The notes beneath the pieces are model-generated. The model saw only the letters and a list, made by a program, of their open reading frames with translations. It had not been told where the DNA came from and searched no databases. Below, piece by piece: positions 1 to 64,000 of a stretch of 64,000 bases of DNA; position 1 is the stretch's first letter; each line of letters opens with the position of its first letter. The stretch spans positions 6,741-70,740 of the forward strand of contig JAFLKR010000041.1 in the NCBI GenBank assembly GCA_019163135.1, written 5' to 3'. This stretch comes from Desulfobulbaceae bacterium (GTDB lineage Bacteria; Desulfobacterota; Desulfobulbia; Desulfobulbales; Desulfobulbaceae). Both the position numbers and the translations under genes were made by a program.

Positions 1-127
1 CCTTGAGGAAGTCGTTGCGCCCCTGGGAAAAGTTATACTTTTCATAGCTGTCCGCCTTCTCGCGGATGCGACGACAGACCGCCTCCAAATCCGAAGGGAT
101 TGATGGGCTGGATGATTGTTCAGTCAT
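1..127 (-). CDS. Partial CDS (N-terminus only, runs off the window edge); function unknown, possibly a GAF-containing signalling protein
   Basis: ATG at 127-125 opens MTEQSSSPSIPSDLEAVCRRIREKADSYEKYNFSQGRNDFLK..., open to position 1; co-oriented downstream of pyrR. Confidence 0.55.
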   Translation of the reverse strand, partial: MTEQSSSPSIPSDLEAVCRRIREKADSYEKYNFSQGRNDFLK

Positions 128-204
128 AGACAACAGGATGGTGCAACCCGCCGCTCTTAGTCATTGAAAGTTCCTCCCCCAAATATTACCGGCGAATCCC
201 GAAA

Positions 205-738
205 TCATCGCGTCGAGAGAACCACCTCGTCGCGGTTCTCTTTTTCATCAAGGAGCACATCGACCCGTTCATTAGGGGCCACGCCGACTACCATGCCGAT
301 ATAATCGGGTTGAATCGGCAGTTCCCGACCGCCGCGATCGATCAGCACCGCCAGCTGGATCGACAGAGGGCGGCCATAATCCATGATCGCATCCATGGCG
401 GCTCGAATGGTTCGTCCGGTAAAAATCACATCATCCACCAGCACGACCCGCTTATCTTCCAGCAGGAAACCGATGTCCGATTTTTTGACGATCGGATTCT
501 GGGAGATCAGGCTCCAGTCGTCACGGTACAGCGTAATGTCCAGATTTCCCGCCGGCAGGATAATGCCTTCCCGCTCTTCGATCTTCTGTTTGATCCGTTG
601 GGCCAAAAAAACGCCGCCGGTATGAATGCCGACGATCGAAATATCGGACACCCCGTGGTTTCGCTCGACAATTTCGAGACTGATGCGATCCAGACTGCGG
701 TCAATATCCCTGCCGATCATAATGGTTCGTGCTGTCAT
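205..738 (-). CDS. pyrR: Bifunctional pyrimidine regulatory protein / uracil phosphoribosyltransferase PyrR
   Basis: Motifs LDITLYRDD, VVLVDDVIFTGRTIRAAMDA (PRPP-binding loop), DRGGRELPIQPDYIG. Confidence 0.95.
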   Translation of the reverse strand: MTARTIMIGRDIDRSLDRISLEIVERNHGVSDISIVGIHTGGVFLAQRIKQKIEEREGIILPAGNLDITLYRDDWSLISQNPIVKKSDIGFLLEDKRVVLVDDVIFTGRTIRAAMDAIMDYGRPLSIQLAVLIDRGGRELPIQPDYIGMVVGVAPNERVDVLLDEKENRDEVVLSTR

Positions 739-1316
739 GGTTTCACCCTGTTCCAGAAATATTCGACGCCCTTCTCATCCACCAGATTGATGGCCTCCGG
801 AAAGGCCTCGCATTCCACCGCGAAAACTCGGGTGGCGATCTCGTCCGGGGTGTCGCTGTCCATCAGCGCCACGCACCGCTGCAACACGATCGGCCCCTCA
901 TCGTACGACTCATTGGCAAAATGGACCGTACAGCCACTCACCGTACAACCCCTGGCCTTGACCGCCTCATGGACGTGATGACCATAGTAGCCTGCACCGC
1001 AAAACGATGGAATCAGAGCGGGATGGATATTGAGAACCGCCTGCCGCAACTTCTCGGGCGGACGATACAATTTGAGATAACCGGCTAGGGTAATAAGATC
1101 GACCTCGTAATCGGCCAGGATTCGGTTGATTTCCTCATCGCTCTTCGCATGAAAAGCGGGATAGCCATACCGTTTCGCCTTCGAAAGCCCGAGGGCATCG
1201 GCAACGTTGGACAGCACTACCTGGATTTCGGCCCGTAAACTACCGGCCGTGATCCGTTCGTGGAAATTATCCAACGTTCTGCCGCTGCCGGAGAGCAGCA
1301 CCGCCAGTTTACGCAT
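735..1316 (-). CDS. purN: Phosphoribosylglycinamide formyltransferase
   Basis: [49 protein letters not shown]; start at ATG 1316 overlapping the upstream stop. Confidence 0.95.
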
Positions 1317-1941
1317 GATCGTCGGTCCCGGCGAAATACGAATTGGTTGCCGGATCGACCGTTCGCAGCCACTGGGCAATGGCGGTATCGTAGGCAGAGG
1401 TCAGCTCGAAGACCTTACGGGCCAGCCGAAACCGGGTGGCCAGGTTGGTGTTGCCCTGGGCGCGCAATTCAGCCAGCACCTGTGGGTAATCAACCGGATC
1501 GACGATGACCGTCACATCCTGAAAATTCTTAGCGGCCGCGCGCAGGAGGGTCGGTCCGCCGATATCGATATTTTCAATGGCATCGGCCAAGGTGCAGTCG
1601 GGGACCGCCACCGTTTTGCCAAAGGCATAGAGGTTGACGGCAACGATGTCGATTGGTTTAATGCCGTGCGCTTGGCATTGCCGGCTGTGGGCAGCATTAT
1701 CGCGCTGATTGAGGATGCCGCCATGGACCAGGGGATGCAGGGTTTTCACCCGACCGTCGAGCATCTCGGGGAATCCAGTGAAATCGGAAACGTCCGTAAC
1801 GGCAATCCCGCTGTCCCGCAATTTCTGGGCTGTGCCGCCGGTCGAAAGGATTTCGATCCCCATGGCGACCAGCGCCTCGGCAAAATCCGCACACCCTGAT
1901 TTATTGGTCAGGCTGATCAGCGCCCGTTCCACTTGTCTCAT
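1309..1941 (-). CDS. purH: IMP cyclohydrolase (N-terminal MGS-like half of PurH only; no AICAR transformylase domain)
   Basis: [47 protein letters not shown]; ends cleanly after ~210 aa, overlapping purN start. Confidence 0.9.
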
Positions 1942-1958
1942 GCTCTCTCCTTGCAAAC

Positions 1959-2360
1959 CTACTCTTTTTTCAAAAATTGACGAATTTTCCGCCTTTCATG
2001 TTTATCCGGCCGGTGTTCAGACCGATTGCCCTGCAGGTTCATGGCTTTCCGCTCGGCCTGCGCCTGTTCCCTTTTGGTCAATGATGCTTCGGTTTCTTCA
2101 AAGAGGGTGCGGGCAACCATTGCCGCTCCGCGCTGCTCACTTACCTCCAGAATCCGGACCGTGAACTCAAGCACGCCCACTCGAATCACCAACAGATCAC
2201 CGGGCTGTACGTTCCTGGCCGGTTTAATTTTGTGGCCGTTAAGCGCAACATGGCCGCCACTTACCGCTTTGGCAGCCAGCGACCTGGTCTTGAAAAAACG
2301 GGCCGCCCACAACCATTTATCGATCCGGACAGTATCCATGCTAGGTGCATCCTGGCTCAT
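1959..2360 (-). CDS. hslR: Ribosome-associated heat shock protein Hsp15 (S4 RNA-binding domain)
   Basis: [29 protein letters not shown]. Confidence 0.92.
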
Positions 2361-2478
2361 TTATGCCCTTTAAAATACCACAGTTTGCCGGATCGATCAA
2401 ACAAAGAAGCGTCACGCTCCAGGTCGTCTTGCAGCACAAAGTCTCAGGGGTTCATCCAGCCCCGGCGGCCGATGGAGG

Positions 2479-3294
2479 TTGCCGAGACCCAAAAAATCGG
2501 GTAAGGGGCAGTATCTCTTCTTTACGGGTATGGAAATCATGTCGTTACAGGCCGTTGGCATCAACAATTTTACCTGCCCCGTCCGCATTTGCGAAAAAGG
2601 CGGCGGTGTACAGCAAACCGTAGCCACGGTCAACCTGCGGGCGCACATGCCCCAGGACCGGCTGGAATCCTGCGTCAACGTGATGACCGCCCTGCTGGCC
2701 CAGTACCTGCCCGACATCCACGCCGGTCTCTTCCCCACCCTGCTGACCGGGGTCCGTGAACAGTTACAGGCCAGCGAGGCCTGGCTGGAAATGACCTTTC
2801 CCTATTTCATCGCCAAAAAGGCGCCGGTTTCCGGCACGGTCAGCCTCATGGAATACCAGTGCGCCTTCACCGCCTCTTCTGAAACCAGCGGGGAACCCAT
2901 CCTCACGGTAGTAGTCCCGGTAACCACGCTGTGCCCCTGCTCAAAGGAGATCAGCGAGGCTGGCGCCCATAACCAGCGGGCAGAGGTCACTTTGACCATC
3001 CACCCCACCACCCTCATCTGGTTGGAAGACCTGATCACCATGGTGGAAGGCTGCGGTTCCTCTGAGGTCTATGCCCTGCTCAAACGTCCCGATGAAAAGT
3101 ATGTGACCGAAAAGGCCTATGCCCATCCAATGTTTGTCGAGGACGTCGCCCGCAAGGTCGCGCAAGAGGCTCTCAAACATCCCGACATCGCCTGGTTTTC
3201 GGTAGGGGTCGAGAGTTTTGAATCTATCCACAAACACAGCGCCTACGCCTTTGTCGACAGCTGCGATCTGGAGTCGAACCCGCTCGCGCCGTGA
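2479..3294 (+). CDS. folE2: GTP cyclohydrolase I type 2 (FolE2 family); true start probably ATG 2530 or 2539
   Basis: VPVTTLCPCSKEIS, GAHNQR, LLKRPDEKYVTE.AY.HPMFVED, ESIHKHSAYA. Confidence 0.9.
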   Translation: MPRPKKSGKGQYLFFTGMEIMSLQAVGINNFTCPVRICEKGGGVQQTVATVNLRAHMPQDRLESCVNVMTALLAQYLPDIHAGLFPTLLTGVREQLQASEAWLEMTFPYFIAKKAPVSGTVSLMEYQCAFTASSETSGEPILTVVVPVTTLCPCSKEISEAGAHNQRAEVTLTIHPTTLIWLEDLITMVEGCGSSEVYALLKRPDEKYVTEKAYAHPMFVEDVARKVAQEALKHPDIAWFSVGVESFESIHKHSAYAFVDSCDLESNPLAP

Positions 3295-3314
3295 CCTGCA
3301 CAGCCCGGTTGCGG

Positions 3315-4775
3315 TTACCGTTGGCCTAGACCGCCCAGGCAGAGATACTTCATCTCCAGATACTCCTCGATACCGTACTTCGAGCCCTCCCGACCGATCC
3401 CCGATTCCTTGATCCCGCCAAACGGTGCCGCCTCGGACGACATCCTGCCGGTATTGATCCCGACCATCCCGTATTCTAGCGCCTCAGCGGTCCGCCAGAT
3501 CCGGCCGATATCCCGGCTATAGAAATAGGAGGCTAGCCCAAAGGGCGTGTTGTTGGCGAGGGCCACAGCCTCGCAATCTTCCTTGAACGAAAAAAGCGGC
3601 GCCACCGGGCCGAAGGTTTCGTCTTGGGCTATCAGCATCTCGCTGTTCGCACCAAGGAGAACAGTGGGCTCAAAAAAGAAACCGGTCGTCCCCAGGCGGT
3701 TTCCACCGCAGGCAATGCGAGCACCCTTGGCAACGGCATCGCGGACTTGCTCCTCGACTTTACAAATGGCGTTGAGGTCGATCAGCGGCCCTTGCTGCAC
3801 GCCTTCCTGGAATCCGTTGCCGACCTTAAGTTGCTGCACCGCGGCCACCAGTTTGGCGGCAAAACGATCATAGACGCCTTCCTGGACGATGAATCGGTTG
3901 GCGCAAACGCAGGTCTGCCCGGAATTTCGGTACTTGGATGCAATCGCGCCTCGAACCGCCTCGTCGAGGTCCGCATCGTCGAAAACGATAAAGGGGGCGT
4001 GTCCCCCGAGTTCCAGCGAGACCTTTTTCACCGTAGCCGCACAATCACGCATCAGAATCTTGCCGACAGCGGTTGAACCGGTAAAACTAAGCTTACGGAC
4101 CAGGGGATTGGCGGTCATTTCCGCACCGATCTCCACCGCCGGACCGGTCACCACGTTAAAAACACCTGGGGGAATACCGGCCTGATCGGCGAGCCAAGCC
4201 AGGGCCAAGGCAGAAAAAGGTGTCTGGCTGGCCGGCTTGACCACCACCGGGCAACCGGCCGCCAACGCCGGCGCTGCCTTGCGGGTGATCATGGCCGAAG
4301 GGAAGTTCCACGGGGTAATAGCGGCACAAACCCCGACCGGCTCCTTAAGCACAATGATCCGCTTGCCCTGCTGCCCCATAGGGATAGTATCGCCATACAC
4401 CCGCTTAGCCTCTTCGGCAAACCATTCGATGTACCCGGCGCCATAGAGGATCTCCTCTCTGGCCTCGGCCAAAGGCTTACCCTGCTCCGCCGTCATGATG
4501 ACGGCCAAGTCATCCTTGTGGGCAACCAGCAGTTCGTACCACCTTCGCAGCAGACGAGCCCGTTCCTTGGCGGTTAAACCACGCCATGCCGGCCAGGCCG
4601 CATGGGCGGCGGTGATGACCGCAGCGATTTCTTCCCGACCAAGGGCGGGAACCGAGCCGATCTGATCACCGCTAGCGGGATCACAAACCGTTATCCGGTT
4701 ACCGTTCGCACTTTCAAACCACTTGCCGTCCGCATAGCACTGGGAGCGCAACAGCTCTTGATTAGATATTTTCAT
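3315..4775 (-). CDS. gabD: NAD(P)-dependent succinate-semialdehyde dehydrogenase
   Basis: [30 protein letters not shown] (catalytic Cys), [19 protein letters not shown]. Confidence 0.9.
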
Positions 4776-4967
4776 TGCCTTCTCGTCACAAGCTCGCCAA
4801 ATAAGAAACAGGGCGCTCGCCACAAAAGAGGCCTGTGCTGCCTGCTGGTTCGATATTTAATTTTATGAATATTTCCACGTATGGTAACATACAGAAAATG
4901 AATTTATTGTACACTGGAACTCCTGCTTTTTTTCTGATAAAATCGCACGATCACAAACCGGGCCTTC

Positions 4968-5417
4968 ATGAGCGTTGAATACCGCCGATCCAAACGCATT
5001 ATTGACTACATCCCCCTGGAGGTTTACGCGGTGCAGGGCAAAGACAGACAACCCATTGCCGGCCCTTTTTCCGGAAGGATTATCGATATCTCCACCCACG
5101 GGGCCTGCCTGCTCATGACCCAGGTCTTTTATAACGGCTTTCATATCTTCCATTCCACCCGCGACACCAGCGACTCCTTACTGCAACTCACCATCAATCA
5201 ACCGCCTGACCTCAACGATTGCCAGCTCACCGCCGTTCCTGTCTGGCTGGATCTTTTTCGTCAGCAGGAGATCAGGGCATTCAAAATGGGCATCGATTTT
5301 ACGGAAAGTCCAGAGGCACAACAGATGAAGGACCTGCAGAAAGCGCTTCAAGAAAACCAGGAGACCCGTGCCGGTTGGTGGTTGGCACATTGCAAAATCT
5401 GGGACAGGAAGCGCTGA
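4968..5417 (+). CDS. Stand-alone PilZ domain protein (c-di-GMP receptor)
   Basis: RxxxR (RRSKR) and DxSxxG (DISTHG) motifs. Confidence 0.8.
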   Translation: MSVEYRRSKRIIDYIPLEVYAVQGKDRQPIAGPFSGRIIDISTHGACLLMTQVFYNGFHIFHSTRDTSDSLLQLTINQPPDLNDCQLTAVPVWLDLFRQQEIRAFKMGIDFTESPEAQQMKDLQKALQENQETRAGWWLAHCKIWDRKR

Positions 5418-5449
5418 CCACTGTCTCAACGGCTCCCTAGAGCTTCCCG

Positions 5450-7009
5450 CTACGCCGAAGGCTGCTGAGGCTTTTCGCCATTAATACAGAAAACCTGAAT
5501 CTTTTTCTCTACCCCCCGCAGTTGCATCTCGCCCATTTCCTTGATCGCAAACCAGCCGTCGATATCTTGCCGCACCACATCGGTAATGTAAATCCGGCAC
5601 GATGAACTCTCCGCCGCCAAACGTTGGGCGATATTGACCTCATTACCGATCACGGTATAATCCAGCCGCCGGGCCGAACCGATGTTGCCCAAAAATACCG
5701 TGCCGCAGGTTACGGCGATCCCCAGATCGACGCCTTGGAACTCCTCGTATCGAGTGCTCCATTGATCCCGCAAGGCGGTAAACTTTCTCTTGATAGCCCA
5801 CGCGGTTTGCACAGCGGCCAGGTTGGGTCGCTCCAGTTTGACGGGTGCTCCGAAAACCGCCAGGACCGCATCCCCCATGAACTTGTCGACCGTTCCCCTG
5901 TGCTGAAAAACCTCCTCGGTGAAAAACTGAAAAAATTCATTGAGGAACGCCCGGAGCGCCTGGAGATCAAGGTGCTGGACCAGACGCGTAAAATTTCGGA
6001 TATCGGCAAACAGAACAGTTACGTCCTTAATTTCCCCTAGTTCCATAAGGTCGGCATGCTGTGCCAGCAGCAACTCGGCGACTTCGGGCGCCACATATTG
6101 CTCAAACATCGTCCGCATCCGGGTGGTAGACGCCAGTTGATGCAGAGAACGCACATTCTCAAGGGCGGTCGCTGCTTGACTGCAGATAATGCTGAGCATC
6201 TCGTTGTCGGCATCGGAAAAGCGTTCATCGGTCTCTTTCTGACTGACATTGAGGACGCCGAGGATCAATTTCCTGATTTTCAAGGGAAAGCTGATGGCGG
6301 AAACGATATCCGGCTGCTGCAGCAAGGGCGAGAAAATCGAGTCTTCCTGATCTTCCTTGTTGAGGATGACCGGTTTGCCTTGCTGAAAGACCCAACCGGC
6401 AATCTTATCGCCGGGCTGCAGCCGGATCGATTGCACCAGAGCGGGATCCATGCCGCGGGCCGCGGCAATATGAAGGCAACCGTCTCGATCGTCATACAGC
6501 ATCACCGACGTACGGCCAGCACCGGTTTGCCGGTCCACCGCATCGAGCAATCGTTCTAAGATTTCTTCTTCGGTCGAAGCTGCCAGAAATTGCTCGCCCA
6601 GGCTGTACAAAGGTATGAGCGTCCGTAACCGGGTGTTTTCCTGTTGCAGCCGATAGCGCTCCAGCGCCTGATTAACCACCCGGGTGAGATAGGCTGGATT
6701 GAACGGCAATTCCACCAGACCGGAAAAACCAGCTTCCAGCGCACCATGGAGCAGACCATTATTGGTGGAGGCGGACAGTAGGACACCGGCGAGTCCGGGC
6801 TGCACCGCTCCAAGTTCGGCAAATGCTTGACTACCCTCAAAAATGGGAGAATCATCCACAATCAGAGCGAGACAGACGCGCTGGTTTTGACAGCAGAGGA
6901 CCGCCTCTGCCATGGCCCGGCAATGAATCACCTCCAACCGTGACAGGGCCGAGATAATGGCGGTAGCCTGAATAGCATCAGCGGTAAGCAGTAAAACAGA
7001 AGATTTCAT
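5450..7009 (-). CDS. Class III adenylate cyclase: degenerate receiver-like domain + GAF + cyclase
   Basis: VLFADIRNFT, VDKFMGDAV, DYTVIGNEVNIAQRL; central GAF-type segment (SVMLYD..GIAGWV-like IAGWVFQQGKP, FPLKIRKLILGVLNV). Confidence 0.85.
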   Translation of the reverse strand: MKSSVLLLTADAIQATAIISALSRLEVIHCRAMAEAVLCCQNQRVCLALIVDDSPIFEGSQAFAELGAVQPGLAGVLLSASTNNGLLHGALEAGFSGLVELPFNPAYLTRVVNQALERYRLQQENTRLRTLIPLYSLGEQFLAASTEEEILERLLDAVDRQTGAGRTSVMLYDDRDGCLHIAAARGMDPALVQSIRLQPGDKIAGWVFQQGKPVILNKEDQEDSIFSPLLQQPDIVSAISFPLKIRKLILGVLNVSQKETDERFSDADNEMLSIICSQAATALENVRSLHQLASTTRMRTMFEQYVAPEVAELLLAQHADLMELGEIKDVTVLFADIRNFTRLVQHLDLQALRAFLNEFFQFFTEEVFQHRGTVDKFMGDAVLAVFGAPVKLERPNLAAVQTAWAIKRKFTALRDQWSTRYEEFQGVDLGIAVTCGTVFLGNIGSARRLDYTVIGNEVNIAQRLAAESSSCRIYITDVVRQDIDGWFAIKEMGEMQLRGVEKKIQVFCINGEKPQQPSA

Positions 7010-7152
7010 TGCGACTCTCGTGCAGGGAATACCGTATTTTTCTTTTTGCATGGTACCATCATGCAACTGGCAAGGCAAGAAATAGGCACAAGGCCCGTCC
7101 GGAACGATCGCACTCGACTATCCATTTCCCTTCGCATCGGGTATAATCGCCT

Positions 7153-8511
7153 ATGCCTGCAAACAAATCACAACACAGTCCGCTCGCCGAACGGATGCGT
7201 CCAACTCGGCTCGAGCATTTCGTCGGCCAGGAGCACTTGATTGGTCCGGGGAAATTCCTCTCGCAACTGATCGAAAGCAGCAGAATTCCATCCTTGTTGC
7301 TCTGGGGTCCGCCCGGTTCGGGCAAGACCACCTTGGCGACCATCCTCGCCCATGCGACCTCCGCCAATTTCGTCTTTTTCTCGGCGGTGCTCTCCGGGGT
7401 CAAAGAAATCAGACAGATTGTCGACCAGGCCAGGGATCTCCAACAACAAAGCGGGACCCCAACCATCCTCTTTGTCGATGAAATTCACCGCTTCAATAAG
7501 AGCCAACAAGATGCCTTTCTTCCCCATGTGGAGAACGGGTTGTTAACCTTGATCGGGGCCACCACTGAAAATCCGTCGTTTCAGATCACCGCACCCCTGC
7601 TTTCCCGTTGCCAGGTTCTGCTGCTGCTACCCTTGCAGCAGGAGGCCCTCAAAAAGGTAATCTGGCGGGCCCTGGCCGATAGCGACTCCGGGTTGGGTGC
7701 ACTTGCACTGACCCTCGACGAGCAGGCCTTGGCTCTCCTGGCGGAGGCAGCGGACGGTGATTGCCGCAGGGCTCTCAATCTCCTGGAAACTGCGGCCTCC
7801 CTGACCCTGGAGGCACTGCGACGGACCCCCCAGGCTGAGGGCAAACGGGTCATCACCACCGCCTGTGTGCAGGAAACCCTGCAGCAACGCACCCTACGAT
7901 ACGACGCCAAGGGCGAGGAACATTACAACCTGATCTCAGCCCTGCACAAGAGCTTGCGCGACAGCGATCCGGACGGTGCGGTCTATTGGCTGGGGAGAAT
8001 GCTGGTCGCCGGTGAGGATCCATTGTACCTAGCCCGGCGAATGATCCGTTTTGCCACGGAAGATATCGGCAATGCCGATCCCCAGGCCCTTCAGGTCACC
8101 CTCAATTGCCGAGAGGCCTTTCATATGCTGGGATCGCCGGAAGGAGACCTGGCACTGATGCAGGCTGCCATCTATCTGGCCACGGCGCCGAAAAGCAATG
8201 CCGTTTATACTTGCGCGCACAAGGTCCGGGAGGACATCAACCGCACAGGTTCCCTGCCCGTCCCCCTCCATTTGCGCAACGCCCCGACCGCACTGATGAA
8301 AGATTTTGGTTATGGCCACGGCTATCAGTACGCCCACGACGACCGCGACGGTCTGGTCCGCCAAGAGCATCTTCCGGCCGAACTAGCAGGCCGCACTTAT
8401 TATGAACCGACCAATCGCGGCTTTGAGGCCGTGATCAAAGACAGACTCACAAAATGGAAACTGATCCTCAAACAACGAGCCCAACAACATGAACAACAAA
8501 CCAAAAAATAA
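7153..8511 (+). CDS. rarA: Replication-associated recombination protein A (RarA/MgsA)
   Basis: [63 protein letters not shown]. Confidence 0.96.
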
Positions 8512-9499
8512 GCGCCTGCTACCATTCTTGATCCTGCTTGCCTTGCCCATCCTTGCGACCTTTTCCGCCAAGGCCACCGAGGCCGCCGCATTGCGACTGA
8601 TCTATGCCAACGACAACTTGGGCGAGCTCGATGGTTGCGGCTGAGGCCTCAACAAATTGGGCGGTCTGTCCAAAAAAGCATTCTTGATCAAGGGATTGGT
8701 CGCCGAACCCGGCAAATCGTCGTTGGTGATCAACGGCGGCAACCTCCTTTTTAAAGCGGATACGCTCGAACCGAGCACCGTTGAGGCTGCAAAAATCACA
8801 GCGGACACCATCATGCAGGCCACCCTCAAGATGGCCGGGACCATCGCCGGGGTCGGCACTACCGATCTGGCAGCAGGCATCAAATTTCTCCAACAATATC
8901 AAAAGCCGCTCGCCTTTACCTGGCTCTCCCTCAACATAGTCGATCCCGCCACCCGCAAACCCCTGTTCACGCCGGTAGTGCGGCAGGAGGTGGGCGGGTT
9001 GAAGATCGCGGTACTCGCCGTCACCGACCATGAGGCCTTACAAAACAAGACCGGTGATTTTCAGGTGGCACCTTGGCGGGAAACCTTGCATTCGGCCTTG
9101 GAAGGGCTCAGAGCGCAAGTCGATTTCATCCTGCTCCTGTCCAATTACGGGTTAGCTGAAAATCAAGATATCGCCAGAACCTGCACGGACATCGACCTCA
9201 TCCTCCAAGCCGGACATGCGGTCGGCAACATGAGCCCCCTCCTGATCAACCAGACCCTTATCGCCCAGGCAGAAACACGGGGGAAATATCTCGGAGTTCT
9301 GGATATCGATTGGAATGGACATGGACGTTGGGATGAGGCAAGTGCCCCCCAGTCACAGGCCAAAAACGGGCTAGCCTCCACCTACGCCAATCGCTTCATC
9401 GCCCTCAAGTTATCGATGACCAATGATCCCGAGGTTGAGGCGCTGGTCCATATGACCCAGCAACGGATCGAAAAACTACAGAAAGGCCTGCCGCAGTAA
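8489..9499 (+). CDS. Exported UshA-like (5'-nucleotidase N-terminal fold) selenoprotein; in-frame TGA at 8642-8644 read as Sec (codon 52)
   Basis: ATG 8489 gives a signal peptide then YANDNLGELDGCG-TGA-GLNKLGGLSKKA, in frame with the 8657..9499 ORF; SECIS-like hairpin follows the TGA. Confidence 0.88.
8657..8673 (+). promoter_or_regulatory. Putative bacterial SECIS element
   Basis: TTGGGC-GGTCT-GTCCAA: 6-bp stem (one G-U), G-initiated apical loop starting at the 19th nt after UGA, matching the general bacterial SECIS model. Confidence 0.7.
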
Positions 9500-9520
9500 T
9501 TATCAGCGGCCCCAAAAATC

Positions 9521-9552
9521 AAAAAAAAAGGCCGCCCGAAGGCGGCCTTTTT
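9521..9552. terminator. Bidirectional intrinsic terminator between the UshA-like gene and ppaC
   Basis: AAAAAGGCCGCC-CGAA-GGCGGCCTTTTT with A/T tracts on both sides, between convergent genes. Confidence 0.9.
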
Positions 9553-9569
9553 CATATGCAAAGGTACTA

Positions 9570-10490
9570 TCAGCAGCCGAAAGCTTTCTGCAGATTAGGA
9601 ATGGTTTGTTTTTTGCGGCTCATCATGCCGTCGATCCACATGGAGTTGTTGGTGAGCTTGCCACCAAAAGCAGCTTCAATCATGGCAGGATCATCGGAAA
9701 TAACCATCAGGTCGGTTCCTTCTTTGACAACATCGGTGAGCATCAGCAGCACGGAATGACGCTCGCTGCCCTTCTGCTCTTTCATGGCGTTATACAGAGC
9801 ATCGCGCATATCGGCAACCTGCTCGAGGGTGGCAAGCTCAAGCTGGCCAACGCCGACTTTTTTGCCTTTCATGTCGAAATCTTTGTAATCCCGGTGCAGC
9901 AGATCCATGGGAGGAACGCCGGCAACCGCACTCTTGGCCTTCAACATTTCCATGAAGATCTCATCGGTATTGGTAACACCGGCGATGGCGGCCAACTCTT
10001 TCACTGCTTTTTTATCGGCAGGAGTACAGGTGGGGGACTTGAAATTAACGGTATCGCTGAGGATTGCGGAAAGCATCAAACCGGCAACCTTGGGGGCGAC
10101 TGCCACGCCGTCCAGATCGTACATAATTTTAAGAACGGTACAGGTGCAGCCAACCGGTTGATTGAAGTAATAAATCGGTTGATTGGTGGTAACATCACCG
10201 ATTTTATGGTGATCAACGATAGCCACAACATCGTTGGAACCGAGATTGTCCGGAGCCTGCGCCAGGTCGCTATGATCAACCAGCGCAACTTTCTTGCCAG
10301 CAGCGTCGGTCATGATCTCAGGGGCGGCAAAACCAAAACGTTTGAGAACAGTCTCTGTTTCGGGATTCAGTTTTCCCTGCATAACGGGGATATAATCTTC
10401 CCCTTTGGCTTTCATCAATTCAGCAAAAGCAATTGCTGCGGTTACTGAATCGGTATCCGGACTTTTGTGACCAAAAACATAAACTGACAT
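9570..10490 (-). CDS. ppaC: Manganese-dependent inorganic pyrophosphatase (family II)
   Basis: GHKSPDTDS, LVDHS, IVDHH (DHH), PVGCTCT, ILSDT, SRKKQ. Confidence 0.95.
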   Translation of the reverse strand: MSVYVFGHKSPDTDSVTAAIAFAELMKAKGEDYIPVMQGKLNPETETVLKRFGFAAPEIMTDAAGKKVALVDHSDLAQAPDNLGSNDVVAIVDHHKIGDVTTNQPIYYFNQPVGCTCTVLKIMYDLDGVAVAPKVAGLMLSAILSDTVNFKSPTCTPADKKAVKELAAIAGVTNTDEIFMEMLKAKSAVAGVPPMDLLHRDYKDFDMKGKKVGVGQLELATLEQVADMRDALYNAMKEQKGSERHSVLLMLTDVVKEGTDLMVISDDPAMIEAAFGGKLTNNSMWIDGMMSRKKQTIPNLQKAFGC

Positions 10491-10591
10491 AGCGTAATAC
10501 CTCCCAAAACTTGATAAATGACACATCAAATATGTGCGCTTCTCTTCTATCCCAGGCCTGACGTCGACCAGAAACAATAAAATTGAAGGAC

Positions 10592-10618
10592 ATTATAACG
10601 TTCATTTATAAGCGTCAA
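10592..10618 (-). promoter_or_regulatory. Putative sigma70 promoter of ppaC
   Basis: Minus strand TTGACG-N15-TATAAT; spacer is shorter than optimal. Confidence 0.45.
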
Positions 10619-10721
10619 GCAGAAAAAGGCAAAAGCCTTCGGGAGCGCAGATTCTTCATCAAAAAACAAAGGGATCGACACTGTCGATCCCTTTGGTAAA
10701 TCCTTATTATGGGCCCCTGGA

Positions 10722-11435
10722 TCAGTCGCGACTGCCGCCGAAAAAACGCAGCAGCATGAGGAACAGATTGATGAAATCAAGATACAAGGCCAAGGCGCCG
10801 ATGATCGCTCCCCGACGGATGGCGGACTCCCCCTGCTGCATGATGCCTTCTTCGCCGATGGTTTTGATTTTTTGCACATCATAAGCGGTCAGTCCGACAA
10901 AGACCAAGACACCGATGGCCGAAATCGCCCAATACAACCCGGAACTTTTCAGGAAGATATTGACGATGGAAGCCAGGATAATCCCGACCAGCCCCATAAA
11001 CATGAACGACCCCATGCCGGAGAGGTCCCGCTTTGTCACCAGGCCGTAGACGGCCATAGCCGCAAACATGCCGGCGGTCACCAAAAAAGTGCCGGCAATC
11101 GAGGCACGGGTATAGGCCAGAAAAATCACGGACAGGGTCAGTCCATTGAGAATCGAATAGCCCAGGAATAAACCGGTGGCTGTGGCCGGTTGGATTTTTT
11201 CAATCCGTGCCGACAGAAAAAAGACCATCCCCAGTTCGGCCAGCACCAAAATCAAGAATAGAGGACTGGAAATAAGTGTTCTGGCCATGCCGGATTCGGC
11301 GGTCAGATAAGCCACACAACCGGTGACCGCCAGCCCGATGGCCATCCAGTTGAACACTTTGGCAAGGAAGATGGTCGAGGCCTCCTGTCTCGCCTGTGCA
11401 ATGGTTATGCCCCGTGTTTCTATTTGTGTCTGCAT
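10722..11435 (-). CDS. Bax inhibitor-1/YccA family membrane protein
   Basis: Multiple hydrophobic helices; GLTAYDVQKIK, GALALYLDFINLFLMLLR. Confidence 0.92.
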   Translation of the reverse strand: MQTQIETRGITIAQARQEASTIFLAKVFNWMAIGLAVTGCVAYLTAESGMARTLISSPLFLILVLAELGMVFFLSARIEKIQPATATGLFLGYSILNGLTLSVIFLAYTRASIAGTFLVTAGMFAAMAVYGLVTKRDLSGMGSFMFMGLVGIILASIVNIFLKSSGLYWAISAIGVLVFVGLTAYDVQKIKTIGEEGIMQQGESAIRRGAIIGALALYLDFINLFLMLLRFFGGSRD

Positions 11436-11811
11436 GTCTGCATTCTCCTTCTTGCTGTAGTTGATTTACCCGAGAGCGTATAGCTTAATGGCATTTTATA
11501 TTAATCATTTTAACGAAGATGGCAATATCCCGTCGTGCCTGCGCAATAAATTTCACCCGCAGACCTGCCGGCAACCAACTGTTCCCTGGCGACCTCCCTG
11601 GTGAAAGACGATTGTACTCGCCGGCGGTTTTTTCATCAAGCACCTTCCCTGAAAACCGGCTACTGTTAAACATAATTAAGACATCGATTGATGTGATATT
11701 CAATTCCAGACTGGACGCAAGATCTGGCAGTTGGGTTTGTTTATGCATGCTAAAATAAACCATCAACAGTGTAGCAACGCGGCACCAACTCAACTCGCAG
11801 AAAACAAAGAC

Positions 11812-12288
11812 ATGAAGAATAAAAGAGTCAACTCCCGAAACCCCGACCTTCCCTCCTTGGGAGATACGATGTCGGCTGTGTATTCTTCAAAAAATTGGAA
11901 GCAGCAATGGCGCTTGTTCCGCCTGTCCCAGGATTGGCCAGCAATCGTCGGCACCGAAATCGGACGCCTGACCTCACCAGCTTTCTTCCGTCAGGATGCA
12001 CTCTGGATTTTTGTCCAGGATTCTGCCTGGATGCAGCACATGCAATTTATCAAACTCGATTTGCTCAAAAGGCTTAACAAGGTTCTGGAGGAGCAACCGG
12101 TTACCGATATTCGCTGGTTGCTCCCGCCGGAAATACTGGCGAAGCCGAAACGACAGGTTAGCGAACCCCTACCGATTTCCCCCCAAGAAGAACAGACATT
12201 CCGTGCAATGACGGAGTCCGTCGCCAACCAGGAGTGCCGGGAAGCACTACATCGCCTCTGGCAAACCTTGGCTGACCACTCCAAATAA
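11812..12288 (+). CDS. DUF721 / DciA family replicative helicase loader-like protein
   Basis: QDWPAIVGTEIGRLTSP..LWIFVQDSAWMQHMQFIK pattern with C-terminal tail (LREAL-like CREALHRL). Confidence 0.75.
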   Translation: MKNKRVNSRNPDLPSLGDTMSAVYSSKNWKQQWRLFRLSQDWPAIVGTEIGRLTSPAFFRQDALWIFVQDSAWMQHMQFIKLDLLKRLNKVLEEQPVTDIRWLLPPEILAKPKRQVSEPLPISPQEEQTFRAMTESVANQECREALHRLWQTLADHSK

Positions 12289-12480
12289 GCGGTGTCGACC
12301 TCTCGTCAACACCGCGCAACCGCTCATTTCAAAAAACCCGCACCTCAATCGGTCCGACTGCGTGCTACTTTCCCATAATTTTCAGATCGCCGGGGCGCTT
12401 GTTTTGCTCTTTGGCCGAAAATAGGCTATGCTTTGACTCGTATGTCTCACCCCAGTCCCATAAAACTCTTATAGAACAGC

Positions 12481-14805
12481 ATGAATATCATCGAATTAAT
12501 TGGCAACACCCCGCTGGTTGAATTGCGTCGTCTCAATCCTTCCGCCGAATCCGTTCAACTCTTCGGCAAGCTCGAATCGCGCAATCCCGGCGGGTCTATC
12601 AAGGACCGGGTCGCCCTGTCCATGGTCGAGGCAGGGGAAAAAAGCGGCGAACTGACCCACGACAAAATCCTGCTGGAGGCTACCAGCGGCAATACCGGAA
12701 TCGGTATGGCTATGGTCTGCGCGGCCAAGCAGTACCGTTGCCAACTGATCATGCCGGAATCGGCCTCGATCGAGCGACGGTTGATCATGCAGGCCTACGG
12801 CGCGGAAATCATCCTGACCCCGGCCAAACGGGCCACCGACGGCGCCATCGAAAAAGCCTACGCCCTCGCTCGGGAGCACCCGGAGAGGTACTTCCTCGCT
12901 GATCAGTTCAACAATCCAGCTAACTGGCAGGCGCATTACAAATCCACCGCCCCTGAAATCTGGGCGCAGACCGGTGGCCGGGTCACCGATATCATCGTCA
13001 CTCTGGGAACCTCTGGAACAGCCATGGGTTTGTCCCGGTGGTTCCGGGATCATCACCCGGAGGTTCGGGTGATCGCGGTGGAACCCTATCTCGGCCATAA
13101 GATCCAGGGACTGAAAAACATGAAGGAGTCCTACAAGCCCGGTATTTTCGACAAGTCTCTGCCTTCTACCATCGTCAACGTGGCCGATGAGGATGCGTTT
13201 AGCACGGTCCGTCTTCTGGCGGCCGAAGAGGGCATTTTTGCCGGAATGAGCAGCGGGGCCGCGATTTTTGCCGCGATCGAAAGGGCGAAAGAGTTGTCCG
13301 AGGGCTGCATTGTCACCATCCTGCCCGATGGCGGTGAACGGTATCTGAGCACCTCGCTGTTCGTGAAGCGGGAAAAGACGCCGGAGAAAACTTCCCAGTT
13401 ACGGCTATTCAACACCATGTCCCGGAAAAAAGAGGTCTTCCGACCGATCAGTGAAAACCGCGTCACTCTCTATGCCTGCGGCCCCACTGCCTTTGAGCCG
13501 CCTAACCTCGCCCACTGCCGCCGGTTTATCGTCGCCGATCTCATCAAACGTTTTTTGCACCACTGCGGCTATGCGGTGGAATCGTACATGAATTTCACCG
13601 ACATCGACGACAATACTATTGCCGGGGCCATTGCGACCAACGCCAACCTGAAAGATTTCACCGGCAAATATATCGAGGAGTTCATGCATGCGGCCGAGAT
13701 CCTCAGCGTGGAAAAGGCGGCGGGCTACCCCCTGGCTTCCGAACACATCGGCGACATGATCGAAATCGCCCATGACCTGATACACAAAGGCTATGCCTAT
13801 GAAAAACACGGCTCAATTTATTTCGACATCTCCAAATTCAAGCAATACGGCCGGCTGTCCGGCATCGATCTGAGCAAGATCAAACTCGGCCAGACCGTGG
13901 ATCTTGACAATTACGAGAAAGATAATCCACGTGATTTCACCCTGCTCAAACGTTCCACCTTGGCAGAATTGAAAAAAGGCATCTTTTTTGAGACCGATTG
14001 GGGCAACATCCGGCCCGGCTGGCATATCGAGTGCTCGGCAATGTCCACCAAATACTTAGGCGAAACCATCGATATCCATACCGCCAGCCAGGACCTAGTC
14101 TTCCCACACCATGAAAACGAGATCGCCATTGCTGAGGCACTCACCGGTAAACCTCTTGCGAATTACTGGGTGCATTCCGGCCAACTGTTGAAGGATGGCC
14201 GCAAAATGGCGGATGCCACCGGAAATGTGGTGACCCTCAAAGAGGTGCTGGACAAGGGCTATGACGGCCGGGAACTCCGTTTCATGCTGATGGGCGTTCA
14301 TTACCGCAAGCCCCTGATTTTTTCCTACAAACGATTGAACAGCGCTCGGACGGCATTGAAAAGGATTGATGAATACACTCGCAAACTCCTCTGCCTACCC
14401 GCTGGCCTGCCCCATCCCGAGGTGACGGCTTCGTTGTCCGAGTTGGAAAAACAGTTCATTGATGCCATGAACGACGACCTCAATATCTCTGGGGCCATTG
14501 GGGCGCTTTTCAATTTTATCAAGCAGACCAACCCAATAGTGCAGTCAAGGAATCTTGATCGCGATCAAAAAAACGATATACTGGAAGTCCTGCGGATGAT
14601 CAATACGGTGCTTGGCATTCTCCGACTGGAGCATTGCCCCTTGACCCCGGAGATCGACCGACTCATCCGTCAACGCGAGCGGGCTAGGCAACTCAAGGAT
14701 TGGACGGCAGCGGATTCAGCTCGAGAAGAGTTGCTGAGCAAAGGAGTAACCATTCACGATACGGCGGTTGGACCAATCTGGGAACAAATCAAAGAAGGAG
14801 CGTAG
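12481..14805 (+). CDS. Fusion: PLP-dependent cysteine synthase (CysK/CysM family, ~aa 1-295) + cysteinyl-tRNA synthetase-like domain (~aa 310-774)
   Basis: NPGGSIKDR (PLP Lys), EATSGNTG, GTSGT, HKIQGLKN, PDGGERYLST; then CGPT, NFTDIDD, RPGWHIECSAM, DLVFPHHENE, DDLN, AR..KDW..AD..R; one uninterrupted ORF. Confidence 0.93.
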   Translation: MNIIELIGNTPLVELRRLNPSAESVQLFGKLESRNPGGSIKDRVALSMVEAGEKSGELTHDKILLEATSGNTGIGMAMVCAAKQYRCQLIMPESASIERRLIMQAYGAEIILTPAKRATDGAIEKAYALAREHPERYFLADQFNNPANWQAHYKSTAPEIWAQTGGRVTDIIVTLGTSGTAMGLSRWFRDHHPEVRVIAVEPYLGHKIQGLKNMKESYKPGIFDKSLPSTIVNVADEDAFSTVRLLAAEEGIFAGMSSGAAIFAAIERAKELSEGCIVTILPDGGERYLSTSLFVKREKTPEKTSQLRLFNTMSRKKEVFRPISENRVTLYACGPTAFEPPNLAHCRRFIVADLIKRFLHHCGYAVESYMNFTDIDDNTIAGAIATNANLKDFTGKYIEEFMHAAEILSVEKAAGYPLASEHIGDMIEIAHDLIHKGYAYEKHGSIYFDISKFKQYGRLSGIDLSKIKLGQTVDLDNYEKDNPRDFTLLKRSTLAELKKGIFFETDWGNIRPGWHIECSAMSTKYLGETIDIHTASQDLVFPHHENEIAIAEALTGKPLANYWVHSGQLLKDGRKMADATGNVVTLKEVLDKGYDGRELRFMLMGVHYRKPLIFSYKRLNSARTALKRIDEYTRKLLCLPAGLPHPEVTASLSELEKQFIDAMNDDLNISGAIGALFNFIKQTNPIVQSRNLDRDQKNDILEVLRMINTVLGILRLEHCPLTPEIDRLIRQRERARQLKDWTAADSAREELLSKGVTIHDTAVGPIWEQIKEGA

Positions 14806-14909
14806 TAAACGGCAGCGCTCTATCTGTCTTGAACGGAGCCCTGGGAGAGCCTGCTCTATAATACTTGCGTTCTCCGCTGTTCCTCGGTACATTGCCGACC
14901 AAAACACAT

Positions 14910-14986
14910 GCGCCAGTAGCTCAGCTGGATAGAGCAACGGCCTTCTAAGCCGTAGGTCGGAGGTTCGAACCCTCCCTGGCGTACCA
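14910..14986 (+). tRNA. tRNA-Arg (anticodon UCU)
   Basis: 77 nt GCGCCAGTAGCTCAGCTGGATAGAGC...ACGGC-CTTCTAA-GCCGT...GGTTCGAACC...TGGCGTACCA; cloverleaf with TTC loop and encoded CCA. Confidence 0.97.
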
Positions 14987-14993
14987 CAATATT

Positions 14994-15027
14994 AAGCACT
15001 TAGCCATTCCAGGTTAGGTGCTTTTTT
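14994..15027 (+). terminator. Terminator-like hairpin directly after tRNA-Arg (also the likely islet border)
   Basis: AAGCACTTAGCC-ATTCCA-GGTTAGGTGCTT followed by TTTT. Confidence 0.7.
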
Positions 15028-15504
15028 CATTATCGCTAACCCAACGCAAACCACCAGCCAACCCTTTATGTCCATTAACGACCCCTTTAGGTCGCTTTGC
15101 CCGCTCCCGCCGGCAAAACTCGACGGGGTGGACGGGGGCTGTATTTTACAGGTTTTGCGCATGGGAAAAAACCTCATCGTGTTTCTTGTTATGTACAATC
15201 GAGTGTTTGCCATATTATTCAAACCAAAAATCACGGAAAAAGCCCGCCCTGTCTTAATCATTTTTTTACAGTAGATCGAATGGTTACCGTCCAGAGAATG
15301 GACACTAACTGGATGGCGGGACAGATGGAAGCTTGAAAAAAAATTACGCACTCTCCAAAGGGCATGTGGCATCATCACCCTGTTAGAGAAGGAAACCGAT
15401 CCGGTGACCAACGCCATTCAATAGATTTTATTGCCCAATTTTGAGAAAAAAATAGGGATTCCTCAAGGAATCCCTACAAATATAAAGACTTTATTTATTT
15501 TCAG

Positions 15505-15879
15505 TTAATATCCGCTACCTACAATAAGGTTATTGTTTGTTTTCTTAATATAGGTATTTTTCTCTTTTTCTTTCCATTCGTATTTAACCCAAGATCCTTG
15601 AGGAGTTGCACCCTTTATTGCTTCATAAATAGGCATGGCTTCAACTTTTAGATCCTTCCCTGCCAAAGTTGGATGAACAATGAGCTTCCCATCTGCTTCC
15701 AAGATGAATGCATATGGCGTGTAAGCATCCGGAGTAAAACTTGCAGCCACTTTACCACTGTTAATGGCAGCCACAACTTCATCCACATTTTTACTGATAG
15801 CCTCCTTGTCGGCACTAAAAGACGGGTTAGCAAAGAGAAAAACCGCGACCATGGAAAGCATTACCATTAAACATTTCAT
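15505..15879 (-). CDS. Small exported stand-alone single-Cache-like domain protein
   Basis: Signal peptide (..ANPSFS/ADK); YAFILEADGKLIVHPTLAGKDL...G.WVKYEW...K.TYIKK...IVGSGY resembles sCache_2; visibly AT-rich DNA. Confidence 0.65.
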   Translation of the reverse strand: MKCLMVMLSMVAVFLFANPSFSADKEAISKNVDEVVAAINSGKVAASFTPDAYTPYAFILEADGKLIVHPTLAGKDLKVEAMPIYEAIKGATPQGSWVKYEWKEKEKNTYIKKTNNNLIVGSGY

Positions 15880-16429
15880 ATTTCATTCCCCTCTTTTGTT
15901 GAATATCGAAACCCTGCCCTATGCAGGTTTTCGAAAACCATAAAGGTTGAAAGATAAAAATATTGAACACCTGTTGCGCTAGAGCGCCCCAAAGTTTGAC
16001 CTGTTTGAGTTGCTCTAGTATTGAAAGATGTTAACACTGCCCAGATCGTCCATGTTTTCATGGCGATCATTTTACTTATATGCAAGAGGAATTCAATGAA
16101 AAAATACCGGTAGAGTATACGGTGTCCAAACTGGAACTATTCATACGGTAATTGCGTACCGTAGCCGAATGACTTGAAAAACGGCAAAAGTTGATTTTTT
16201 CAGGTAAGGTTGGCCAAGCCAGGTAACTAGAATTATTTATCAATAGAAGGCCAATAAAGGGAAGCAACAAGACTCAAAATGGTCTTCAATAGACATTCAA
16301 AAGAAGGCAACTTGCACAACAGTTTTTTTTATATTCAATTACTCAAGCTTCGCACTTGGTTCCGTTGACCTGAAGTGAGACTGATCTCGATAATTGATGG
16401 ACTTTTATCCATTATTTATGATGGTGAAC

Positions 16430-17123
16430 AAGTTATTTCAAATAGTTAAATGCGGGACTCCTCACCCTACCTTTTGGTGGAGTCTACTTGTCCTGGGGGG
16501 ATCGTCAGAAATCGGAAACTGTGGCTCTAAAAGTATGCCGCCTACGACTTCCTCAAGAACTCGAGTTTAACTGGGATAAATTCATGCTGGTCTGGTGGCA
16601 GTGATTGACCGTATCTTCGATGTGCTGACCAGTGAACAGGGCGAGAAGGTTTTGATTTGACAGCGCCTATGACCGCTCTCCTTCCAAGGTGGCCGAACTG
16701 CTGGCCTGGATTCATGCCCCCAATACCAACCAGGGCCTGAAGGGATTCAAACTCCTTACCCTTAATGGGTCCGATGGCGTCAGCTTTTTACCGTTGGACT
16801 TCACCCTGTGCTCCTCGACCAAGGCGAGCAAGTGGCTTCAGTGCATAAAAAAGGAATTGGACAAGCGCTGCAACGGCTACAAAAAAAGGGCGGAGGCTTT
16901 CGTCAAATTCACCGACCACTTGAAGACCATGGCCAAACGGGTTGGGGTCATGGGGACACGATCCGACTCTCTCCTGAGGGACAGTTGGTTTTCTTTCCAT
17001 CGATCCTCGCTACCCTGGCAAGCACTTGCCGGTGATTTGCATGGCCAAGGACATGTCCAAAGTTTTTTATCGTCACCAAGAACCGCACCGCAAAAGTCGC
17101 TGTCTGCGAGTCTCCTCCAGTAA
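16430..17123 (+). pseudogene. Decayed IS4-superfamily (DDE) transposase remnant
   Basis: Frame-hopping segments AAYDFLKN / FNWDKF / EKVLI-DSAYDRSPSKVAELLA..H...KGFKLLTL..SDG.SFLPLDF...DKR..GYKKR.EA...DSWF; several frameshifts and no C-terminus; family assignment is from motif recall. Confidence 0.7.
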
Positions 17124-17158
17124 ACCAGATAGGCGCGGAGAATAGCGTTTGTACAGTG

Positions 17159-17908
17159 TTAACGGGAAGGACGTCCACCCGCAATCGCGGCCTGGAGCAT
17201 TTTTACGATATTAGAGTTATTTGTTTTGACCGCACCGTCTAAAGCAGTAATACCTTCCTTATTTCGAATATCCAGCCTTGCGCCTTTATCGATCAGCAAG
17301 CGAACAATCCCCTCGTTGCCATTGGCCACCGCCACAATAATTGCAGTATTGCCGTTCTTGGTCTGAAGATCTAAGCCTGCTCGCTTTTTTATCAACAATC
17401 GAGCGATATCGGCTTTATCGTTGGCCACCGCCGCAATAAGGGCGGTATCGCCTGTTGTGTTCTGAATATTCACCTGAGCACCCTTGTCGATCATCATTTG
17501 AACGATATCGGCGCTGCCTATGGCCGCTGCAAAGATTAGGGCGGTATCACCATTGTTATTCTGAATATTCACCTGGGCTTTCTTTTTAATCAGCCTTTTG
17601 ACTATGTCGGTGTTGGCTTTGGCCGCCGCAAAGATTAGGGCAGTATCGCCATTGTTATTCTGAAGATCCACTTGGGCGCCTTTGTCGATCAACTTTCGGG
17701 CGATATCGGTGTCGCCTTTATCCAATGCCAAAATGAGAGGGGTATCGCCATCGGGACTCTGTGCGTTGATATCCTGACCCATGAAAGATTCCTGTGGGGC
17801 CACCTTTCCAGCCTTCCCAGCCTTCGATGAAGTTCGAGCGCAACCAGACCCAACCAGCAGAGCCAATATTGGCAGCAAGATTAAATAACGAATCGCTCTG
17901 TTTGTCAT
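17159..17908 (-). CDS. Ankyrin-repeat lipoprotein (about six ANK repeats)
   Basis: Lipobox LLVGSG-C; repeated GDTALIFAAA..N.DIV..L..KGAQVN.QNN.G units. Confidence 0.9.
   Translation of the reverse strand: MTNRAIRYLILLPILALLVGSGCARTSSKAGKAGKVAPQESFMGQDINAQSPDGDTPLILALDKGDTDIARKLIDKGAQVDLQNNNGDTALIFAAAKANTDIVKRLIKKKAQVNIQNNNGDTALIFAAAIGSADIVQMMIDKGAQVNIQNTTGDTALIAAVANDKADIARLLIKKRAGLDLQTKNGNTAIIVAVANGNEGIVRLLIDKGARLDIRNKEGITALDGAVKTNNSNIVKMLQAAIAGGRPSR
17290..17760 (-). repeat. Approximately 99-bp tandem DNA repeats encoding ankyrin units
   Basis: Recurrent gc(a/g)gtatc(g/a)ccattgttattctgaa...cac(c/t)tggg and cc(t/c)ttgtcgatca blocks at 99-nt spacing; boundaries approximate. Confidence 0.75.
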
Positions 17909-18260
17909 TTTACACCTCGTTACAGCAAAATTATTCTGAGTTTTCATCTACTATTAGAAGGCCGCAATGTGCCGGGTAGAAAGAACGCAATTTGACGAAT
18001 GGACACCGCGCCTGGAGAAGCATTCTCTTGGTACTATACCATTACTTGCCTGACAAATATTATCAAAAAAGAATTGTCGAAATCATCTAGCCCCGATTTT
18101 TTCTTTTTAAAAGCCAGGGAATTCTGGCCACTCGATGGTATTATCCTCCTTACCAGGGAGACAGGTACAAGTAAACGGAGCGTCACCACCCCAGCAACCC
18201 ATTAAGATAGTTAACAATTACTGCCCATCTCGCCTGTTGATCTCAACAAAGGGAATATTG

Positions 18261-18827
18261 ATGAACATATCATCAACTCTGAAATTAATAATCACGCTGT
18301 TTTTCTTGTTGCCCCTCTTCGTACAAGCCCACGCTTTTACACCTATCCAGCCGGGACAAGAAAAAATAACGGCCGGAACCGATAAGGTCGATTGGCTAAA
18401 ACAGGCCACTGCTCTTGCAGAATCGAAGAATTGGAAAGGGCTGATAGACTGGTGCCGGAAGTGGACGAAAAGTGAACCAAGGAGTGCTGCGGCCTGGCTG
18501 GAACTTGGAATGGCTTACAGCAAACTTAAACGCCACAACGATGCGATTGGCGCTTATCGACAGGCGGTAAAAATCAATCCAGGCTATTCTTATGCCTGGA
18601 ACAACCTCGGGAACGCATATAACGAACTCAACCGTTCCAGCGATGCGGTTAACGCATATCGGCAAGCGCTGGATATCGATCCGAACCGTGCCTATGTCTG
18701 GTACAATCTCGGAATCGCCCATCTTAAAACTGGCAATCAGGTCGCCGCCCTGGATGTCGTCAAGAACCTGCAACGACTTAGCCCTGAACAAGCAGATCTA
18801 TTGCTGAGCATGATCGAGCCTCGCTGA
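18261..18827 (+). CDS. Exported tetratricopeptide-repeat protein
   Basis: Signal peptide (VQAHA); TPR units AWLELGMAYSKL, AWNNLGNAYNEL, VWYNLGIAH. Confidence 0.88.
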   Translation: MNISSTLKLIITLFFLLPLFVQAHAFTPIQPGQEKITAGTDKVDWLKQATALAESKNWKGLIDWCRKWTKSEPRSAAAWLELGMAYSKLKRHNDAIGAYRQAVKINPGYSYAWNNLGNAYNELNRSSDAVNAYRQALDIDPNRAYVWYNLGIAHLKTGNQVAALDVVKNLQRLSPEQADLLLSMIEPR

Positions 18828-19044
18828 CGTTAAGGAACCGCTTTTGCGGCACTCGCCAAGGTAATGTACGAGATGAATTCGTGTCATCAATGGCCCTGTG
18901 GATTAAGCGAAGGGCATCTGCCGCCCCTGAGGTCAAACGATTACTAAACATGACCGCAACCATGATCGGTAACTTAGCGACGAAACTCTTCCGACAATTT
19001 GAAAATGCGCTGGCCGAGTCTTTGGACATACCCGGCAAGAGACC

Positions 19045-19854
19045 ATGGTGATATTGAAAATGCCCGATCAACCAAACCACTCCTTTTCCCGCTACATCGG
19101 CATTGACTACTCCGGTGCCCAAACCATCACCTCCAGCCTGAAGGGGTTGCGGGTCTATGAGGGCGACCGGGAGGCCTTGCCTATTGAAGTGCAACCGCCG
19201 CCCAGCCCTCGAAAATACTGGACTCGACGCGGCATTGCCGAATGGCTGGGCGAGCGCTTAAGCGACGACCTGCCGACCCTGGTCGGCATAGATCACGGCT
19301 TCTCCTTTCCTTTGCGGTATTTTGAAGCCCATCATCTGGAGCCGGATTGGCAAGTCTTTCTTGACGACTTTCAGCAACATTGGCCAACGGATGCTGACCA
19401 CACCTATGTCGATTTCATCCGCCATGGTGTTTGCGGCAATGGCGACGCTCGCTCGGGAAATGCATGCTGGCGCAGGCTGACCGAAGAGCACGCCGGGGCC
19501 AAATCGGTTTTTCATTTTGACGTGCCGGGATCGGTTGCCAAGTCGACCCATGCCGGGCTGCCCTGGCTGCGATATCTGCGCAATCGACTCGGCCAAGGTC
19601 TCCACTGCTGGCCCTTTGACGGCTGGAAAATTCCGGCCGGGCAATCGGCCATCGTCGAAGTCTATCCGTCGCTCTGGAACCGGAGTCTCCCGCGTGAAAA
19701 CCGCACACCGGACCAGCACGACGCCTATGCAGTCTCAGCCTGGCTCCGCCAAGCCGATCTTGACGGCAGCCTTCGCCAATTTCTCCACCCATCGCTGTTG
19801 CCTGGGGAATACGCAGTCGCCCGAATCGAGGGTTGGATTCTGGGGGTAACATGA
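19045..19854 (+). CDS. DUF429-like predicted nuclease (RNase H-like fold)
   Basis: YIGIDYSGA, VGIDHGFSFP, VEVYP, DQHDAYA acidic motifs. Confidence 0.6.
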   Translation: MVILKMPDQPNHSFSRYIGIDYSGAQTITSSLKGLRVYEGDREALPIEVQPPPSPRKYWTRRGIAEWLGERLSDDLPTLVGIDHGFSFPLRYFEAHHLEPDWQVFLDDFQQHWPTDADHTYVDFIRHGVCGNGDARSGNACWRRLTEEHAGAKSVFHFDVPGSVAKSTHAGLPWLRYLRNRLGQGLHCWPFDGWKIPAGQSAIVEVYPSLWNRSLPRENRTPDQHDAYAVSAWLRQADLDGSLRQFLHPSLLPGEYAVARIEGWILGVT

Positions 19855-20250
19855 TGACCAAAAATTTCGAAGAGAAAGACCGATTCCACGGTTGGGCACC
19901 GGATATCGAAACGTGGCCGGAATCCTGGATGAGAGCGGAGATAGATTTGGATTATGGCCACCAGTTCCTGCCCTATTTCAAGGAGGCTCTCCAGTCTCTG
20001 TGCGATGTAAGGACTGGCACGGAAAACATTTGGGCAATAGCGGGAAAACCTCTGGCTGCTCGGAGGAACAATCGTTAGCGAGAGATCCCTTGACGAAGAC
20101 GACCAAGAGAAGCCGCTGCACAGACTTCTTGATGCAGTTGGGGGCGATGGCCTTCTGCCCGATCATTACGAGCAGATGAGCGAGGCGGAACTGCAGACTT
20201 TCGGACAGATGTGCCGCAGATTTGAGAAATATCTCCGGGAAAAACACTGA
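19851..20250 (+). pseudogene. Disrupted hypothetical gene (frameshift near 20010 plus TAG at 20038-20040)
   Basis: ATGA-coupled to the DUF429-like gene; WPESWM..DLDYG..FLPYF in frame 1, continuing in the +1 frame as GLARKTFGQ*RENLWLLGGTIV...DGLLPDHYEQMSEAELQTFGQMCRRFEKYLREKH*. Confidence 0.6.
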
Positions 20251-20286
20251 AGGCCACCTGCATAAAATTTTACAGGAGTTCTTTTG

Positions 20287-20910
20287 ATGAGACCAAAAAC
20301 AACCAGAGGCACCTGTGCCCACTGCGGTAAGGAATTCACCAAGGCGGGTATGGGCAAGCATCTGGCAAAATGTTTAATTGACCGGCCTCAGACTGTTCAG
20401 GATAAAAACAAGCCCTGCTTTCATCTGCAGGTCGGGGCAAAAAACGCATCCGCCTACTGGCTGCATCTGCAGGCCAGTGCAGATGCCACCCTGGAAGATC
20501 TCGATGATTTCCTACGCCAGATCTGGGTCGAGTGTTGCGGCCATCTGAGCCTGTTTCATATCGCTGACCATGAGATTGATATGAGCCGGAAGCTCGGGTC
20601 ATGCCTGCAGAAAGGAATGGAAATTGAGTACGACTACGACATGGGTGCCACCACCTCACTGCGCATTACGGTTTTGGGTGGGTATCCGGGACTGGTGACC
20701 AAGAAAAAGCCCATAGAAATTCTGGCGCGCAACCAGCCCCCAGTGATTATTTGTGACGAATGCGGTGAAAACCCCGCCGCCTTGATCTGCCCCGAGTGCG
20801 GCATGCTCTGCACCTCATGCGCGGCAGAGCATGACTGCGGTGATGAGGAATACTTGCTGCCGGTTGTCAACTCGCCGCGGACCGGGGTATGCGCTTATAC
20901 GGGTGAGTAG
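20287..20910 (+). CDS. pRiA4b ORF-3-like (IS1096-passenger TnpR-like) protein with Cys-rich Zn-binding ends
   Basis: CAHCG..HLAKC; TLEDLDDFLRQIWVECCGHLS; YDYDMG; CDECG..CPECG.LCTSC..HDC; NSPRTGVC; AGGAG RBS upstream. Confidence 0.7.
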   Translation: MRPKTTRGTCAHCGKEFTKAGMGKHLAKCLIDRPQTVQDKNKPCFHLQVGAKNASAYWLHLQASADATLEDLDDFLRQIWVECCGHLSLFHIADHEIDMSRKLGSCLQKGMEIEYDYDMGATTSLRITVLGGYPGLVTKKKPIEILARNQPPVIICDECGENPAALICPECGMLCTSCAAEHDCGDEEYLLPVVNSPRTGVCAYTGE

Positions 20911-22193
20911 GAGGACTTAGCCATCCGGCGCAGGGCCAGGAGAAAACGCGAGCGCAATTTTTCGCCGAGCAGGGCCCGTTTGACCGGGGGCAGTTTCAAG
21001 AAGCCACCGACCAGAGCACGCATGAATTCCTGGGTTTGACTTTCAGGATTATCGAAAAGAAAAGTCTGGAAGGTGTCCCGTTCCAAGGCCTGGAGCATAA
21101 CCCGCTCGAAGCTGTCCTCAGGATGAAGGACCTTTTGGGGGCGTTGCTGCAACTTCAAGGCGCCGGTGGGGCATTGGAGCGCGCAGACGCCGCAGCCCAA
21201 ACAGATGGCCCCGATTTGCGCAAACTTAGTAGCGGGTCGGGATTGGCTTCCAGCTCCCCTTATCCCCATCTCGATAGCCGCCACCGGACAAGCCTTGGCA
21301 CACAGGCCGCAACCCGTGCATAAAGTTTCATCCACTGCGGCCAGGTAACTTGAGGTGACCAGGATGCCGGTGTACCCGGTTTCGCGCACCCCCAGCAGCA
21401 GATTGCAGCAGCATCCGCAGCAGTGACAGATGAAGCCCGCGTCCCGGCGAACGTTATCGGTGGACAGGGTGAGGCCCAAATCCCGTGATCGGGCGAGAAT
21501 GTCGCGCATTTGGATCTTGTCGATGGGTTTGGCGAATCCGTTTCTGATCAAAAATTGGGCGCCAGTGCCCATGGAGGTGCAGGTTTCCATAGGGGTGCGG
21601 CAAGGTGCATGCCCAAGGTGATGTTTTTCGTGGCGGCAGGAACACAGCCCAAGCGAAAACTCCGTGTGTTCCTCGATGATAGCCGAGGCTTTTTCATAGT
21701 CCAAAATTTCGACATGCGCCCCCAGGGTTTCTTCATGGGGAAGGGTGCGCATCACCGAGACCTGCTGACCATCGCCGAAATTGGCCAACAAAAAATCCTT
21801 CTCGCCAAACATGTAACCCGTAAAGAGTTCGGCCCAGCGCGCCTGGGGCAGATTCGGACCGGTGCGCATCATGGTGAATTCGAAAAAGCCGATCACCAGC
21901 GGGCTGACCAGGTACTGGTATTCTGTGCCGTTCCAGATATCAAGCACCAGACCCTTCGAGCAAAGGCCTTCGATCAGCGGGCGCAGCGCAGTTTCGGACT
22001 CTCCGGTCATACCGGCGATCCGCGCCAGAGTTGAGGGACGATAGGGCAGACGGCTGACCAATCGAGCCTCGGCCGGCGAGTAGAGCGCCTCCACCAATTC
22101 TCGAAAAATCGGGGTCCAAGGCGTGCGCACTGGAGCCTGATCCAGGCGCTTGCCTAGGTGGCGGTAGATGTCCTTGCTGGCGAGATGTCCCAT
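20895..22193 (-). CDS. Uncharacterised Fe-S protein: wHTH-like N-terminus, CSCR and CHCCGCCC motifs, 2x[4Fe-4S] ferredoxin domain
   Basis: CTGCGLCAKACP and CLGCGVCALQCP; ICHCCGCCC; CSCRH. Confidence 0.85.
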   Translation of the reverse strand: MGHLASKDIYRHLGKRLDQAPVRTPWTPIFRELVEALYSPAEARLVSRLPYRPSTLARIAGMTGESETALRPLIEGLCSKGLVLDIWNGTEYQYLVSPLVIGFFEFTMMRTGPNLPQARWAELFTGYMFGEKDFLLANFGDGQQVSVMRTLPHEETLGAHVEILDYEKASAIIEEHTEFSLGLCSCRHEKHHLGHAPCRTPMETCTSMGTGAQFLIRNGFAKPIDKIQMRDILARSRDLGLTLSTDNVRRDAGFICHCCGCCCNLLLGVRETGYTGILVTSSYLAAVDETLCTGCGLCAKACPVAAIEMGIRGAGSQSRPATKFAQIGAICLGCGVCALQCPTGALKLQQRPQKVLHPEDSFERVMLQALERDTFQTFLFDNPESQTQEFMRALVGGFLKLPPVKRALLGEKLRSRFLLALRRMAKSSYSPV

Positions 22194-22517
22194 GGTGTTC
22201 TGATTGCTCCGGCTTCTTCCCTGGATCGCAAAGAAGGCCCGCTGTACTTTTCCCGGTAAATTTGCGCAGTCGTCAGCGCACCGGTTTTTCGCCCCTCTAT
22301 CCCAGAAGATCTGGCGCAGCTAGCCGCCGTATCTCCCTTCACCCTTCACGTGCCGCCGGCGGGAGGAAAGAAGGACCGACCCAAAAGCCCCCCACCTTTT
22401 GCCCCGTCCTTGGGACTGGCGTCTCTACACTTGCCAGCCCGCCTGGATTGCATCCCTTTTCCGCTGCCGGCTCCCCGACTTCGGCGGGCCGCAGACCTTC
22501 CGAAACCAACTCGCCAC

Positions 22518-23858
22518 TCAAACCCCTGATTTCATACCAAAAAATTCAGGGTAAACGGCCAAGAAAACCAGCACGATCACCTGGATGATAATGAACGGGA
22601 CAACCCCCCGATAGATGTCCACCGTCCTGATCTCCGGCGGGCAGCAGCCTTTAAGGTAGAAGAGCGAAAAGCCAAACGGCGGAGTGAGGAAGGAGGTCTG
22701 CAGGTTCATGGCGATCAAAATGGCAAACCACAGGGGGTCGAGGCCGATAACTTCGGCAACCGGTTTGATGATTGGCACGACGATGTAGGTGATCTCGAAA
22801 AAATCGATAAAAAAGCCGAGGATAAAAATGATCAACATTACCAGAAAGAGAAAGGTCCATTTCTGGCCGGGCAGACCGATCATGATCTCTTCGACGATGC
22901 GGTCGGCGCCACTGTAGAGGAAGACCATCGAGAAGGCGGTGGCGCCGATCAGGATGGCGAAGACCATGGCCGCGACCTTGACGGTTTCGAACGCCGATTC
23001 CTCGACGATCTGCCAGCTCAGTTTGCGGTACATCGCAGCCAGCACCACCGCGCCGACACAGCCGACCGCAGCCGATTCGGTGGGGGTGGCAATCCCGACA
23101 AAAATCGAACCGAGTACCAGCAAAATCAGGACGAACGGTGGAATAATGGCGGTCAGCGCATGGCCGATATTGCCCAAGCGGGTCCCCTCCTGGGGCGGCA
23201 TCGCCGGGGCCACGTCTTTGTTGAGAAAAGCCCAGATGAGAATGAAAATAATATACGCGCCCACCAGACCGAATCCGGGGGCAAAGGCCGCGGCAAAAAG
23301 GTCGCCGACCGGCAGTTGGAAGACGTCGCCGAGGATGACCAGGATCACCGAAGGCGGGATGATCTGTCCCAGGGTGCCGGCAGCGCAGATGGTGCCGGTG
23401 GCCAGCGGTTTGGAGTAGCCATACTTGAGCATGACCGGCAGGGAGATGACCCCCATGGCCACCACCGAGGCCCCGACCACCCCGGTGGAAGCGGCCAGAA
23501 GAGCGCCGACCAGAACGGTACTGACCGCAATACCGCCTCTGACCCGGCCAAACAGGGTGCCCATGGCCTCGAGCAGTCGCTCGGCCAGTTGCGAGCGCTG
23601 GAGCACGATCCCCATAAAAATAAAGAGGGGGATGGCCATCAGAATGGTGTTGTTCATGATCGAATAGACCCTGAAAGGCATCATCGAGAACATCCGCAGG
23701 AATTCATGGGATATCGCCATGTAGCTGATATCCGGCGCCACTGCGATGATGGCGGCAATGATCCCGAAAAAAATCGAGATCGAACCAAAAGTGAAAGCCA
23801 CCGGATAACCGATGCCCAGCATCAGGAGAGCGGCAAAGAACATGACGATACCGGTCAT
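22518..23858 (-). CDS. TRAP transporter large permease (DctM family)
   Basis: AIPLFIFMG, AASTGVVGASV, GTLGQIIPPS, NLQTSFLTPPFG. Confidence 0.93.
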   Translation of the reverse strand: MTGIVMFFAALLMLGIGYPVAFTFGSISIFFGIIAAIIAVAPDISYMAISHEFLRMFSMMPFRVYSIMNNTILMAIPLFIFMGIVLQRSQLAERLLEAMGTLFGRVRGGIAVSTVLVGALLAASTGVVGASVVAMGVISLPVMLKYGYSKPLATGTICAAGTLGQIIPPSVILVILGDVFQLPVGDLFAAAFAPGFGLVGAYIIFILIWAFLNKDVAPAMPPQEGTRLGNIGHALTAIIPPFVLILLVLGSIFVGIATPTESAAVGCVGAVVLAAMYRKLSWQIVEESAFETVKVAAMVFAILIGATAFSMVFLYSGADRIVEEIMIGLPGQKWTFLFLVMLIIFILGFFIDFFEITYIVVPIIKPVAEVIGLDPLWFAILIAMNLQTSFLTPPFGFSLFYLKGCCPPEIRTVDIYRGVVPFIIIQVIVLVFLAVYPEFFGMKSGV

Positions 23859-24400
23859 TTGCTTTCCTCCTCGAGGCGAAGGCATACTTCTTCGGTTTGC
23901 CCGTTTCGCCGGTAGAGATTGATGTTCTGCACCGTATAGCCTATGGCGTTAAAAATCAGGACGGCAAAGGCCAGGGGGATCATCCCCTTGATCACATAGC
24001 GGTAATGCAGGCCGCCCGGATTCTCGGAAATCTCATGGATTTTGTAGGAATCCATCACAAAATCAAAGCTGCCGAACAGAATGAGGCAGGCGAGCGGCAA
24101 GAGGAAGAACACCGTGCCGATAATGTTGATCACCGCTTTTTTCCTGACCGAAAAGCGGTCATAAAGAAAATCGACCCGGACGTGCCCTTCTTCGAGTAGA
24201 GCCACCGATACTCCGAAAAGGATAATGATGGCAAACAGGTGCCATTCCATTTCCTGCATCCCCACGGAACTGTTGTGAAAAAAATAACGCATGACGACAT
24301 CAAAAAAAACGTTCGCGGTCATCAACAGGAAAACGATCGCAAGCCCCCTTCCCAGCAGGCGACTCATCCGTCGAAAAAAATGCTCCAATTGCACTAACAT
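23855..24400 (-). CDS. TRAP transporter small permease (DctQ family)
   Basis: DVVMRYFF, QEMEWHLF, GHVRVDFLY; four hydrophobic helices. Confidence 0.93.
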   Translation of the reverse strand: MLVQLEHFFRRMSRLLGRGLAIVFLLMTANVFFDVVMRYFFHNSSVGMQEMEWHLFAIIILFGVSVALLEEGHVRVDFLYDRFSVRKKAVINIIGTVFFLLPLACLILFGSFDFVMDSYKIHEISENPGGLHYRYVIKGMIPLAFAVLIFNAIGYTVQNINLYRRNGQTEEVCLRLEEESK

Positions 24401-24559
24401 GTTCTCTCCTCCCCCCGGAAGATTTTACCCATCAAATATGCAGAACGCCTTTCGCACCCCGGGCCGTCCGGCCCCTCTCCGCCTGGCGCCCCATCAACAA
24501 AAACGCCGTCCATCTCAAAGCAGGGAGATGGACGGCGAGCAGCCAAACAGCGCGCCTCT

Positions 24560-25636
24560 TTATTTGACGACTTTTTCAGATTCCTGCAGGTAATACTGCT
24601 CGGACATCTTGGTCCATTGCCGGGCCTTTTTCATGAAGGCCATCTGAGAATCCAAGACTTCCTTGAAGAAAGGATCCTTGGCGGCATACTCGCCCAGGAC
24701 CTCGTCGGTCGCCTTCTTCATGGCGGCAAGCACCGGCTCGGGGAAGGTCATCACCTTGATATTGGGGAATTCGGTTTTCATGGTGGACCAGGCCTCGGCG
24801 CTCATCGCGAAATTCTCGAAATGCATGTCGGCGGTGGCGGCCTTGATAGCTGTTTTCAGGGCGGCCTGGTATTCCGGCGGCAGACTGTCAAAAGCCTTTT
24901 TGTTGATCAGGAACTGGAGATCGGTGGCCGGTTCGTGCCAGCCGGCATAGTAGAACGGTGCAATCTTATGGAAGCCCATCTTGATGTCCATCCCCGGACC
25001 AACCCATTCCAAGGCATCGATGGTGCCGCGGTCCAGCGAGGTGTACAGTTCGCCGGGTGCGATATTGGTAACGTTGACCCCGAGTTTGGCAAACACTTCG
25101 CCAGCCACACTCGGAATGCGCATCTTCAGACCTTTCAAATCATCCAGCGACTTGATTTCCTTGCGGAACCAGCCGCCCATCTGAACGCCGGTATTGCCGC
25201 CGGGGAAGGCGTAGACGTCGAATTTGTCATAGCACTTCTGCATCAACGCCATACCGCCGCCGTAATAAAGCCAGGCGTTCTGCTCATCGGCATTCATACC
25301 AAAAGGCACAGTAGTGAAAATCGCGGTGGTGGCGTCCTTGCCTTTCCAGTAGTAGGAGGCGCTATGGCCCATCTCAAACTGGCCGCCCTTGACCATATCG
25401 AGGATTTCAAGCGGGGCCTTATGCTTCTCGGCGCCATCGACCTTGATGACGAAATTGCCGCCGGTCATGTCACTGACCATCTTGGCAACCTGCAGCGGCG
25501 CATTGACAAAGGGCGTCAAGGTGCTGTTCCAGGTCATGGCCATATTCCAGCGGACCTTCTTCTCCGCCGCGAACGTGGGGGCAGCCGCCAGCACACAGGC
25601 GGCCACGGCAAGGGCAAGGGTTCCGACACGCTTCAT
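24560..25636 (-). CDS. TRAP solute-binding protein (DctP; TakP-like, 2-oxoacid/monocarboxylate)
   Basis: Signal peptide; SASYYWKGK, PFGMN, GNTGVQMGGWFRKEI, GLKMRIP, EWVGP. Confidence 0.9.
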   Translation of the reverse strand: MKRVGTLALAVAACVLAAAPTFAAEKKVRWNMAMTWNSTLTPFVNAPLQVAKMVSDMTGGNFVIKVDGAEKHKAPLEILDMVKGGQFEMGHSASYYWKGKDATTAIFTTVPFGMNADEQNAWLYYGGGMALMQKCYDKFDVYAFPGGNTGVQMGGWFRKEIKSLDDLKGLKMRIPSVAGEVFAKLGVNVTNIAPGELYTSLDRGTIDALEWVGPGMDIKMGFHKIAPFYYAGWHEPATDLQFLINKKAFDSLPPEYQAALKTAIKAATADMHFENFAMSAEAWSTMKTEFPNIKVMTFPEPVLAAMKKATDEVLGEYAAKDPFFKEVLDSQMAFMKKARQWTKMSEQYYLQESEKVVK

Positions 25637-25820
25637 ACTTTCCTCCGATAGTTGAAAGAACAAGAGACGTCACACCCCACCGGGGGTGTCAGCCTGGTAA
25701 ACCAGCCCACAGCAGACACTGCGAGCTGGCAGATGATATTTGTTTAATATAAGGGACGAAATTAGGCAACAGATAGAGGCGGATTTTCAGGACGGCAGGA
25801 AAGAAAATAACCATGGTGGG

Positions 25821-27068
25821 CTACCCGGCCGCCGGGGCGCGCTGCTTTGCCCGTCTTCGTCGACCGCCCCCAAAAAACCAGAGGAGCGCGCCCAACTGGC
25901 AGACCAGCAGAAAGGTCAATCCGGTCCGCAATCCGGCGCTGGCGAACTGCCCCTTGGCAACCTCAGGCCACCAGCCGACAATCACACCGATCGCCCATTG
26001 CCCAGCAAAAGCGGCAATAAAGACCAGCAGGTTGACCGCCGTGCTCACCCTGCCAACTAGATGCACAGGAAAACTCTGGGCAAGAGCCGCATAGGCGAGG
26101 ATGCCCGAGGTCCCAAAAAAACCGAAGCCCAACCACAGAACCCTGGCCCATTCGGAGGGCCCGACGATCAGCACCATTTGGATCGCGATGAACAGGGTCA
26201 TACCGGCAATTGCCGAGGTCAGCACTGGGATGCCGACGCGCTGCAACCGCCCGGCCAGGGAGCCGAGCCCGATAAATCCCGCTACCATAGCTACCGCAAT
26301 CCAAAAAAGCATATTCACCACCGCCTCTGGATTAAGCTGAAGAACATCTTTGAGCCAAGGCCCGGCCCAGAGCCCCTGGACCGCAAAAAAGGTCGCCTGG
26401 GAGAGTGCGGTAAGGGGGGCCACCCGCCAGAATTCCGGACTGGTGAACACTTCCCCGATCCCACGCAACTGGTCGCTGAACCGTTCGCCCGCGCCGCTGA
26501 CCCTTTTTTCCGGGACTACCCACAGGACCAGGGCCGCGACCAGCAGGGTGAACATGGCCAGGCCGAAAAAGACGCCGCGCCAGTCAGTCCATCGGAGCAT
26601 CCACTGTACCGGCGTAGTGGCGGCCAAGGCGCCGAGACCACCCGCAGCCATCTGCAGGCCGTTGACCAGCGGCCACTTTTCGGCGGCAAACCACTGGGTA
26701 TAGGCCTTAAAAGCCGCCATCAGGCAGGCCGAAACGCCCAGACCGATCAGGGCCCGACCGAGGATGAGTTGAGCAAGCGAATCGGCCCTTGAAAAGCAGA
26801 ACGCCCCCAAGGCGGCGACGAGCAGCAACAGCGCTTCGATCCGGCGCGGGCCAAAGCGATCGAGAAGGACGCCGAGCGGCAGCTGAAAGGAGGCAAAGGC
26901 AATGAAATAGGTGGCGGTGAGCAGCCCCAGGGAGGAAGAACTTAGACCGAGGTCGCGTAGCAGTGCCGGGGCCAACACGGCATTGACCGTCCGGTAGAGA
27001 AAGGAGAGAAAATAGCCGGCGGCAAAGGGCAAAAAGACACGGAACAAGTTGACGGCCTTTGGGTTCAT
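25821..27068 (-). CDS. MFS transporter
   Basis: GVLLDRFGPRR (MFS motif A), GRALIGLG; about 12 hydrophobic segments. Confidence 0.9.
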   Translation of the reverse strand: MNPKAVNLFRVFLPFAAGYFLSFLYRTVNAVLAPALLRDLGLSSSSLGLLTATYFIAFASFQLPLGVLLDRFGPRRIEALLLLVAALGAFCFSRADSLAQLILGRALIGLGVSACLMAAFKAYTQWFAAEKWPLVNGLQMAAGGLGALAATTPVQWMLRWTDWRGVFFGLAMFTLLVAALVLWVVPEKRVSGAGERFSDQLRGIGEVFTSPEFWRVAPLTALSQATFFAVQGLWAGPWLKDVLQLNPEAVVNMLFWIAVAMVAGFIGLGSLAGRLQRVGIPVLTSAIAGMTLFIAIQMVLIVGPSEWARVLWLGFGFFGTSGILAYAALAQSFPVHLVGRVSTAVNLLVFIAAFAGQWAIGVIVGWWPEVAKGQFASAGLRTGLTFLLVCQLGALLWFFGGGRRRRAKQRAPAAG

Positions 27069-27331
27069 GCGGTTTGCTCTGCAAAGGATCGACGGGAAAC
27101 GCCGCCTGACCCGTAATCGGCACCGGCACCGGCAGCGAAGGGACACCTTCAGCCAATCGAGGGACAAAAGCACAGCGGCAATGCTATTGCTCTTACCCAA
27201 GCGAGAGACGCCGGTCAAGAATATTTCAAGCGCAAATTGTTTGGATACCCCTGTTCGACGCATCGCTGCTCTGCCGGCGACTGGCGGCCCTGGCAACTAT
27301 TTGCTGGATACCCGCTGCCGAGGCCGGTACA

Positions 27332-28270
27332 ATGCCACCGGATATCGATGCCCCCCATAAATCAACTGGGACAGGCCCACGCCCTGACGCTTTCATGCCG
27401 TATCTCCTGCTGATTCTCACCACCCTGTTCTGGTCGGGCAACTTTGTGCTCAGCCGGGGCATGCACGCCGCCATCCCGCCGATGGCGCTCTCCTTCTGGC
27501 GCTGGACTGTGGCGCTGCTCATCCTGCTGGGATTTGCCCATCGGCATCTCTTTGCACAACGCCGTCTGCTCCGCACCCACCACCGGTTCATCCTTATCCA
27601 GGGCCTCCTTGGCGTTACCGGGTTCAACACCTTGCTCTACCTGGCCATGCAGTACACCACTGCCATCAATGCGGTCCTGGTGAATTCCTGCATTCCGGTG
27701 CTGATCGTAGTTTTTTCCTGGCTCCTCTACCGGGAAACCATGCGGGTACGCCAATGCCTGGGCGTGCTGGTGTCGTTGTTGGGGGTGCTCTCCATTATGG
27801 CCAAGGGCGAGGTCGCGACCCTGATGCAGGTTTCGTTCAACCGGGGAGACCTCCTGGTGCTGGCCGCGGCCGTGGTCTGGGCCCTGTATTCGTCCAACCT
27901 CAAACAGTACCCCAAAGACCTCCATCCCCTGGCCTACCTGACCATGATCAATATCACAGGATTGCTGGGCATCTTCCCCTTGTACCTGCTGGAACTCCAC
28001 TGCGGAAAAACCTTTACCTTCAATCCGATGACGGTGGTCACCATTCTCTATGTGGCAGTGTTTGCCTCCGTGCTCGCTTTCATTTTCTGGAACCGGGCGA
28101 TCCGCACCATCGGCGCTATCAAGGCTGGCCCCTTTGTCCATCTCATGCCGGTGTTCAGCACCATCCTGGCGGTGCTGTTTTTAGGCGAGACCCTGGCCTG
28201 GTATCATGCTCAAGGGGTATTGTTGATTTTCGCCGGGATTATCATGACCACCTGGCGTATCAAAGCTTAA
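27332..28270 (+). CDS. DMT/EamA family transporter
   Basis: FWSGNF, FWRW, two EamA repeats, about 10 hydrophobic segments. Confidence 0.9.
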   Translation: MPPDIDAPHKSTGTGPRPDAFMPYLLLILTTLFWSGNFVLSRGMHAAIPPMALSFWRWTVALLILLGFAHRHLFAQRRLLRTHHRFILIQGLLGVTGFNTLLYLAMQYTTAINAVLVNSCIPVLIVVFSWLLYRETMRVRQCLGVLVSLLGVLSIMAKGEVATLMQVSFNRGDLLVLAAAVVWALYSSNLKQYPKDLHPLAYLTMINITGLLGIFPLYLLELHCGKTFTFNPMTVVTILYVAVFASVLAFIFWNRAIRTIGAIKAGPFVHLMPVFSTILAVLFLGETLAWYHAQGVLLIFAGIIMTTWRIKA

Positions 28271-28586
28271 GATTTCCCCCTGAGGTTCCAGAGGATTACT
28301 GATCCAATTTTTGCCGTACATCAGCTGCAATCCACCCAAGCCTCCCGGCCGTAGCGGACCAGCCTTGAACACCCACCCAAAAAGTCGCCCCCGCCTGACC
28401 GTAGTTATTCGTACAAGGGCAAGCTACCGGTCACGGATACACTTTTTTCCCAGCTGCGACACTTGCTTTGTAGCAACTCCGACAGCCTGGCCCTTGCCTC
28501 GATCCGCACGATCTAACCCATTGAGGTTCCGGCGATGACCTCACCTGTTCTCTATCCGGCCTGTATTATCACCACTTAAAAAACGC

Positions 28587-28615
28587 TTTACTTTACCTTT
28601 GTTTTACAGTATTAA
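28587..28615 (+). promoter_or_regulatory. Putative sigma70 promoter upstream of the fusA leader
   Basis: TTTACT-N17-TATTAA in an AT-rich tract. Confidence 0.45.
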
Positions 28616-28743
28616 AAAAGTTTTATTCAAAAAATAGCTCAGCGATCCACTGAATGTCCGTGGACAGAGATGCGGTTAAATGTTTTTTTTGAGTGATCGA
28701 GGATTTTCCCCACCTTGGCCGGCACCACCAACGCATTGAGCAT

Positions 28744-28776
28744 GGAGTTGCAGAACCAACTGTAACTCCTTTTTTT
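28744..28776 (+). terminator. Intrinsic terminator about 80 nt upstream of fusA
   Basis: GGAGTTGCAG-AACCAA-CTGTAACTCC (10 bp, one G-U) followed by T7. Confidence 0.75.
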
Positions 28777-28859
28777 ATTTATATACTGTTTACGGCATCC
28801 ACCAAGTTACCCCCATAAAAGAAATAAGCGACCTGTAAGCGGCAATTGAGGAACGCGTG

Positions 28860-30944
28860 ATGAAAAAAGACCTGAAAAAAGTACGTAATATCGGTATCAG
28901 TGCTCATATCGATTCGGGTAAGACCACCCTTACTGAACGAATTTTGTACTACACCCAACGTATCCATGCCATCCACGAGGTTCGTGGCAAAGATGGTGTC
29001 GGCGCGACCATGGATTCCATGGAACTGGAAAAAGAGCGCGGCATTACCATTCAGTCCGCAGCCACCTACTGCTCCTGGAAAGATTGCGACGTCAACATTA
29101 TTGACACCCCCGGCCATGTCGATTTCACCATCGAGGTCGAACGGGCCCTGCGGGTGCTTGACGGAGCGGTGCTGATCCTTTGCTCGGTCGGCGGTGTCCA
29201 ATCGCAGTCCATCACCGTTAACCGCCAAATGACCAGGTACAAGGTCCCCCGCATCGCCTTTATCAACAAATGCGACCGGACCGGCGCCAACCCTTTTCGG
29301 GTCATGCAGCAACTTCGTGACAAACTCGACCTCAATGCGGTCATGATCCAACTGCCCATCGGCCTGGAAAACGACCTGCAAGGTATGGTTGATCTGGTCA
29401 CGATGAAGGCCATTTATTTTGATGGCGACCAGGGTGACGACATCCGGTATGAAGCGATACCGTTCGATATGCTGGAAGAGGCGGAATCCAGACGGGAAGA
29501 ACTGCTCGATGCCGTCTCCATGTTTTCGGACGAACTGATGGAGGCCATGCTCGAGGAAGCCGATATCCCCGAATCCATGGTCCATGAAGCCATCCGGCGC
29601 GGCACATTGAGCCTGGAACTGACCCCGGTCATGATCGGTTCCGCCTACAAAAACAAAGGCGTGCAGCTGCTGCTTGATGCGGTCAACGCCTACCTGCCCT
29701 GCCCCACCGACGTTGAAAACACCGCGCTTGACCTTGACAAAGACGAGGCCGAGATTGTGGTCAGCAACAACCCGGACGATCCGCTGGTGGCACTGGCGTT
29801 CAAGCTGGAAGACGGGCGCTACGGTCAGCTGACCTACATTCGGACTTACCAGGGCCTGATCCAGAAGGGCGACACCATCGTCAACAGCCGCACCGGCAAA
29901 AAGGCCAAGGTCGGCCGTCTGGTGCGCATGCATGCCAACGAAATGGAAGAAATCGATGGTGCCGGTTCCGGCGACATCGTCGCACTGTTCGGCATTGACT
30001 GCGCTTCCGGCGACACTTTCTGCGGCGGCGGCGTCAATTGGTCGATGAGCTCCATGCATGTTCCGGCTCCGGTTATTTCCCTGGCCATCAAGCCGGTCGA
30101 TAACAAGGCCCAGATCAACATGTCCAAGGCGCTCAATCGGTTCACCAAGGAAGACCCCACCTTCAAAACCTTTGTCGATCACGAAACCAGCGAAACCATC
30201 ATCTCCGGAATGGGCGAACTGCATCTCGAAGTCTACGTCGAGCGAATGAAGCGGGAATACAATGCCGAGGTCGAGGTAGGTGCGCCGCAGGTCGCCTATC
30301 GCGAAACCATCACCCAGCGAGCGGTCTTCGATTACACCCACAAAAAGCAGACCGGTGGTTCCGGGCAATACGGACGGATCGGGGGTTTCCTTGAACCGCT
30401 GGAAGAGGGTGAATATGAATTTGTCGACAATATCGTCGGGGGCGTGATCCCCAGAGAGTTTATCAGCTCCTGTGATAAAGGGTTCCAAAAATCACTGGTC
30501 AAGGGTATCCTGACCGGAGCGCCGATTACCGGAGTTAAGGTTACCATCAACGATGGTAGTTTTCATGCCGTCGACTCCTCCGATATCGCCTTCCAACTGG
30601 CGGCCATCGGCGGATTCAAGCAAGGCTACAGCAAGGCCATGCCGGTAATCATGGAGCCTATTATGAAGGTCGCGGTCGAAGGCCCCTCCGAATTTCAGGG
30701 TGCGGTCATGGGAAGCCTCAACCAGCGCCGAGGTGTTATCATCGGCACCTTTGAAGAAGGTGCCTATACCGTGGTCGAGGCCGAAATGCCGCTGGCCGAG
30801 ATGTTCGGCTATTCAACGACGCTGCGTTCCCTGACTCAGGGCAAAGCCGAATTTACCATGGAATTTGCAACCTACAAACAGGTCCCGAAAGGCGTGGCCG
30901 AAGAACTGGTCAAAGCCTTTGAAGCGAAGAAAAAAGATGCGTAA
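28860..30944 (+). CDS. fusA: Elongation factor G, stand-alone, spdEFG1/mtEFG1-like
   Basis: [58 protein letters not shown]; no rpsL/rpsG/tuf neighbours. Confidence 0.96.
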
Positions 30945-31006
30945 ATCCGCAGCGAATCGCAACCAGCCGGAACCAAAGAGAGAACTTATCGTTAAGAGGT
31001 GGAATT

Positions 31007-31702
31007 ATGGGATATGAACCACTGGTACAGCAGAATCCGCTCCGGGTTCTGAATATGGGCAGAGAAAACAATCAGATGGGCCTGGTCATGGCCCGTGCGG
31101 GTCTTGGCAAGACCGCCCTGTTGGTGCAGATCGCCCTGGACGCCATCCTTCGGGGCAAGAGGGTCATCCATGTAAGCATTGGAGAATCCATCGAGAAAAC
31201 CAAAACATGGTATGACGACATTCTGCAATGCATTCTCCAGGAACATACTATCAACAGGCCACACGAACTCATCGACATGGTGGCGCGCCACAGGATGATA
31301 ATGACTTTCAAGGTCGCCGCTTTTACCAGGTCCCGACTCGAAGAACGGCTCAATGATCTCATCCTTCAGGATATATTTCGCCCCAACTGTTTGATCGTCG
31401 ATGGCCTTGATTTTGAGACCACTGATCGCGAGGCCTTGGAAGACATCAAAAATCTGATGGAAACCATGAACATGCAGGCTTGGTTTTCCGCGATCTGTCA
31501 TCGCGGCGACACCCGGATTTCCCCCACCGGCGTCCCGGCACCCTGCCATGAGCTCGACGATCTCTTCGATATGATTATTTTATTGAAGCCCGAGCGCGAT
31601 GCGACCATTCAGCTCGACATTATCCGTAATTACGGCGCCCAGGTGGAAGGCGGCAAGGGTTTACTCCTTGACCCCACCACCATGATGGTCAAAGAAATGT
31701 AA
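31007..31702 (+). CDS. RecA/KaiC/DnaB-like P-loop ATPase of unknown function
   Basis: Walker A ARAGLGKT, Walker B-like LIVDG. Confidence 0.7.
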   Translation: MGYEPLVQQNPLRVLNMGRENNQMGLVMARAGLGKTALLVQIALDAILRGKRVIHVSIGESIEKTKTWYDDILQCILQEHTINRPHELIDMVARHRMIMTFKVAAFTRSRLEERLNDLILQDIFRPNCLIVDGLDFETTDREALEDIKNLMETMNMQAWFSAICHRGDTRISPTGVPAPCHELDDLFDMIILLKPERDATIQLDIIRNYGAQVEGGKGLLLDPTTMMVKEM

Positions 31703-31718
31703 CACCTTCAGTCTTCGT

Positions 31719-31757
31719 GAGGGGTTGGGGCTGATAGCCACCAACCCCTTCTTTTTT
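31719..31757 (+). terminator. Intrinsic terminator after the fusA-ATPase pair
   Basis: GAGGGGTTGG...CCAACCCCTTC followed by T6. Confidence 0.7.
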
Positions 31758-31771
31758 ATGAGATTATCCAT

Positions 31772-32533
31772 ATGCGGTTCCGACCCTGTATCGATTTACA
31801 CGACGGCAGAGTAAAACAGATAGTCGGCTCCACCCTTAAGGACTCGAGCTCCGACCTCCTGGTTAATTTTTCCTCGACACTTCCCCCTTCGCATTATGCT
31901 GCCATGTACCGGCAGGACAATCTGTCCGGCGGCCACATCATCATGCTCGGTTCGGGCAATGAAGCTGCCGCCATCGATGCGCTGGCCACCTGGCCCCAAG
32001 GCATGCAGTTGGGGGGCGGCATCACCGACGCCAACGCCGGACAATGGCTCGATCACGGCGCTTCCCACCTTATTGTCACCTCCTACGTATTTCATGACGG
32101 CCTGATTGACTGGGATCGGTTACGCCGCCTCAACCAGTTAGTCGGAAAAAATCGCCTGGTGCTGGATCTTAGTTGTCGGTGGCGGGATGATGGCTATTAT
32201 GTGGTCACCGATCGCTGGCAAAAATTCACCCAACTTCAAGTGAGCAAGACCGTTCTCGAGGAACTTTCAGCCTATTGTGACGAGTTTCTGGTGCACGCTG
32301 TTGATGTCGAAGGCAAATGCATGGGCATCGACACCAGATTACTGGCACTGTTGGCGACCAGCGTTCCGGTTCCCACCACCTATGCTGGGGGGATTTCATC
32401 GCTTGCTGATCTCGAGTTGATCCGCTCGGTCGGCCAAGGACGCATTGACGTCACCGTGGGTTCAGCCCTGGATATTTTCGGCGGCTCCAGCCTGCGCTAT
32501 CTCGATGTGGTCGCCTTCCATGCACACCTCTGA
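31772..32533 (+). CDS. hisA: ProFAR isomerase, His6-like (eukaryotic-type HisA)
   Basis: FRPCIDLHDGRVKQIVG, GGHIIMLG, LQLGGGI-like QLGGGIT, LVLDLSCR, HAVDVEG, VTVGSALDIFGG. Confidence 0.9.
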   Translation: MRFRPCIDLHDGRVKQIVGSTLKDSSSDLLVNFSSTLPPSHYAAMYRQDNLSGGHIIMLGSGNEAAAIDALATWPQGMQLGGGITDANAGQWLDHGASHLIVTSYVFHDGLIDWDRLRRLNQLVGKNRLVLDLSCRWRDDGYYVVTDRWQKFTQLQVSKTVLEELSAYCDEFLVHAVDVEGKCMGIDTRLLALLATSVPVPTTYAGGISSLADLELIRSVGQGRIDVTVGSALDIFGGSSLRYLDVVAFHAHL

Positions 32534-32711
32534 TGATGAGCCGCCAGCACCACGCGCAGTTCAGTTGGTCGAGTTGAGATTGCTGGTCCCCGAGGATCTC
32601 TATCGTGCTTTCCAGCGTTGTCTCTGGGTGCAGATTAATGAAACCGGGCAGACGCAATTGCATCTTATGGAGCAGGTTGTCCTTGATTTTCTGGTCAAAC
32701 ACGATTGTTGA
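32520..32711 (+). CDS. Small hypothetical protein (63 aa)
   Basis: ATG 32520 overlapping hisA end; LVPEDLYRAFQRC..LMEQVVLDFLVKH is protein-like and amphipathic. Confidence 0.5.
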   Translation: MHTSDDEPPAPRAVQLVELRLLVPEDLYRAFQRCLWVQINETGQTQLHLMEQVVLDFLVKHDC

Positions 32712-32833
32712 CTGCCTGATCAAAAATACCAGCGTCTGCTTGACCAGCAGCACTCCTTCATATATTATAAGTCCTTACCGTTGATTAGGCGGATGCCGCG
32801 CTGACCTTTACACTCGTCCCTGCTAAAATCCCT

Positions 32834-33691
32834 ATGAGTGAACGAAAGACAAAACTGGATAAAATCCGTGCTTTTGTTGACAAGATGCCAAGTCTCTCCA
32901 CCACGGTCAGCAAGGTTCTGGAAATCTGCAGCCGAACGGACACCTCCCCCAACGATCTCAATAAAGTCATCTCTCTGGACCCGGTCTTAACCGGTCAAGT
33001 ACTGAAGTTAATCAATTCAGCCTATTACTCCCTCATCAACAAAGTCACCTCTTTGACCCGAGCCATCATCATGCTGGGACTGAACACGGTGAAAAATCTG
33101 GCCTTATCAACCGCAGTCATCAGAAGTGTCGGCCAGGCGAAAAAATCCAAGGCCCTTCCCATCAAGGAGTTCTGGGCCCATTCCATTGGGGTCGGAGTCA
33201 TGGCCAAATTGCTCGCCGCTGAGCGAGGAATGCCTTTAGCCGAAAGAGAAGAATATTTTGTCGCAGGATTGCTACATGATCTCGGCAAGATACCCTTTGG
33301 CGACGAATACACTGAAGTACTCACCCTGGCCGCCAATACCCAGGAACCGCTCGCTCAGATGGAGCATCGCCTGATGGAGATCGACCACGAAGAGGTCGGG
33401 CAGATGATCGCCTCCAAATGGAAACTCAATGCCGTCATCACCGACGCCATCTGTCACCATCACGCGCCTCTGCTGGCAGCGCCTGAGAACCAGGCGCTTG
33501 TGGCCACGGTTGCACTTGCCGATTTTTATATCTGTCTGTTTGATATCGGTTTTGCCGGCAACCGTTTTCCCGATGAAGAGCAACTGGCGCCGATGCTGGA
33601 ACTGTGCGCATTGGAATGGGGTGCCGTTATCAATTTATCCGAAGCCGTAGATGAGGAAATCAAAAAGGCCGAAATCTTTTTGCAAATCTGA
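32834..33691 (+). CDS. HDOD domain signalling protein
   Basis: MPSL, ISLDPVLTGQVLKLINSAYY, FWAHS, AGLLHDLGKI, HHH. Confidence 0.92.
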   Translation: MSERKTKLDKIRAFVDKMPSLSTTVSKVLEICSRTDTSPNDLNKVISLDPVLTGQVLKLINSAYYSLINKVTSLTRAIIMLGLNTVKNLALSTAVIRSVGQAKKSKALPIKEFWAHSIGVGVMAKLLAAERGMPLAEREEYFVAGLLHDLGKIPFGDEYTEVLTLAANTQEPLAQMEHRLMEIDHEEVGQMIASKWKLNAVITDAICHHHAPLLAAPENQALVATVALADFYICLFDIGFAGNRFPDEEQLAPMLELCALEWGAVINLSEAVDEEIKKAEIFLQI

Positions 33692-33728
33692 TCGATTCGT
33701 AATCAACTCAACCACCAAGGATGTCGGG

Positions 33729-34652
33729 ATGATCAAGGTTAAATTCTGGGGCGTGCGGGGCTCCATTCCCTGCCCGGGCCCCAAGACCATGAAATACGGC
33801 GGAAACACGGCCTGTATCGAACTGCGTTTCCCCGAGGTAAATCGGCATATTATTATCGATGCTGGATCCGGCATCCGCGAACTGGCCAATTACATGTTAG
33901 CCAACGATTTACCCAAAGGCCCTATTGCCACCGAGATTTACCTGTCCCATACCCACTGGGACCATATCATGGGATTTCCTTTTTTCGTGCCTGCCTATAT
34001 CCCGAGCACCTCGATCAAGGTTTTTGGGCCGGTGACCTATGAAGACGAACCCTTGGAAGCGGTGGTCGGCGGGCAAATGAAATACCGTTATTTCCCCGTC
34101 AACATGGGAGAATTGGCCGGGAAAATCGAATATCGCCGCCTCAAGGAAGATCCTTTCATTGATCTGGGCGATGGCATTACCTTGACGACCGCCATCATCA
34201 ACCACCCGATTACCGCCTTGGGGTACCGATTCACATTCAGGGGTGCGGTGTTCTGTACGGCCTATGATACCGAGCCCTTTCGTAATCTCTTTGTGACCGA
34301 CCTCAATGATCCCGCCTACGATGAACTCATGGCCCTGGAAGGGGAAGAGGCGGCCCGCGAACAAAATCAGGTCCTCGAGGGTTTTTTCAAGGGGGCCGAT
34401 CTGCTGGTCCATGACGCGCAGTATACCAGAGAGGAATACTTCAAGGGTAAGGTCGGATGGGGCCACAGCCCGATTGAAGATGCAATAGCCACTGCCAGGA
34501 GCGCCGGGGTCAAACGGCTGGCGCTATTCCATCACGATCCGGAACGCAGCGACGATCAACTTGATGCAATGACCAAAATCTATTGTGCCTCTCGCGACAC
34601 AGATCCCATGCAGATATTTTTCGCCCGTGAAGGTCAGGAAATCATTTTGTGA
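33729..34652 (+). CDS. MBL-fold metallo-hydrolase (RNase Z / cyclic-nucleotide phosphodiesterase-like)
   Basis: FWGVRGSIPCPG, YGGNTAC, IDAGSG, HTHWDH, HDAQY, GHS, FHHDP. Confidence 0.9.
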   Translation: MIKVKFWGVRGSIPCPGPKTMKYGGNTACIELRFPEVNRHIIIDAGSGIRELANYMLANDLPKGPIATEIYLSHTHWDHIMGFPFFVPAYIPSTSIKVFGPVTYEDEPLEAVVGGQMKYRYFPVNMGELAGKIEYRRLKEDPFIDLGDGITLTTAIINHPITALGYRFTFRGAVFCTAYDTEPFRNLFVTDLNDPAYDELMALEGEEAAREQNQVLEGFFKGADLLVHDAQYTREEYFKGKVGWGHSPIEDAIATARSAGVKRLALFHHDPERSDDQLDAMTKIYCASRDTDPMQIFFAREGQEIIL

Positions 34653-34703
34653 ATTTTTCTTCCCGGTCCACCCGACCAGATATTCCAGAAAAAGGAGACG
34701 AAC

Positions 34704-35318
34704 ATGGCAAAGGTAACCCTTGATTGTATCGGACTCCCCTGTCCCCAACCTGTGCTACGCACCAAAGACGCACTGGAACAAGGCGCCGGCGCAGTCGAGG
34801 TAATGGTCGATAATGAGGCTTCTCGAAACAATGTCGCCCGCTTTGCGCAGAGCAGGGGCCACCAGGTGACAATTACCGCCCGACCGTCGGGCCATTTCAC
34901 CATTTCAATTACCGCAGCCGCCGGGCAAACCCCAGCATCGGAGAACCTCGACGATTATAGTTGCGACCTGCCCCAAAAGTTGCGTTTGGTGTATGTCATC
35001 TCTGCTGACTCCATGGGACGCGGCAATGACGAATTAGGTTGGGCCTTGTTGCAAACCTATATCCAGACCATCAAAGACGTCGACCCGCTGCCCGAAAAAA
35101 TTATCTTTTATAATAGCGGCGTTAAACAGGTGACCACCGAATCTGGCGCCTTGGACGCCTTAAAACAGTTGCAGGCGCTAGGTGTTGAAATTCTTGTCTG
35201 CGGGACTTGTCTCGACTTTTTCAATCTGAAATCAGCGATCAAAGTGGGGCACATTTCCAATATGTACGATATTATGCATTCGGTCATTAACGCCGATAAG
35301 ATTGCCAGCCCTTATTAA
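34704..35318 (+). CDS. yedF: Sulfurtransferase-like selenium metabolism protein YedF (TusA + DsrE-like domains)
   Basis: LDCIGLPCPQPV, MGRGNDELG, FYNSGV, CGTCLDFF, SNMYDI. Confidence 0.88.
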   Translation: MAKVTLDCIGLPCPQPVLRTKDALEQGAGAVEVMVDNEASRNNVARFAQSRGHQVTITARPSGHFTISITAAAGQTPASENLDDYSCDLPQKLRLVYVISADSMGRGNDELGWALLQTYIQTIKDVDPLPEKIIFYNSGVKQVTTESGALDALKQLQALGVEILVCGTCLDFFNLKSAIKVGHISNMYDIMHSVINADKIASPY

Positions 35319-35391
35319 CCATATATTTCCATTTTTCTTATTCATTAATTATCACAGAATACATCCTCTTCCGGTACTCACACCTATTTCT

Positions 35392-37596
35392 ATGACACAG
35401 AATTCCTTACCACCTGACGGGCAGGCTCTATGCACACCTGAAGCCAGCCACTTCGCTTCTTATCAAAGAAGCACCCTACGGTCGCTGCTCCTGCCTGTCC
35501 TCGGCATCTTACTTGTACTGACGACGGCGGCCCATTGCCTGGCCAAGACTGCCCCCGCTCCGTTTAACGAAGAACGGAACCGTTTGATCGCCTTTATTCT
35601 CAGCCAGCAACTTCCTGCTCAGCATTTTGGCCATGAACCGTTGGACGACGGTCTTTCACGCAAGGCTTTTGACCTGTATCTCCGTCAACTCGATCCGCGC
35701 AAGCGTTTCCTGCTGCAATCCGATGTTCAGCAACTCAATGCCTTTGCCACTTATATTGACGACGAACTCAAACGGGGCAATGTCGTGCTGGTCGATGCGG
35801 GCATGGAATTGCTCAATGACCGGATTCGCCAGGTGGAAAAGCTGATCGATCCGATCCTCGACCAGGGGTTTGATTTTGAAAACAAAGAATACCTGGAGAG
35901 CGAACCAAAAAAAATCGAATTTGCGGCCAGCAAAGATGACCTCCGGGAGCGATGGCGTTTGCTCCTCAAAATGCAGGTACTCGACGCATACTTTGACAGC
36001 CTCGACGCACAATCTAAGAAACAACCCGAGAAGGTCAAAAGCATCGCTTTCAAAGATCACCCCGCGGAATTGAAAGAGGCCTTCAAAAAAGTCAGGGACA
36101 GCACCCACCGCGCCTTGAATCGACTACTGGAGCAGACCCGTCAGGATCATTTTGATCGGTATTTCGATGCGATTGCCAGAAGCTTTGACCCGCACACCGA
36201 TTACATGGCCCCCACCTCCAAGGAAGATTTCGATATTCAGATGAGCGGCTCTCTCGAGGGGATCGGAGCTCTGCTCCGCGAAGACGAGGGAATGATCAAA
36301 GTAATCAGAATTATCCCGGGAAGCGCTGCGGAGAAACAGGGGAAACTTCAGGCCGAGGATACCATCTTGGCGGTGGCTGAAAAAGATGGGGACCCCGTTG
36401 ATATCTCTGAAATGCGGATTCGCGAAGCAGTCGGTTTCATCCGCGGCCCCAAGGGGACCGAGGTGCGGTTAACTGTGCAAAAACCCGACGGCTCCAAGCT
36501 CACCATTCCGATCATCCGCGATGTGGTGCAGATCGATGAAACCTATGTCAAATCAACCATTCTAAAAACCGGTGGGAAAAACAAACCTATTGGCTACCTG
36601 CGTATCCCCAGTTTTTATCGCGATTTTGCCGCGCAATCCGATGGCAAAGCCACCAGGAATGTGACCGATGACACTCTTGCCGAATTAAACAAGCTAAAAA
36701 AACAACGCATCAGCGGCTTGATCCTCGACCTCCGCAACAACGGCGGAGGCGCCTTGACGGACGCTGTCAAAATTTCAGGCCTGTTCCTCCCGGGCGGACC
36801 GGTGGTCCAAGTGAAGGATTCACAGGGTTCGATTCGAATCCTTGAGGATGAAGATAGCGCCGTGGCGTATGACGGCCCTTTGATTGTCCTGGTTAACCAG
36901 TTCAGCGCCTCAGCCTCTGAAATTCTGGCAGCGGCATTGCAGGATTACCGACGAGCGTTCATAATCGGCGGTGCCCACACCCATGGCAAGGGAACGGTCC
37001 AGGCAATGCTCGATATGAATAAAAACCTGCCGCTGCTGCATCTACAAAAATATGACGATCTGGGGGCACTCAAACTGACCATCCAAAAATTTTATCGGAT
37101 CAACGGCGGTTCGACCCAGTACAAAGGCGTTGAACCCGACCTTATTGTCCCCTCAATGCTTGATTACCTCGAAAGCGGCGAAAAATTTATGGATTATTCA
37201 CTTCCTTGGGATCAGGTGCAGGATGTTGGTTATACCCGGTGGCGAGGCGTCCGGTTCAACATGCCAAAGGCACAGCAGGAAGGTAAACAATGGGCGGAAG
37301 GCAATGCCCTGTTCAAAAAAATAAAGGAAGAAACCGGCAAGGCCAAAGCGCGGAGTGAGCAGACAAAAATCGCTGTTTTTCTGGAAGGAATGTCGAAATA
37401 TCGGCAGGATCTCGAAGCCACCCGCAAAGAGGCCTTGGCCGCCGGGCTCCTACAGGAGGATTCGGAACAGGACGGCAGTCAGAAGAAGGAGAAAAAACTG
37501 GATGAAACGCTGGCAACCGATCCTTTTGTCCAAGTATCACTGTATTTGATGAAGGACTTCAGCACCGCCGATACCTCGGTAGGTTTATCACAATAA
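35392..37596 (+). CDS. prc: Carboxy-terminal processing protease (Prc/Tsp, S41) with PDZ domain
   Basis: FDPHTDY, EGIGALL, IRGPKGTEV, DLRNNGGG, SASASEI, GKGTVQ, KFYRINGGSTQ.KGV.PD. Confidence 0.93.
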   Translation: MTQNSLPPDGQALCTPEASHFASYQRSTLRSLLLPVLGILLVLTTAAHCLAKTAPAPFNEERNRLIAFILSQQLPAQHFGHEPLDDGLSRKAFDLYLRQLDPRKRFLLQSDVQQLNAFATYIDDELKRGNVVLVDAGMELLNDRIRQVEKLIDPILDQGFDFENKEYLESEPKKIEFAASKDDLRERWRLLLKMQVLDAYFDSLDAQSKKQPEKVKSIAFKDHPAELKEAFKKVRDSTHRALNRLLEQTRQDHFDRYFDAIARSFDPHTDYMAPTSKEDFDIQMSGSLEGIGALLREDEGMIKVIRIIPGSAAEKQGKLQAEDTILAVAEKDGDPVDISEMRIREAVGFIRGPKGTEVRLTVQKPDGSKLTIPIIRDVVQIDETYVKSTILKTGGKNKPIGYLRIPSFYRDFAAQSDGKATRNVTDDTLAELNKLKKQRISGLILDLRNNGGGALTDAVKISGLFLPGGPVVQVKDSQGSIRILEDEDSAVAYDGPLIVLVNQFSASASEILAAALQDYRRAFIIGGAHTHGKGTVQAMLDMNKNLPLLHLQKYDDLGALKLTIQKFYRINGGSTQYKGVEPDLIVPSMLDYLESGEKFMDYSLPWDQVQDVGYTRWRGVRFNMPKAQQEGKQWAEGNALFKKIKEETGKAKARSEQTKIAVFLEGMSKYRQDLEATRKEALAAGLLQEDSEQDGSQKKEKKLDETLATDPFVQVSLYLMKDFSTADTSVGLSQ

Positions 37597-37736
37597 ATTT
37601 TTAGCTTGAAACAAATTTTTAATCATGCTAGAGCATGCTTTGCATGAATCGTCATTCATTTTTAACAGGCAGGAGCTCGCTGATATACTGAAGTAATTGC
37701 ATGAGTTATCGCGGGATCAAACGTTAAGGCCTAACA

Positions 37737-38291
37737 GTGGATCATAGAATAAAAGCAATGGAACTGACCGAAGCACTGGTAACCAAGAAAAAAGAGATTC
37801 TCTCCTTGTGGATAGAAAGAACGCTCGACAGTTATGCCGCGCCGGGCTTTTTTAAAAAGTCAAAGGATCTCTTTGCCAATCCGGTCGGCGTCAATATCAC
37901 CAACGGCCTTACAGTCCTTTTGGAACTGCTGGTGAACAACGCCGAGCAGGCGGCCTATAGCAAACCGTTGGACCAGGTCGTTCGCATACGGGCCGTACAG
38001 GAATTCACCCCATCCCAGGCCATGGCACCCTTCCTTGAGTTGAAATGGGTGGTCAGACAGATTTTTTCCGGTCAAAAGGATACCCAGTCACTGCTGAGCA
38101 TGCTTGACACGCTGGATTTTGCAATTGATCGGATGGCATTGAACGCGTTCGATATTTTTGCAGAATGCAGGGAGCAATTATACCGCAATCGTATTCGCGA
38201 GTTAAAAAGCGGCAGTTCCATCCTGACGGATGCGGGCTGCCCTTCTAAATTGGTACAGCAAGAAAAGATGGACGCCGGGACGATCATCTAA
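37737..38291 (+). CDS. RsbRD N-terminal domain-containing protein preceding dsrM
   Basis: W...TLDSY..FANPVG, VRIRAVQEFTPSQA, FDIFAECREQLYRNRIRE; all-alpha pattern. Confidence 0.75.
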   Translation: MDHRIKAMELTEALVTKKKEILSLWIERTLDSYAAPGFFKKSKDLFANPVGVNITNGLTVLLELLVNNAEQAAYSKPLDQVVRIRAVQEFTPSQAMAPFLELKWVVRQIFSGQKDTQSLLSMLDTLDFAIDRMALNAFDIFAECREQLYRNRIRELKSGSSILTDAGCPSKLVQQEKMDAGTII

Positions 38292-38407
38292 AACCTACTG
38301 TGTGTGACCGGCCGGATGGCTTCTGAAATAATGTTTGAAGCGTATCTCCGGCCTTTATCGTAACTTTTTATAAGTTATTGTTTAACTAGAATGTGAAGGA
38401 GTGATCG

Positions 38408-39427
38408 ATGAAGTACGCCTTCCCTTTGGCGGCAGTAATTGCCCTGGTGTTGTTAGCGCTTATCCTGGTACAGATACCTGGTATGCAATACCTCTTTGGT
38501 GTTGCAATTCCATACCTGGCCATGGCGCTGTTTTTAGGTGGTTTTTGTTATCGGATAATCCATTGGGCTAAATCGCCGGTGCCTTTCAAAATTCCGACCA
38601 CCTGCGGCCAGGGCTACTCGTTGCCTTGGATCAAACACGATAAGCTGGAAGCCCCGGTTAACACCGCCCAGGTTGTTGCCAGGATGTTTCTGGAGATTTT
38701 CCTATTCCGCTCACTGTGGCGCAACACTAAGGCCACTGTGTATGATGGCCCGAAATTGACTTACGAGTCAAGCAAGTGGCTGTGGCTGTTCGGTATCCTT
38801 TTCCATTACAGCTTCCTGGTGGTTATAATTCGCCACATGCGGCTCTTCCTGGACCCGGTACCGTGGCCCGTTGCCTTCCTGGAAATGGGCGACTCTTTGC
38901 TACAGATCGGCGCTCCCACGATGTACACCACTGACGTCACCATAGTGTTAGGCCTGCTTTTTCTCTTCGGTCGTCGCCTGATGAATCCGCAAGTCCGCTA
39001 TATCTCACTGGCTAATGATTACTTCCCGCTCTTTCTCATCCTCGGGATTGTAACCACCGGTGTTTTAATGCGATTTTTCCTACGCACCAATGTCGATATC
39101 AACGCCATCAAACAGTTGGCTGTGGGTTTGGTGACGTTTCACCCGGTCATCGTGACCAAAATCAGTTCTTTATTTTATGTACATGTTTTCTTAGTATGCA
39201 TTCTGCTTGCGTATTTTCCTTTCAGCAAGCTCATGCACATGGGTGGTGTGTTCCTCAGCCCAACCAGAAACCTGGCCAACGATTCGAGAATGAAACGCCA
39301 TATCAATCCCTGGAATCCCGATATCAGACCGCATTCCTACGCTGGTTATGAGGATGAATTCCGTGCCGATATGGTTGAGCAGGGCATTCCCGTTGAGAAA
39401 GAGTTGCCGCCGCAGGCTAATGACTAA
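38408..39427 (+). CDS. dsrM: DsrMKJOP complex cytochrome b subunit
   Basis: SPVPFKIPTTCGQ, FHYSF..IRHMR, YFPFSKLMHMGGVFLSPTRN; first gene of the intact cluster. Confidence 0.96.
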   Translation: MKYAFPLAAVIALVLLALILVQIPGMQYLFGVAIPYLAMALFLGGFCYRIIHWAKSPVPFKIPTTCGQGYSLPWIKHDKLEAPVNTAQVVARMFLEIFLFRSLWRNTKATVYDGPKLTYESSKWLWLFGILFHYSFLVVIIRHMRLFLDPVPWPVAFLEMGDSLLQIGAPTMYTTDVTIVLGLLFLFGRRLMNPQVRYISLANDYFPLFLILGIVTTGVLMRFFLRTNVDINAIKQLAVGLVTFHPVIVTKISSLFYVHVFLVCILLAYFPFSKLMHMGGVFLSPTRNLANDSRMKRHINPWNPDIRPHSYAGYEDEFRADMVEQGIPVEKELPPQAND

Positions 39428-39460
39428 CGCTGGAAAATTCAAGAGTATAAGGATAGAGCA

Positions 39461-41092
39461 ATGGCAGTAGTAAAGGTAGATAAGTTGGCAAGGAGCGTTG
39501 CCGAGGGACCTTCGCTGATGACAGGCTCCATACCAACCAAAGATTGGATGGATGTACCTGTAGTATTCAAGCCTGGAAATTACGCCTACCCGACCAAGCC
39601 TGAAAAGCTTCGGTATCTGGATAGTCAGCAGGGAGTCAGCTTCCCCAATGCACGCGAATGGAATCCTGAGGATGAAGATTGGAAACTTCCAGATAATTGG
39701 AAGGAGATCATCATGCAGGGATTGGCGGATCGGCTTGATCGCTTCCGCTCACTGAAAATTTTCATGGATTGTTGTGTCCGCTGTGGAGCGTGTGCGGATA
39801 AATGCCACTTTTTCCTCGGCACCGGCGATCCTAAAAACATGCCGGTCCTGCGAGCTGAACTGCTTCGGTCGGTATATCGCCAGGATTTCACCCTTGCCGG
39901 TAAGATTCTCGGCAAGTTGGCCGGCGGTCGCGAGATGACCACAGGCGTCCTGAAAGAATGGTTCATGTACGCCTATCAGTGTACGGAATGCCGTCGTTGT
40001 TCGGTTTTCTGTCCCTACGGTATCGATACCGCCGAGATCACCATGATGTTGCGCGAATTGCTCCATCTAGTCGGTATCGGTATCAACTGGGCAATGGAAC
40101 CAGTCGCCAATTCCAACCGTACCGGTAACCACATGGGGCTCACGCCCCAGGCCTTCAAGGGTAATGTCGATTTTCTCTGCGAGGATATCGAAAACCTCAC
40201 TGGGGTCAAGGTTAACCCTACCTTTAATCGTAAAGGCGCTGAAGTGTTGTTCGTCACACCATCAGCAGACGTCTTCGCCGAGCCAGGTATTTTCACCTGC
40301 ATGGGCTACCTCCTCCTATTTGAGGCGATTGGCCTTGACTATACCTGGTCCACCTATGCCTCGGAAGGCGGCAACTTCGGCTTGTTCACCAACAACGAGA
40401 TGATGAAAAAGCTGAACGCCAAAATGTTTGCCGAATCCAAAAGGTTGGGCGTCAAATGGATTCTGGGCGGTGAATGCGGGCACATGTGGCGGGTTGTTCA
40501 TCAGTATATGGATACCATGAATGGACCTGCTGATTACCTTGAAGTTCCCCGGTCCCCGATCACCGGGACGGTCTTTGAAAATGCCAGAGCCACCAAGATG
40601 GTTCATATTTCGGAGTTCACCGCCGACCTGATCAAAAACGGCAAACTCAAGTTCGACAAAAGCCGCAACGCCCACATCAAGGCCACCTTCCATGATTCGT
40701 GCAATCCTGCCCGGGCAATGGGACTGTTGGAGGAGCCTCGATACATTCTCGACCATGTCGTCGATAATTGGGTGGAAATGCCGGAAAATACCATCCGCGA
40801 AAAAACGTTCTGCTGCGGATCCGGAACGGCACTTAATACCGATGAAATTATGGAACTTCGTATGCGGTCCGGTCTGCCTCGAGCGAATGCCGTGAAGCAT
40901 GTCCACGATAAGCACGGCGTCAACACGCTGGGCTGTGTATGCGCCATCGACCGAGCTACCTTAACAAGCCTCATGGATTACTGGGTACCTGGAGTTCAGG
41001 TGGCAGGCTTAAGCGAGCTTGTCGGTAACGCATTGGTGATTGAAGGTGAGCAACGACAAGAACTGACCGAAGGGCTCAGGACCTTGGTTTAA
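39461..41092 (+). CDS. dsrK: DsrMKJOP complex catalytic Fe-S/CCG subunit
   Basis: CVRCGACADKCH, CTECRRCSVFCP, GECGH, HDSCN, CCGSG, CAID. Confidence 0.97.
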   Translation: MAVVKVDKLARSVAEGPSLMTGSIPTKDWMDVPVVFKPGNYAYPTKPEKLRYLDSQQGVSFPNAREWNPEDEDWKLPDNWKEIIMQGLADRLDRFRSLKIFMDCCVRCGACADKCHFFLGTGDPKNMPVLRAELLRSVYRQDFTLAGKILGKLAGGREMTTGVLKEWFMYAYQCTECRRCSVFCPYGIDTAEITMMLRELLHLVGIGINWAMEPVANSNRTGNHMGLTPQAFKGNVDFLCEDIENLTGVKVNPTFNRKGAEVLFVTPSADVFAEPGIFTCMGYLLLFEAIGLDYTWSTYASEGGNFGLFTNNEMMKKLNAKMFAESKRLGVKWILGGECGHMWRVVHQYMDTMNGPADYLEVPRSPITGTVFENARATKMVHISEFTADLIKNGKLKFDKSRNAHIKATFHDSCNPARAMGLLEEPRYILDHVVDNWVEMPENTIREKTFCCGSGTALNTDEIMELRMRSGLPRANAVKHVHDKHGVNTLGCVCAIDRATLTSLMDYWVPGVQVAGLSELVGNALVIEGEQRQELTEGLRTLV

Positions 41093-41120
41093 TTTACCGG
41101 CAGGAATTGGAGGAATAGCA

Positions 41121-41492
41121 ATGTATGACAGTGGTAAAATAATCCCGGGACTGATCATTTTTGTCCTGTTTATCACGATACCCATCTGGTACAACCGCGG
41201 CACTGCTGCGTCCGTGCCCAAACCGGTTTTACCGAAAGACGCCAAGATGTGTGTCCTGCCGGCAGCGGAAATTCGCTCAGAGCATATGAAGTTATTGAAC
41301 ACTTGGCGTGATGAAGTTTTACGGACTGGGGATCGTGGTACTTTTGAGCTGGAAGGCAAAAAATACCAAAAAAGTCTGATGTTGACCTGTATGAAGTGCC
41401 ACACGAGTAAAAAGCAGTTCTGTGACACGTGCCACACGTATGCATCGGTTAAACCATATTGTTGGGATTGCCACATAGCTCCTGTTGAGTGA
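41121..41492 (+). CDS. dsrJ: Triheme cytochrome c subunit
   Basis: Three CxxCH motifs (CMKCH, CDTCH, CWDCH); CV..EHMKLLNTWRD. Confidence 0.96.
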   Translation: MYDSGKIIPGLIIFVLFITIPIWYNRGTAASVPKPVLPKDAKMCVLPAAEIRSEHMKLLNTWRDEVLRTGDRGTFELEGKKYQKSLMLTCMKCHTSKKQFCDTCHTYASVKPYCWDCHIAPVE

Positions 41493-41515
41493 ACGGCTAA
41501 GGAGGAGATATACAG

Positions 41516-42349
41516 ATGGACAAGAATAGAAGAAATTTCCTCAAGGTAGCCGGTATTTCAACACTGGCTGGCCTTGGTGGTACTGCGGTCGTTGATCGGT
41601 TGGTCGGCGGAACGAGCCTGGCGCAGGCCGCTGCTGATTCCGGCCATGATGTCGATCAGGCAAAAGGCGCGCAAGGACACGGAGAGATCCCAAGTTCGAG
41701 CGGCAATCGCTATGGCATGATCATTGATATTAAAAAATTTCAGCAAGATCCCAGTCTAGGCGAAAAGGCTGTACAGGCTTGTCATTCAGTTCACAACGTC
41801 CCTCAATTTCCTGATAAGAAAGATGAGATCAAATGGATTTGGATGACCAATTTTGAAAATGCCTTTCCGACCAGCAGCAACCCGTATCGAGATGAGGCTA
41901 CAGCAAAACATCAGCTCCCCATCCTTTGCAACCATTGCGATCAACCTCCTTGTGTCCGGGCCTGCCCCACCAAGGCGACCTTTAAGAATAAAGACGGCAT
42001 CATCATGATGGATTACCATCGCTGCATCGGTTGCCGCTTCTGCATGGCCGCCTGCCCCTATGGCAGCCGGAGTTTCAACTGGCGCGATCCTGAAGCGTTT
42101 GTCAAAAACGCCAATCATGTTTATCCGCGGAGAACGCGGGGTGTCGTTGAAAAGTGCAACTTTTGCGATGAGCGAGTAGGAGCCGGCAAGCAACCTGCCT
42201 GTGTCGAGGCTTGCGGAGAGAGCAAAGCAATTGTCTTTGGCAATCTCAACGATCCTGATTCCGAGATCAGAAAAATGCTGAAAGAAAATCATACGATTCA
42301 GCGTAATCCTGCACTCGGCACCATTCCTTCTGTCTTTTATATTGTATGA
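41516..42349 (+). CDS. dsrO: Tat-exported Fe-S subunit
   Basis: RRNFLK Tat motif; CNHCDQPPCVRACP, CIGCRFCMAACPY, KCNFC. Confidence 0.95.
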   Translation: MDKNRRNFLKVAGISTLAGLGGTAVVDRLVGGTSLAQAAADSGHDVDQAKGAQGHGEIPSSSGNRYGMIIDIKKFQQDPSLGEKAVQACHSVHNVPQFPDKKDEIKWIWMTNFENAFPTSSNPYRDEATAKHQLPILCNHCDQPPCVRACPTKATFKNKDGIIMMDYHRCIGCRFCMAACPYGSRSFNWRDPEAFVKNANHVYPRRTRGVVEKCNFCDERVGAGKQPACVEACGESKAIVFGNLNDPDSEIRKMLKENHTIQRNPALGTIPSVFYIV

Positions 42350-42356
42350 GGCCGCC

Positions 42357-43529
42357 ATGTTTGAAAAAGCATTAAAAGGAAACAATTATTACTGGATGTG
42401 GCTGGCCTTTCTCGGCTTTTTTATTGCCATAGCAGCTGTCTGTTATCTCAGGCAATATTTTTATGGACTGGGTCTCACCGGGATGAGCCGTGATGTATCC
42501 TGGGGACTCTACATTTCCCAATTCACCTTTCTGGTCGGCGTTGCCGCCGGAGGGGTTATGCTGGTTCTGCCGTATTATATCCATGATTACAAGGCATTTG
42601 GTCGCATCACCATTTTGGGTGAATTCCTTGCGATATCAGCCCTGCTCATGTGCCTGATGTTCATCATGGCCGATTTAGGGCAGCCCTTGCGCGGCCTGAA
42701 CGTCATGCTTTACCCCACACCGGGTTCCATGCTTTTCTGGGATATGTGCGTCCTCTGGGGTTACCTGATTCTGAACGCGCTCTGTGGTTGGGTGATTCTG
42801 ACAGCTGAACGCAAGGGTGTGCATCCACCGAAATGGATATACTTCTTCGTATATCTCTCCATTCCCTTTGCATTCTCGATCCACACGGTCACCGCGATGC
42901 TCTATTGCGGTCTTCCTGGACGCCACTTTTGGCTATCGGCTATCATTGCTCCCCGCTTCCTCGCATCCGCTTTTGCCGCCGGTCCTGCACTGATCGTGGT
43001 CATTGCTTTGATCCTGAAGCGGGTGGCTAACTTCGACGCCGGCAAGGAAGCGCTCAATAAAATGGTGACCATCATCATTTATGCGGCCTTGGCCAACATG
43101 TTTTTTGTCGGTCTGGAATTCTTTGTCGGTTTTTACTCCAACATTCCTGGCCACATGCATACCCTGCAGTACCTGTTCTTCGGCCTGGAGCATCATGGCC
43201 ATGTCTATAACAACCTGGTACCGTTCATGTGGGGCTTTATCGCCCTGTTCCTGGTCGGAATTTCCCTGCTTATCCATCCATATACCAGAAAGCAGAGCGA
43301 TCTCTGGCTGGGCATTGGCTGCGCTTCCATTTTCTTCGCCTTCTGGTTGGATAAAGGCATCGGCTTTGTGCTCGGCGGGTTTGTCCCGACCCCGACCGAA
43401 GAAATCGTTGAATACTATCCGACCATCAACGAACTGTTCATCACCATCGGTATCTGGGCCACCGGATTTTTCATCCTGACCGTCCTGTACAAGATTGCCA
43501 TCAGCGTGGAACACGAAATAGAAGCATAA
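42357..43529 (+). CDS. dsrP: NrfD/PsrC family membrane subunit
   Basis: GLTGMSRDVSWGLYISQFTF, DLGQP, HTVTAML, PRFLASAF. Confidence 0.95.
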   Translation: MFEKALKGNNYYWMWLAFLGFFIAIAAVCYLRQYFYGLGLTGMSRDVSWGLYISQFTFLVGVAAGGVMLVLPYYIHDYKAFGRITILGEFLAISALLMCLMFIMADLGQPLRGLNVMLYPTPGSMLFWDMCVLWGYLILNALCGWVILTAERKGVHPPKWIYFFVYLSIPFAFSIHTVTAMLYCGLPGRHFWLSAIIAPRFLASAFAAGPALIVVIALILKRVANFDAGKEALNKMVTIIIYAALANMFFVGLEFFVGFYSNIPGHMHTLQYLFFGLEHHGHVYNNLVPFMWGFIALFLVGISLLIHPYTRKQSDLWLGIGCASIFFAFWLDKGIGFVLGGFVPTPTEEIVEYYPTINELFITIGIWATGFFILTVLYKIAISVEHEIEA

Positions 43530-43543
43530 GCGTAACCGCACAT

Positions 43544-43578
43544 AAAAAAAACCCCCGAGCAATCGGGGGTTTTTTTTT
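43544..43578. terminator. Bidirectional intrinsic terminator after dsrP
   Basis: A8-CCCCCGA-GCAA-TCGGGGG-T9. Confidence 0.92.
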
Positions 43579-43812
43579 GCCTTGGGTTATCTCCTGTCAC
43601 TACCAATTCAAGTCTGAACATTTGGGGAAATTCTTGCTACCTTACCTGCGATTAAAACACACGGTGTATAGAAAGAAGCATTTTTCTCATTGAGGGCCTT
43701 TCAAACTTGGGACAAGCATATTAAAAGAGAAAAATGTTCCAACGCAGCAGCCCTTGTCAGTTGGTCAGTTTTTCGTTAGAGGGTAAACTAAGGCTATGTT
43801 GGCGATGATCTC

Positions 43813-44601
43813 TTACAGACCGCTGGCGGCGCGATACAACTGCCAGAGACGTTCAATCTGCTGGTCGAAGATAAGATAAGACATGGCGCCCAACGCTAAA
43901 AAAGGGCCGTACGGGATCCTGGTCTGTCCCTTTTTCCCTTGTTTGAACATAGCGACAATACCGACCAAACTTCCAGCCAATGAACTTGAAAACACGACAT
44001 AGAGCAGACTTTGCCAGCCTAGAAAGGCGCCGATCATTGCCAACAGTTTAATGTCCCCGCCGCCCATGCCTTCCCGTTTGGTCACCGCGTAATAGCCATA
44101 GGCGACCGCATATAACAAACCGCCCCCCAACAGCAGGCCAAGACCTGACTCCTGCCAGGTGACCAAACCATTAAAAAAAGATCCGGCAAAACCGAGGAGG
44201 ATGCCGGGAAGACTGATACTATCCGGAATTATTTGATGATGGATATCGATAAATATGATAACCAGCAAGGCAGCAAAAAAAACAAAATAGAAGAAAAATT
44301 CGAAGGTGAAGGCCAACCTGTGGTATAAAATTGCTGCCAGCACCGCCATGCACAATTCGACCAGCGGGTATTGCAGTGAGATATGGACTTTGCAAGTCCG
44401 GCATCTGCCGCGGAGCACCAGATAACTGAGGATAGGGATATTCTCATACCAGTAGAGCGGTTGGAGGCATTGCGGGCAATGTGAGCCAGGGAAGACGATG
44501 GATGCATCGTCTTTTGGTAAACGCAGAATGACCACGTTGAGAAATGAGCCGACAACGGCGCCAAAAAGAGTAGCCAAAAGTATCATCAGTACTGGTTCCA
44601 T
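43813..44601 (-). CDS. pilD: Type IV prepilin peptidase / N-methyltransferase
   Basis: GSFLNVVILRLP, SHCPQC, NIPILSY..LRGRCRTC, IDI..QIIPD, GMGGGDIKL, PYGPFL. Confidence 0.94.
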   Translation of the reverse strand: MEPVLMILLATLFGAVVGSFLNVVILRLPKDDASIVFPGSHCPQCLQPLYWYENIPILSYLVLRGRCRTCKVHISLQYPLVELCMAVLAAILYHRLAFTFEFFFYFVFFAALLVIIFIDIHHQIIPDSISLPGILLGFAGSFFNGLVTWQESGLGLLLGGGLLYAVAYGYYAVTKREGMGGGDIKLLAMIGAFLGWQSLLYVVFSSSLAGSLVGIVAMFKQGKKGQTRIPYGPFLALGAMSYLIFDQQIERLWQLYRAASGL

Positions 44602-44669
44602 TGCGAAGTTAGATCCTGTCAATTATATGTAACAATTTTTATTCCCTCTGATTCTTTGTATCTTTTTCT

Positions 44670-45455
44670 ATGTCCGAGTACCAGGAAAATTCAGTTGTCG
44701 AGTCCATTGAACGATTGGCCGATGCTCTTTATCGCCTGACCCTGCATGCCCCGTGCATCGCTGCTGCCGCCAAGCCAGGGCAATTTATAATGGCTGCCTG
44801 CGGGCACTCCCTTGATCCGCTACTTCGGCGCCCGTTCTCCATTCATCAGGCGGCCACATCCGGCACTATCCAGTTGCTCTTCAAGGTCATTGGCCGCGGG
44901 ACCAATCTGTTATCTGAACTCCGACCGGGCCAGAGTCTGAGTCTCCTCGGCCCACTGGGCCACGGGTTTCAGCTACCGCCGTCAGGCCCGCTCTGCCTCA
45001 TCGGCGGGGGAATCGGCATCGCCCCGCTGTTTTTTTTGGCCACAAAATGGCTTCAGCAACCACGTCCGCCTGAGTCCTGCGTTGTGCTCCTAGGTTCCAG
45101 AACAGCTGAGGAAATTCGACAGTTGGCTACCGATTTCAGCGAACTGGGCTGTCTGGTCGGGACCGCCACCGATGACGGCAGCCTTGGCCATCACGGTCTG
45201 GTCAGTGATCTCCTCCCCCCGTTTCTGTCCGACCTAAAACAGGTCTGTACCTGTGGTCCGACCGCTATGATGGCCGCGATCGCCGGTTTGTGCCGAGATA
45301 CCGCGGTGCCCTGCGAGACCTCCCTAGAGTCCCACATGGCCTGCGGCCTAGGGGCCTGCCTCGGTTGCGCGATACCTGGTGCGGATGGACACTACAAACA
45401 TGTCTGTAAGCATGGCCCGGTATTCAACGCTGAAGAGGTCGCATGGAGCCGCTAA
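44670..45455 (+). CDS. pyrK: Dihydroorotate dehydrogenase B electron-transfer subunit
   Basis: [29 protein letters not shown]...C (2Fe-2S). Confidence 0.94.
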
Positions 45456-46384
45456 TTCCCCCGACCGACCTGGATTTGCAGGTAGCTATCGGTCCCTTGC
45501 GATTGGCCAACCCGGTAATGACCGCCTCCGGGACCTTCGGCTATGGTGCCGAGTTTGCTAACCTTGTTGACCTCAACCGCCTTGGCGCTATGGTAGTCAA
45601 GGGTATTTCCCTTGAACCGCGGCCAGGAAACCCGCCGCCACGCATTGTGGAAACCTCCTGCGGGATGCTCAACGCTATAGGCCTGGAAAATGTCGGCGTC
45701 AAACGGTTTATCAACCAAAAAATGCCTTTTCTGAGGACCTGCCTGAGTAGGGTCATCGTCAATATTCTTGGCGATTCCATTGAGGAATACGCCTTCCTTG
45801 CCCATGAATTGTCGGGGGTTGCTGGCATTGACGCCCTTGAGATCAACATCTCCTGCCCCAACGTCAAAAAAGGCGGGGTTGCGTTTGGCACCGTTCCGGA
45901 AATGGCGGCAGCGGTGACCCAGGCCGTGAAAAGAGAAACCGATCTGCCGGTAATCGTCAAACTCTCCCCCAATGTCACCGATATTGTGGCCATGGCACAG
46001 GCGGTTGAACAAAGCGGCGCCGACGCGGTGTCGCTGATCAACACCCTGATCGGTATGGCCATTGATGCCAGAACGCGGCGACCGCGCCTGGCCAACATCA
46101 TTGGCGGACTTTCCGGCCCAGCGATCAAACCAATCGCCCTCCGCATGGTCTGGCAGGTGGCCTCAACAGTGTCCATTCCGGTCATCGGCATCGGCGGCAT
46201 TGGCACAGCCGAAGATGCCATTGAATTCCTCCTGGCAGGCGCCACGGCGGTACAGATCGGGACCGCCAACTTCTACAATCCAGGTGCCACGGAACAGATC
46301 CTGACAGGAATTGAGCATTACCTCCGCCAGCAGGGCGAAACTTCGATTCGGGCCATCATTGGCTCCCTTCGCCTCGGTGTGTAG
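45443..46384 (+). CDS. pyrD: Dihydroorotate dehydrogenase B catalytic subunit
   Basis: [42 protein letters not shown]. Confidence 0.96.
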
Positions 46385-46385
46385 C

Positions 46386-47084
46386 ATGACCACGCAAACC
46401 GGTCTGATCTGCGTCTCGGTAGCAGCAAAAGATGGTCAAGGCATTCTAGATACCGTATCGCCTGTGGTCTTGCTGGCGGATGTGGTCGAAATCAGGCTTG
46501 ACCACATGATCAATCCGAAGGTCGACGACTGGATAGCGGGCATCCCCAAGCCCGTGCTGGTTACCAATCGGCCGGTCTGGGAAGGGGGACAGTTTGCCGG
46601 GAGCGAGCAGGAGCGTATTGATCTGTTGTGCAAGGCGGTCCGATCCGGGGCGCAGTATGTTGATATTGAACTGCAAACCGCACAGGATTTGCGGATGCAG
46701 GTACTCGACGTGGCCCGGCAACACCGAACCAAAGTGATCGTTTCCAGCCATGATTTCCAAGGGACGCCCCCCATAGCCCAACTGCGTGAGACGCTCCAGC
46801 AGATGATCGCCAGCGGAGGCGATATCGGCAAGATTGTCACCACCGCCACCAATCCTGGCGAGGCGCTCCACATACTCTCGCTCCAACAGGAGGCCGTGGC
46901 CGCCTCTTTTCCTTTGAGCGCCTTTGCAATGGGAACGGCCGGAAAAATCACCCGCCTGGCAACCCTCTACCTCGGCGGCTATATGACCTACGCGGCCATC
47001 ACCGCCCAGCAGGCCACCGCCCCCGGCCAATTATCGATACACGAACTGCATGCCCTGATTACCCTTCTGGAGACAACCGCATGA
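46386..47084 (+). CDS. aroD: Type I 3-dehydroquinate dehydratase
   Basis: VEIRLD, TNRP..EGG, VDIE, SSHDF, IGKIVT, FAMG, APGQL. Confidence 0.92.
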   Translation: MTTQTGLICVSVAAKDGQGILDTVSPVVLLADVVEIRLDHMINPKVDDWIAGIPKPVLVTNRPVWEGGQFAGSEQERIDLLCKAVRSGAQYVDIELQTAQDLRMQVLDVARQHRTKVIVSSHDFQGTPPIAQLRETLQQMIASGGDIGKIVTTATNPGEALHILSLQQEAVAASFPLSAFAMGTAGKITRLATLYLGGYMTYAAITAQQATAPGQLSIHELHALITLLETTA

Positions 47085-47911
47085 TCAACGGCCGCACCCA
47101 GCTTTTCGGCATCATCGGCAGCCCGGTCGAGCATTCTTTGAGTCCGGCCATGCATAATGCCGCCTTTGCCGCCCTAGGGATGAACGGCGTCTACATACCC
47201 ATGCGGGTGATCGATCTGCAAGATGGCTTACGCGGGCTGCGCGCGCTCGGCTTTATCGGCGTTTCCGTCACTGTGCCGCATAAGGTGGCGGTGATGGCCT
47301 TCCTTGATGCGATCGATCCGGTCGCCCAAAAAATCGGGGCGGTCAACACCTTATATTTTCAAGAGCAGCCCGACGATACTCCACTCTGCAAGGGCTACAA
47401 CACCGACTGGCTGGGCTCGAACCAGGCCCTAGCCGAGGAGATCGATCCCCAAGGCCGAACCGTGCTGATCATCGGTGCCGGCGGTGCCGCCAGGGCGGTG
47501 GGATTTGGCCTGCTTGAGGCCGGGGCCCGTGTTCTGCTTACCAATCGCACCGAAACCAAAGGGCGCGAACTGGCCGACGAACTCAACTGCACCTTCGTGC
47601 CGACTGCAGATCTCCCCATGGTACAGGCCGACGCCCTGATCAACACCACCTCGGTCGGCATGGCACCTCTGGACGATGCCCTGCCGATCCGGGCTGAACT
47701 CCTGGGCAATTTTTCAGTAGTCATGGATATCGTCTATGCTCCGCTGACAACCAAGTTGCTCCAGGCTGCCGCCGCCCACGGTTGCCGAACCATCGATGGC
47801 CTGAAAATGCTCCAGTACCAGGGGGCCGCACAATTTAAACTGTGGACCGGTGCAGATGTACCCGGCGCCGTTTTGCGTAACGCCCTGCTCGCGGAACTCA
47901 ACCGCCGTTAA
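47081..47911 (+). CDS. aroE: Shikimate dehydrogenase
   Basis: HSLSPAMHN, SVTVPHK, GAVNT, NTDW.G, GAGGAARA, INTTSVGM. Confidence 0.96.
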   Translation: MINGRTQLFGIIGSPVEHSLSPAMHNAAFAALGMNGVYIPMRVIDLQDGLRGLRALGFIGVSVTVPHKVAVMAFLDAIDPVAQKIGAVNTLYFQEQPDDTPLCKGYNTDWLGSNQALAEEIDPQGRTVLIIGAGGAARAVGFGLLEAGARVLLTNRTETKGRELADELNCTFVPTADLPMVQADALINTTSVGMAPLDDALPIRAELLGNFSVVMDIVYAPLTTKLLQAAAAHGCRTIDGLKMLQYQGAAQFKLWTGADVPGAVLRNALLAELNRR

Positions 47912-47957
47912 TCTCGAGCAGCCCTTTCCTCTTTTGCCCGCAATGTAACTGACCGCC

Positions 47958-49232
47958 ATGATAACCATTACACCTGTCCCAACCATCGACGCCACCATCA
48001 AGGTCCCCGGTTCCAAAAGCCTGACCCAGCGCGCTCTGATTGCAGCCGCCTTAGCCGATGGCCCCTCGCAGCTCATCGGCCCGCTTGCCAGTGAAGACAC
48101 CCGCTACACCATGGACGCCCTGCGGGCCATGGGCGTCATCTGCGACGACCGCGACCCGGATTGCTGGCAAGTCCACGGCACTGGCGGCCTGATCCGCGAA
48201 CCAGCCAGCGATATCTTCCTCGGCAACAACGGTACCGCTACCCGATTTCTTACCTCGGTGGCGGCCCTCGGTCATGGCCGGTTCCATATCACCGGCAGCG
48301 AACGGATGGCCCAGCGGCCGATCCTGCCCCTGATAGAGGCCCTGCGCGGTTGGGGTGTCGAGATCAACAGCGACGCCCACAACGGCTGTCCGCCGCTGAC
48401 CCTTGCGGCCCAAGGGCTGAGCGGCGGTCGTACGGTTCTGCCGGAAGGCAAATCCAGCCAGTATCTGAGCTCGCTGCTTTTGGTCGCCCCCTACGCAGCC
48501 ACCCCGGCCGAGCTTGAGGTTCGGGGGGAAATTCTTTCCCGCCCCTATGTGGAAATGACGCTCGCCGTAATGGCTGATTTCGGTATCCGAGTGGAAGCCG
48601 CCACTTCCCTGAACGCCTTCAGAATTCCGCAGGGACAGTATCAGGGCAGGACCTATACCATTGAAGGCGATGCCTCAGGCGCTTCCTATTTCTGGGCAGC
48701 CGCAGCCGTGACCGGCGGCAGAGTGACGGTCGCCAATGTCCCCATCCCTTCCCTGCAGGGGGACGCCAATTTGCTGCCCTATCTGGCCCGCATGGGCTGT
48801 CAGATCGATTTGACCGGCGAAGGGATTACCGTCACCGGCGCCGACCAGTTGGAAGGGATCGAACTGGATATGGGCGACATGCCGGATGTAGCCCCAACCC
48901 TGGCAGTGGTCGCGGCCTTTGCCGAGGGGACTACCATAATCAATAATATAGCTCATCTCCGGATTAAGGAATGCGACCGGCTCGCAGCAGTGGTCTGCGA
49001 ATTGCGCAAACTAGGGGCAGATGTTGAAGAAGAGGAATCCCGCATGATCATTCATGGAAAAAAAGGCGGCAGCAATCTCCACGGCGCCACCATCACCACC
49101 TACGATGATCACCGGATGGCCATGAGCTTTGCAGTCGCCGGTCTGCGGATACCAGGGGTGCAGATTACCGGTGAGAATTGCGTGGTTAAATCTTTCCCCG
49201 ACTTCTGGGAGCGTTTCCGACTGCTGGCCTGA
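47958..49232 (+). CDS. aroA: 3-phosphoshikimate 1-carboxyvinyltransferase
   Basis: PGSKS, GNNGTATRF, SSQYLSSLL, EGDASGASY, RIKECDR, DDHRMAM, KSFPDF. Confidence 0.97.
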   Translation: MITITPVPTIDATIKVPGSKSLTQRALIAAALADGPSQLIGPLASEDTRYTMDALRAMGVICDDRDPDCWQVHGTGGLIREPASDIFLGNNGTATRFLTSVAALGHGRFHITGSERMAQRPILPLIEALRGWGVEINSDAHNGCPPLTLAAQGLSGGRTVLPEGKSSQYLSSLLLVAPYAATPAELEVRGEILSRPYVEMTLAVMADFGIRVEAATSLNAFRIPQGQYQGRTYTIEGDASGASYFWAAAAVTGGRVTVANVPIPSLQGDANLLPYLARMGCQIDLTGEGITVTGADQLEGIELDMGDMPDVAPTLAVVAAFAEGTTIINNIAHLRIKECDRLAAVVCELRKLGADVEEEESRMIIHGKKGGSNLHGATITTYDDHRMAMSFAVAGLRIPGVQITGENCVVKSFPDFWERFRLLA

Positions 49233-49469
49233 GCCCATTGGCGTTGCTCTGGTCAGGCAGAATATATTTCGCCGTGCCGCTGTCGTTGCCCATCCAATCG
49301 CAGGCCTTCCTCGCGGCAGCGTTATTCGCCTGCACGCTGGCCGCACTTTCGGCTGGCTTAGGTTGGTAAAAATTTACCTGCGCGGCAACAGGCTGTTATC
49401 TCATATAAAACCCAATCAAAAAACCCACTGCAGTGGCCTTTTCATAAAATATCGCAAAGGAATCGATCC

Positions 49470-51947
49470 ATGCTGGACCAGTATAGAAAAAACGCTGACC
49501 AACGTGCCGCACTCAAGGTGCCGCCCTTACCGCTGACCGAGGGACAGACCAGAAAATTGACCCAATCCTTGACCAAAGGACCTTTTGAGAGCGCCCTGCT
49601 CCTTGAACTGCTGGCAGAACGGGTGGAACCAGGGGTGAGCAAAGCGGCGGCGATCAAGGCAGAATGGCTGGAACAGGTCGCGATGGGCCAGATAGTTGTC
49701 GAGCAATTACCGCCTGAGGCGGCCATCCGTATGCTCTCGCAAATGGGTGGAGGCTATAATGTGGCGGTCCTTATACGTCTTCTCAGGATCGAACCGCTGG
49801 CGACAGCATCCGCCGAGGCCCTCAAGAGGTTAACCAAGGTCTACGAGGCCTTTGATGAAGTGGTTGAACTCTCCGTCCAGAGCCAGGCCGCGCAAGGTGT
49901 GCTCGAATCCTGGGCAGCAGCGGACTGGTTCACCCGCAGTCCGGAAGTGCCGGAACAGATAACCTTTACTGTCTACAAGGTCGAAGGGGAGATCAATACC
50001 GATGATTTCTCGCCTGGCAATCAGGCCCAGTCTCGGGCCGACATCCCCCTGCACGCCACCTTTTTTGGGAAAAGCCGTTTCCCCGACGGCATCCAGACAA
50101 TCGCCGAATTCCGTCGGCAGCACCAGACCGTAGCCTTTGCCGGCGATGTGGTCGGCACTGGCTCCTCACGGAAATCCGCGATCAATTCGTTAAGCTGGCA
50201 CCTCGGTGAGGATATCCCCCACCTCCCCAACAAGCGGCGGGGTGGCCTGGTGCTTGGCGGTACCATTGCGCCCATCTTTTACGCCACGGCCCGCGATGCC
50301 GGGGTTCTGCCGATTCAATGCGACGTCACCCAATTGCAAACCGGCGATCAGTTGGTGCTTAATCTGCACCGGTGGACCCTGTGCAACCAAAGCGGCGAAC
50401 AAATTCCCATGGATGCGGCACCGGTGAGCTTGCTCGATGAATATCGCGCCGGCGGCCGGCTCAATCTGATTATCGGCCGGAATCTCACCCGCTCGGCCTG
50501 CAAGGCGCTGGGGCGACCGGCCCCCAACTTCTTCAAGGAAACCGAAAATCCGCAGCCCAAAACAAACCAGGCCTACACCCTGGCCCAAAAGATGATCGGC
50601 CGGGCCTGCGGGCTACCCGGGGTTTTGCCGGGGATGGTATGCGAACCGCGGATGTCGACGGTTGGCTCACAAGACACAACCGGGCCCATGACCATGCAGG
50701 AAATCGCCGAACTGGCCTGCCTGCACTTCAAGGCGGATCTGTTCATGCAGTCGTTCTGCCATACCGCCGCCTATCCCAAAGCCTCGGACCTGGGCCGCTG
50801 GCAGACGGTGACCGAAACTACTCTGGGGTGCGGCGGGGTCGCTTTGAAACCGGGTGACGGGGTCATTCACTCCTGGCTCAACAAAATGCTGGTTCCCGAC
50901 ACCGTCGGCACCGGTGGCGACAGCCATACCCGTTTCCCGCTGGGCATCTCTTTTCCGGCCGGCTCGGGCCTGGTGGCCTTTGCCGCCGCCCTGGGCTTCA
51001 TGCCGCTGGAGGTCCCCGAATCGGTGCTGGTCCGATTCCATGGACAACGCCTGCCCGGCATCACTGTCCGCGACATGGTCAATGCCATCCCCTATACCGC
51101 CATTCGGCAGGACCTGCTGACCGTCGACAAAAAAGGGAAGAAAAACGTGTTTGCCGGGACCATACTTGAAATAGAGGGCGTCGACGATCTCAGTGTAGCC
51201 GAAGCCTTTGAACTCAGCGATGCCTCGGCGGAACGCAGCGCCGCCGCCTGCACAGTTAAACTCGCGGTCCCCGCAGTGGTCGCCGAAGTTGAGCGGAATG
51301 TGGTCCTGCTCAGGCAACTGATTGCCGAGGGATACGGGGCGCGCGACACCCTGACGCGACGCATTGCCGCCTTGGAACAATGGTTGGCCCGGCCGGAGTT
51401 GCTCCGCCGGGACGAAGGGGCCGAATACAAGACCATTCTCGAAATCGATCTGGCCACTATCACCGAACCGATTCTCGCCTGCCCCAACGATCCCGACGAT
51501 GTCCGCCTGTTAAGCGAAGTGGCCGGGACCCCCATCGACGAGGCCTTTATCGGCAGTTGCATGACCCATCTCAGCCATCTCCAGGCTGCGGCCCGCCTGT
51601 TTAAGGATGAGCCCTATGCCGCCAGCCGGTTATGGATTGCCCCGGCAACCCGTATGGATCGGGAGGCGATCCAGCAGGAAGGGGGTTTGAGCATCTTTGC
51701 CCAGGTCGGCGGGCGGGTGGAAATCCCCGGCTGCAGCCTCTGCATGGGCAATCAGGCCCGGGTCAGACCGGGTTCCACAGTGATGTCCACCTCGACCCGC
51801 AATTTCGACAATCGCCTGGGCGATAGGGCACTGGTGTATCTCGGCTCCACCGAAGTGACGGCAATCAGTGCTCTGCAAGGCGCCCTGCCCACCGTGGCCG
51901 AATATTTTGCTTTCCTTGAGAAAAAAGGGGGAATGACCGCCGCTTGA
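49470..51947 (+). CDS. acnB: Aconitate hydratase B (AcnB family)
   Basis: NTDDFSP, GSSRKSA, GSQDTTGPMT, QSFCHTAAYP, GGDSHTRFP, FIGSCMT, GCSLCMGNQ, STRNF. Confidence 0.95.
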   Translation: MLDQYRKNADQRAALKVPPLPLTEGQTRKLTQSLTKGPFESALLLELLAERVEPGVSKAAAIKAEWLEQVAMGQIVVEQLPPEAAIRMLSQMGGGYNVAVLIRLLRIEPLATASAEALKRLTKVYEAFDEVVELSVQSQAAQGVLESWAAADWFTRSPEVPEQITFTVYKVEGEINTDDFSPGNQAQSRADIPLHATFFGKSRFPDGIQTIAEFRRQHQTVAFAGDVVGTGSSRKSAINSLSWHLGEDIPHLPNKRRGGLVLGGTIAPIFYATARDAGVLPIQCDVTQLQTGDQLVLNLHRWTLCNQSGEQIPMDAAPVSLLDEYRAGGRLNLIIGRNLTRSACKALGRPAPNFFKETENPQPKTNQAYTLAQKMIGRACGLPGVLPGMVCEPRMSTVGSQDTTGPMTMQEIAELACLHFKADLFMQSFCHTAAYPKASDLGRWQTVTETTLGCGGVALKPGDGVIHSWLNKMLVPDTVGTGGDSHTRFPLGISFPAGSGLVAFAAALGFMPLEVPESVLVRFHGQRLPGITVRDMVNAIPYTAIRQDLLTVDKKGKKNVFAGTILEIEGVDDLSVAEAFELSDASAERSAAACTVKLAVPAVVAEVERNVVLLRQLIAEGYGARDTLTRRIAALEQWLARPELLRRDEGAEYKTILEIDLATITEPILACPNDPDDVRLLSEVAGTPIDEAFIGSCMTHLSHLQAAARLFKDEPYAASRLWIAPATRMDREAIQQEGGLSIFAQVGGRVEIPGCSLCMGNQARVRPGSTVMSTSTRNFDNRLGDRALVYLGSTEVTAISALQGALPTVAEYFAFLEKKGGMTAA

Positions 51948-51978
51948 ATCAGGATGGAGTTCGATGGCGAAACCGATT

Positions 51979-54294
51979 TCAGATGACCATCTGACCGGTG
52001 ATCAGTTGCCCGTCGAACACCTTGGCGAGGTTGTTGTCGATGACGTAGATGCAAATTTCTTTGGCGCCTTGACGGCTATAGCCGAATTTCTTCTGGAGAT
52101 TCTCCATCATAAAACCGACATCGCTTTGGACTTTTTGATCATAGGTCTTGAATGACTCCTGATCGAACTCCTTGACCGCCCGCCTGAAATTTTCGTTTTC
52201 CTGAAACGGTATCATCACCTTGTCTTTGAGATTATGGATATACCGCTCGTGGAGGTGAAGATAGAGCGTGGTTTCGGTGATATCCAGGTTGTCGCGCAGG
52301 ATTTCCTGGGTGAGGGCTGTCGTGGTATAGGTCCTCTGGACGCTATTTCTGAACGCAACGGCCTCACTGGGTTTGACCATCAGCCGGGATTCGATCCGCT
52401 GAAAGAAGGTCTCGGTAATCTCCAACTTTTCCTTGGTGAACCGGCAGATCTCCGTGGTGCCCGGTTCAAAGTTGACCGCAAACATATAATTCTGAAGGTC
52501 TTTGGCAATCTGCTCCTCGTTATAATAGTACAGCGACTCCTTGACCGACTGCAGAACCGAATAGTTGTACATCCGCACCAATGAATCCAGAAAGCCCACG
52601 GGCAGTATCTCTTTATCTTTCTTGCAGTATTTCCTAAAAAATTTGCCGAGCATGGACATATCGATCAATTTGTCGTCCCGCTCGTAGGTCGAATAAAATT
52701 CGTTGAACATCCGGATGGAGTCACGGCCGGAAAGGCCTCGCCAGCCATCCTGCTCGGACTCGGCAATAATCTTGAGCCGTCGCTTCGAGGTGAACCGTTC
52801 CACGTCCTCCTCCTCCAACCAGGCCGGGATATATCCGGTATAAATCTCCATCTTGAGCAGTTGCAGATTCCGGTCGCAGTAGAGTTCATACTTTTCGAAA
52901 TCCTTGATCCACTCCAGCATGGCATCCGATTTGGCCCGCAGGCGGGTGGCGACGATCACCCGGGCAAAATTATGGAGCACCCTCGGCAGAAAACTCTTAT
53001 CGATGTCCTTGCCAAAAACCCCGCGGTATATCTCCACCTCCGTTTTGATATCAAGGACATAGGGAATATTGACATATTCGATTCGATCCGAAAAGGCGGC
53101 CAGATCGGTCAGCACCTTCTTGTCCTCGGGATTCATCAGGGCGAAAAACAAGGAGTTGACCCGCTCCTCAATCTGCTCGACCTTATGGACGCCGTCACTG
53201 ATGATATTGTGCAGATCCATCAAGCGTTCGGTGTTGTGCGACTTGACATCCATGAGGGCATAGATGCCGTTGTTGATCTTGGCATAATTGGAATAGAGGT
53301 AAGGCACCTTGCCGCTCGTTGAAAACATACCATCAAGCGAACGCTGCACGTCCTCGTTGCTGATGACATTCTTCAATGACCGCCGGTCACCCGGGTTAAA
53401 GACGGAGATGCCGTTGCCCAATCGGCGATTGAAAACATAGGGCCGGGCCGAGATGCATTCGAAAACCTTCAGAGGATCCCCGTATTGCTTGAGCAATTCC
53501 TGGTACAAGGAGGTGCAGATCGTGCACGGCTCATCCCGAAAAACCCATTCATATTTCTTTTCGGTAAAAAGAAGCCTTTTAAAATGGTCGTCTTCGAGGA
53601 GGTCGTCGAGAAAACGGCGGCGGATTTCTTTGGGCACCAGCAGAATCGGGTGATCATGGCTGGGGCAGGGCAGGGTCAGCACGCTCGCTGAACCGGCGTT
53701 ATTTTTTTCCATGTGGAGATGACGACTGTTGCCGCCGGTCTCGTCAGGCAATTCGTCCCCCAGCAACCGGGAGAGTTTGGTTGCCAGAGAGACCACGCTG
53801 TGGACGCCTCCGGCCAGGATATTTTCCTTAAGTTTCCAGACCACCTCAAACCGGGTGCCCTCCGGGGTGTTGGCATACTGCTCGAATTTACGCAACAGAT
53901 TGTTGAGAAAGGTGGATTTGCCGCTGCCGTGCGGCCCGTCAAAGATATAAATTTTGTTCTGCTGGTCGCCGACCGACAGGGATTCCACATGCCTGATCAA
54001 CCGGTTGGCAAAGAGACGATCCGCAAAAAACGGCCGGTCCGAACCTTCGACGAACAATCGGCTGCAATCATAGTTGAGGTAATTGATGGATTCCGGGTCA
54101 TCCCGGTATTCGTCGACGCCGTCACGGACAAAATAATGCACCATATCAGCATAAACCTGGGCGACATTGCGGATGTTCCGTTCGGGCCGCTCGACCACTT
54201 CCCGCAGGTAGTCGGTAAAAGAAAGTTCAGATTGATGATTCCGATTGCCCTTGTATTGCTCAAGAGTATGCAAGGCCTTGGTCAGTTCACGCAT
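51979..54294 (-). CDS. PrkA/YeaG-family AAA+ protein, second paralog
   Basis: Walker A GPHGSGKST; CPSHDHP; NNGIYALMD; FSDRIEY.NIPY. Confidence 0.85.
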   Translation of the reverse strand: MRELTKALHTLEQYKGNRNHQSELSFTDYLREVVERPERNIRNVAQVYADMVHYFVRDGVDEYRDDPESINYLNYDCSRLFVEGSDRPFFADRLFANRLIRHVESLSVGDQQNKIYIFDGPHGSGKSTFLNNLLRKFEQYANTPEGTRFEVVWKLKENILAGGVHSVVSLATKLSRLLGDELPDETGGNSRHLHMEKNNAGSASVLTLPCPSHDHPILLVPKEIRRRFLDDLLEDDHFKRLLFTEKKYEWVFRDEPCTICTSLYQELLKQYGDPLKVFECISARPYVFNRRLGNGISVFNPGDRRSLKNVISNEDVQRSLDGMFSTSGKVPYLYSNYAKINNGIYALMDVKSHNTERLMDLHNIISDGVHKVEQIEERVNSLFFALMNPEDKKVLTDLAAFSDRIEYVNIPYVLDIKTEVEIYRGVFGKDIDKSFLPRVLHNFARVIVATRLRAKSDAMLEWIKDFEKYELYCDRNLQLLKMEIYTGYIPAWLEEEDVERFTSKRRLKIIAESEQDGWRGLSGRDSIRMFNEFYSTYERDDKLIDMSMLGKFFRKYCKKDKEILPVGFLDSLVRMYNYSVLQSVKESLYYYNEEQIAKDLQNYMFAVNFEPGTTEICRFTKEKLEITETFFQRIESRLMVKPSEAVAFRNSVQRTYTTTALTQEILRDNLDITETTLYLHLHERYIHNLKDKVMIPFQENENFRRAVKEFDQESFKTYDQKVQSDVGFMMENLQKKFGYSRQGAKEICIYVIDNNLAKVFDGQLITGQMVI

Positions 54295-54330
54295 CCGTTC
54301 ACCTTAGGTATCGCTTGATTTCTTGCGTTT

Positions 54331-55974
54331 TCATTCGGCCAGCGTCCTTGTCAGAGATCGGTCTTTCATGGCATAGCGGAATCGCTTCCAGTTAATGATC
54401 CTTTTCGGTCTCTCTTCCTTCAACTGACCGTCGCTCTCGCTGCCGGCTTTCACCGGAACCGGATCGCTGGTAAAGAGATGCACCTCACTGCCCCAGAGAA
54501 ATTCCACCCCCAGTAATACGCCCTGGATAAAATCACGGACCAGGGGCTTGCCCTCGAAAACATGATTGAGCACCAGCGCCTTGTTATCGGCAACGGCGAC
54601 CTCGATGCGAGGCGGATGATAGAGGCTATCGGCTACCATCTGTTTGTAGTCGACGGCCTTGCGACTGCGGACATAGTACTGCCAGGTCTTCCGTTCTTGA
54701 TTGAGCCGTTTGCCAACAACGAACAACCGGTGCAGATCAACGAATTCCTGATCGAGAAAACTGTTGATAAACATGGAATCACAGTAATTCTCGCGAATAT
54801 GGAAAATGAAATCCCGTCCCTTGCCGGTACCCTGGTCAAAGGTGCGCCGCTGGTGCTGATCGGCGGTTTGGAAATATTCCAAACCCATCCTCCCTTTTTC
54901 GGCCTGCTCTTCCAGATACTGAAATAGACGCATGCCCAAAGCGTAGGGATTGAGCCCCACCCGGGGCATGGAGGTGACCTTGGCATTGACGATAGCGAAA
55001 TCGACCTCGTGACCGTTGATCCGATCATCGCCGAGAAACAGTTGTTCATGCCAGTAACTGGCCCAGCCTTCATTAAGGATTTTGGTACGGATCTGCGGTT
55101 GAAAATAGAGCGAGGTGGAACGGACTACCTCCATGACCATCAGCATCCACCGGTTTTCCTCGCGATTGAGGAAGGGGGAATACTCCATCAGAAATCGCAG
55201 CAGATCACAGCGGCCGACCGTTTTCTTTTCCACCAATTTCTTGGCATAGAGGGCCTCCAACTCGGAGTGCTTTTCGGTGATCGATTTTATAAAAAGGAGT
55301 TCGCCGTCCTCGGGATGCTCCCGAAGCATCCGGTTGTATCGTTCAATTTCTTTGGAAAAGGTGTTCATCGAACTGCGGAGCCCGTGCTGGAGAAACACAT
55401 CGAAATAAAAGTCCAGCATTGAAGAACTGCGGTCGCCGTCAGTCTGGTTGATGTTGGCCAGCAGATCGTAATACCCCACCAGATTGTCGATGGTCTTGGA
55501 AAATTCGATCACATAATCGACCCACCGCCCTTTTTCCGAACGCAGGCGGGCGATAAGCCGCTTATCGGCCAGGGCCCGGCTGGTAAAATCATACTCCGCA
55601 GTGTGGCGAAAGAAGAGATTGTTCTGAAAAAAATCGATGTGGCCGATAACGTGATAAAAAATCATCACATTGAGCCAGTCGGGATTATTGTCGTTGTAAT
55701 AGGAGATAGGCGGGCGGGTATTGATGACGGTTTCATAGGGATTGTTGGGATAGAGCTCATAACGCCCGGATTCCCTCAACACCTCCACGTCCTGCACCCA
55801 GTAGTCGTAGAGGGTGGGGATCATGATTTTGGGCGACAACTCGAGGAGATCGCGATTGGTGACGATATACTCGAGAGTCTCGTCCCCAAAACGTAATCCG
55901 GCTTCCCGGGCGCGATCCTTGCACCCCTCCATGATCTTTTTGGCATGTTGACTGATCAGTTCCATAATCCCCAC
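54331..55974 (-). CDS. SpoVR/YcgB family protein
   Basis: PYETVIN, HVIGHIDFFQNN, YFQPQIRTKILNEGWASYWH, NPYALG. Confidence 0.92.
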   Translation of the reverse strand: MGIMELISQHAKKIMEGCKDRAREAGLRFGDETLEYIVTNRDLLELSPKIMIPTLYDYWVQDVEVLRESGRYELYPNNPYETVINTRPPISYYNDNNPDWLNVMIFYHVIGHIDFFQNNLFFRHTAEYDFTSRALADKRLIARLRSEKGRWVDYVIEFSKTIDNLVGYYDLLANINQTDGDRSSSMLDFYFDVFLQHGLRSSMNTFSKEIERYNRMLREHPEDGELLFIKSITEKHSELEALYAKKLVEKKTVGRCDLLRFLMEYSPFLNREENRWMLMVMEVVRSTSLYFQPQIRTKILNEGWASYWHEQLFLGDDRINGHEVDFAIVNAKVTSMPRVGLNPYALGMRLFQYLEEQAEKGRMGLEYFQTADQHQRRTFDQGTGKGRDFIFHIRENYCDSMFINSFLDQEFVDLHRLFVVGKRLNQERKTWQYYVRSRKAVDYKQMVADSLYHPPRIEVAVADNKALVLNHVFEGKPLVRDFIQGVLLGVEFLWGSEVHLFTSDPVPVKAGSESDGQLKEERPKRIINWKRFRYAMKDRSLTRTLAE

Positions 55975-56014
55975 CGGGGGCAGGTCGAAAACCCTTGCCC
56001 GTCCGCCCCCTCTC

Positions 56015-57421
56015 TTAAGAAATCAGATGTTTAATGCCTTCGATGATCCGGGCTTCGGTGCTCTCTTTGGACATCACATCCATACGCAACAGTTCCTTTT
56101 TGTCCTCCAGCAGACCGGATTTGGAGAGATAGCGTTCCACCTCGCTCCGACTGCTGCCGGCAAAGCCGTTCTCGGCGATAGTGATCCCGACCCGGCTGGC
56201 ATACACCAGCATCTTCTCCAACTCCGGCAGGGCTTCCTCGCCATAAGTGTCCCAATCGTCGCCATCGGTGCCGTGGAAGACATAGATGTTGGAGTCCCGG
56301 GCCAGTTCCTCCTCGGCAACAATCTGGTTGACCAGGCGATAAGCCGAGGAAACCTGGGTGCCCCCGGCGACCTGCATGGCGTAATAGGCCTGAAAATTGT
56401 CGACTTCTTTGGCCTCGGTGTCGTGAAGAATGAACCGGGTCGTCACCTGCTTCTGGTATTGATAGGTCAGCCAGGCATAAATCAGCACATGTTGGTTGAC
56501 CACCAGTTCGGTCGGCTTGCCGCCCATGGAACCAGAGTAATCACGGACAAAAAAAACCACGGCCTGGGATTCGTAATCCTTTTCTTTGGACAGGATCCGG
56601 TAAACGCGGTCACGGGGTGAGACGATCAATTTATCGGTGTCGATCTGGGTCAGGTCGTGGAGCCGCTGCAGGCCGATATTGGTCTGCAGCACCCGTTTCA
56701 ACGTCGCTTTTTTGTCGAGAATTTGACCGAACCCTCTATTTTTATCGGTGAGATCGTAGACATAGCGGGTCAGTGATCGCTTTTTCCCTTTGTCCTTAAG
56801 GTTGGGCAGGGCAAACTGTTCGGTCAGAATGCGGCCAAGATCATAGACCGTGGATTCGAGTTCATGACTGCCACCCTGGCCCTGACCGGCACCACTGCCG
56901 CCGCCCTGCTCCTCATGCACCGGTTGCTCACCGATGACTTCGCCCTCTTCGCCCTCACCGGTGCCGCCTTCTCCGGGCTCTTCCCCCTCCCCTTCACCTT
57001 CGCCTTCGCTCTCGTCACGAATTTGATCGTGGAACAGCTTTTCCTCGACGGTCGTCGGAATCACCACCACCTTATCGTCCCCGTCCCGCCCTGGCTTGAC
57101 CAGTTTGCCGACCCGAATCTTGCGGGGAAAACCGTCCTTTTCCCGCTGCAGATCGCGCTCCAACAGACGATCCAGAGTCTGATAGGCCACCATGGCGGTG
57201 ATCGGCGAGGGAAGCCCTTGCTGCAGCAACTCGGGATCGTTGTAGCGGTACAGCGAACGTGAACGGGGAGGCGGCGAGGCATTATGCTTCCGCTCCGGGT
57301 CCCCCACCTGTTTGGCCAGGTGCAGTTCCCACTCGATCACCTGTCGCTGCTCGGACGACAGCCCCCTAGCCTCTAATCTGCGGTACAGTTCCTGCAGTTT
57401 TTTCATTGCCGTTTCCGCCAT
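56015..57421 (-). CDS. DUF444 / YeaH-YhbH family vWA protein
   Basis: FFVRDYSGSM (MIDAS DxSxS), GGTQVSSA, HGTDGDDW; Gly/Glu-rich linker; start at ATG 57421 or 57406. Confidence 0.9.
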   Translation of the reverse strand: MAETAMKKLQELYRRLEARGLSSEQRQVIEWELHLAKQVGDPERKHNASPPPRSRSLYRYNDPELLQQGLPSPITAMVAYQTLDRLLERDLQREKDGFPRKIRVGKLVKPGRDGDDKVVVIPTTVEEKLFHDQIRDESEGEGEGEGEEPGEGGTGEGEEGEVIGEQPVHEEQGGGSGAGQGQGGSHELESTVYDLGRILTEQFALPNLKDKGKKRSLTRYVYDLTDKNRGFGQILDKKATLKRVLQTNIGLQRLHDLTQIDTDKLIVSPRDRVYRILSKEKDYESQAVVFFVRDYSGSMGGKPTELVVNQHVLIYAWLTYQYQKQVTTRFILHDTEAKEVDNFQAYYAMQVAGGTQVSSAYRLVNQIVAEEELARDSNIYVFHGTDGDDWDTYGEEALPELEKMLVYASRVGITIAENGFAGSSRSEVERYLSKSGLLEDKKELLRMDVMSKESTEARIIEGIKHLIS

Positions 57422-57449
57422 CTGGTCAGCCTTGCCGCTCGTCGGGGCC

Positions 57450-59513
57450 TTAGTTTTCGTCGACCTGGGTACAGAAATATTCAATGGTTTTCTGAGCACA
57501 GGTGAGGCAATAGCCGAGTTTATGCAGCATGGTGTCGATCATCCGGTCGTAGAGTTTCTGGTTTTCTTCGTTGGTCCGGTTGGCCAAGGCTCCGATCAGG
57601 CTGCCAGCCCCGGCGATATCGGACTTGAGCCGGACATCGGTAACCGCCTTGACCAACTCGAGGTTGTCCATAAAATCATAATCCGGATTCACCGATATTT
57701 TCTGGCCGTAAATCTTGCGGATCGAGGTACGGAAGGAGTCTTTCTGCTCCCGGATTTTCAAGCCCAGGCAGGCCTCCACCGAATCAATATAGCGTTCGTC
57801 AATCTTGAGGGCGAGCAACTCCCCGGTCTGCGGATTCTTGTACTTCCACATCCGGTCCACGCCCAGGTTCTCGGCATCTATGCCGATGATCATATTGACA
57901 TAGTTGATCACATCCTTGCGAACGGCCAGCGGTTCATCCATGTAGGCATTGAACATCTCGGTCATTATCCGCTCCCGATAGAGCCCTTTGGCGATCTTGA
58001 GATCATCGAGAAACTTGGCGCGGTCAGCGGCCTCGGAGACATAGTCGAGGATCACCCGCTCCAATGCGGTGAAAACATCATACGCAAACATGCAACGCCC
58101 CTCGTTGGTCTCGGAACTCTCCAGCATCAGTTGCATGGATCGGCCCATATTCCGCTGACCGAGCCCTTTCTGACCGAACCGTTTGGTGATGTCATGTTCC
58201 TGATTGAGGCCGTCAATCACCTCGGACAAAGTTTTAAGGCTCTTCTCCCCAGCAACCTCGCCGGCTGCCAGTTTCATGGTTTCAATAGGGGTCAGTTTTT
58301 CCGACCGGGGCAGACGGGTGAGGACTACCGCCGTTGAAGCGGCATAGTTGAGATTGGGATCCTGGTGCATAACGTCGCCGGTCAGGGTGGTTTTGGATTC
58401 GTTGCCGATGGCGTATCCGGTCAGGGCAAACTGCTGCCGGTAATTGGTATTGTGCGAAACATAGCAGATCCGGCAGCGGTCGATGATCGGCGCCTCCTCT
58501 TTTTCCGAGAGGAAGCGGTTGAACTCCGAATTGTTGCTGGTCGCAATAATCAGAGTATCGATCGGCCACTTGTAGCCGTCGATCTCGATGGTCCGGTTTT
58601 GGATAATGCCAAGATAAACCTGGACCAGATCTTTTTTGTTTTTGTAGATCTCGTCGCTGAAATGGATGCCGCCGCCGGCCACCCGGGCGAGGGCGCCCCG
58701 ACGGAGATCGAACCGGTAGGGGTTGTTGGTGTCGCTGATATGCAGCAGTCGCTGGATGGACTCCTCGCCCAACAGATCGACCGCCGACGAAGTAATTTTG
58801 TCCTTGGCCGGATATTTACCTGTCACCGTGCCCAAGCTCTCGATCAAGGGTACCTGAACGATTTCGATACATTGCAGCATCTCATCCAGGTTACCGTTGG
58901 TGGCATTTTTGATATCGTTCCAGATATAGGCGGAACAGGCCCCCAGCGGACGATAATTTTCGGCCCATTCGGCCAGCATCTGGTCACTGACCCGGAACTT
59001 CCTGGCCAGATATTGCAACGATTCCGCGCGGCCTTCATGCACGTTCAGCGCCAGGACCATTGGGTCTTCGTAGGTTTGCGACTCAATGGTTTTGATGTTG
59101 CCGTAGCTGCCAATCCGATCGAGGTTAATGAACCGGAATGTGTATTTTCGGTTCTTCGGCTGCGAGAGAAAATCGCGATACAGACCGCAGAGATATTCAA
59201 CCAGAAAAGTTTTGCCGTTACCGGGTTCACCAACCAGGACAAAGGCCATCTCCTTGGAGGAACCGCCCTGGGAGGCATCCTTGACGAACGAGACAAAGGA
59301 GTTGATCTCGTCGTACATGCCGATGATATGCTTTTTGCCTTCGCGAAAAATGGTGAAATCAAAGGTGCTCTTGCCGTTAACCATCACCTTATTGATGTCC
59401 TTTTCCAGGATCATCCGGCTGACACTCTGAAAAGCATTTTCAAAGACACGCTCACCCTTTTTAACTGCGGTGATGTGATGATGGAGTAAATTGTTCTTTG
59501 GTTCGGTCATCAT
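57450..59513 (-). CDS. prkA: PrkA/YeaG-family AAA+ protein (often annotated serine protein kinase)
   Basis: Walker A GEPGNGKT, Walker B HFSDE, IATSNNSE, APIIDR. Confidence 0.9.
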   Translation of the reverse strand: MMTEPKNNLLHHHITAVKKGERVFENAFQSVSRMILEKDINKVMVNGKSTFDFTIFREGKKHIIGMYDEINSFVSFVKDASQGGSSKEMAFVLVGEPGNGKTFLVEYLCGLYRDFLSQPKNRKYTFRFINLDRIGSYGNIKTIESQTYEDPMVLALNVHEGRAESLQYLARKFRVSDQMLAEWAENYRPLGACSAYIWNDIKNATNGNLDEMLQCIEIVQVPLIESLGTVTGKYPAKDKITSSAVDLLGEESIQRLLHISDTNNPYRFDLRRGALARVAGGGIHFSDEIYKNKKDLVQVYLGIIQNRTIEIDGYKWPIDTLIIATSNNSEFNRFLSEKEEAPIIDRCRICYVSHNTNYRQQFALTGYAIGNESKTTLTGDVMHQDPNLNYAASTAVVLTRLPRSEKLTPIETMKLAAGEVAGEKSLKTLSEVIDGLNQEHDITKRFGQKGLGQRNMGRSMQLMLESSETNEGRCMFAYDVFTALERVILDYVSEAADRAKFLDDLKIAKGLYRERIMTEMFNAYMDEPLAVRKDVINYVNMIIGIDAENLGVDRMWKYKNPQTGELLALKIDERYIDSVEACLGLKIREQKDSFRTSIRKIYGQKISVNPDYDFMDNLELVKAVTDVRLKSDIAGAGSLIGALANRTNEENQKLYDRMIDTMLHKLGYCLTCAQKTIEYFCTQVDEN

Positions 59514-59903
59514 GCCCCTCCTTGAACGAGGTAAGGATAAAAGTGCCCAGCTGATTTTAATGTTATTATCGCTGTAACCCTGTCGAAATTCAAGCAGTTA
59601 TTCTGAGCCGTTGGCTTCCATTACGATTAGGGTTGTTTTTTTTGGTGTTCAATTGATTATTTGAAAAAATAAGAAGTCCGCCGCTGGGGTACAAGAGGAA
59701 GGATACATTCTTTGCCGTGCAACGGTTTAATGTACTTACTGGTCAAAAAAGTCTGCAGTCCGATACCTTCGCAATGCATCTTTTTTTAAAGAAAAACAGC
59801 GCCCACCGGAAAGGATCCGGTGAGCGCTGAACATAGAGCACCTGCTGAAAATCGTGTTTGCAACTCGCCAACGGTCACGGTGGCGGCAACTAACACATCA
59901 GGA

Positions 59904-60803
59904 TCACTTAACCTGCCCCATGGCAATTTTGAGGTTGTCTATCCAAAGCGCGACCAGGGAATCAACCTCGGCCAGGCCTTTGAGAACGGGCACACTCTCA
60001 ATCCCCGCCTTGCTCAACTGACTTTTCCAGGAATCAGCCTCGTCGCCGGCCATATCGTTGAGGGCATGATCGCCGGCCACGGTCATGAACGGCACAAGGT
60101 AGGCCTTTTTTATGCCTTTTTTCACCAGCATCTCTTTGACTTCGTCAAAGGTCGGATGGCCCTCAACCGTACCGATATACATATTTGCATCCCGTTTCTG
60201 CAGCTTATACATCAGAGCAGAATAAATAGCGTCGCTGGGGTGATGGGTGCCGTGTCCCATGAGCACAACCGCTTCACCGGGCTTCCGCTCTTTCGGGACG
60301 ACATCGGCGACAATCGCCTGCAGCACTCTTTCCATGGACTCGTCGGTGGTCAGCATCGGGTACGAGACAACCACCTTGCCTATCCCCCCGGACATCTGCT
60401 CAAACAGCTTGGTATTGGCATAAATTTCGTGGAACTCGGCCCCCGTGATCATATGCAGGGACTGCACCACCACCTTGGTGTAGCCGTCATCCATCAACTT
60501 GGCCATAGCGGTTTCGGGAGAATCGATCTGAACTCCGTTTTTCGCCAGTTTTTTTCGTATTATCTTGGAGGTGTAGGCCCAGCGGATTTCGGTACCCGGG
60601 AAGGTTGCTCTCACCTGTTTTTCGATATTGACGAAAGCTACCTGGGCGCTGGGGACACTGGTGCCGAAAGTCACCAGCAGGATGGCAGGCCCCTTGACGT
60701 CTGTGGCCGGATGCCCCTGGTCGGGGCTGCCTGCCAGGCAGGAGAAAGGCAGCAGAAAAAAAAGCAGCAGGGTGAAAACCAGGCCTTTTACTTGACAATA
60801 CAT
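59904..60803 (-). CDS. cbiK: Exported sirohydrochlorin cobaltochelatase (periplasmic CbiK type)
   Basis: Signal peptide (FSCLA); LVTFGTS, QSLH...GAEF, MGHGT, PFMTVAGDHALNDMAG, SWKS. Confidence 0.92.
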   Translation of the reverse strand: MYCQVKGLVFTLLLFFLLPFSCLAGSPDQGHPATDVKGPAILLVTFGTSVPSAQVAFVNIEKQVRATFPGTEIRWAYTSKIIRKKLAKNGVQIDSPETAMAKLMDDGYTKVVVQSLHMITGAEFHEIYANTKLFEQMSGGIGKVVVSYPMLTTDESMERVLQAIVADVVPKERKPGEAVVLMGHGTHHPSDAIYSALMYKLQKRDANMYIGTVEGHPTFDEVKEMLVKKGIKKAYLVPFMTVAGDHALNDMAGDEADSWKSQLSKAGIESVPVLKGLAEVDSLVALWIDNLKIAMGQVK

Positions 60804-61217
60804 ATTGCATTTCCTCACTGATATCGAAGAGTTAAAGAAGTTAACCGGAGACGTTTCCCCGAATAGGCATTTTTGCAACCATTCCGATGCAACCGCAACG
60901 GCGCGAGAAGCACTATTGACTCCGCATTGCCCCCTCAGACCGCCTGCGAAACAGGCGCAGAAGCAACAAATCCATTACATTTGGTGAAAAACAGAACGGA
61001 AATTCCGCAGGACACAGGGTAGAGACCAGCGGGATACTGCCGGCAAACAGTATCGCCGCGCGGCCTACCGGACATGGCAAAAGAGGTAGGGGCTCCTGGT
61101 CTGACGGAAATTCCATAACAGTCGATCGGATTCGTTCTTCCAAGGCGAGTCAACCTTGCCAAGGGAGCAATGCTGAGCGGAGACCTCCTCTGCGCTTCGC
61201 TGTTCGATGCCGAGGAC

Positions 61218-61256
61218 AAAAAAAAATCCTCGGATCATATAAAATGATCCGAGGAT
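61218..61256 (-). terminator. Intrinsic terminator, expression platform of the cobalamin riboswitch
   Basis: Perfect 13-bp stem ATCCTCGGATCAT-N5-ATGATCCGAGGAT followed by a T-run on the minus strand. Confidence 0.85.
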
Positions 61257-61311
61257 GCCCTGGTGAATCCACGTATCTGCGCCGTCTCTCAGGTCCACGG
61301 AGAGCGACTGT

Positions 61312-61472
61312 TCGTTTCAGGCAGGTATTCTGACTCCCGGTTCATCCTCCCGCCGCGTCTTCCCAACCATCGGTCAGTGACTTTTTGCAGCGTTCGTCCC
61401 CGGTTACAGCGGCGGGCCCGTCTCCGATTTCCACGGAGTTCCCTTTTAATTCCATAAATGGAACCTGAAACC
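61312..61472 (-). ncRNA. Cobalamin (AdoCbl) riboswitch
   Basis: Minus strand AAAAGGGAACTCCGTGGAAATCGG...CCCGCCGCTGTAA...GTCACTG...GGGAAG...GTCAGAATACCTGCC (B12 box), upstream of cbiK. Confidence 0.93.
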
Positions 61473-61776
61473 TATGGACAAGGAACAGTATTAGACCGGG
61501 AAAGTCAAGCGCAATCTACAAAAGGCAGTTTGATCAACAACCAGGCGGATTACCGTGCGGCACCGTGAAAAGTGAGGAAGAATCCTTGCCGATATTTCCG
61601 GCAATCGTTATGGTTCAATAGTAAAAAAAGGTTTTTCCGTGTACTGTATATCTGGCGTAAGAAGGATTAACTGTGCCTTCAGTGGGACAAAAAATCCCGC
61701 CGATCAAGCTGTAACCCTAAACGCCGCAGCCCCCATCTCTTCTGCAAGCAACTTCACTGATCCACCGGTGCCCTGC

Positions 61777-63498
61777 ATGGACAAAAGAAAAAAAACAAAA
61801 TTCTCCCATGCTATTTCTATCAGGATTGCCTTGCCTGCCCTGCTCACCATCGTTTTGTTTGTCACCGCCACCTTTGTTATCATCCTCCCATCCCTCAAAG
61901 AAAACCTCCTGACCAAAAAACGGGAGATGCTCAGAGAGTTGAACACCATTGTCTGGACCATGGTCGCTTCCTATGAGACCATGGAACGCGCCGGCGAGAT
62001 GAGTCGAGAGCAGGCGCAGCAAGCAGCACTCAGGGTCATTCGAGACATCCGTTACGGCCCGACCGACAAAGATTATTTCTGGGTCAATGACATGAACGCC
62101 CTGATAGTCATGCACCCCTACCGGCCCGATCTTCATGGGGAGGCTGTCCCCGATTTCCGCTATCCTAAAGGAAAAAATCTGCTGGAAGAATTCGTTAAAG
62201 TTGTTAAGGCCCAGGGGGCGGGCTATGTGGATTATCGGTTTCAGTGGCAGGATGATCCCGAGAAAATCGTACCCAAAATATCCTATGTAAGAGGATTTCA
62301 ACCGTGGGGCTGGATCATCGGCACCGGTCTCTATATCGAGGACGTCAATGTTGAAATCGGCCTGATTGCCAAACAACTCAACGCCATTGCCACCGTTATC
62401 CTGCTTCTCGTTTCGTTCCTGGCGTTCTACATGATCCGCCACACCGTCCTGGCTGATCGTGTTCGCCGCATTATCTGGGAGGAACGGGAACGGTTACTGG
62501 TAGCATTGGAAGAAAGCAACGAGCGTTTCCGATCCCTGGTCGAGACCACCAGCGACTGGATCTGGGAGATCAGTCCCGAGGGCCTTTTCACCTATAGCAG
62601 CCCCAAGGTGCGCGACCTGTTGGGCTTCGAATCCGAGGAGATCATCGGCAGGCACCTGATTGACCTGACCGCGCCCGATGAATCAAAGCGTACCCGCCCC
62701 ATTTTCCAGCAACTCATCGGCTCCAAAAAGCCGTTTCGAGAGTTTGAAAACATCTGTCAGGCCCGAGATGGCCGGATGGTAGTTATTGAAAACAACGGGG
62801 TGCCGGTGTTCGACGACAATGGCGAACTGGTGGGGTACCGGGGAATTGCCCGGGATATTTCCGAACGCAAGACCGCAATGGAAGCCCTGAAAAAGAGCCG
62901 GGACGAAATCCACAACAGCCTGGAAGAGACGGTAAAATCACTGGCCTCGGCAGCGGAAAAACGCGATCCTTATACCGCCGGTCATCAGATGCGGGTCGAC
63001 AAACTGGCCTGTGCCATCGCTCGGGAACTCGGCTTGCCGGAAAACCAGATCGAAGGGCTCCACTTCGCCGCTGTACTCCATGACATCGGCAAGATCGCCC
63101 TGCCCTCGGAATACCTGGCCAAACCGGCCCGGCTTTCCGTCCAGGAGCGGGCGATCATCAAATGCCACACCGAGGTGGGCTACGAAATCCTTAAAAACAT
63201 CCACTTCCCCTGGCCGGTGGCCGACATTGTCTACCAGCACCACGAACATCTTGATGGTTCCGGGTATCCTCGCGGCCTGACCGATAAAGATATTTTGCTC
63301 GAAGCCAAAATTCTCACCGTGGCTGATGTGGTCGAGGCTATGAGCTCGCACCGCCCCTACCGCCCCTCCCTTGGCCTGGAAACAGCCTTGGACGAAATCC
63401 GCTCCGGCCGAGGGATTTTTTATCACGCCCCCAGCGTCGATGCCTGTTTGCACCTGATCGCCGAGAAGAAGGTGGACCTGACGACCAGCGCCTGGTGA
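61777..63498 (+). CDS. Cache + PAS + HD-GYP c-di-GMP phosphodiesterase
   Basis: Two TM helices flanking DYFWVND..MHPYRPDL (sCache_2); SDWIWEI PAS; YTAGHQ, HDIGK, HHEHLDGSGYPRGL. Confidence 0.92.
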   Translation: MDKRKKTKFSHAISIRIALPALLTIVLFVTATFVIILPSLKENLLTKKREMLRELNTIVWTMVASYETMERAGEMSREQAQQAALRVIRDIRYGPTDKDYFWVNDMNALIVMHPYRPDLHGEAVPDFRYPKGKNLLEEFVKVVKAQGAGYVDYRFQWQDDPEKIVPKISYVRGFQPWGWIIGTGLYIEDVNVEIGLIAKQLNAIATVILLLVSFLAFYMIRHTVLADRVRRIIWEERERLLVALEESNERFRSLVETTSDWIWEISPEGLFTYSSPKVRDLLGFESEEIIGRHLIDLTAPDESKRTRPIFQQLIGSKKPFREFENICQARDGRMVVIENNGVPVFDDNGELVGYRGIARDISERKTAMEALKKSRDEIHNSLEETVKSLASAAEKRDPYTAGHQMRVDKLACAIARELGLPENQIEGLHFAAVLHDIGKIALPSEYLAKPARLSVQERAIIKCHTEVGYEILKNIHFPWPVADIVYQHHEHLDGSGYPRGLTDKDILLEAKILTVADVVEAMSSHRPYRPSLGLETALDEIRSGRGIFYHAPSVDACLHLIAEKKVDLTTSAW

Positions 63499-63555
63499 AC
63501 GCCCCCAGACGAGGCCGCCACCTCAACCGGGTAGGAACATGCGGCAGTCTGGCCG

Positions 63556-64000
63556 TTATTTCCGTTTCGCCGCCGGGGAATATTCACAGCCCATCGGTCC
63601 GCAGTATTCGCCCACATACTGGGCTTGCGGCCGATAGAGCGCCGGTTTACCCTGGGCGTCGGCAAATTGTTCTTCAATGATATGGGCGCACCAACCCGCT
63701 ACCCTGGAGATGGCAAAAATCGGGGTCATCAAATCCGTGGGAATACCCATCAGGTAATAGACCGGGGCGCTGTTGAAATCGACATTGGGCAGAATGGTGG
63801 TTTTGCCCTGCCTGGCAAAAATTGCCAGGGCGGTTTCCTCAATCTTCTGCGATATTGCCGCCCACTTGCCCCCGGTCTGTTCACCAAGCCGCTGACCCAT
63901 TTTTTTCAAGTACACCGCCCGGGGATCGCCGGTTTTATAGATGGCGTGTCCCATCCCCATGATGACCTGCCCCTGCTGCAGTTGTTCAGTAACCCATGCC
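63556..64000 (-). CDS. Citrate (Si)-synthase / 2-methylcitrate synthase family, C-terminal part (gene starts beyond the window)
   Basis: MGMGHAIYK.GDPRA, PNVDF, FAISRVAGWCAH..EQ, YRP. Confidence 0.9.
   Translation of the reverse strand, partial: AWVTEQLQQGQVIMGMGHAIYKTGDPRAVYLKKMGQRLGEQTGGKWAAISQKIEETALAIFARQGKTTILPNVDFNSAPVYYLMGIPTDLMTPIFAISRVAGWCAHIIEEQFADAQGKPALYRPQAQYVGEYCGPMGCEYSPAAKRK

Follow-up and report, generated by a model that had tools for sequence, protein, structure and literature searches.

A 'COG0737, UshA-like' selenoprotein with a CxU motif has been catalogued since 2008 (Zhang and Gladyshev, PMC2398784) and is also listed in PMC9312934 and PMC13188914, and the catalogue entries in the retrieved passages of these papers give no function for it. 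Our literature search on the corresponding family, NF041198, returned catalogue entries only as regards functional studies, and the passages retrieved contained neither biochemical data for any family member nor a function assigned to YedF. [quoted passage not shown]

Here we describe a gene of this kind from an uncultured Desulfobulbus, located on a 64-kb stretch of DNA which was analysed as a whole and is called the window in the following. With Sec written as Cys, the encoded protein matches NF041198 with 300.9 bits against a curated cutoff of 275 (E 1.6e-89). The gene is a member of an already known family, as had been claimed from the sequence alone, and what is new in this respect is one further member. 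The tetrahaem module of the canonical form, the linkage to selD-yedF or yedF and the overlap with rarA are points that are absent from the literature passages retrieved. Taking gene, Sec, fold, redox role and substrate together, we regard it as probable that 8489–9499 is a single gene encoding an exported NF041198 protein of about 336 aa with the properties described below.

The reading frame, the UGA codon and the hairpin

Starting with the ATG at 8489, the frame runs through 51 codons (with NDNLGELDGCG at the end) into an in-frame TGA and continues from there for 284 further codons up to the terminal TAA (Table 1). The 280-aa ORF given by ORF finders, with TTG 8657 as its start, is only a part of these 284 codons. 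The same gene organisation recurs in 37 of 37 loci, and a scan of the window for other in-frame TGA candidates revealed none that was convincing. The signal peptide was called by eye from the sequence, and an equivalent N-terminus was recognised in the same way in all 38 sequences; in the model of a full-length Cys-type relative, residues 2–13 form a helix that is followed by a low-confidence linker. At its start the gene shares the last 23 nt of rarA, which is located upstream in all 36 loci having upstream sequence and overlaps the ATG in 35 of these Desulfobulbaceae loci, mostly by 26 nt, and distant Sec-type long forms show the same arrangement. No promoter-like site was found between the two genes. 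As the kept overlap implies co-expression, rarA and the selenoprotein gene are probably co-transcribed and translationally coupled, and there is no evident functional link between the two.

Table 1: Features at and around the selenoprotein gene in the window.
Feature	Position	Strand	Basis or remark
rarA (RarA/MgsA-type AAA ATPase)	7153..8511	+	matches RarA-type models
UshA-like (seleno)protein gene, NF041198 member, short haem-less form	8489..9499	+	336 codons including Sec52; stop TAA 9497-9499
Sec-type signal peptide (predicted)	8489..8584	+	K/R-rich n-region, hydrophobic core LLPFLILLALPILATF, A-K-A / T-E-A cleavage motifs
Motif I remnant N41-D42-N43-L44 (canonical D-x-H)	8609..8620	+	D42 invariant; His position L/R/M/V/Q
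C50-G51-U52 motif, Sec codon TGA 8642-8644	8636..8644	+	column counts in 38 sequences and Cys-type relatives
SECIS hairpin, 6-bp stem (8657-8662 with 8668-8673), GGUCU loop 8663-8667	8657..8673	+	comparative evidence
Motif II remnant G84-N85 (canonical G-D)	8738..8743	+	position N in 35/38, A in 3/38
Motif III remnant G123-T124-T125-D126 (canonical G-N-H-E/D)	8855..8866	+	Asn/His positions vary; D126 invariant
Motif IV remnant S218-N219 (canonical S-H)	9140..9145	+	alignment and column counts
Motif V remnant G242-H243-A244-V245 (canonical G-H-x-H)	9212..9223	+	first His in 30/38 only; second hydrophobic
Bidirectional intrinsic terminator, 13-bp stem	9524..9553		between selenoprotein gene and convergent ppaC
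ppaC	9570-10505	minus	convergent to selenoprotein gene
yedF, selenium-metabolism marker	34704..35318	+	TIGR03527 205.8 bits vs cutoff 110

At the Sec column a TGA is present in 47 of 47 Sec-type homologous loci, a count that includes 37 of 37 readable genome loci and 9 further Sec-type loci, and at their ends these genes use differing stop codons (21 TAA, 12 TGA and 3 TAG). Counting all genes, 47 have Sec and 10 have Cys in this column. The latter was found in P0148, P0154, P0212 and L125–L128, and among distant Cys-type relatives in L050, L053, L056 and others; the motif of the Cys orthologues reads EPCGC. Orthologues with Cys at this position are rare. Gly51 and Sec52 are invariant and the partner Cys50 is present in 33 of the 38 sequences; as it is missing in the other five, a selenenylsulfide cycle cannot be obligatory. 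The residue before Cys50 is Gly in 22 and Pro in 11 of the 38 sequences, the window protein reading GCGU and the family label being 'PCGU'. For the 18 codons 5' of the TGA a pN/pS of 0.38 was obtained, and purifying selection acts on the coding sequence to either side of the UGA at 8642.

The hairpin TTGGGC-GGTCT-GTCCAA begins 12 nt past the TGA and also codes for L57-G-G-L-S61, extending to the second base of the K62 codon. An exact copy of its 15-nt core is present in 46 of the 47 Sec-type genes, and none of the 10 Cys-type genes has it intact. Each of the core codons GGC, GGT, CTG and TCC is represented by one codon only in 38 of 38 sequences, while no codon-invariant column exists among the 31 other conserved degenerate columns (35 including the four core codons), and the synonymous divergence pS is 0.089 in the hairpin core vs 0.63–0.64 in the flanks. 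Covariation is seen at the basal pair (U-A in 22 sequences, C-G in 13, no pairing in 3) and RNAalifold gives the same hairpin from the alignment. As a single sequence, 8630–8710 gave a local fold that is not significant (z-score −0.68) and has a different structure. Rfam SECIS families were found neither in the whole window at gathering thresholds nor in 8600–8740 at permissive E-values. With the bSECIS model the hairpin agrees in three of the four points, namely its loop of 5 nt with GG at the first positions, followed by U, its stem of 6 bp and the UGA-to-loop spacing of 18 nt. It differs in being very short, in lacking a conserved extended lower stem and in its weak single-sequence energy, which at −6.4 kcal/mol in the window and −7.3 kcal/mol for the C-G variant just misses the required value. 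It is a minimal SECIS hairpin, the nucleotide sequence of which is frozen only in UGA-bearing genes, and the pairs of Sec-type and Cys-type genes show cleanly, in a natural setting, how a SECIS constraint comes and goes on one peptide motif.

Because the in-frame UGA is conserved, the SECIS freeze is lost in the Cys-type orthologues and Cys pairs with Sec at the same column, the prediction that the window gene encodes a hidden selenoprotein is supported by the comparison of homologous sequences. A sequence-only reading had proposed such a selenoprotein from this one locus, and the ATG overlapping rarA, the in-frame TGA and the 280-aa ORF behind it proved to be exact in coordinates and frame. 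The putative signal peptide and the hairpin that it had recognised are found again in the homologues, the linkage to rarA is real and conserved, and the homologue alignment it had suggested as a check gave the Sec/Cys column described above. Regarding its Cys-Gly-Sec motif, Sec is invariant but Cys is not. The 64-kb window contains none of the genes selA, selB, selC and selD, and a search for tRNA-Sec in the window and in 39 loci was negative. Standard gene calling splits the gene, which is then either unannotated or represented by a 41–91-aa 'gene' and a truncated product of about 280 or about 470 aa, and an intact N-terminus is present in only 4 of the 132 representative sequences examined. 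The frozen 15-nt core provides a simple nucleotide signature with which such split genes can be found and repaired.

Fold, former metal site and haem module

Structures were modelled for residues 53–336 of the window protein and for one full-length Cys-type relative. The model of the window protein (pLDDT 89.4) matches the N-domains of SoxB, UshA and CD73 with TM values of 0.70–0.77, and Foldseek gave E values of 1e-12 to 1e-18 against the N-domain fold of UshA and CD73. The modelling shows that the predicted fold is that of the N-terminal metallophosphoesterase domains of UshA, CD73 and SoxB. In the full-length model of the Cys-type relative the motif is located in a low-confidence loop of 19 residues between strand 1 and helix 1, and helix 1 begins 8 residues past the Cys/Sec column. 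A thioredoxin-like arrangement with Sec as N-cap two residues before helix 1, as derived from the truncated model, is refuted by this full-length model.

The metal motifs were compared by HMMER alignment to solved relatives (e.g. 2z1a with 'HTNDTHAH') and by column counts in the 38 sequences. In these alignments DxH is changed to DNL, GD to GN, GNHE to GTTD, SH to SN and GHxH to GHAV. The Asp of motif I is the only canonical ligand position that is invariant, all others being replaced or variable, and the alignments show the dinuclear-metal ligand set to be dismantled across the whole NF041198 family. The C-terminal 5'-nucleotidase domain is absent, as the protein ends at residue 336 without a Pfam match. 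Both the substitutions and the missing domain had been listed in the sequence-only reading, which had also asked for a structure prediction to place the CGU motif; the modelled position is the low-confidence loop described above. Its metallophosphoesterase scaffold with lost ligands is supported as well, with the correction that the loss is a property of the family and not special to the window gene.

The match of the window protein to NF041198 covers profile positions 3–280 of 519 and a short second stretch, and the full-length architecture of 519 positions is not seen in it. The full-length member L034 covers positions 5–518 with 526 bits, and its haem module matches Pfam Cytochrome_C554 (PF13435) with 36.1 bits. 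This long form accounts for 80 of the 132 representatives, 79 of them with four CxxCH motifs, and most members of NF041198 have an architecture with a coiled-coil insert and a C-terminal tetrahaem module of the cytochrome c554 type. Neither the insert of about 70 residues nor the tetrahaem module is present in the window protein and its Desulfobulbus orthologues. As the published family consists of the COG0737 domain plus CxU, we treated the haem module as the majority architecture and not as defining, and the window gene was therefore filed as a short-form member; it is a derived short form lacking the canonical tetrahaem tail. A separate haem module was looked for in the window and up to 10 kb from the short-form loci, with none found, and the only ORF of the window with several CxxCH motifs is a putative DsrJ. 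The question whether homologues neighbour multihaem cytochromes, raised in the earlier reading, was apt: a tetrahaem c554-type module is part of the canonical form itself, and the window gene has lost it. In a metagenome scan the haem pattern was dominant, and the matches were mostly unrelated c554-type cytochromes.

Neighbourhood, possible function and competing explanations

In one clade of Cys-type orthologues the gene is located directly after selD-yedF or yedF. This adjacency is found neither in L039 and L128 nor in any Sec-type locus, and as it is confined to a single Cys-type clade, the observations are not phylogenetically independent. The neighbourhoods of distant family members (22–28% identity) are heterogeneous and uninformative. 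A yedF gene is also present in the window, as had been noticed before, and lies 25 kb from the selenoprotein gene, physically unlinked. The selD-yedF operons of the Cys-type orthologues point to selenium/sulfur chemistry as a putative role, which is more specific than the periplasmic 'redox or metal-binding' protein suggested previously; that this protein would not be a nucleotidase is supported, and the neighbours refine the remainder of this proposal.

In our best reading the protein would work in the periplasm as a CG(U/C) redox protein, the targets of which may be selenium or sulfur species. SelB would read the hairpin and insert Sec52, and after Sec-dependent export the C-G-U motif would serve as a redox-active selenol, either together with the thiol or on its own. 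From the topology, the motif may be part of a flexible, Gly-rich loop which departs from strand 1 next to the site of the lost metal pocket. The long forms might exchange electrons between the motif and the fused haems; the short form would need a separate periplasmic partner or might act as a carrier, and a partner for the haem-less short form was not identified. Selenium or sulfur species in reduced or oxidised form, bound by the selenol, would be the most likely substrates, which is suggested because the Cys-type orthologues directly follow selD-yedF or yedF.

Other explanations start from the gene product itself. If UGA 8642 were an ordinary stop, the locus would encode an exported peptide of 51 aa and a separate cytoplasmic protein of 280 aa starting at TTG 8657, in line with public gene calls that give 280-aa products, with upstream 'genes' of 41–91 aa called in L040, L043, L129 and L130 and with a TTG or CTG start being available in most loci. 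We give next to no credence to this, as the internal stop is TGA in all 47 genes while the terminal stops are mixed, only Cys codons replace it in orthologues, and the nucleotide freeze tracks the UGA. Moreover, the 280-aa product would be left without strand 1 of the fold and without a signal peptide, and its supposed start is located inside the conserved hairpin, being ATG in L029 and CTG, a poor start, in 15 of 38 aligned sequences and 3 further Sec-type loci. It is extremely unlikely that the short form is decaying and became non-functional when the haem module was deleted. Coiled-coil insert and haem module are both gone and no replacement partner was found nearby, but with its Sec, SECIS and putative signal peptide the short form is intact in more than 30 species at 40–80% identity, about 30 residues are invariant, selection is purifying, and the upkeep of a costly Sec codon argues for function.

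With respect to the chemistry, the protein could still be a metal-dependent hydrolase, i.e. a nucleotidase or phosphoesterase, the remodelled mononuclear site of which would bind its metal through Sec52, D42, N85 and D126. The retained fold, the invariant D42 and D126, H243 in 30 of 38 sequences and a new set of invariant polar residues lining the old pocket would fit, and JGI pipelines call homologues 2',3'-cyclic-nucleotide phosphodiesterase. Nevertheless, we consider this very unlikely, as the whole family has other residues at five of the seven canonical ligand or catalytic positions and does not conserve the His that remains, the C-terminal nucleotide-binding domain is absent, curated nucleotidase models reach only 13–25 bits vs cutoffs of 436–2554, and the four c-type haems fused in most members argue for electron transfer and not for hydrolysis. 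A possible, if rather unlikely, alternative is an enzyme or carrier of the sulfur cycle that does not handle selenium, namely a SoxB-derived periplasmic domain with its own Gly-rich C-G-U arm, on which persulfide, polysulfide or thiosulfonate sulfur would be carried or processed. In the long form, the haems would couple this chemistry to the respiratory chain of Desulfobulbaceae that reduce sulfate or disproportionate sulfur. Among the profile matches the SoxB model ranks second (TIGR04486, 63.5 bits vs 25 for UshA), and among structures SoxB fits the window model best (TM 0.76–0.77, rmsd 3.1–3.3 Å). The G-C-G-U-G loop would also resemble the GGCGG arm of SoxY on which SoxB acts. In addition, dsrMKJOP is present in the host, and YedF itself is sulfurtransferase-like, of the TusA/DsrE type, according to the retrieved passage of PMC5322559. 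However, sox or other sulfur genes are adjacent in no locus, 29 kb separate the gene from the dsr cluster, the metal ligands of SoxB are absent, and selD and yedF are the only recurrent functional neighbours. The affinity to SoxB is also not robust, as UshA outranks it for the full-length long form.

Coming back to the periplasmic redox protein acting on selenium or sulfur species, a far-reaching version of it would see in the NF041198 family the periplasmic entry step so far missing from bacterial selenium assimilation, with a CG(C/U) reductase or carrier wired to haems, which is speculative and in our opinion unlikely to be correct. Here the flexible Cys-Gly-(Cys/Sec) loop would capture oxidised, elemental or thiol-bound selenium, the four haems would supply the electrons for its reduction, and the selenium would be passed towards YedF and SelD. 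The selD-yedF-X placement of the Cys-type versions would avoid the bootstrap problem that selenium is needed to acquire selenium, and the Desulfobulbus short form would be a haem-less derivative with a separate electron donor. Together, the haem fusion, the lost metal site and the selD-yedF-X arrangement turn an 'unknown function' into concrete experiments.

Comparison with known systems

With the other members of NF041198 the window protein shares the C-G-U at the same column, the putative signal peptide and the ligand-less phosphoesterase domain, and it differs in having Gly and not Pro before the Cys. The SECIS core is common to it and the long-form members, and the long-form orthologues L034–L036 occupy the same chromosomal locus with rarA upstream and ppaC downstream. 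In the related UshA-like domain of 'UshA-like (seleno)protein family 2' (NF049981), Sec is likewise found in the loop that follows strand 1, but its motif is CxxU and not CxU, and with 43.8 bits vs a cutoff of 140 the window protein is not a member.

SoxB (PDB 2wdc, 4uwq) is periplasmic, as predicted for the window protein, has the same N-terminal metallophosphoesterase fold with the superposition values given above and is the best profile match of a characterised family, but the score is far under its cutoff of 550. The window protein lacks the metal ligands and the C-terminal domain of SoxB, and SoxB has neither Sec nor a haem fusion; sox genes are not found nearby. SoxB as the uniquely closest structure was rejected as not robust, with UshA ranking first for the long form. 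The 5'-nucleotidases E. coli UshA and CD73 are exported, as predicted for the window protein, which has the same N-domain fold and keeps the Asp of motif I. In contrast to them, replacements affect the His positions of motifs I and IV, the Asp of motif II, the Asn-His of motif III and the second His of motif V in the window protein, which also lacks their C-terminal nucleotide-binding domain and scores 25.2 bits against NF007109 (cutoff 600).

The in-frame UGA and its hairpin

Direct reading of the window exactly reproduced the start codon, TGA, continuing frame and hairpin described in the sequence-only reading (see table), and the 280-aa ORF returned by ORF-finder begins at TTG 8657, which is merely the first start codon past the TGA. 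In a homologue search with the read-through product as query, the best 120 matches are each about 280 aa long and each span only ~83% of the query; therefore all of them are cut at the same place. We retrieved 38 loci of species-representative genomes, with Desulfobulbus or Desulfobulbaceae making up almost all of them. The codon in the column of interest is TGA in 37/37 readable loci, preceded by a signal peptide and N-D-x-x-G-E-x-x-x-C-G and followed by x4-L-G-G-L-S-K/R-K, and at their true ends these genes use different stops (TAA in 21, TGA in 12 and TAG in 3). For the 18 codons before the TGA, pN/pS is 0.38 with synonymous sites near saturation (pS 0.64). Cys-type orthologues, carrying a Cys codon at this column, exist as well, and both outcomes had been named beforehand as support for selenocysteine. 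In public gene calls the pre-UGA segments appear as separate genes of 41–91 aa without Pfam match, which is a systematic misannotation.

Features of the selenoprotein gene, its family and its surroundings (window positions unless a locus is named)
Feature	Position	Strand	Remarks
RarA/MgsA-type AAA ATPase gene	7153-8511		upstream gene
Overlapping frames	8465-8511		rarA C-terminal tail and first ~8 selenoprotein codons; equivalents in 35 loci
Start ATG	8489	+	23 nt inside 3' end of upstream gene
Pre-TGA segment	from 8489	+	51 codons: [51 protein letters not shown]
In-frame TGA	8642-8644	+	
Post-TGA segment	ends TAA 9497-9499	+	284 further codons, same frame
Hairpin TTGGGC-GGTCT-GTCCAA	8657-8673	+	12 nt past TGA
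Bidirectional terminator	9524-9553		13-bp stem
Cysteine synthase–cysteinyl-tRNA synthetase fusion	12481-14805	+	single 774-aa ORF, both parts full-length
dsrMKJOP-like cluster	38408-43529	+	NarI-like membrane protein, Fe-S protein, triheme cytochrome, Fe-S protein, NrfD-type protein
DsrJ-like membrane-anchored triheme cytochrome	41121-41489		three CxxCH, no Pfam match
PrkA-type serine kinase genes	51979-54294; 57450-59513	-	paralogous, 3 kb apart; PrkA AAA and C-terminal domains
CbiK cobalt chelatase gene	59907-60878	-	
Cobalamin riboswitch	61303-61483	-	RF00174, 122 bits; upstream of CbiK gene
Pre-UGA 'genes' (public gene calls)	L040 3983-4126; L043 7860-7988; L129 5713-5988; L130 5863-5988		each directly upstream of truncated main ORF
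TatA genes and C_GCAxxG_C_C family gene	L041 8361-9191; L127 8503-9339	-	adjoin Cys-type members
SorB-resembling protein	L039 5307-6671	+	454 aa; same strand, after Cys-type member
Motif I Asp (D42)			invariant in 38 sequences
Motif I His			L/R/M/V/Q in 38 sequences
Motif II Asp			N in 35, A in 3 of 38
Motif III Asn			variable (T/S/V/A and others) in 38 sequences
Motif III His			mostly Arg, 24/38
Motif IV His			N in 35, S in 3 of 38
Motif V first His			H in 30/38
Motif V second His			hydrophobic in 38 sequences

As a single sequence the hairpin is unimpressive (-6.4 kcal/mol, local fold z-score -0.68), and an Rfam search matched no SECIS family at the hairpin or in the window. Compared with the bSECIS model as quoted in an excerpt of PMC13188914, it agrees in three of four criteria (size of the loop, G at its first positions and a spacing of 18 nt) and narrowly misses the energy threshold. 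Across the alignment of 38 sequences 15 consecutive nt are invariant (TG GGC GGT CTG TCC A), and among 35 conserved residues with degenerate codons the only single-codon columns are the consecutive G58-G59-L60-S61 (38/38), of which GGT is a codon in the minority at all other Gly columns of the gene. Synonymous divergence is 0.089 in this core versus 0.63–0.64 in the flanks. At the base of the stem U-A (22 of the 38 sequences) alternates with C-G (13), the pair being broken in the other 3; this covariation ties a synonymous change at Leu to an exchange between Lys and Arg, and RNAalifold independently returned the same 6-bp stem with a 5-nt loop.

The best control for the SECIS is a natural one, the comparison of Sec-type (TGA) with Cys-type genes. 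The exact core is kept in 8/8 further Sec-type genes of other lineages (L040, L043, L045–L048, L129 and L130) and lost in 10/10 Cys-type genes, three of which (L041, L127 and L128) still encode LGGLS with drifted codons (GGT to GGG/GGC, CTG to CTC and TCC to TCG). As the core is lost in Cys-type genes even where LGGLS is encoded, the nucleotide freeze tracks the UGA and not the peptide. It is thus this comparative evidence, with invariant core, covariation and loss in Cys-type genes all supporting the hairpin, that decides the matter: judged by sequence, TGA and hairpin are more than chance. L100, a Sec-type gene that is very distant, differs in sequence at the core position and presumably uses another SECIS; near 9296 it reads EECG-TGA-KSGRKGGLARR, with four CxxCH motifs and without the GGC GGT CTG TCC core.

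Fold, former metal site and haem module

Scored with Sec written as Cys, the product reaches 300.9 bits against NCBIfam NF041198 'UshA-like (seleno)protein' (cutoff 275), with lower scores for SoxB (63.5, cutoff 550), family 2 NF049981 (43.8, cutoff 140) and UshA (25, cutoff 600); a Pfam search of the product gave no match. The predicted structure of residues 53–336 is confident (pLDDT 89.4, pTM 0.89) and was compared with N-terminal metallophosphoesterase domains, giving TM 0.76–0.77 for SoxB and 0.70–0.74 for UshA and CD73. SoxB as single closest structure was dropped, because UshA is the first-ranked match of a full-length long relative. When the classical motifs are registered by HMMER alignments to solved relatives and counted over the 38 sequences (see table), the dimetal site is dismantled across the family, so that the disarmed scaffold proposed for the window protein extends to its relatives. 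A different set of polar residues is invariant, namely N41, D42, G51, U52, D126, N149, S218, Y220, Q240 and N247, with E46 nearly so (36/38) and the partner Cys50 present in 33/38.

Orthologous loci at the same chromosomal position (L034–L036) encode longer proteins with four CxxCH motifs; that of L034 matches NF041198 with 526 bits over profile positions 5–518 of 519 and ends in Pfam Cytochrome_C554. Searching 1.84 billion representatives with a profile gave 215 relatives at E < 1e-30. Among 132 examined relatives the long form accounts for 80 (four CxxCH motifs in 79 and three in one), and an intact N-terminus is present in only four, three of them reading EPCGC. The canonical architecture is thus an exported CG(U/C) domain, then a coiled-coil insert, then a tetrahaem cytochrome c, overwhelmingly with Sec; relative to it, the window protein and its orthologues in Desulfobulbus are a derived short form that has neither insert nor haem module. 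The link to multihaem cytochromes that the sequence-only reading suggested checking among homologues exists as a fusion in most members. For the short form, a search of the window and of 10 kb around short-form loci gave no separate copy of the haem module; the window's sole multihaem cytochrome candidate is the DsrJ-like protein.

At the orthologous locus with rarA upstream, C-terminal parts were also lost module by module: L036 lost only the coiled-coil insert (460 aa, four CxxCH motifs kept) and L038, from a 'Desulfobulbus propionicus' MAG, only the haems (379 aa, insert kept), its motif being P-G-G-U without Cys. Very distant relatives (22–28% identity), mostly Cys forms, keep EPCG(C/U) together with, apart from L056, four CxxCH motifs; L056 has three.

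Genomic neighbourhood

The overlap with rarA noticed in the window is real and conserved: rarA precedes the selenoprotein gene in 36/36 loci with upstream sequence, and in 35 of these it runs over the start of that gene, most often by 26 nt. The arrangement also occurs in more distant Sec-type long forms and does not hold in L129 and L130. Synteny extends beyond this pair, in the order minus-strand regulator, rarA, selenoprotein gene, convergent ppaC and BI-1/YccA-type gene; the locus is a vertically inherited core region, and the overlap implies co-expression without suggesting a function. In most loci the ATG is preceded, at a distance of 11–17 nt, by a conserved A(A/G)(C/A)G(A/G)GC, a possible weak ribosome-binding site.

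Elsewhere in the window, the 774-aa fusion matches TIGR01136 (358.9 bits, residues 4–294) and TIGR00435 (400 bits, residues 307–769), and by tblastn it is full-length with 90–95% identity in L001 and L003 and is also seen in L002, whose contig ends after the first ~134 residues. The dsrMKJOP-like cluster fits a sulfate- or sulfur-metabolising host.

The informative genomic context is that of the Cys-type orthologues. The order selD, yedF, family gene is found in L041, L125 and L126, L042 has yedF followed by the family gene, and in L127 yedF lies 5.3 kb upstream, past a cydAB insertion. Curated models identify SelD (TIGR00476, 382 bits) and YedF (TIGR03527, 203 and 191 bits) in L041/L042, and the L125–L127 assignments follow from 61–81% identity to these proteins. 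Two other Cys-type loci, L039 and L128, lack the link. Because the linked loci come from a single clade, they do not count as independent cases; the genes downstream of them vary, however, so the arrangement survived rearrangements. The window itself has yedF 25 kb from the selenoprotein gene and no selD within its 64 kb. According to excerpts of PMC5322559, YedF is statistically tied to SelD with its function not assigned, and the UshA-like family goes unmentioned there.

The C_GCAxxG_C_C family adjoining Cys-type members is itself counted among selenoprotein families in the consulted parts of PMC9312934 and PMC13188914; the L041 gene also matches a split-Soret cytochrome c model (122.9 bits, below the cutoff of 400). 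The c-type cytochrome region of the L039 protein resembles SorB, the cytochrome subunit of sulfite dehydrogenase, with 88.8 bits falling narrowly short of the cutoff (93).

Proposed function and relation to the catalogued family

In the model of a full-length Cys-type relative (pLDDT 84) a low-confidence loop of 19 residues bearing C-G-C comes after strand 1, and helix 1 begins only at the L of 'GGLSKK'; therefore the motif is placed on a flexible Gly-rich loop leaving the old motif I strand, which locates CGU by predicted topology relative to the former metal site. A Sec capping helix 1 was an artefact of a truncated model, contradicted by the full-length one, and was withdrawn.

With gene structure, UGA, SECIS, Cys/Sec pairing, fold, metal-ligand loss and haem fusion in most relatives established, we propose that Sec52 would be inserted in a SelB-dependent manner, that the protein would be exported via the Sec pathway and that a mobile loop next to the former metal pocket would carry a redox-active selenol. 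The long forms might pass electrons between this selenol and their fused haems; the short form would need a separate partner or might act as a carrier. Since some sequences lack Cys50, no selenenylsulfide cycle can be obligatory. The foremost substrate candidates are selenium or sulfur species, in view of the selD-yedF linkage and the SoxB similarity, a functional hypothesis suggested by gene neighbourhood in one clade.

In the catalogue literature on the family, as far as its consulted parts go, we did not find the tetrahaem architecture as family norm, the haem-less Desulfobulbus form as its derivative or the SECIS relaxation in Cys-type genes, and the same applies to the selD-yedF adjacency there and in the excerpts of PMC5322559. 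Overall the earlier interpretation as an exported UshA-like selenoprotein with a disarmed scaffold and a CGU redox or metal-binding motif is supported. A 'COG0737, UshA-like' selenoprotein with a CxU motif is listed in the 2008 GOS selenoproteome (PMC2398784) and the family recurs in the 2022 and 2026 reviews (PMC9312934 and PMC13188914, the latter with the NF041198 label), the entries consulted giving no function; the family being already catalogued, the window gene therefore joins a known one.

Follow-up and report, generated by a model that had tools for sequence, protein, structure and literature searches.

We report a fused gene in the window, as we call the whole 64,000-nucleotide stretch of Desulfobulbaceae DNA analysed here, whose product we tentatively favour reading as an active cysteine synthase attached to a pseudo-synthetase that would bind tRNA-Cys without charging it, in this lineage together with cysteine and Zn, and that would serve as a sensor or regulator. 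Sequence comparison places the protein in a fusion clade that extends across Desulfobacterota and includes every stage of decay of the synthetase active site. What stays constant at every one of these stages is the set of CysM catalytic residues and the CysRS contacts to the GCA anticodon.

Domain organization of the fused protein

The gene (12481..14805, + strand, as are all coordinates within it) starts with ATG and encodes 774 residues plus a stop codon, and homologous fusions are known. As the earlier note had proposed, this single reading frame contains a CysM-type PLP cysteine synthase, a linker, and a full-length CysRS fold. The CysM/CysK-type PLP-dependent O-acetylserine sulfhydrylase domain covers aa 1-295 (12481..13365), as identified by Pfam PALP, NCBIfam cysKM, and Foldseek, and is followed by an 11-residue linker (aa 296-306, 13366..13398), which is variable and predicted to be disordered. 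The CysRS-derived part comprises the Rossmann catalytic domain with its CP insertion (aa 307-623, 13399..14349; PF01406, E 5.5e-89, and Foldseek), the helical DALR_2 or stem-contact region (aa 624-715, 14350..14625; PF09190, with helices in the model), and the anticodon-binding C-terminal domain (aa 716-774, 14626..14802; PF23493). On the fused protein, the Pfam matches are PALP at aa 5-283 (E 1e-71), tRNA-synt_1e at aa 320-623 (E 5.5e-89), DALR_2 at aa 658-714, and CysS_C at aa 721-761. In NCBIfam, the protein scores 400 bits with the cysS model TIGR00435 (cut-off 340) and 358.9 bits with the cysKM model TIGR01136 (cut-off 344.15). The score with the CysM equivalog TIGR01138 (356.1) is under the cut-off of 394.2, and we therefore describe the synthase half as CysM-like, without a strict-equivalog assignment.

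Foldseek matched the synthase half to E. coli CysM (2bhs, TM 0.94, 46% identity) and the CysRS half to 8qhp (TM 0.93), 1u0b (TM 0.81), and also 1li5; Pfam, TIGR00435, and Foldseek all indicate the class-I Rossmann, DALR_2, and C-terminal anticodon-binding architecture of CysRS. The catalytic residues of the CysM half, namely the PLP lysine K41 (12601-12603), the TSGNTG loop (T68-G73), the GTSGT loop (G176-T180), and S257, show no variation in 50 sequences from two orders, and an active cysteine synthase is the best reading of this half. The linker has pLDDT values below 50 at aa 296-304, a mean entropy of 1.64 bits, zero invariant sites, and an amino acid identity of 0.36 to D. propionicus. 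The domains are confidently predicted in the AlphaFold model of the fused protein, with a pTM of 0.60 that makes the inter-domain geometry unreliable.

ATP-activation motifs are degenerate

To read the motif states, the protein was aligned by HMMER with the CysRS structures 1li5 (E. coli) and 8qhp. These alignments agree with the earlier note that HIGH has become NLAH, HGGG has become HTAS, and KMSKS has become KMADA, and translation places NLAH (aa 342-345) at 13504..13515 and KMADA (aa 575-579) at 14203..14217, in line with the residue numbers it had given. In NLAH, the first His is replaced by Asn and the class-I invariant Gly by Ala. A further change, which that note had not listed, is seen in the HMMER and clade alignments, where DDKIIK reads DDNTIA (aa 376-381), with KIIK itself becoming NTIA (aa 378-381, 13612..13623).

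A comparison of homologous fusions, which the earlier note had suggested for NLAH and KMADA, was made with 120 close homologues (at least 82% identity), including 34 non-redundant sequences for site variability. Instead of the HIGH signature (H-[IL]-G-[HN]), nearly all of them have N[LI]AH and, rarely, HLAH. HTAS (aa 533-536, 14077..14088) is fixed, as all 120 read HTASQDL where the nucleotide-binding glycines of HGGG.DL would be. In the KMSKS loop, KMA is kept and is followed by two freely changing residues (GD, SD, DA, GE, KE, EA, and others); in the window protein, the second, catalytic lysine is missing. Site 578, equivalent to K269 in E. coli CysRS, shows seven residue types in the 34 sequences and ranks 22nd of 774 in variability, within the top 3%. 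The CP domain has a clade-specific motif, GQTVDLDNYEKDNPRDFTLLKR (aa 470-491, 13888..13953), standing where the canonical ...DEY.K....DF.LWK would be, and this motif is invariant from Desulfobulbales through Desulfovibrionales.

Purifying selection on the CysRS-like domain is strong and matches that on CysM, and the domain as a whole does not decay. Comparison with D. propionicus gives dN/dS values of 0.07 (Rossmann part), 0.047 (entire CysRS-like half), and 0.073 (CysM), and invariant sites make up 56% of the CysRS-derived catalytic part in the close-homologue clade. Strain-specific drift was rejected, as the motif changes are common to all 120 close homologues, and so was an assembly artefact, since more than 120 sequence clusters contain the fusion, drawn from assemblies made independently (NCBI, JGI, ENA, and Logan), with finished genomes among them. 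The fusion and the motif changes are also found in the complete genome of D. propionicus DSM 2032 (CP002364.1), and an identical protein is encoded on an independent 28.9-kb JGI contig. With nothing in its favour, the explanation of the fusion or its substitutions by assembly or sequencing error or by drift has a practically negligible probability.

The cysteine pocket and the anticodon contacts are retained

The four Zn ligands that had been proposed from the sequence align with those of E. coli CysRS, namely C333 with C28 (13477..13479), C518 with C209 (14032..14034), H543 with H234 (14107..14109), and E547 with E238 (14119..14121). All four are invariant in the 34 non-redundant close homologues, as is W514 (W205 in E. 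coli). H234 and E238 belong to the FPHHENE motif, which is intact here; HGGG (E. coli 224-227) is not a Zn-ligand motif. Also invariant in the clade of the window protein are K575 (equivalent to K266), H345 (the fourth position of HIGH), H533, and D538.

The proposed anticodon-domain pattern R..AR..KDW..AD..R is likewise present, formed by R732, A735, R736, K739, D740, W741, D745, and R748. The GCA-anticodon contacts R736, W741, D745, and R748 correspond to R427, W432, D436, and R439 of E. coli, which contact the anticodon in structure 1U0B (PMC13449415), and R732 and D760 are retained in addition. In 25 relatives with intermediate or degenerate active sites, the equivalents of N351, R423, R427, D436, R439, and D451 are each kept in 21 to 25 sequences, and the same set keeps K269 in 2/25, G226 in 4/25, and W184, G201, and Q241 in 0/25 each. 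R423, R427, D436, R439, and D451 are kept in 49/49 Desulfovibrionales relatives, despite their lost active site.

A fusion family across Desulfobacterota

Members of the family occur in Desulfobulbales, Desulfovibrionales, and other Desulfobacterota, including culturable species. L009 has HIGN and KMSKS, P0121, P0280, and L008 have KMSRS, the Desulfobulbales members have KM[AS]xx, and the KMSKS loop is gone from L007, L010, and L015. The cultured Desulfovibrionales members have lost C28, C209, E238, HIGH, and KMSKS, affecting both the Zn and the ATP sites. In a distance-based neighbour-joining tree with bootstrap, the family forms a single clade at bootstrap 81, and the losses fall on three or more different branches. 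Support is weak at the deep nodes, including the position of P0124 relative to the main clade, and hence one or two origins of the fusion. The state of L009 is likely to be ancestral. Standalone members without CysM are also found, with P0135 and P0136 in the tree and P0146 on an adjacent branch.

Gene neighbourhood and search for another CysRS

A dciA-like gene lies directly upstream of the fusion gene (11731..12288, +), and this synteny is kept in Desulfobulbales, as seen in the window, D. propionicus, Ca. D. rimicarensis, and Desulfocapsa. The two genes are probably functionally unlinked. On the same strand, 105 nt downstream of the fusion gene, is a tRNA-Arg(TCT) gene (14910..14986, +), with a terminator-like hairpin (14994..15023) on its 3' side. 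The tRNA gene is possibly co-transcribed with the fusion gene, an arrangement that is not conserved in D. propionicus. The neighbours are housekeeping genes; in the window they are dciA, a Bax1-I family gene, a Mn-pyrophosphatase gene, and mgsA, and those at other loci are tmk with surE, a glycogen synthase gene, or an MptE-like gene with PAP2. No cys, sulfur-carrier, SepRS, SepCysS, or tRNA-modification genes were found near the fusion at 15 loci. An Rfam scan returned the downstream tRNA-Arg and a sub-threshold L20-leader match and nothing else; no T-box, riboswitch, or other Rfam element was found upstream of the fusion gene. The window also contains dsrMKJOP, and the source organism is a sulfate reducer.

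Searching the 64-kb window by tblastn with the CysRS and CysM halves gave no copy besides the fused gene, and a canonical CysRS probe matched only the fused genes at 13 fusion-bearing loci. A scan of a genome collection gave no Desulfobacterota canonical CysRS among the matches listed, among which D. propionicus did not appear, and the canonical CysRS portion of P0178, used as a protein query, gave matches in Nitrospirota and no canonical CysRS from Desulfobulbaceae. If a genome had no other cysS and no SepRS/SepCysS, the fused protein would have to charge tRNA-Cys. The decayed Desulfovibrionales, for their part, need another enzyme for Cys-tRNA, because a protein without the Zn ligands cannot select cysteine, and we infer that the paralogue coexists with a separate Cys-tRNA system at least in these organisms.

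Our literature searches on the fusion, on CysRS paralogues, and on Desulfobulbus with cysS found no description of such a protein, and the supplement of a Desulfobulbales comparative-genomics paper gave no match. For CysRS, a 2022 review of aaRS paralogues includes MshC and CysRS* only (PMC9437257). The fusion thus looks like an apparently undescribed, widely conserved module, putatively tRNA-binding, on a metabolic enzyme.

Possible functions of the CysRS-like half

The earlier note had suggested that aminoacylation is lost or altered and that cysteine and/or tRNA-Cys are still bound. The comparative data favour this suggestion, with putative tRNA binding as the more universal of the two properties. 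The allosteric or channelling role that the note had also raised is hypothetical. Charging of tRNA is presumably lost because the Gly and the first His of HIGH, the two middle glycines of HGGG, and the second Lys of KMSKS have disappeared. In the reading that we favour, the ancestor would have been a genuinely bifunctional CysM-CysRS fusion, whose synthetase half would have been made redundant, presumably by a separate canonical CysRS, and would have decayed independently in several Desulfobacterota lineages. The pseudo-CysRS would report tRNA-Cys to the attached cysteine synthase; in Desulfobulbaceae it would additionally report cysteine itself or the cysteinyl end of Cys-tRNA. By this means, cysteine synthesis would be tuned to translational demand within the enzyme itself. 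We infer all four elements of this reading, namely that charging has been lost, that tRNA is bound, that a further CysRS is present, and that the module is regulatory, and the gene neighbourhoods, which offer no regulatory or pathway hint, count against the last of these.

Several of the retained features count against a pseudo-synthetase, as the invariant cysteine pocket together with K575, H345, H533, and D538 would allow for some remaining or altered adenylation chemistry, and the TIGR00435 score is still above the cysS equivalog cut-off. The CysRS half might accordingly charge tRNA-Cys through non-canonical motifs, as the sole or a second CysRS, with the fusion channelling newly made cysteine to the tRNA. 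Class-I synthetases do tolerate some motif variation, with HIGN and TIGN both on record and KMSKS missing from some ArgRS. Canonical motifs are present in fusions built in the same way (L009, P0124), and a second cysS was found neither in the window, nor at the 13 loci, nor among the matches listed for the genome collection. We nevertheless regard a working bifunctional enzyme as unlikely, given that Ala replaces the invariant Gly in HIGH, that AS stands for the glycine pair of HGGG, and that the K269 site is among the most variable, unlike a catalytic residue. Moreover, in sister lineages the fusion persists although both loop and Zn site have disappeared completely, which shows that selection on the fusion is independent of charging. 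A different possibility is that the CysRS-like half binds no ligand and survives as a structural relic, kept only for folding, solubility, or oligomerization of CysM, consistent with the repeated decay of catalytic motifs and with the lack of a functional partner or regulatory context at the loci. This appears improbable, as dN/dS equals that of CysM, standalone members persist without any CysM, and a scaffold does not explain why the equivalents of R427, D436, R439, and D451, which are surface base contacts, are invariant in all 49 members of the most decayed subfamily.

Two features could also indicate tRNA-dependent chemistry, namely the anticodon contacts, which do not vary even in relatives without the cysteine pocket, and the invariant CP-domain motif, in a domain that adjoins the acceptor arm in CysRS. 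The PLP beta-replacement enzyme would then use as its substrate or nucleophile either the docked 3' end of tRNA-Cys, loaded with Ser, phosphoserine, or an O-acetylserine-like group, or else a nucleotide of the tRNA, which would amount to a route resembling that of SepCysS or to a new modification of tRNA. CysM-type enzymes do accept bulky or macromolecular nucleophiles, such as thiosulfate or the CysO thiocarboxylate in M. tuberculosis. Some bacteria have tRNA-dependent cysteine synthesis (PMC5424206), which also speaks for such chemistry. The absence of SepRS, SepCysS, sulfur-carrier, and modification genes nearby at the 15 loci, the lack of precedent, and the unreliable inter-domain geometry of the AlphaFold model make it rather unlikely. 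Furthermore, substrate binding by CysK and CysM involves a free alpha-carboxylate, and in aminoacyl-tRNA this group is tied up as an ester. A more specific version, which we consider quite unlikely, has the pseudo-CysRS as a docking platform for tRNA-Cys on which the PLP enzyme turns a precursor aminoacyl group into cysteine, by a bacterial route to Cys-tRNA independent of SepCysS, or adds an alanyl- or cysteine-derived modification to tRNA-Cys; the CP-domain motif would then be a new guide for the acceptor arm. Finally, in a sulfide-rich cell the domain might be a cysteine persulfide synthase, using the moonlighting CPERS activity known for CysRS, which would fit the retained Zn/cysteine pocket and a sulfate reducer with dsrMKJOP in the window. 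The persulfide synthase activity of CysRS is independent of ATP and tRNA, and that of E. coli CysRS needs K73, K76, K266, and K269 (PMC5660078). The equivalents here are N378, A381, K575, and D578, so that three of the four lysines are lost, two of them at hypervariable sites, and we rejected a CPERS identity on these grounds. Such an activity, very improbable here, also leaves the invariance of the anticodon contacts unexplained.

Comparison with known systems

Among known systems, HisZ comes nearest in function to a module that would sense cysteine or tRNA; it is a HisRS paralogue that acts as the regulatory subunit of the ATP-phosphoribosyltransferase HisG (PMC9437257). Like the fusion, HisZ is derived from an aaRS, has lost its adenylation motifs, and is physically coupled to a biosynthetic enzyme of the cognate amino acid; this is an analogy without sequence relationship. 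HisZ is a class II-derived, separate subunit without an anticodon-binding domain, whereas the fusion is class I and covalent, and its anticodon contacts are its most conserved feature. The HisRS-like domain of GCN2 is a pseudo-synthetase fused to an effector enzyme, which it regulates by binding uncharged tRNA, and it shares with the fusion the architecture of a dead synthetase as a tRNA sensor. GCN2 is eukaryotic, acts through a protein kinase, and binds many tRNAs, whereas the fusion has contacts specific for the GCA anticodon and a metabolic enzyme as effector. In Firmicutes, T-boxes that control cysteine genes gauge the cysteine supply by whether tRNA-Cys is charged; the T-box is an RNA leader acting on transcription, and the fusion gene has none upstream.

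With canonical CysRS (TIGR00435; 1li5, 1u0b, 8qhp), the CysRS half shares the fold, the domain order, the Zn ligands, W205, and the anticodon contacts. It differs in the degenerate HIGH, HGGG, KIIK, and KMSKS motifs, in clade-specific replacements at W184, G201, and Q241, and in the N-terminal CysM. The CysM-CysRS fusions L009 (a Pseudobdellovibrionaceae MAG) and P0124 (a Nanoarchaeota MAG) combine a cysteine-biosynthesis enzyme with CysRS as here, and the CysE-CysRS fusions of Nitrospirota (the P0178 family) make the same connection; L009 also has the clade-specific CP motif. L009, P0124, and the P0178 family, in which HIGN or HIGH, HxGG, and KMSKS are kept, can be presumed to be real synthetases, whereas the window protein lacks these motifs.

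MshC and CysRS* are CysRS-derived, active ATP-dependent ligases without an anticodon-binding domain, and the window protein is the reverse of this, with its catalytic motifs lost and its anticodon domain kept. An identity as MshC, the Cys:GlcN-Ins ligase, was rejected, given a TIGR03447 score of 193 bits against a cut-off of 485 and the presence of the anticodon domain. CysRS*, which occurs in Desulfobacterota as well, is defined by the lack of an anticodon-binding domain and by linkage to selC*/selB* (PMC9437257). An identity as this SelC*-charging enzyme of Desulfobacterales was also rejected, because the anticodon domain is conserved and the neighbours are dciA, the Bax1-I family gene, and tRNA-Arg.

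To our knowledge, dead-synthetase domains sensing amino acids or tRNA are found in few systems (HisZ, GCN2). If the reading as a tRNA-Cys-binding regulator is correct, the fusion would be the first bacterial case of a tRNA-specific pseudo-synthetase attached directly to a metabolic enzyme, and through it sulfate reducers living at millimolar sulfide would couple their cysteine synthesis to the state of tRNA-Cys. The family offers a natural series from intact to decayed active sites with fixed tRNA-reading residues, which is suited to dissecting the transition from synthetase to sensor. Family proteins are named either "cysteine synthase" or "cysteine--tRNA ligase" in databases, and cysS counts and the metabolic reconstructions derived from them may therefore be wrong in these genomes.

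The fusion protein and its motif states

We find a single unbroken ORF of 774 codons at 12481-14805 (+) of the window, as the earlier note had claimed for a fusion of cysteine synthase with a CysRS-like domain. Pfam assigns to its product a PLP-dependent PALP domain (aa 5-283), a class-I CysRS catalytic domain (aa 320-623), a DALR_2 domain (aa 658-714) and a CysRS anticodon-binding domain (aa 721-761), and the protein passes the curated NCBIfam cut-offs of both cysS (400 bits, cut-off 340) and the cysKM subfamily (359 bits, cut-off 344). Public annotations of such proteins use 'cysteine synthase' and 'cysteine--tRNA ligase' interchangeably. Residue-wise alignment with solved CysRS structures agrees with the proposed replacement of HIGH by NLAH, HGGG by HTAS, and KMSKS by KMADA, and translation of the nucleotides assigned to KMADA and NLAH gives exactly those residues. 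The alignment also shows a further change, from DDKIIK to DDNTIA. All four Zn ligands, C333, C518, H543, and E547 (C28, C209, H234, and E238 in E. coli CysRS), were rightly described as kept, but H234 and E238 belong to an intact FPHHENE stretch and not to HGGG.

In the AlphaFold2 model, both halves are confident (mean pLDDT 87.7) and the linker is predicted to be disordered at 296-304; the pTM of 0.60 makes the mutual orientation of the halves unreliable. Foldseek matches include the CysRS structures 8qhp and 1u0b (the latter with tRNA) as well as CysM of E. coli (2bhs, TM 0.94).

Conservation of the fusion in close homologues

At no less than 82% identity, the same fusion recurs in over 120 sequence clusters from NCBI, JGI, ENA, and Logan assemblies. 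Desulfobulbus propionicus DSM 2032 encodes it in its finished genome (85% identity), and the identical protein occurs on an independent JGI contig. An assembly artefact or drift is therefore rejected. Among 120 close homologues, the degenerate HIGH site is nearly fixed (N[LI]AH, with HLAH in a few), HTAS is kept in all 120, the KIIK site reads NTI[ATS], and KMA is followed by a variable pair, with GD, SD, DA, GE, KE, EA, DE, or AD in place of the expected K-S. Across a non-redundant set of 34 sequences, seven different residues occur at the position of the catalytic Lys269, which ranks 22nd in variability among the 774 sites, just behind the position of the second KIIK lysine (21st). No variation is seen in the Zn ligands, W514, HTAS, NTI, or the C-terminal R/D residues.

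Measured against the D. propionicus orthologue, CysM has a dN of 0.076, the Rossmann/CP part 0.099, and the anticodon domain 0.058, and only the 11-residue linker is free of constraint. Since dS is saturated (>1), dN/dS is about 0.05-0.07 in both halves. The CysRS-like half is thus under selection.

A decay series in the wider family

To gather the family, representatives clustered at 50% identity were searched exhaustively, species-representative genomes were scanned, and a further search started from the Desulfovibrio ferrophilus protein. The fusion is present in at least three groups, namely Desulfobulbales (Desulfobulbus, Ca. D. rimicarensis, Desulfocapsa, Desulfopila), several unclassified Desulfobacterota MAGs, and many cultured Desulfovibrionales (D. 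ferrophilus, Desulfocurvus, Desulfobaculum, Maridesulfovibrio hydrothermalis, M. zosterae, D. inopinatus, Salidesulfovibrio onnuriiensis, Desulfoplanes, Desulfocurvibacter africanus, Humidesulfovibrio).

Ordered by motif state, these proteins form a natural decay series. The canonical stage (HIGN, HxGG, KMSKS) is represented by locus L009 from a Pseudobdellovibrionaceae MAG and protein P0124 from a Nanoarchaeota MAG. Intermediates (P0121, P0280, L008, and the standalone P0135, with KMARS, and P0136) show HxG[LNT] with KMSRS or KMARS, and the Desulfobulbales, the window's group, have [NH]L[AS][HL] and KM[AS]xx. The KMSKS loop is gone in L007, L010, L011, L015, and P0122, and in the fully decayed Desulfovibrionales proteins C28, C209, E238, HIGH, and KMSKS are all replaced.

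When the CysRS domains are placed in an NJ tree with bootstrap values (463 columns), the intermediate and degenerate forms all fall in one clade (81% bootstrap), with motif loss on at least three separate branches and L009 as a weakly supported neighbour. P0124 clusters with ordinary HIGN-type CysRS, so it may represent an independent CysM-CysRS fusion event. Among the matches listed, HIGN-type CysRS from Bathyarchaeia, Acidobacteria, Nitrospirales, and Chlamydiae are the closest relatives that lack a fusion, rather than proteobacterial HIGH-type CysRS.

With fully canonical ATP motifs, the CysM-CysRS fusions L009:192-2429 and P0124 are presumably real bifunctional enzymes in small-genome organisms. 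P0135, P0136 (a 58-member cluster), and P0146 are CysRS-like proteins that stand alone, lack CysM, and measure about 460-485 aa, showing HIG[LTS] with KMSRS, KMARS, or KITAE; the first two belong to the degenerate clade and P0146 branches immediately outside it. P0133 (761 aa) is a normal CysM-CysRS-like fusion over its first ~380 residues and low-complexity Arg/Gly/Ala-rich sequence thereafter, which is best explained by a frameshift or chimera in the gene call of a high-GC assembly. A second way of joining cysteine biosynthesis to CysRS is found in Nitrospirota (Thermodesulfovibrionales, Dissulfurispira thermophila), where P0178 and about 100 relatives (~710 aa) fuse CysE, a serine acetyltransferase with hexapeptide repeats, to a CysRS with fully canonical HIGH, KIIK, HGGG, and KMSKS.

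Residues lost and residues kept

Taking the 96 columns conserved in 14 canonical CysRS as a baseline, we scored 25 intermediate or degenerate proteins. W184, G201, and Q241 are kept in none of them, and K269 (2/25), W194 (2/25), and G226 (4/25) only rarely. Mostly kept are N351 (21/25), R427 (23/25), and R439 (24/25), together with R423, D436, and D451, present in all 25. Even in 49 Desulfovibrionales proteins without the Zn site, R423, R427, D436, R439, and D451 are each found in 49/49, the W432 site is always aromatic, and the CysM catalytic residues K41, TSGNTG, GTSGT, and S257 are invariant. R427, W432, D436, and R439 are anticodon contacts in the E. coli CysRS-tRNA-Cys structure, R427 bonding G34 (PMC13449415). 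One motif of the CP domain that is specific to the clade, G-x-TVDL-x-Y-x-K-x-NP-x-DFTLLKR, stays fixed from Desulfobulbales through Desulfovibrionales, and its presence in L009 makes it older than the decay of the ATP motifs. The conservation pattern suggests that what unites the family is an active cysteine synthase joined to a module still reading the tRNA-Cys anticodon, the cysteine/Zn pocket being an extra kept in the window's lineage.

Proposed role and alternatives

In the reading best supported by the data, the CysRS half has probably lost ATP-dependent activation of cysteine: the glycine of HIGH, the GG pair, and the second lysine of KMSKS are missing, and the site of that lysine evolves freely. 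For the same reasons, a bifunctional enzyme that is still an active synthetase seems improbable. No other CysRS occurs in the 64-kb window or in the flanks of 15 fusion-bearing loci; a protein search with the canonical CysRS part of P0178 returned Nitrospirota relatives. The Desulfovibrionales fusion, lacking the Zn ligands, cannot be a CysRS, and therefore another Cys-tRNA-forming enzyme must coexist there. From the phylogeny and the relaxed constraint, we infer that a separate enzyme would coexist in the window's clade as well.

Persulfide synthesis by the CysRS-like half is disfavoured, since this activity requires four lysines in E. coli CysRS and three of the four are missing here (PMC5660078). 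Less probably, this half is a structural relic, or tRNA is a substrate of the PLP domain; the latter, if borne out, carries a small chance of something categorically new. We favour a sensor as the most economical role for a CysRS half welded to CysM. The CysRS-like domain would bind tRNA-Cys and, in Desulfobulbaceae, also cysteine or the cysteinyl-adenosine end, and the fused module would adjust cysteine synthesis to the state of tRNA-Cys, the step from binding to regulation being inferred. GCN2 and the T-box control of cys genes follow the same logic. HisZ, the regulator of HisG, offers a matching case (PMC9437257).

We class the fusion with pseudo-synthetase sensors and regulators, an already known kind. 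Full-text literature searches turned up neither a cysteine synthase fused to CysRS nor a degenerate CysRS paralogue that keeps its anticodon domain. The sole CysRS entries in a 2022 review of aaRS paralogues, MshC and CysRS*, have kept the active site and lost the anticodon domain, whereas the fusion has the opposite anatomy (PMC9437257).

Gene neighbourhood

A dciA-like gene lies upstream of the fusion, in a synteny conserved in Desulfobulbales, and no Rfam leader precedes the fusion gene. A tRNA-Arg(TCT) at 14910-14986 (+) starts 105 nt past the stop codon on the same strand, is followed by a terminator-like hairpin (14994-15023), and may be co-transcribed with the fusion. D. propionicus lacks this arrangement and has a Bac_transf gene directly after the fusion. 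Fusion neighbourhoods in other lineages are likewise uninformative. The divergent neighbour of the decayed fusions L084:8038-9801 (M. hydrothermalis) and L085:8094-9863 (S. onnuriiensis) is a conserved MptE-like gene (PF01973, ~588 aa), then PAP2; the next gene is PMT-type (PF02366) in L085 and has no Pfam match in L084.

Two genes upstream of the window's fusion lies a gene resembling family II (DHH-DHHA2) Mn-dependent inorganic pyrophosphatase (9570-10577, -), near a GAF-adenylate/guanylate cyclase gene (5450-7078, -). An ankyrin-repeat protein with a lipoprotein-like N-terminus is encoded at 17159-17947 (-). A weak L20 leader match at 15440-15552 (-) (29.5 bits against a gathering score of 58.7, E 0.006) overlaps both a terminator-like hairpin and the beginning of a small Cache-like ORF and is probably due to chance. 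Elsewhere the window carries ordinary chromosomal genes for Desulfobulbaceae (dsrMKJOP, fusA, hisA, aroA, acnB, pyrD), and the dsrMKJOP operon at 38408-43529 (+), with DsrM, DsrK, and DsrP above their NCBIfam cut-offs, confirms that the host is a dissimilatory sulfate or sulfite reducer.
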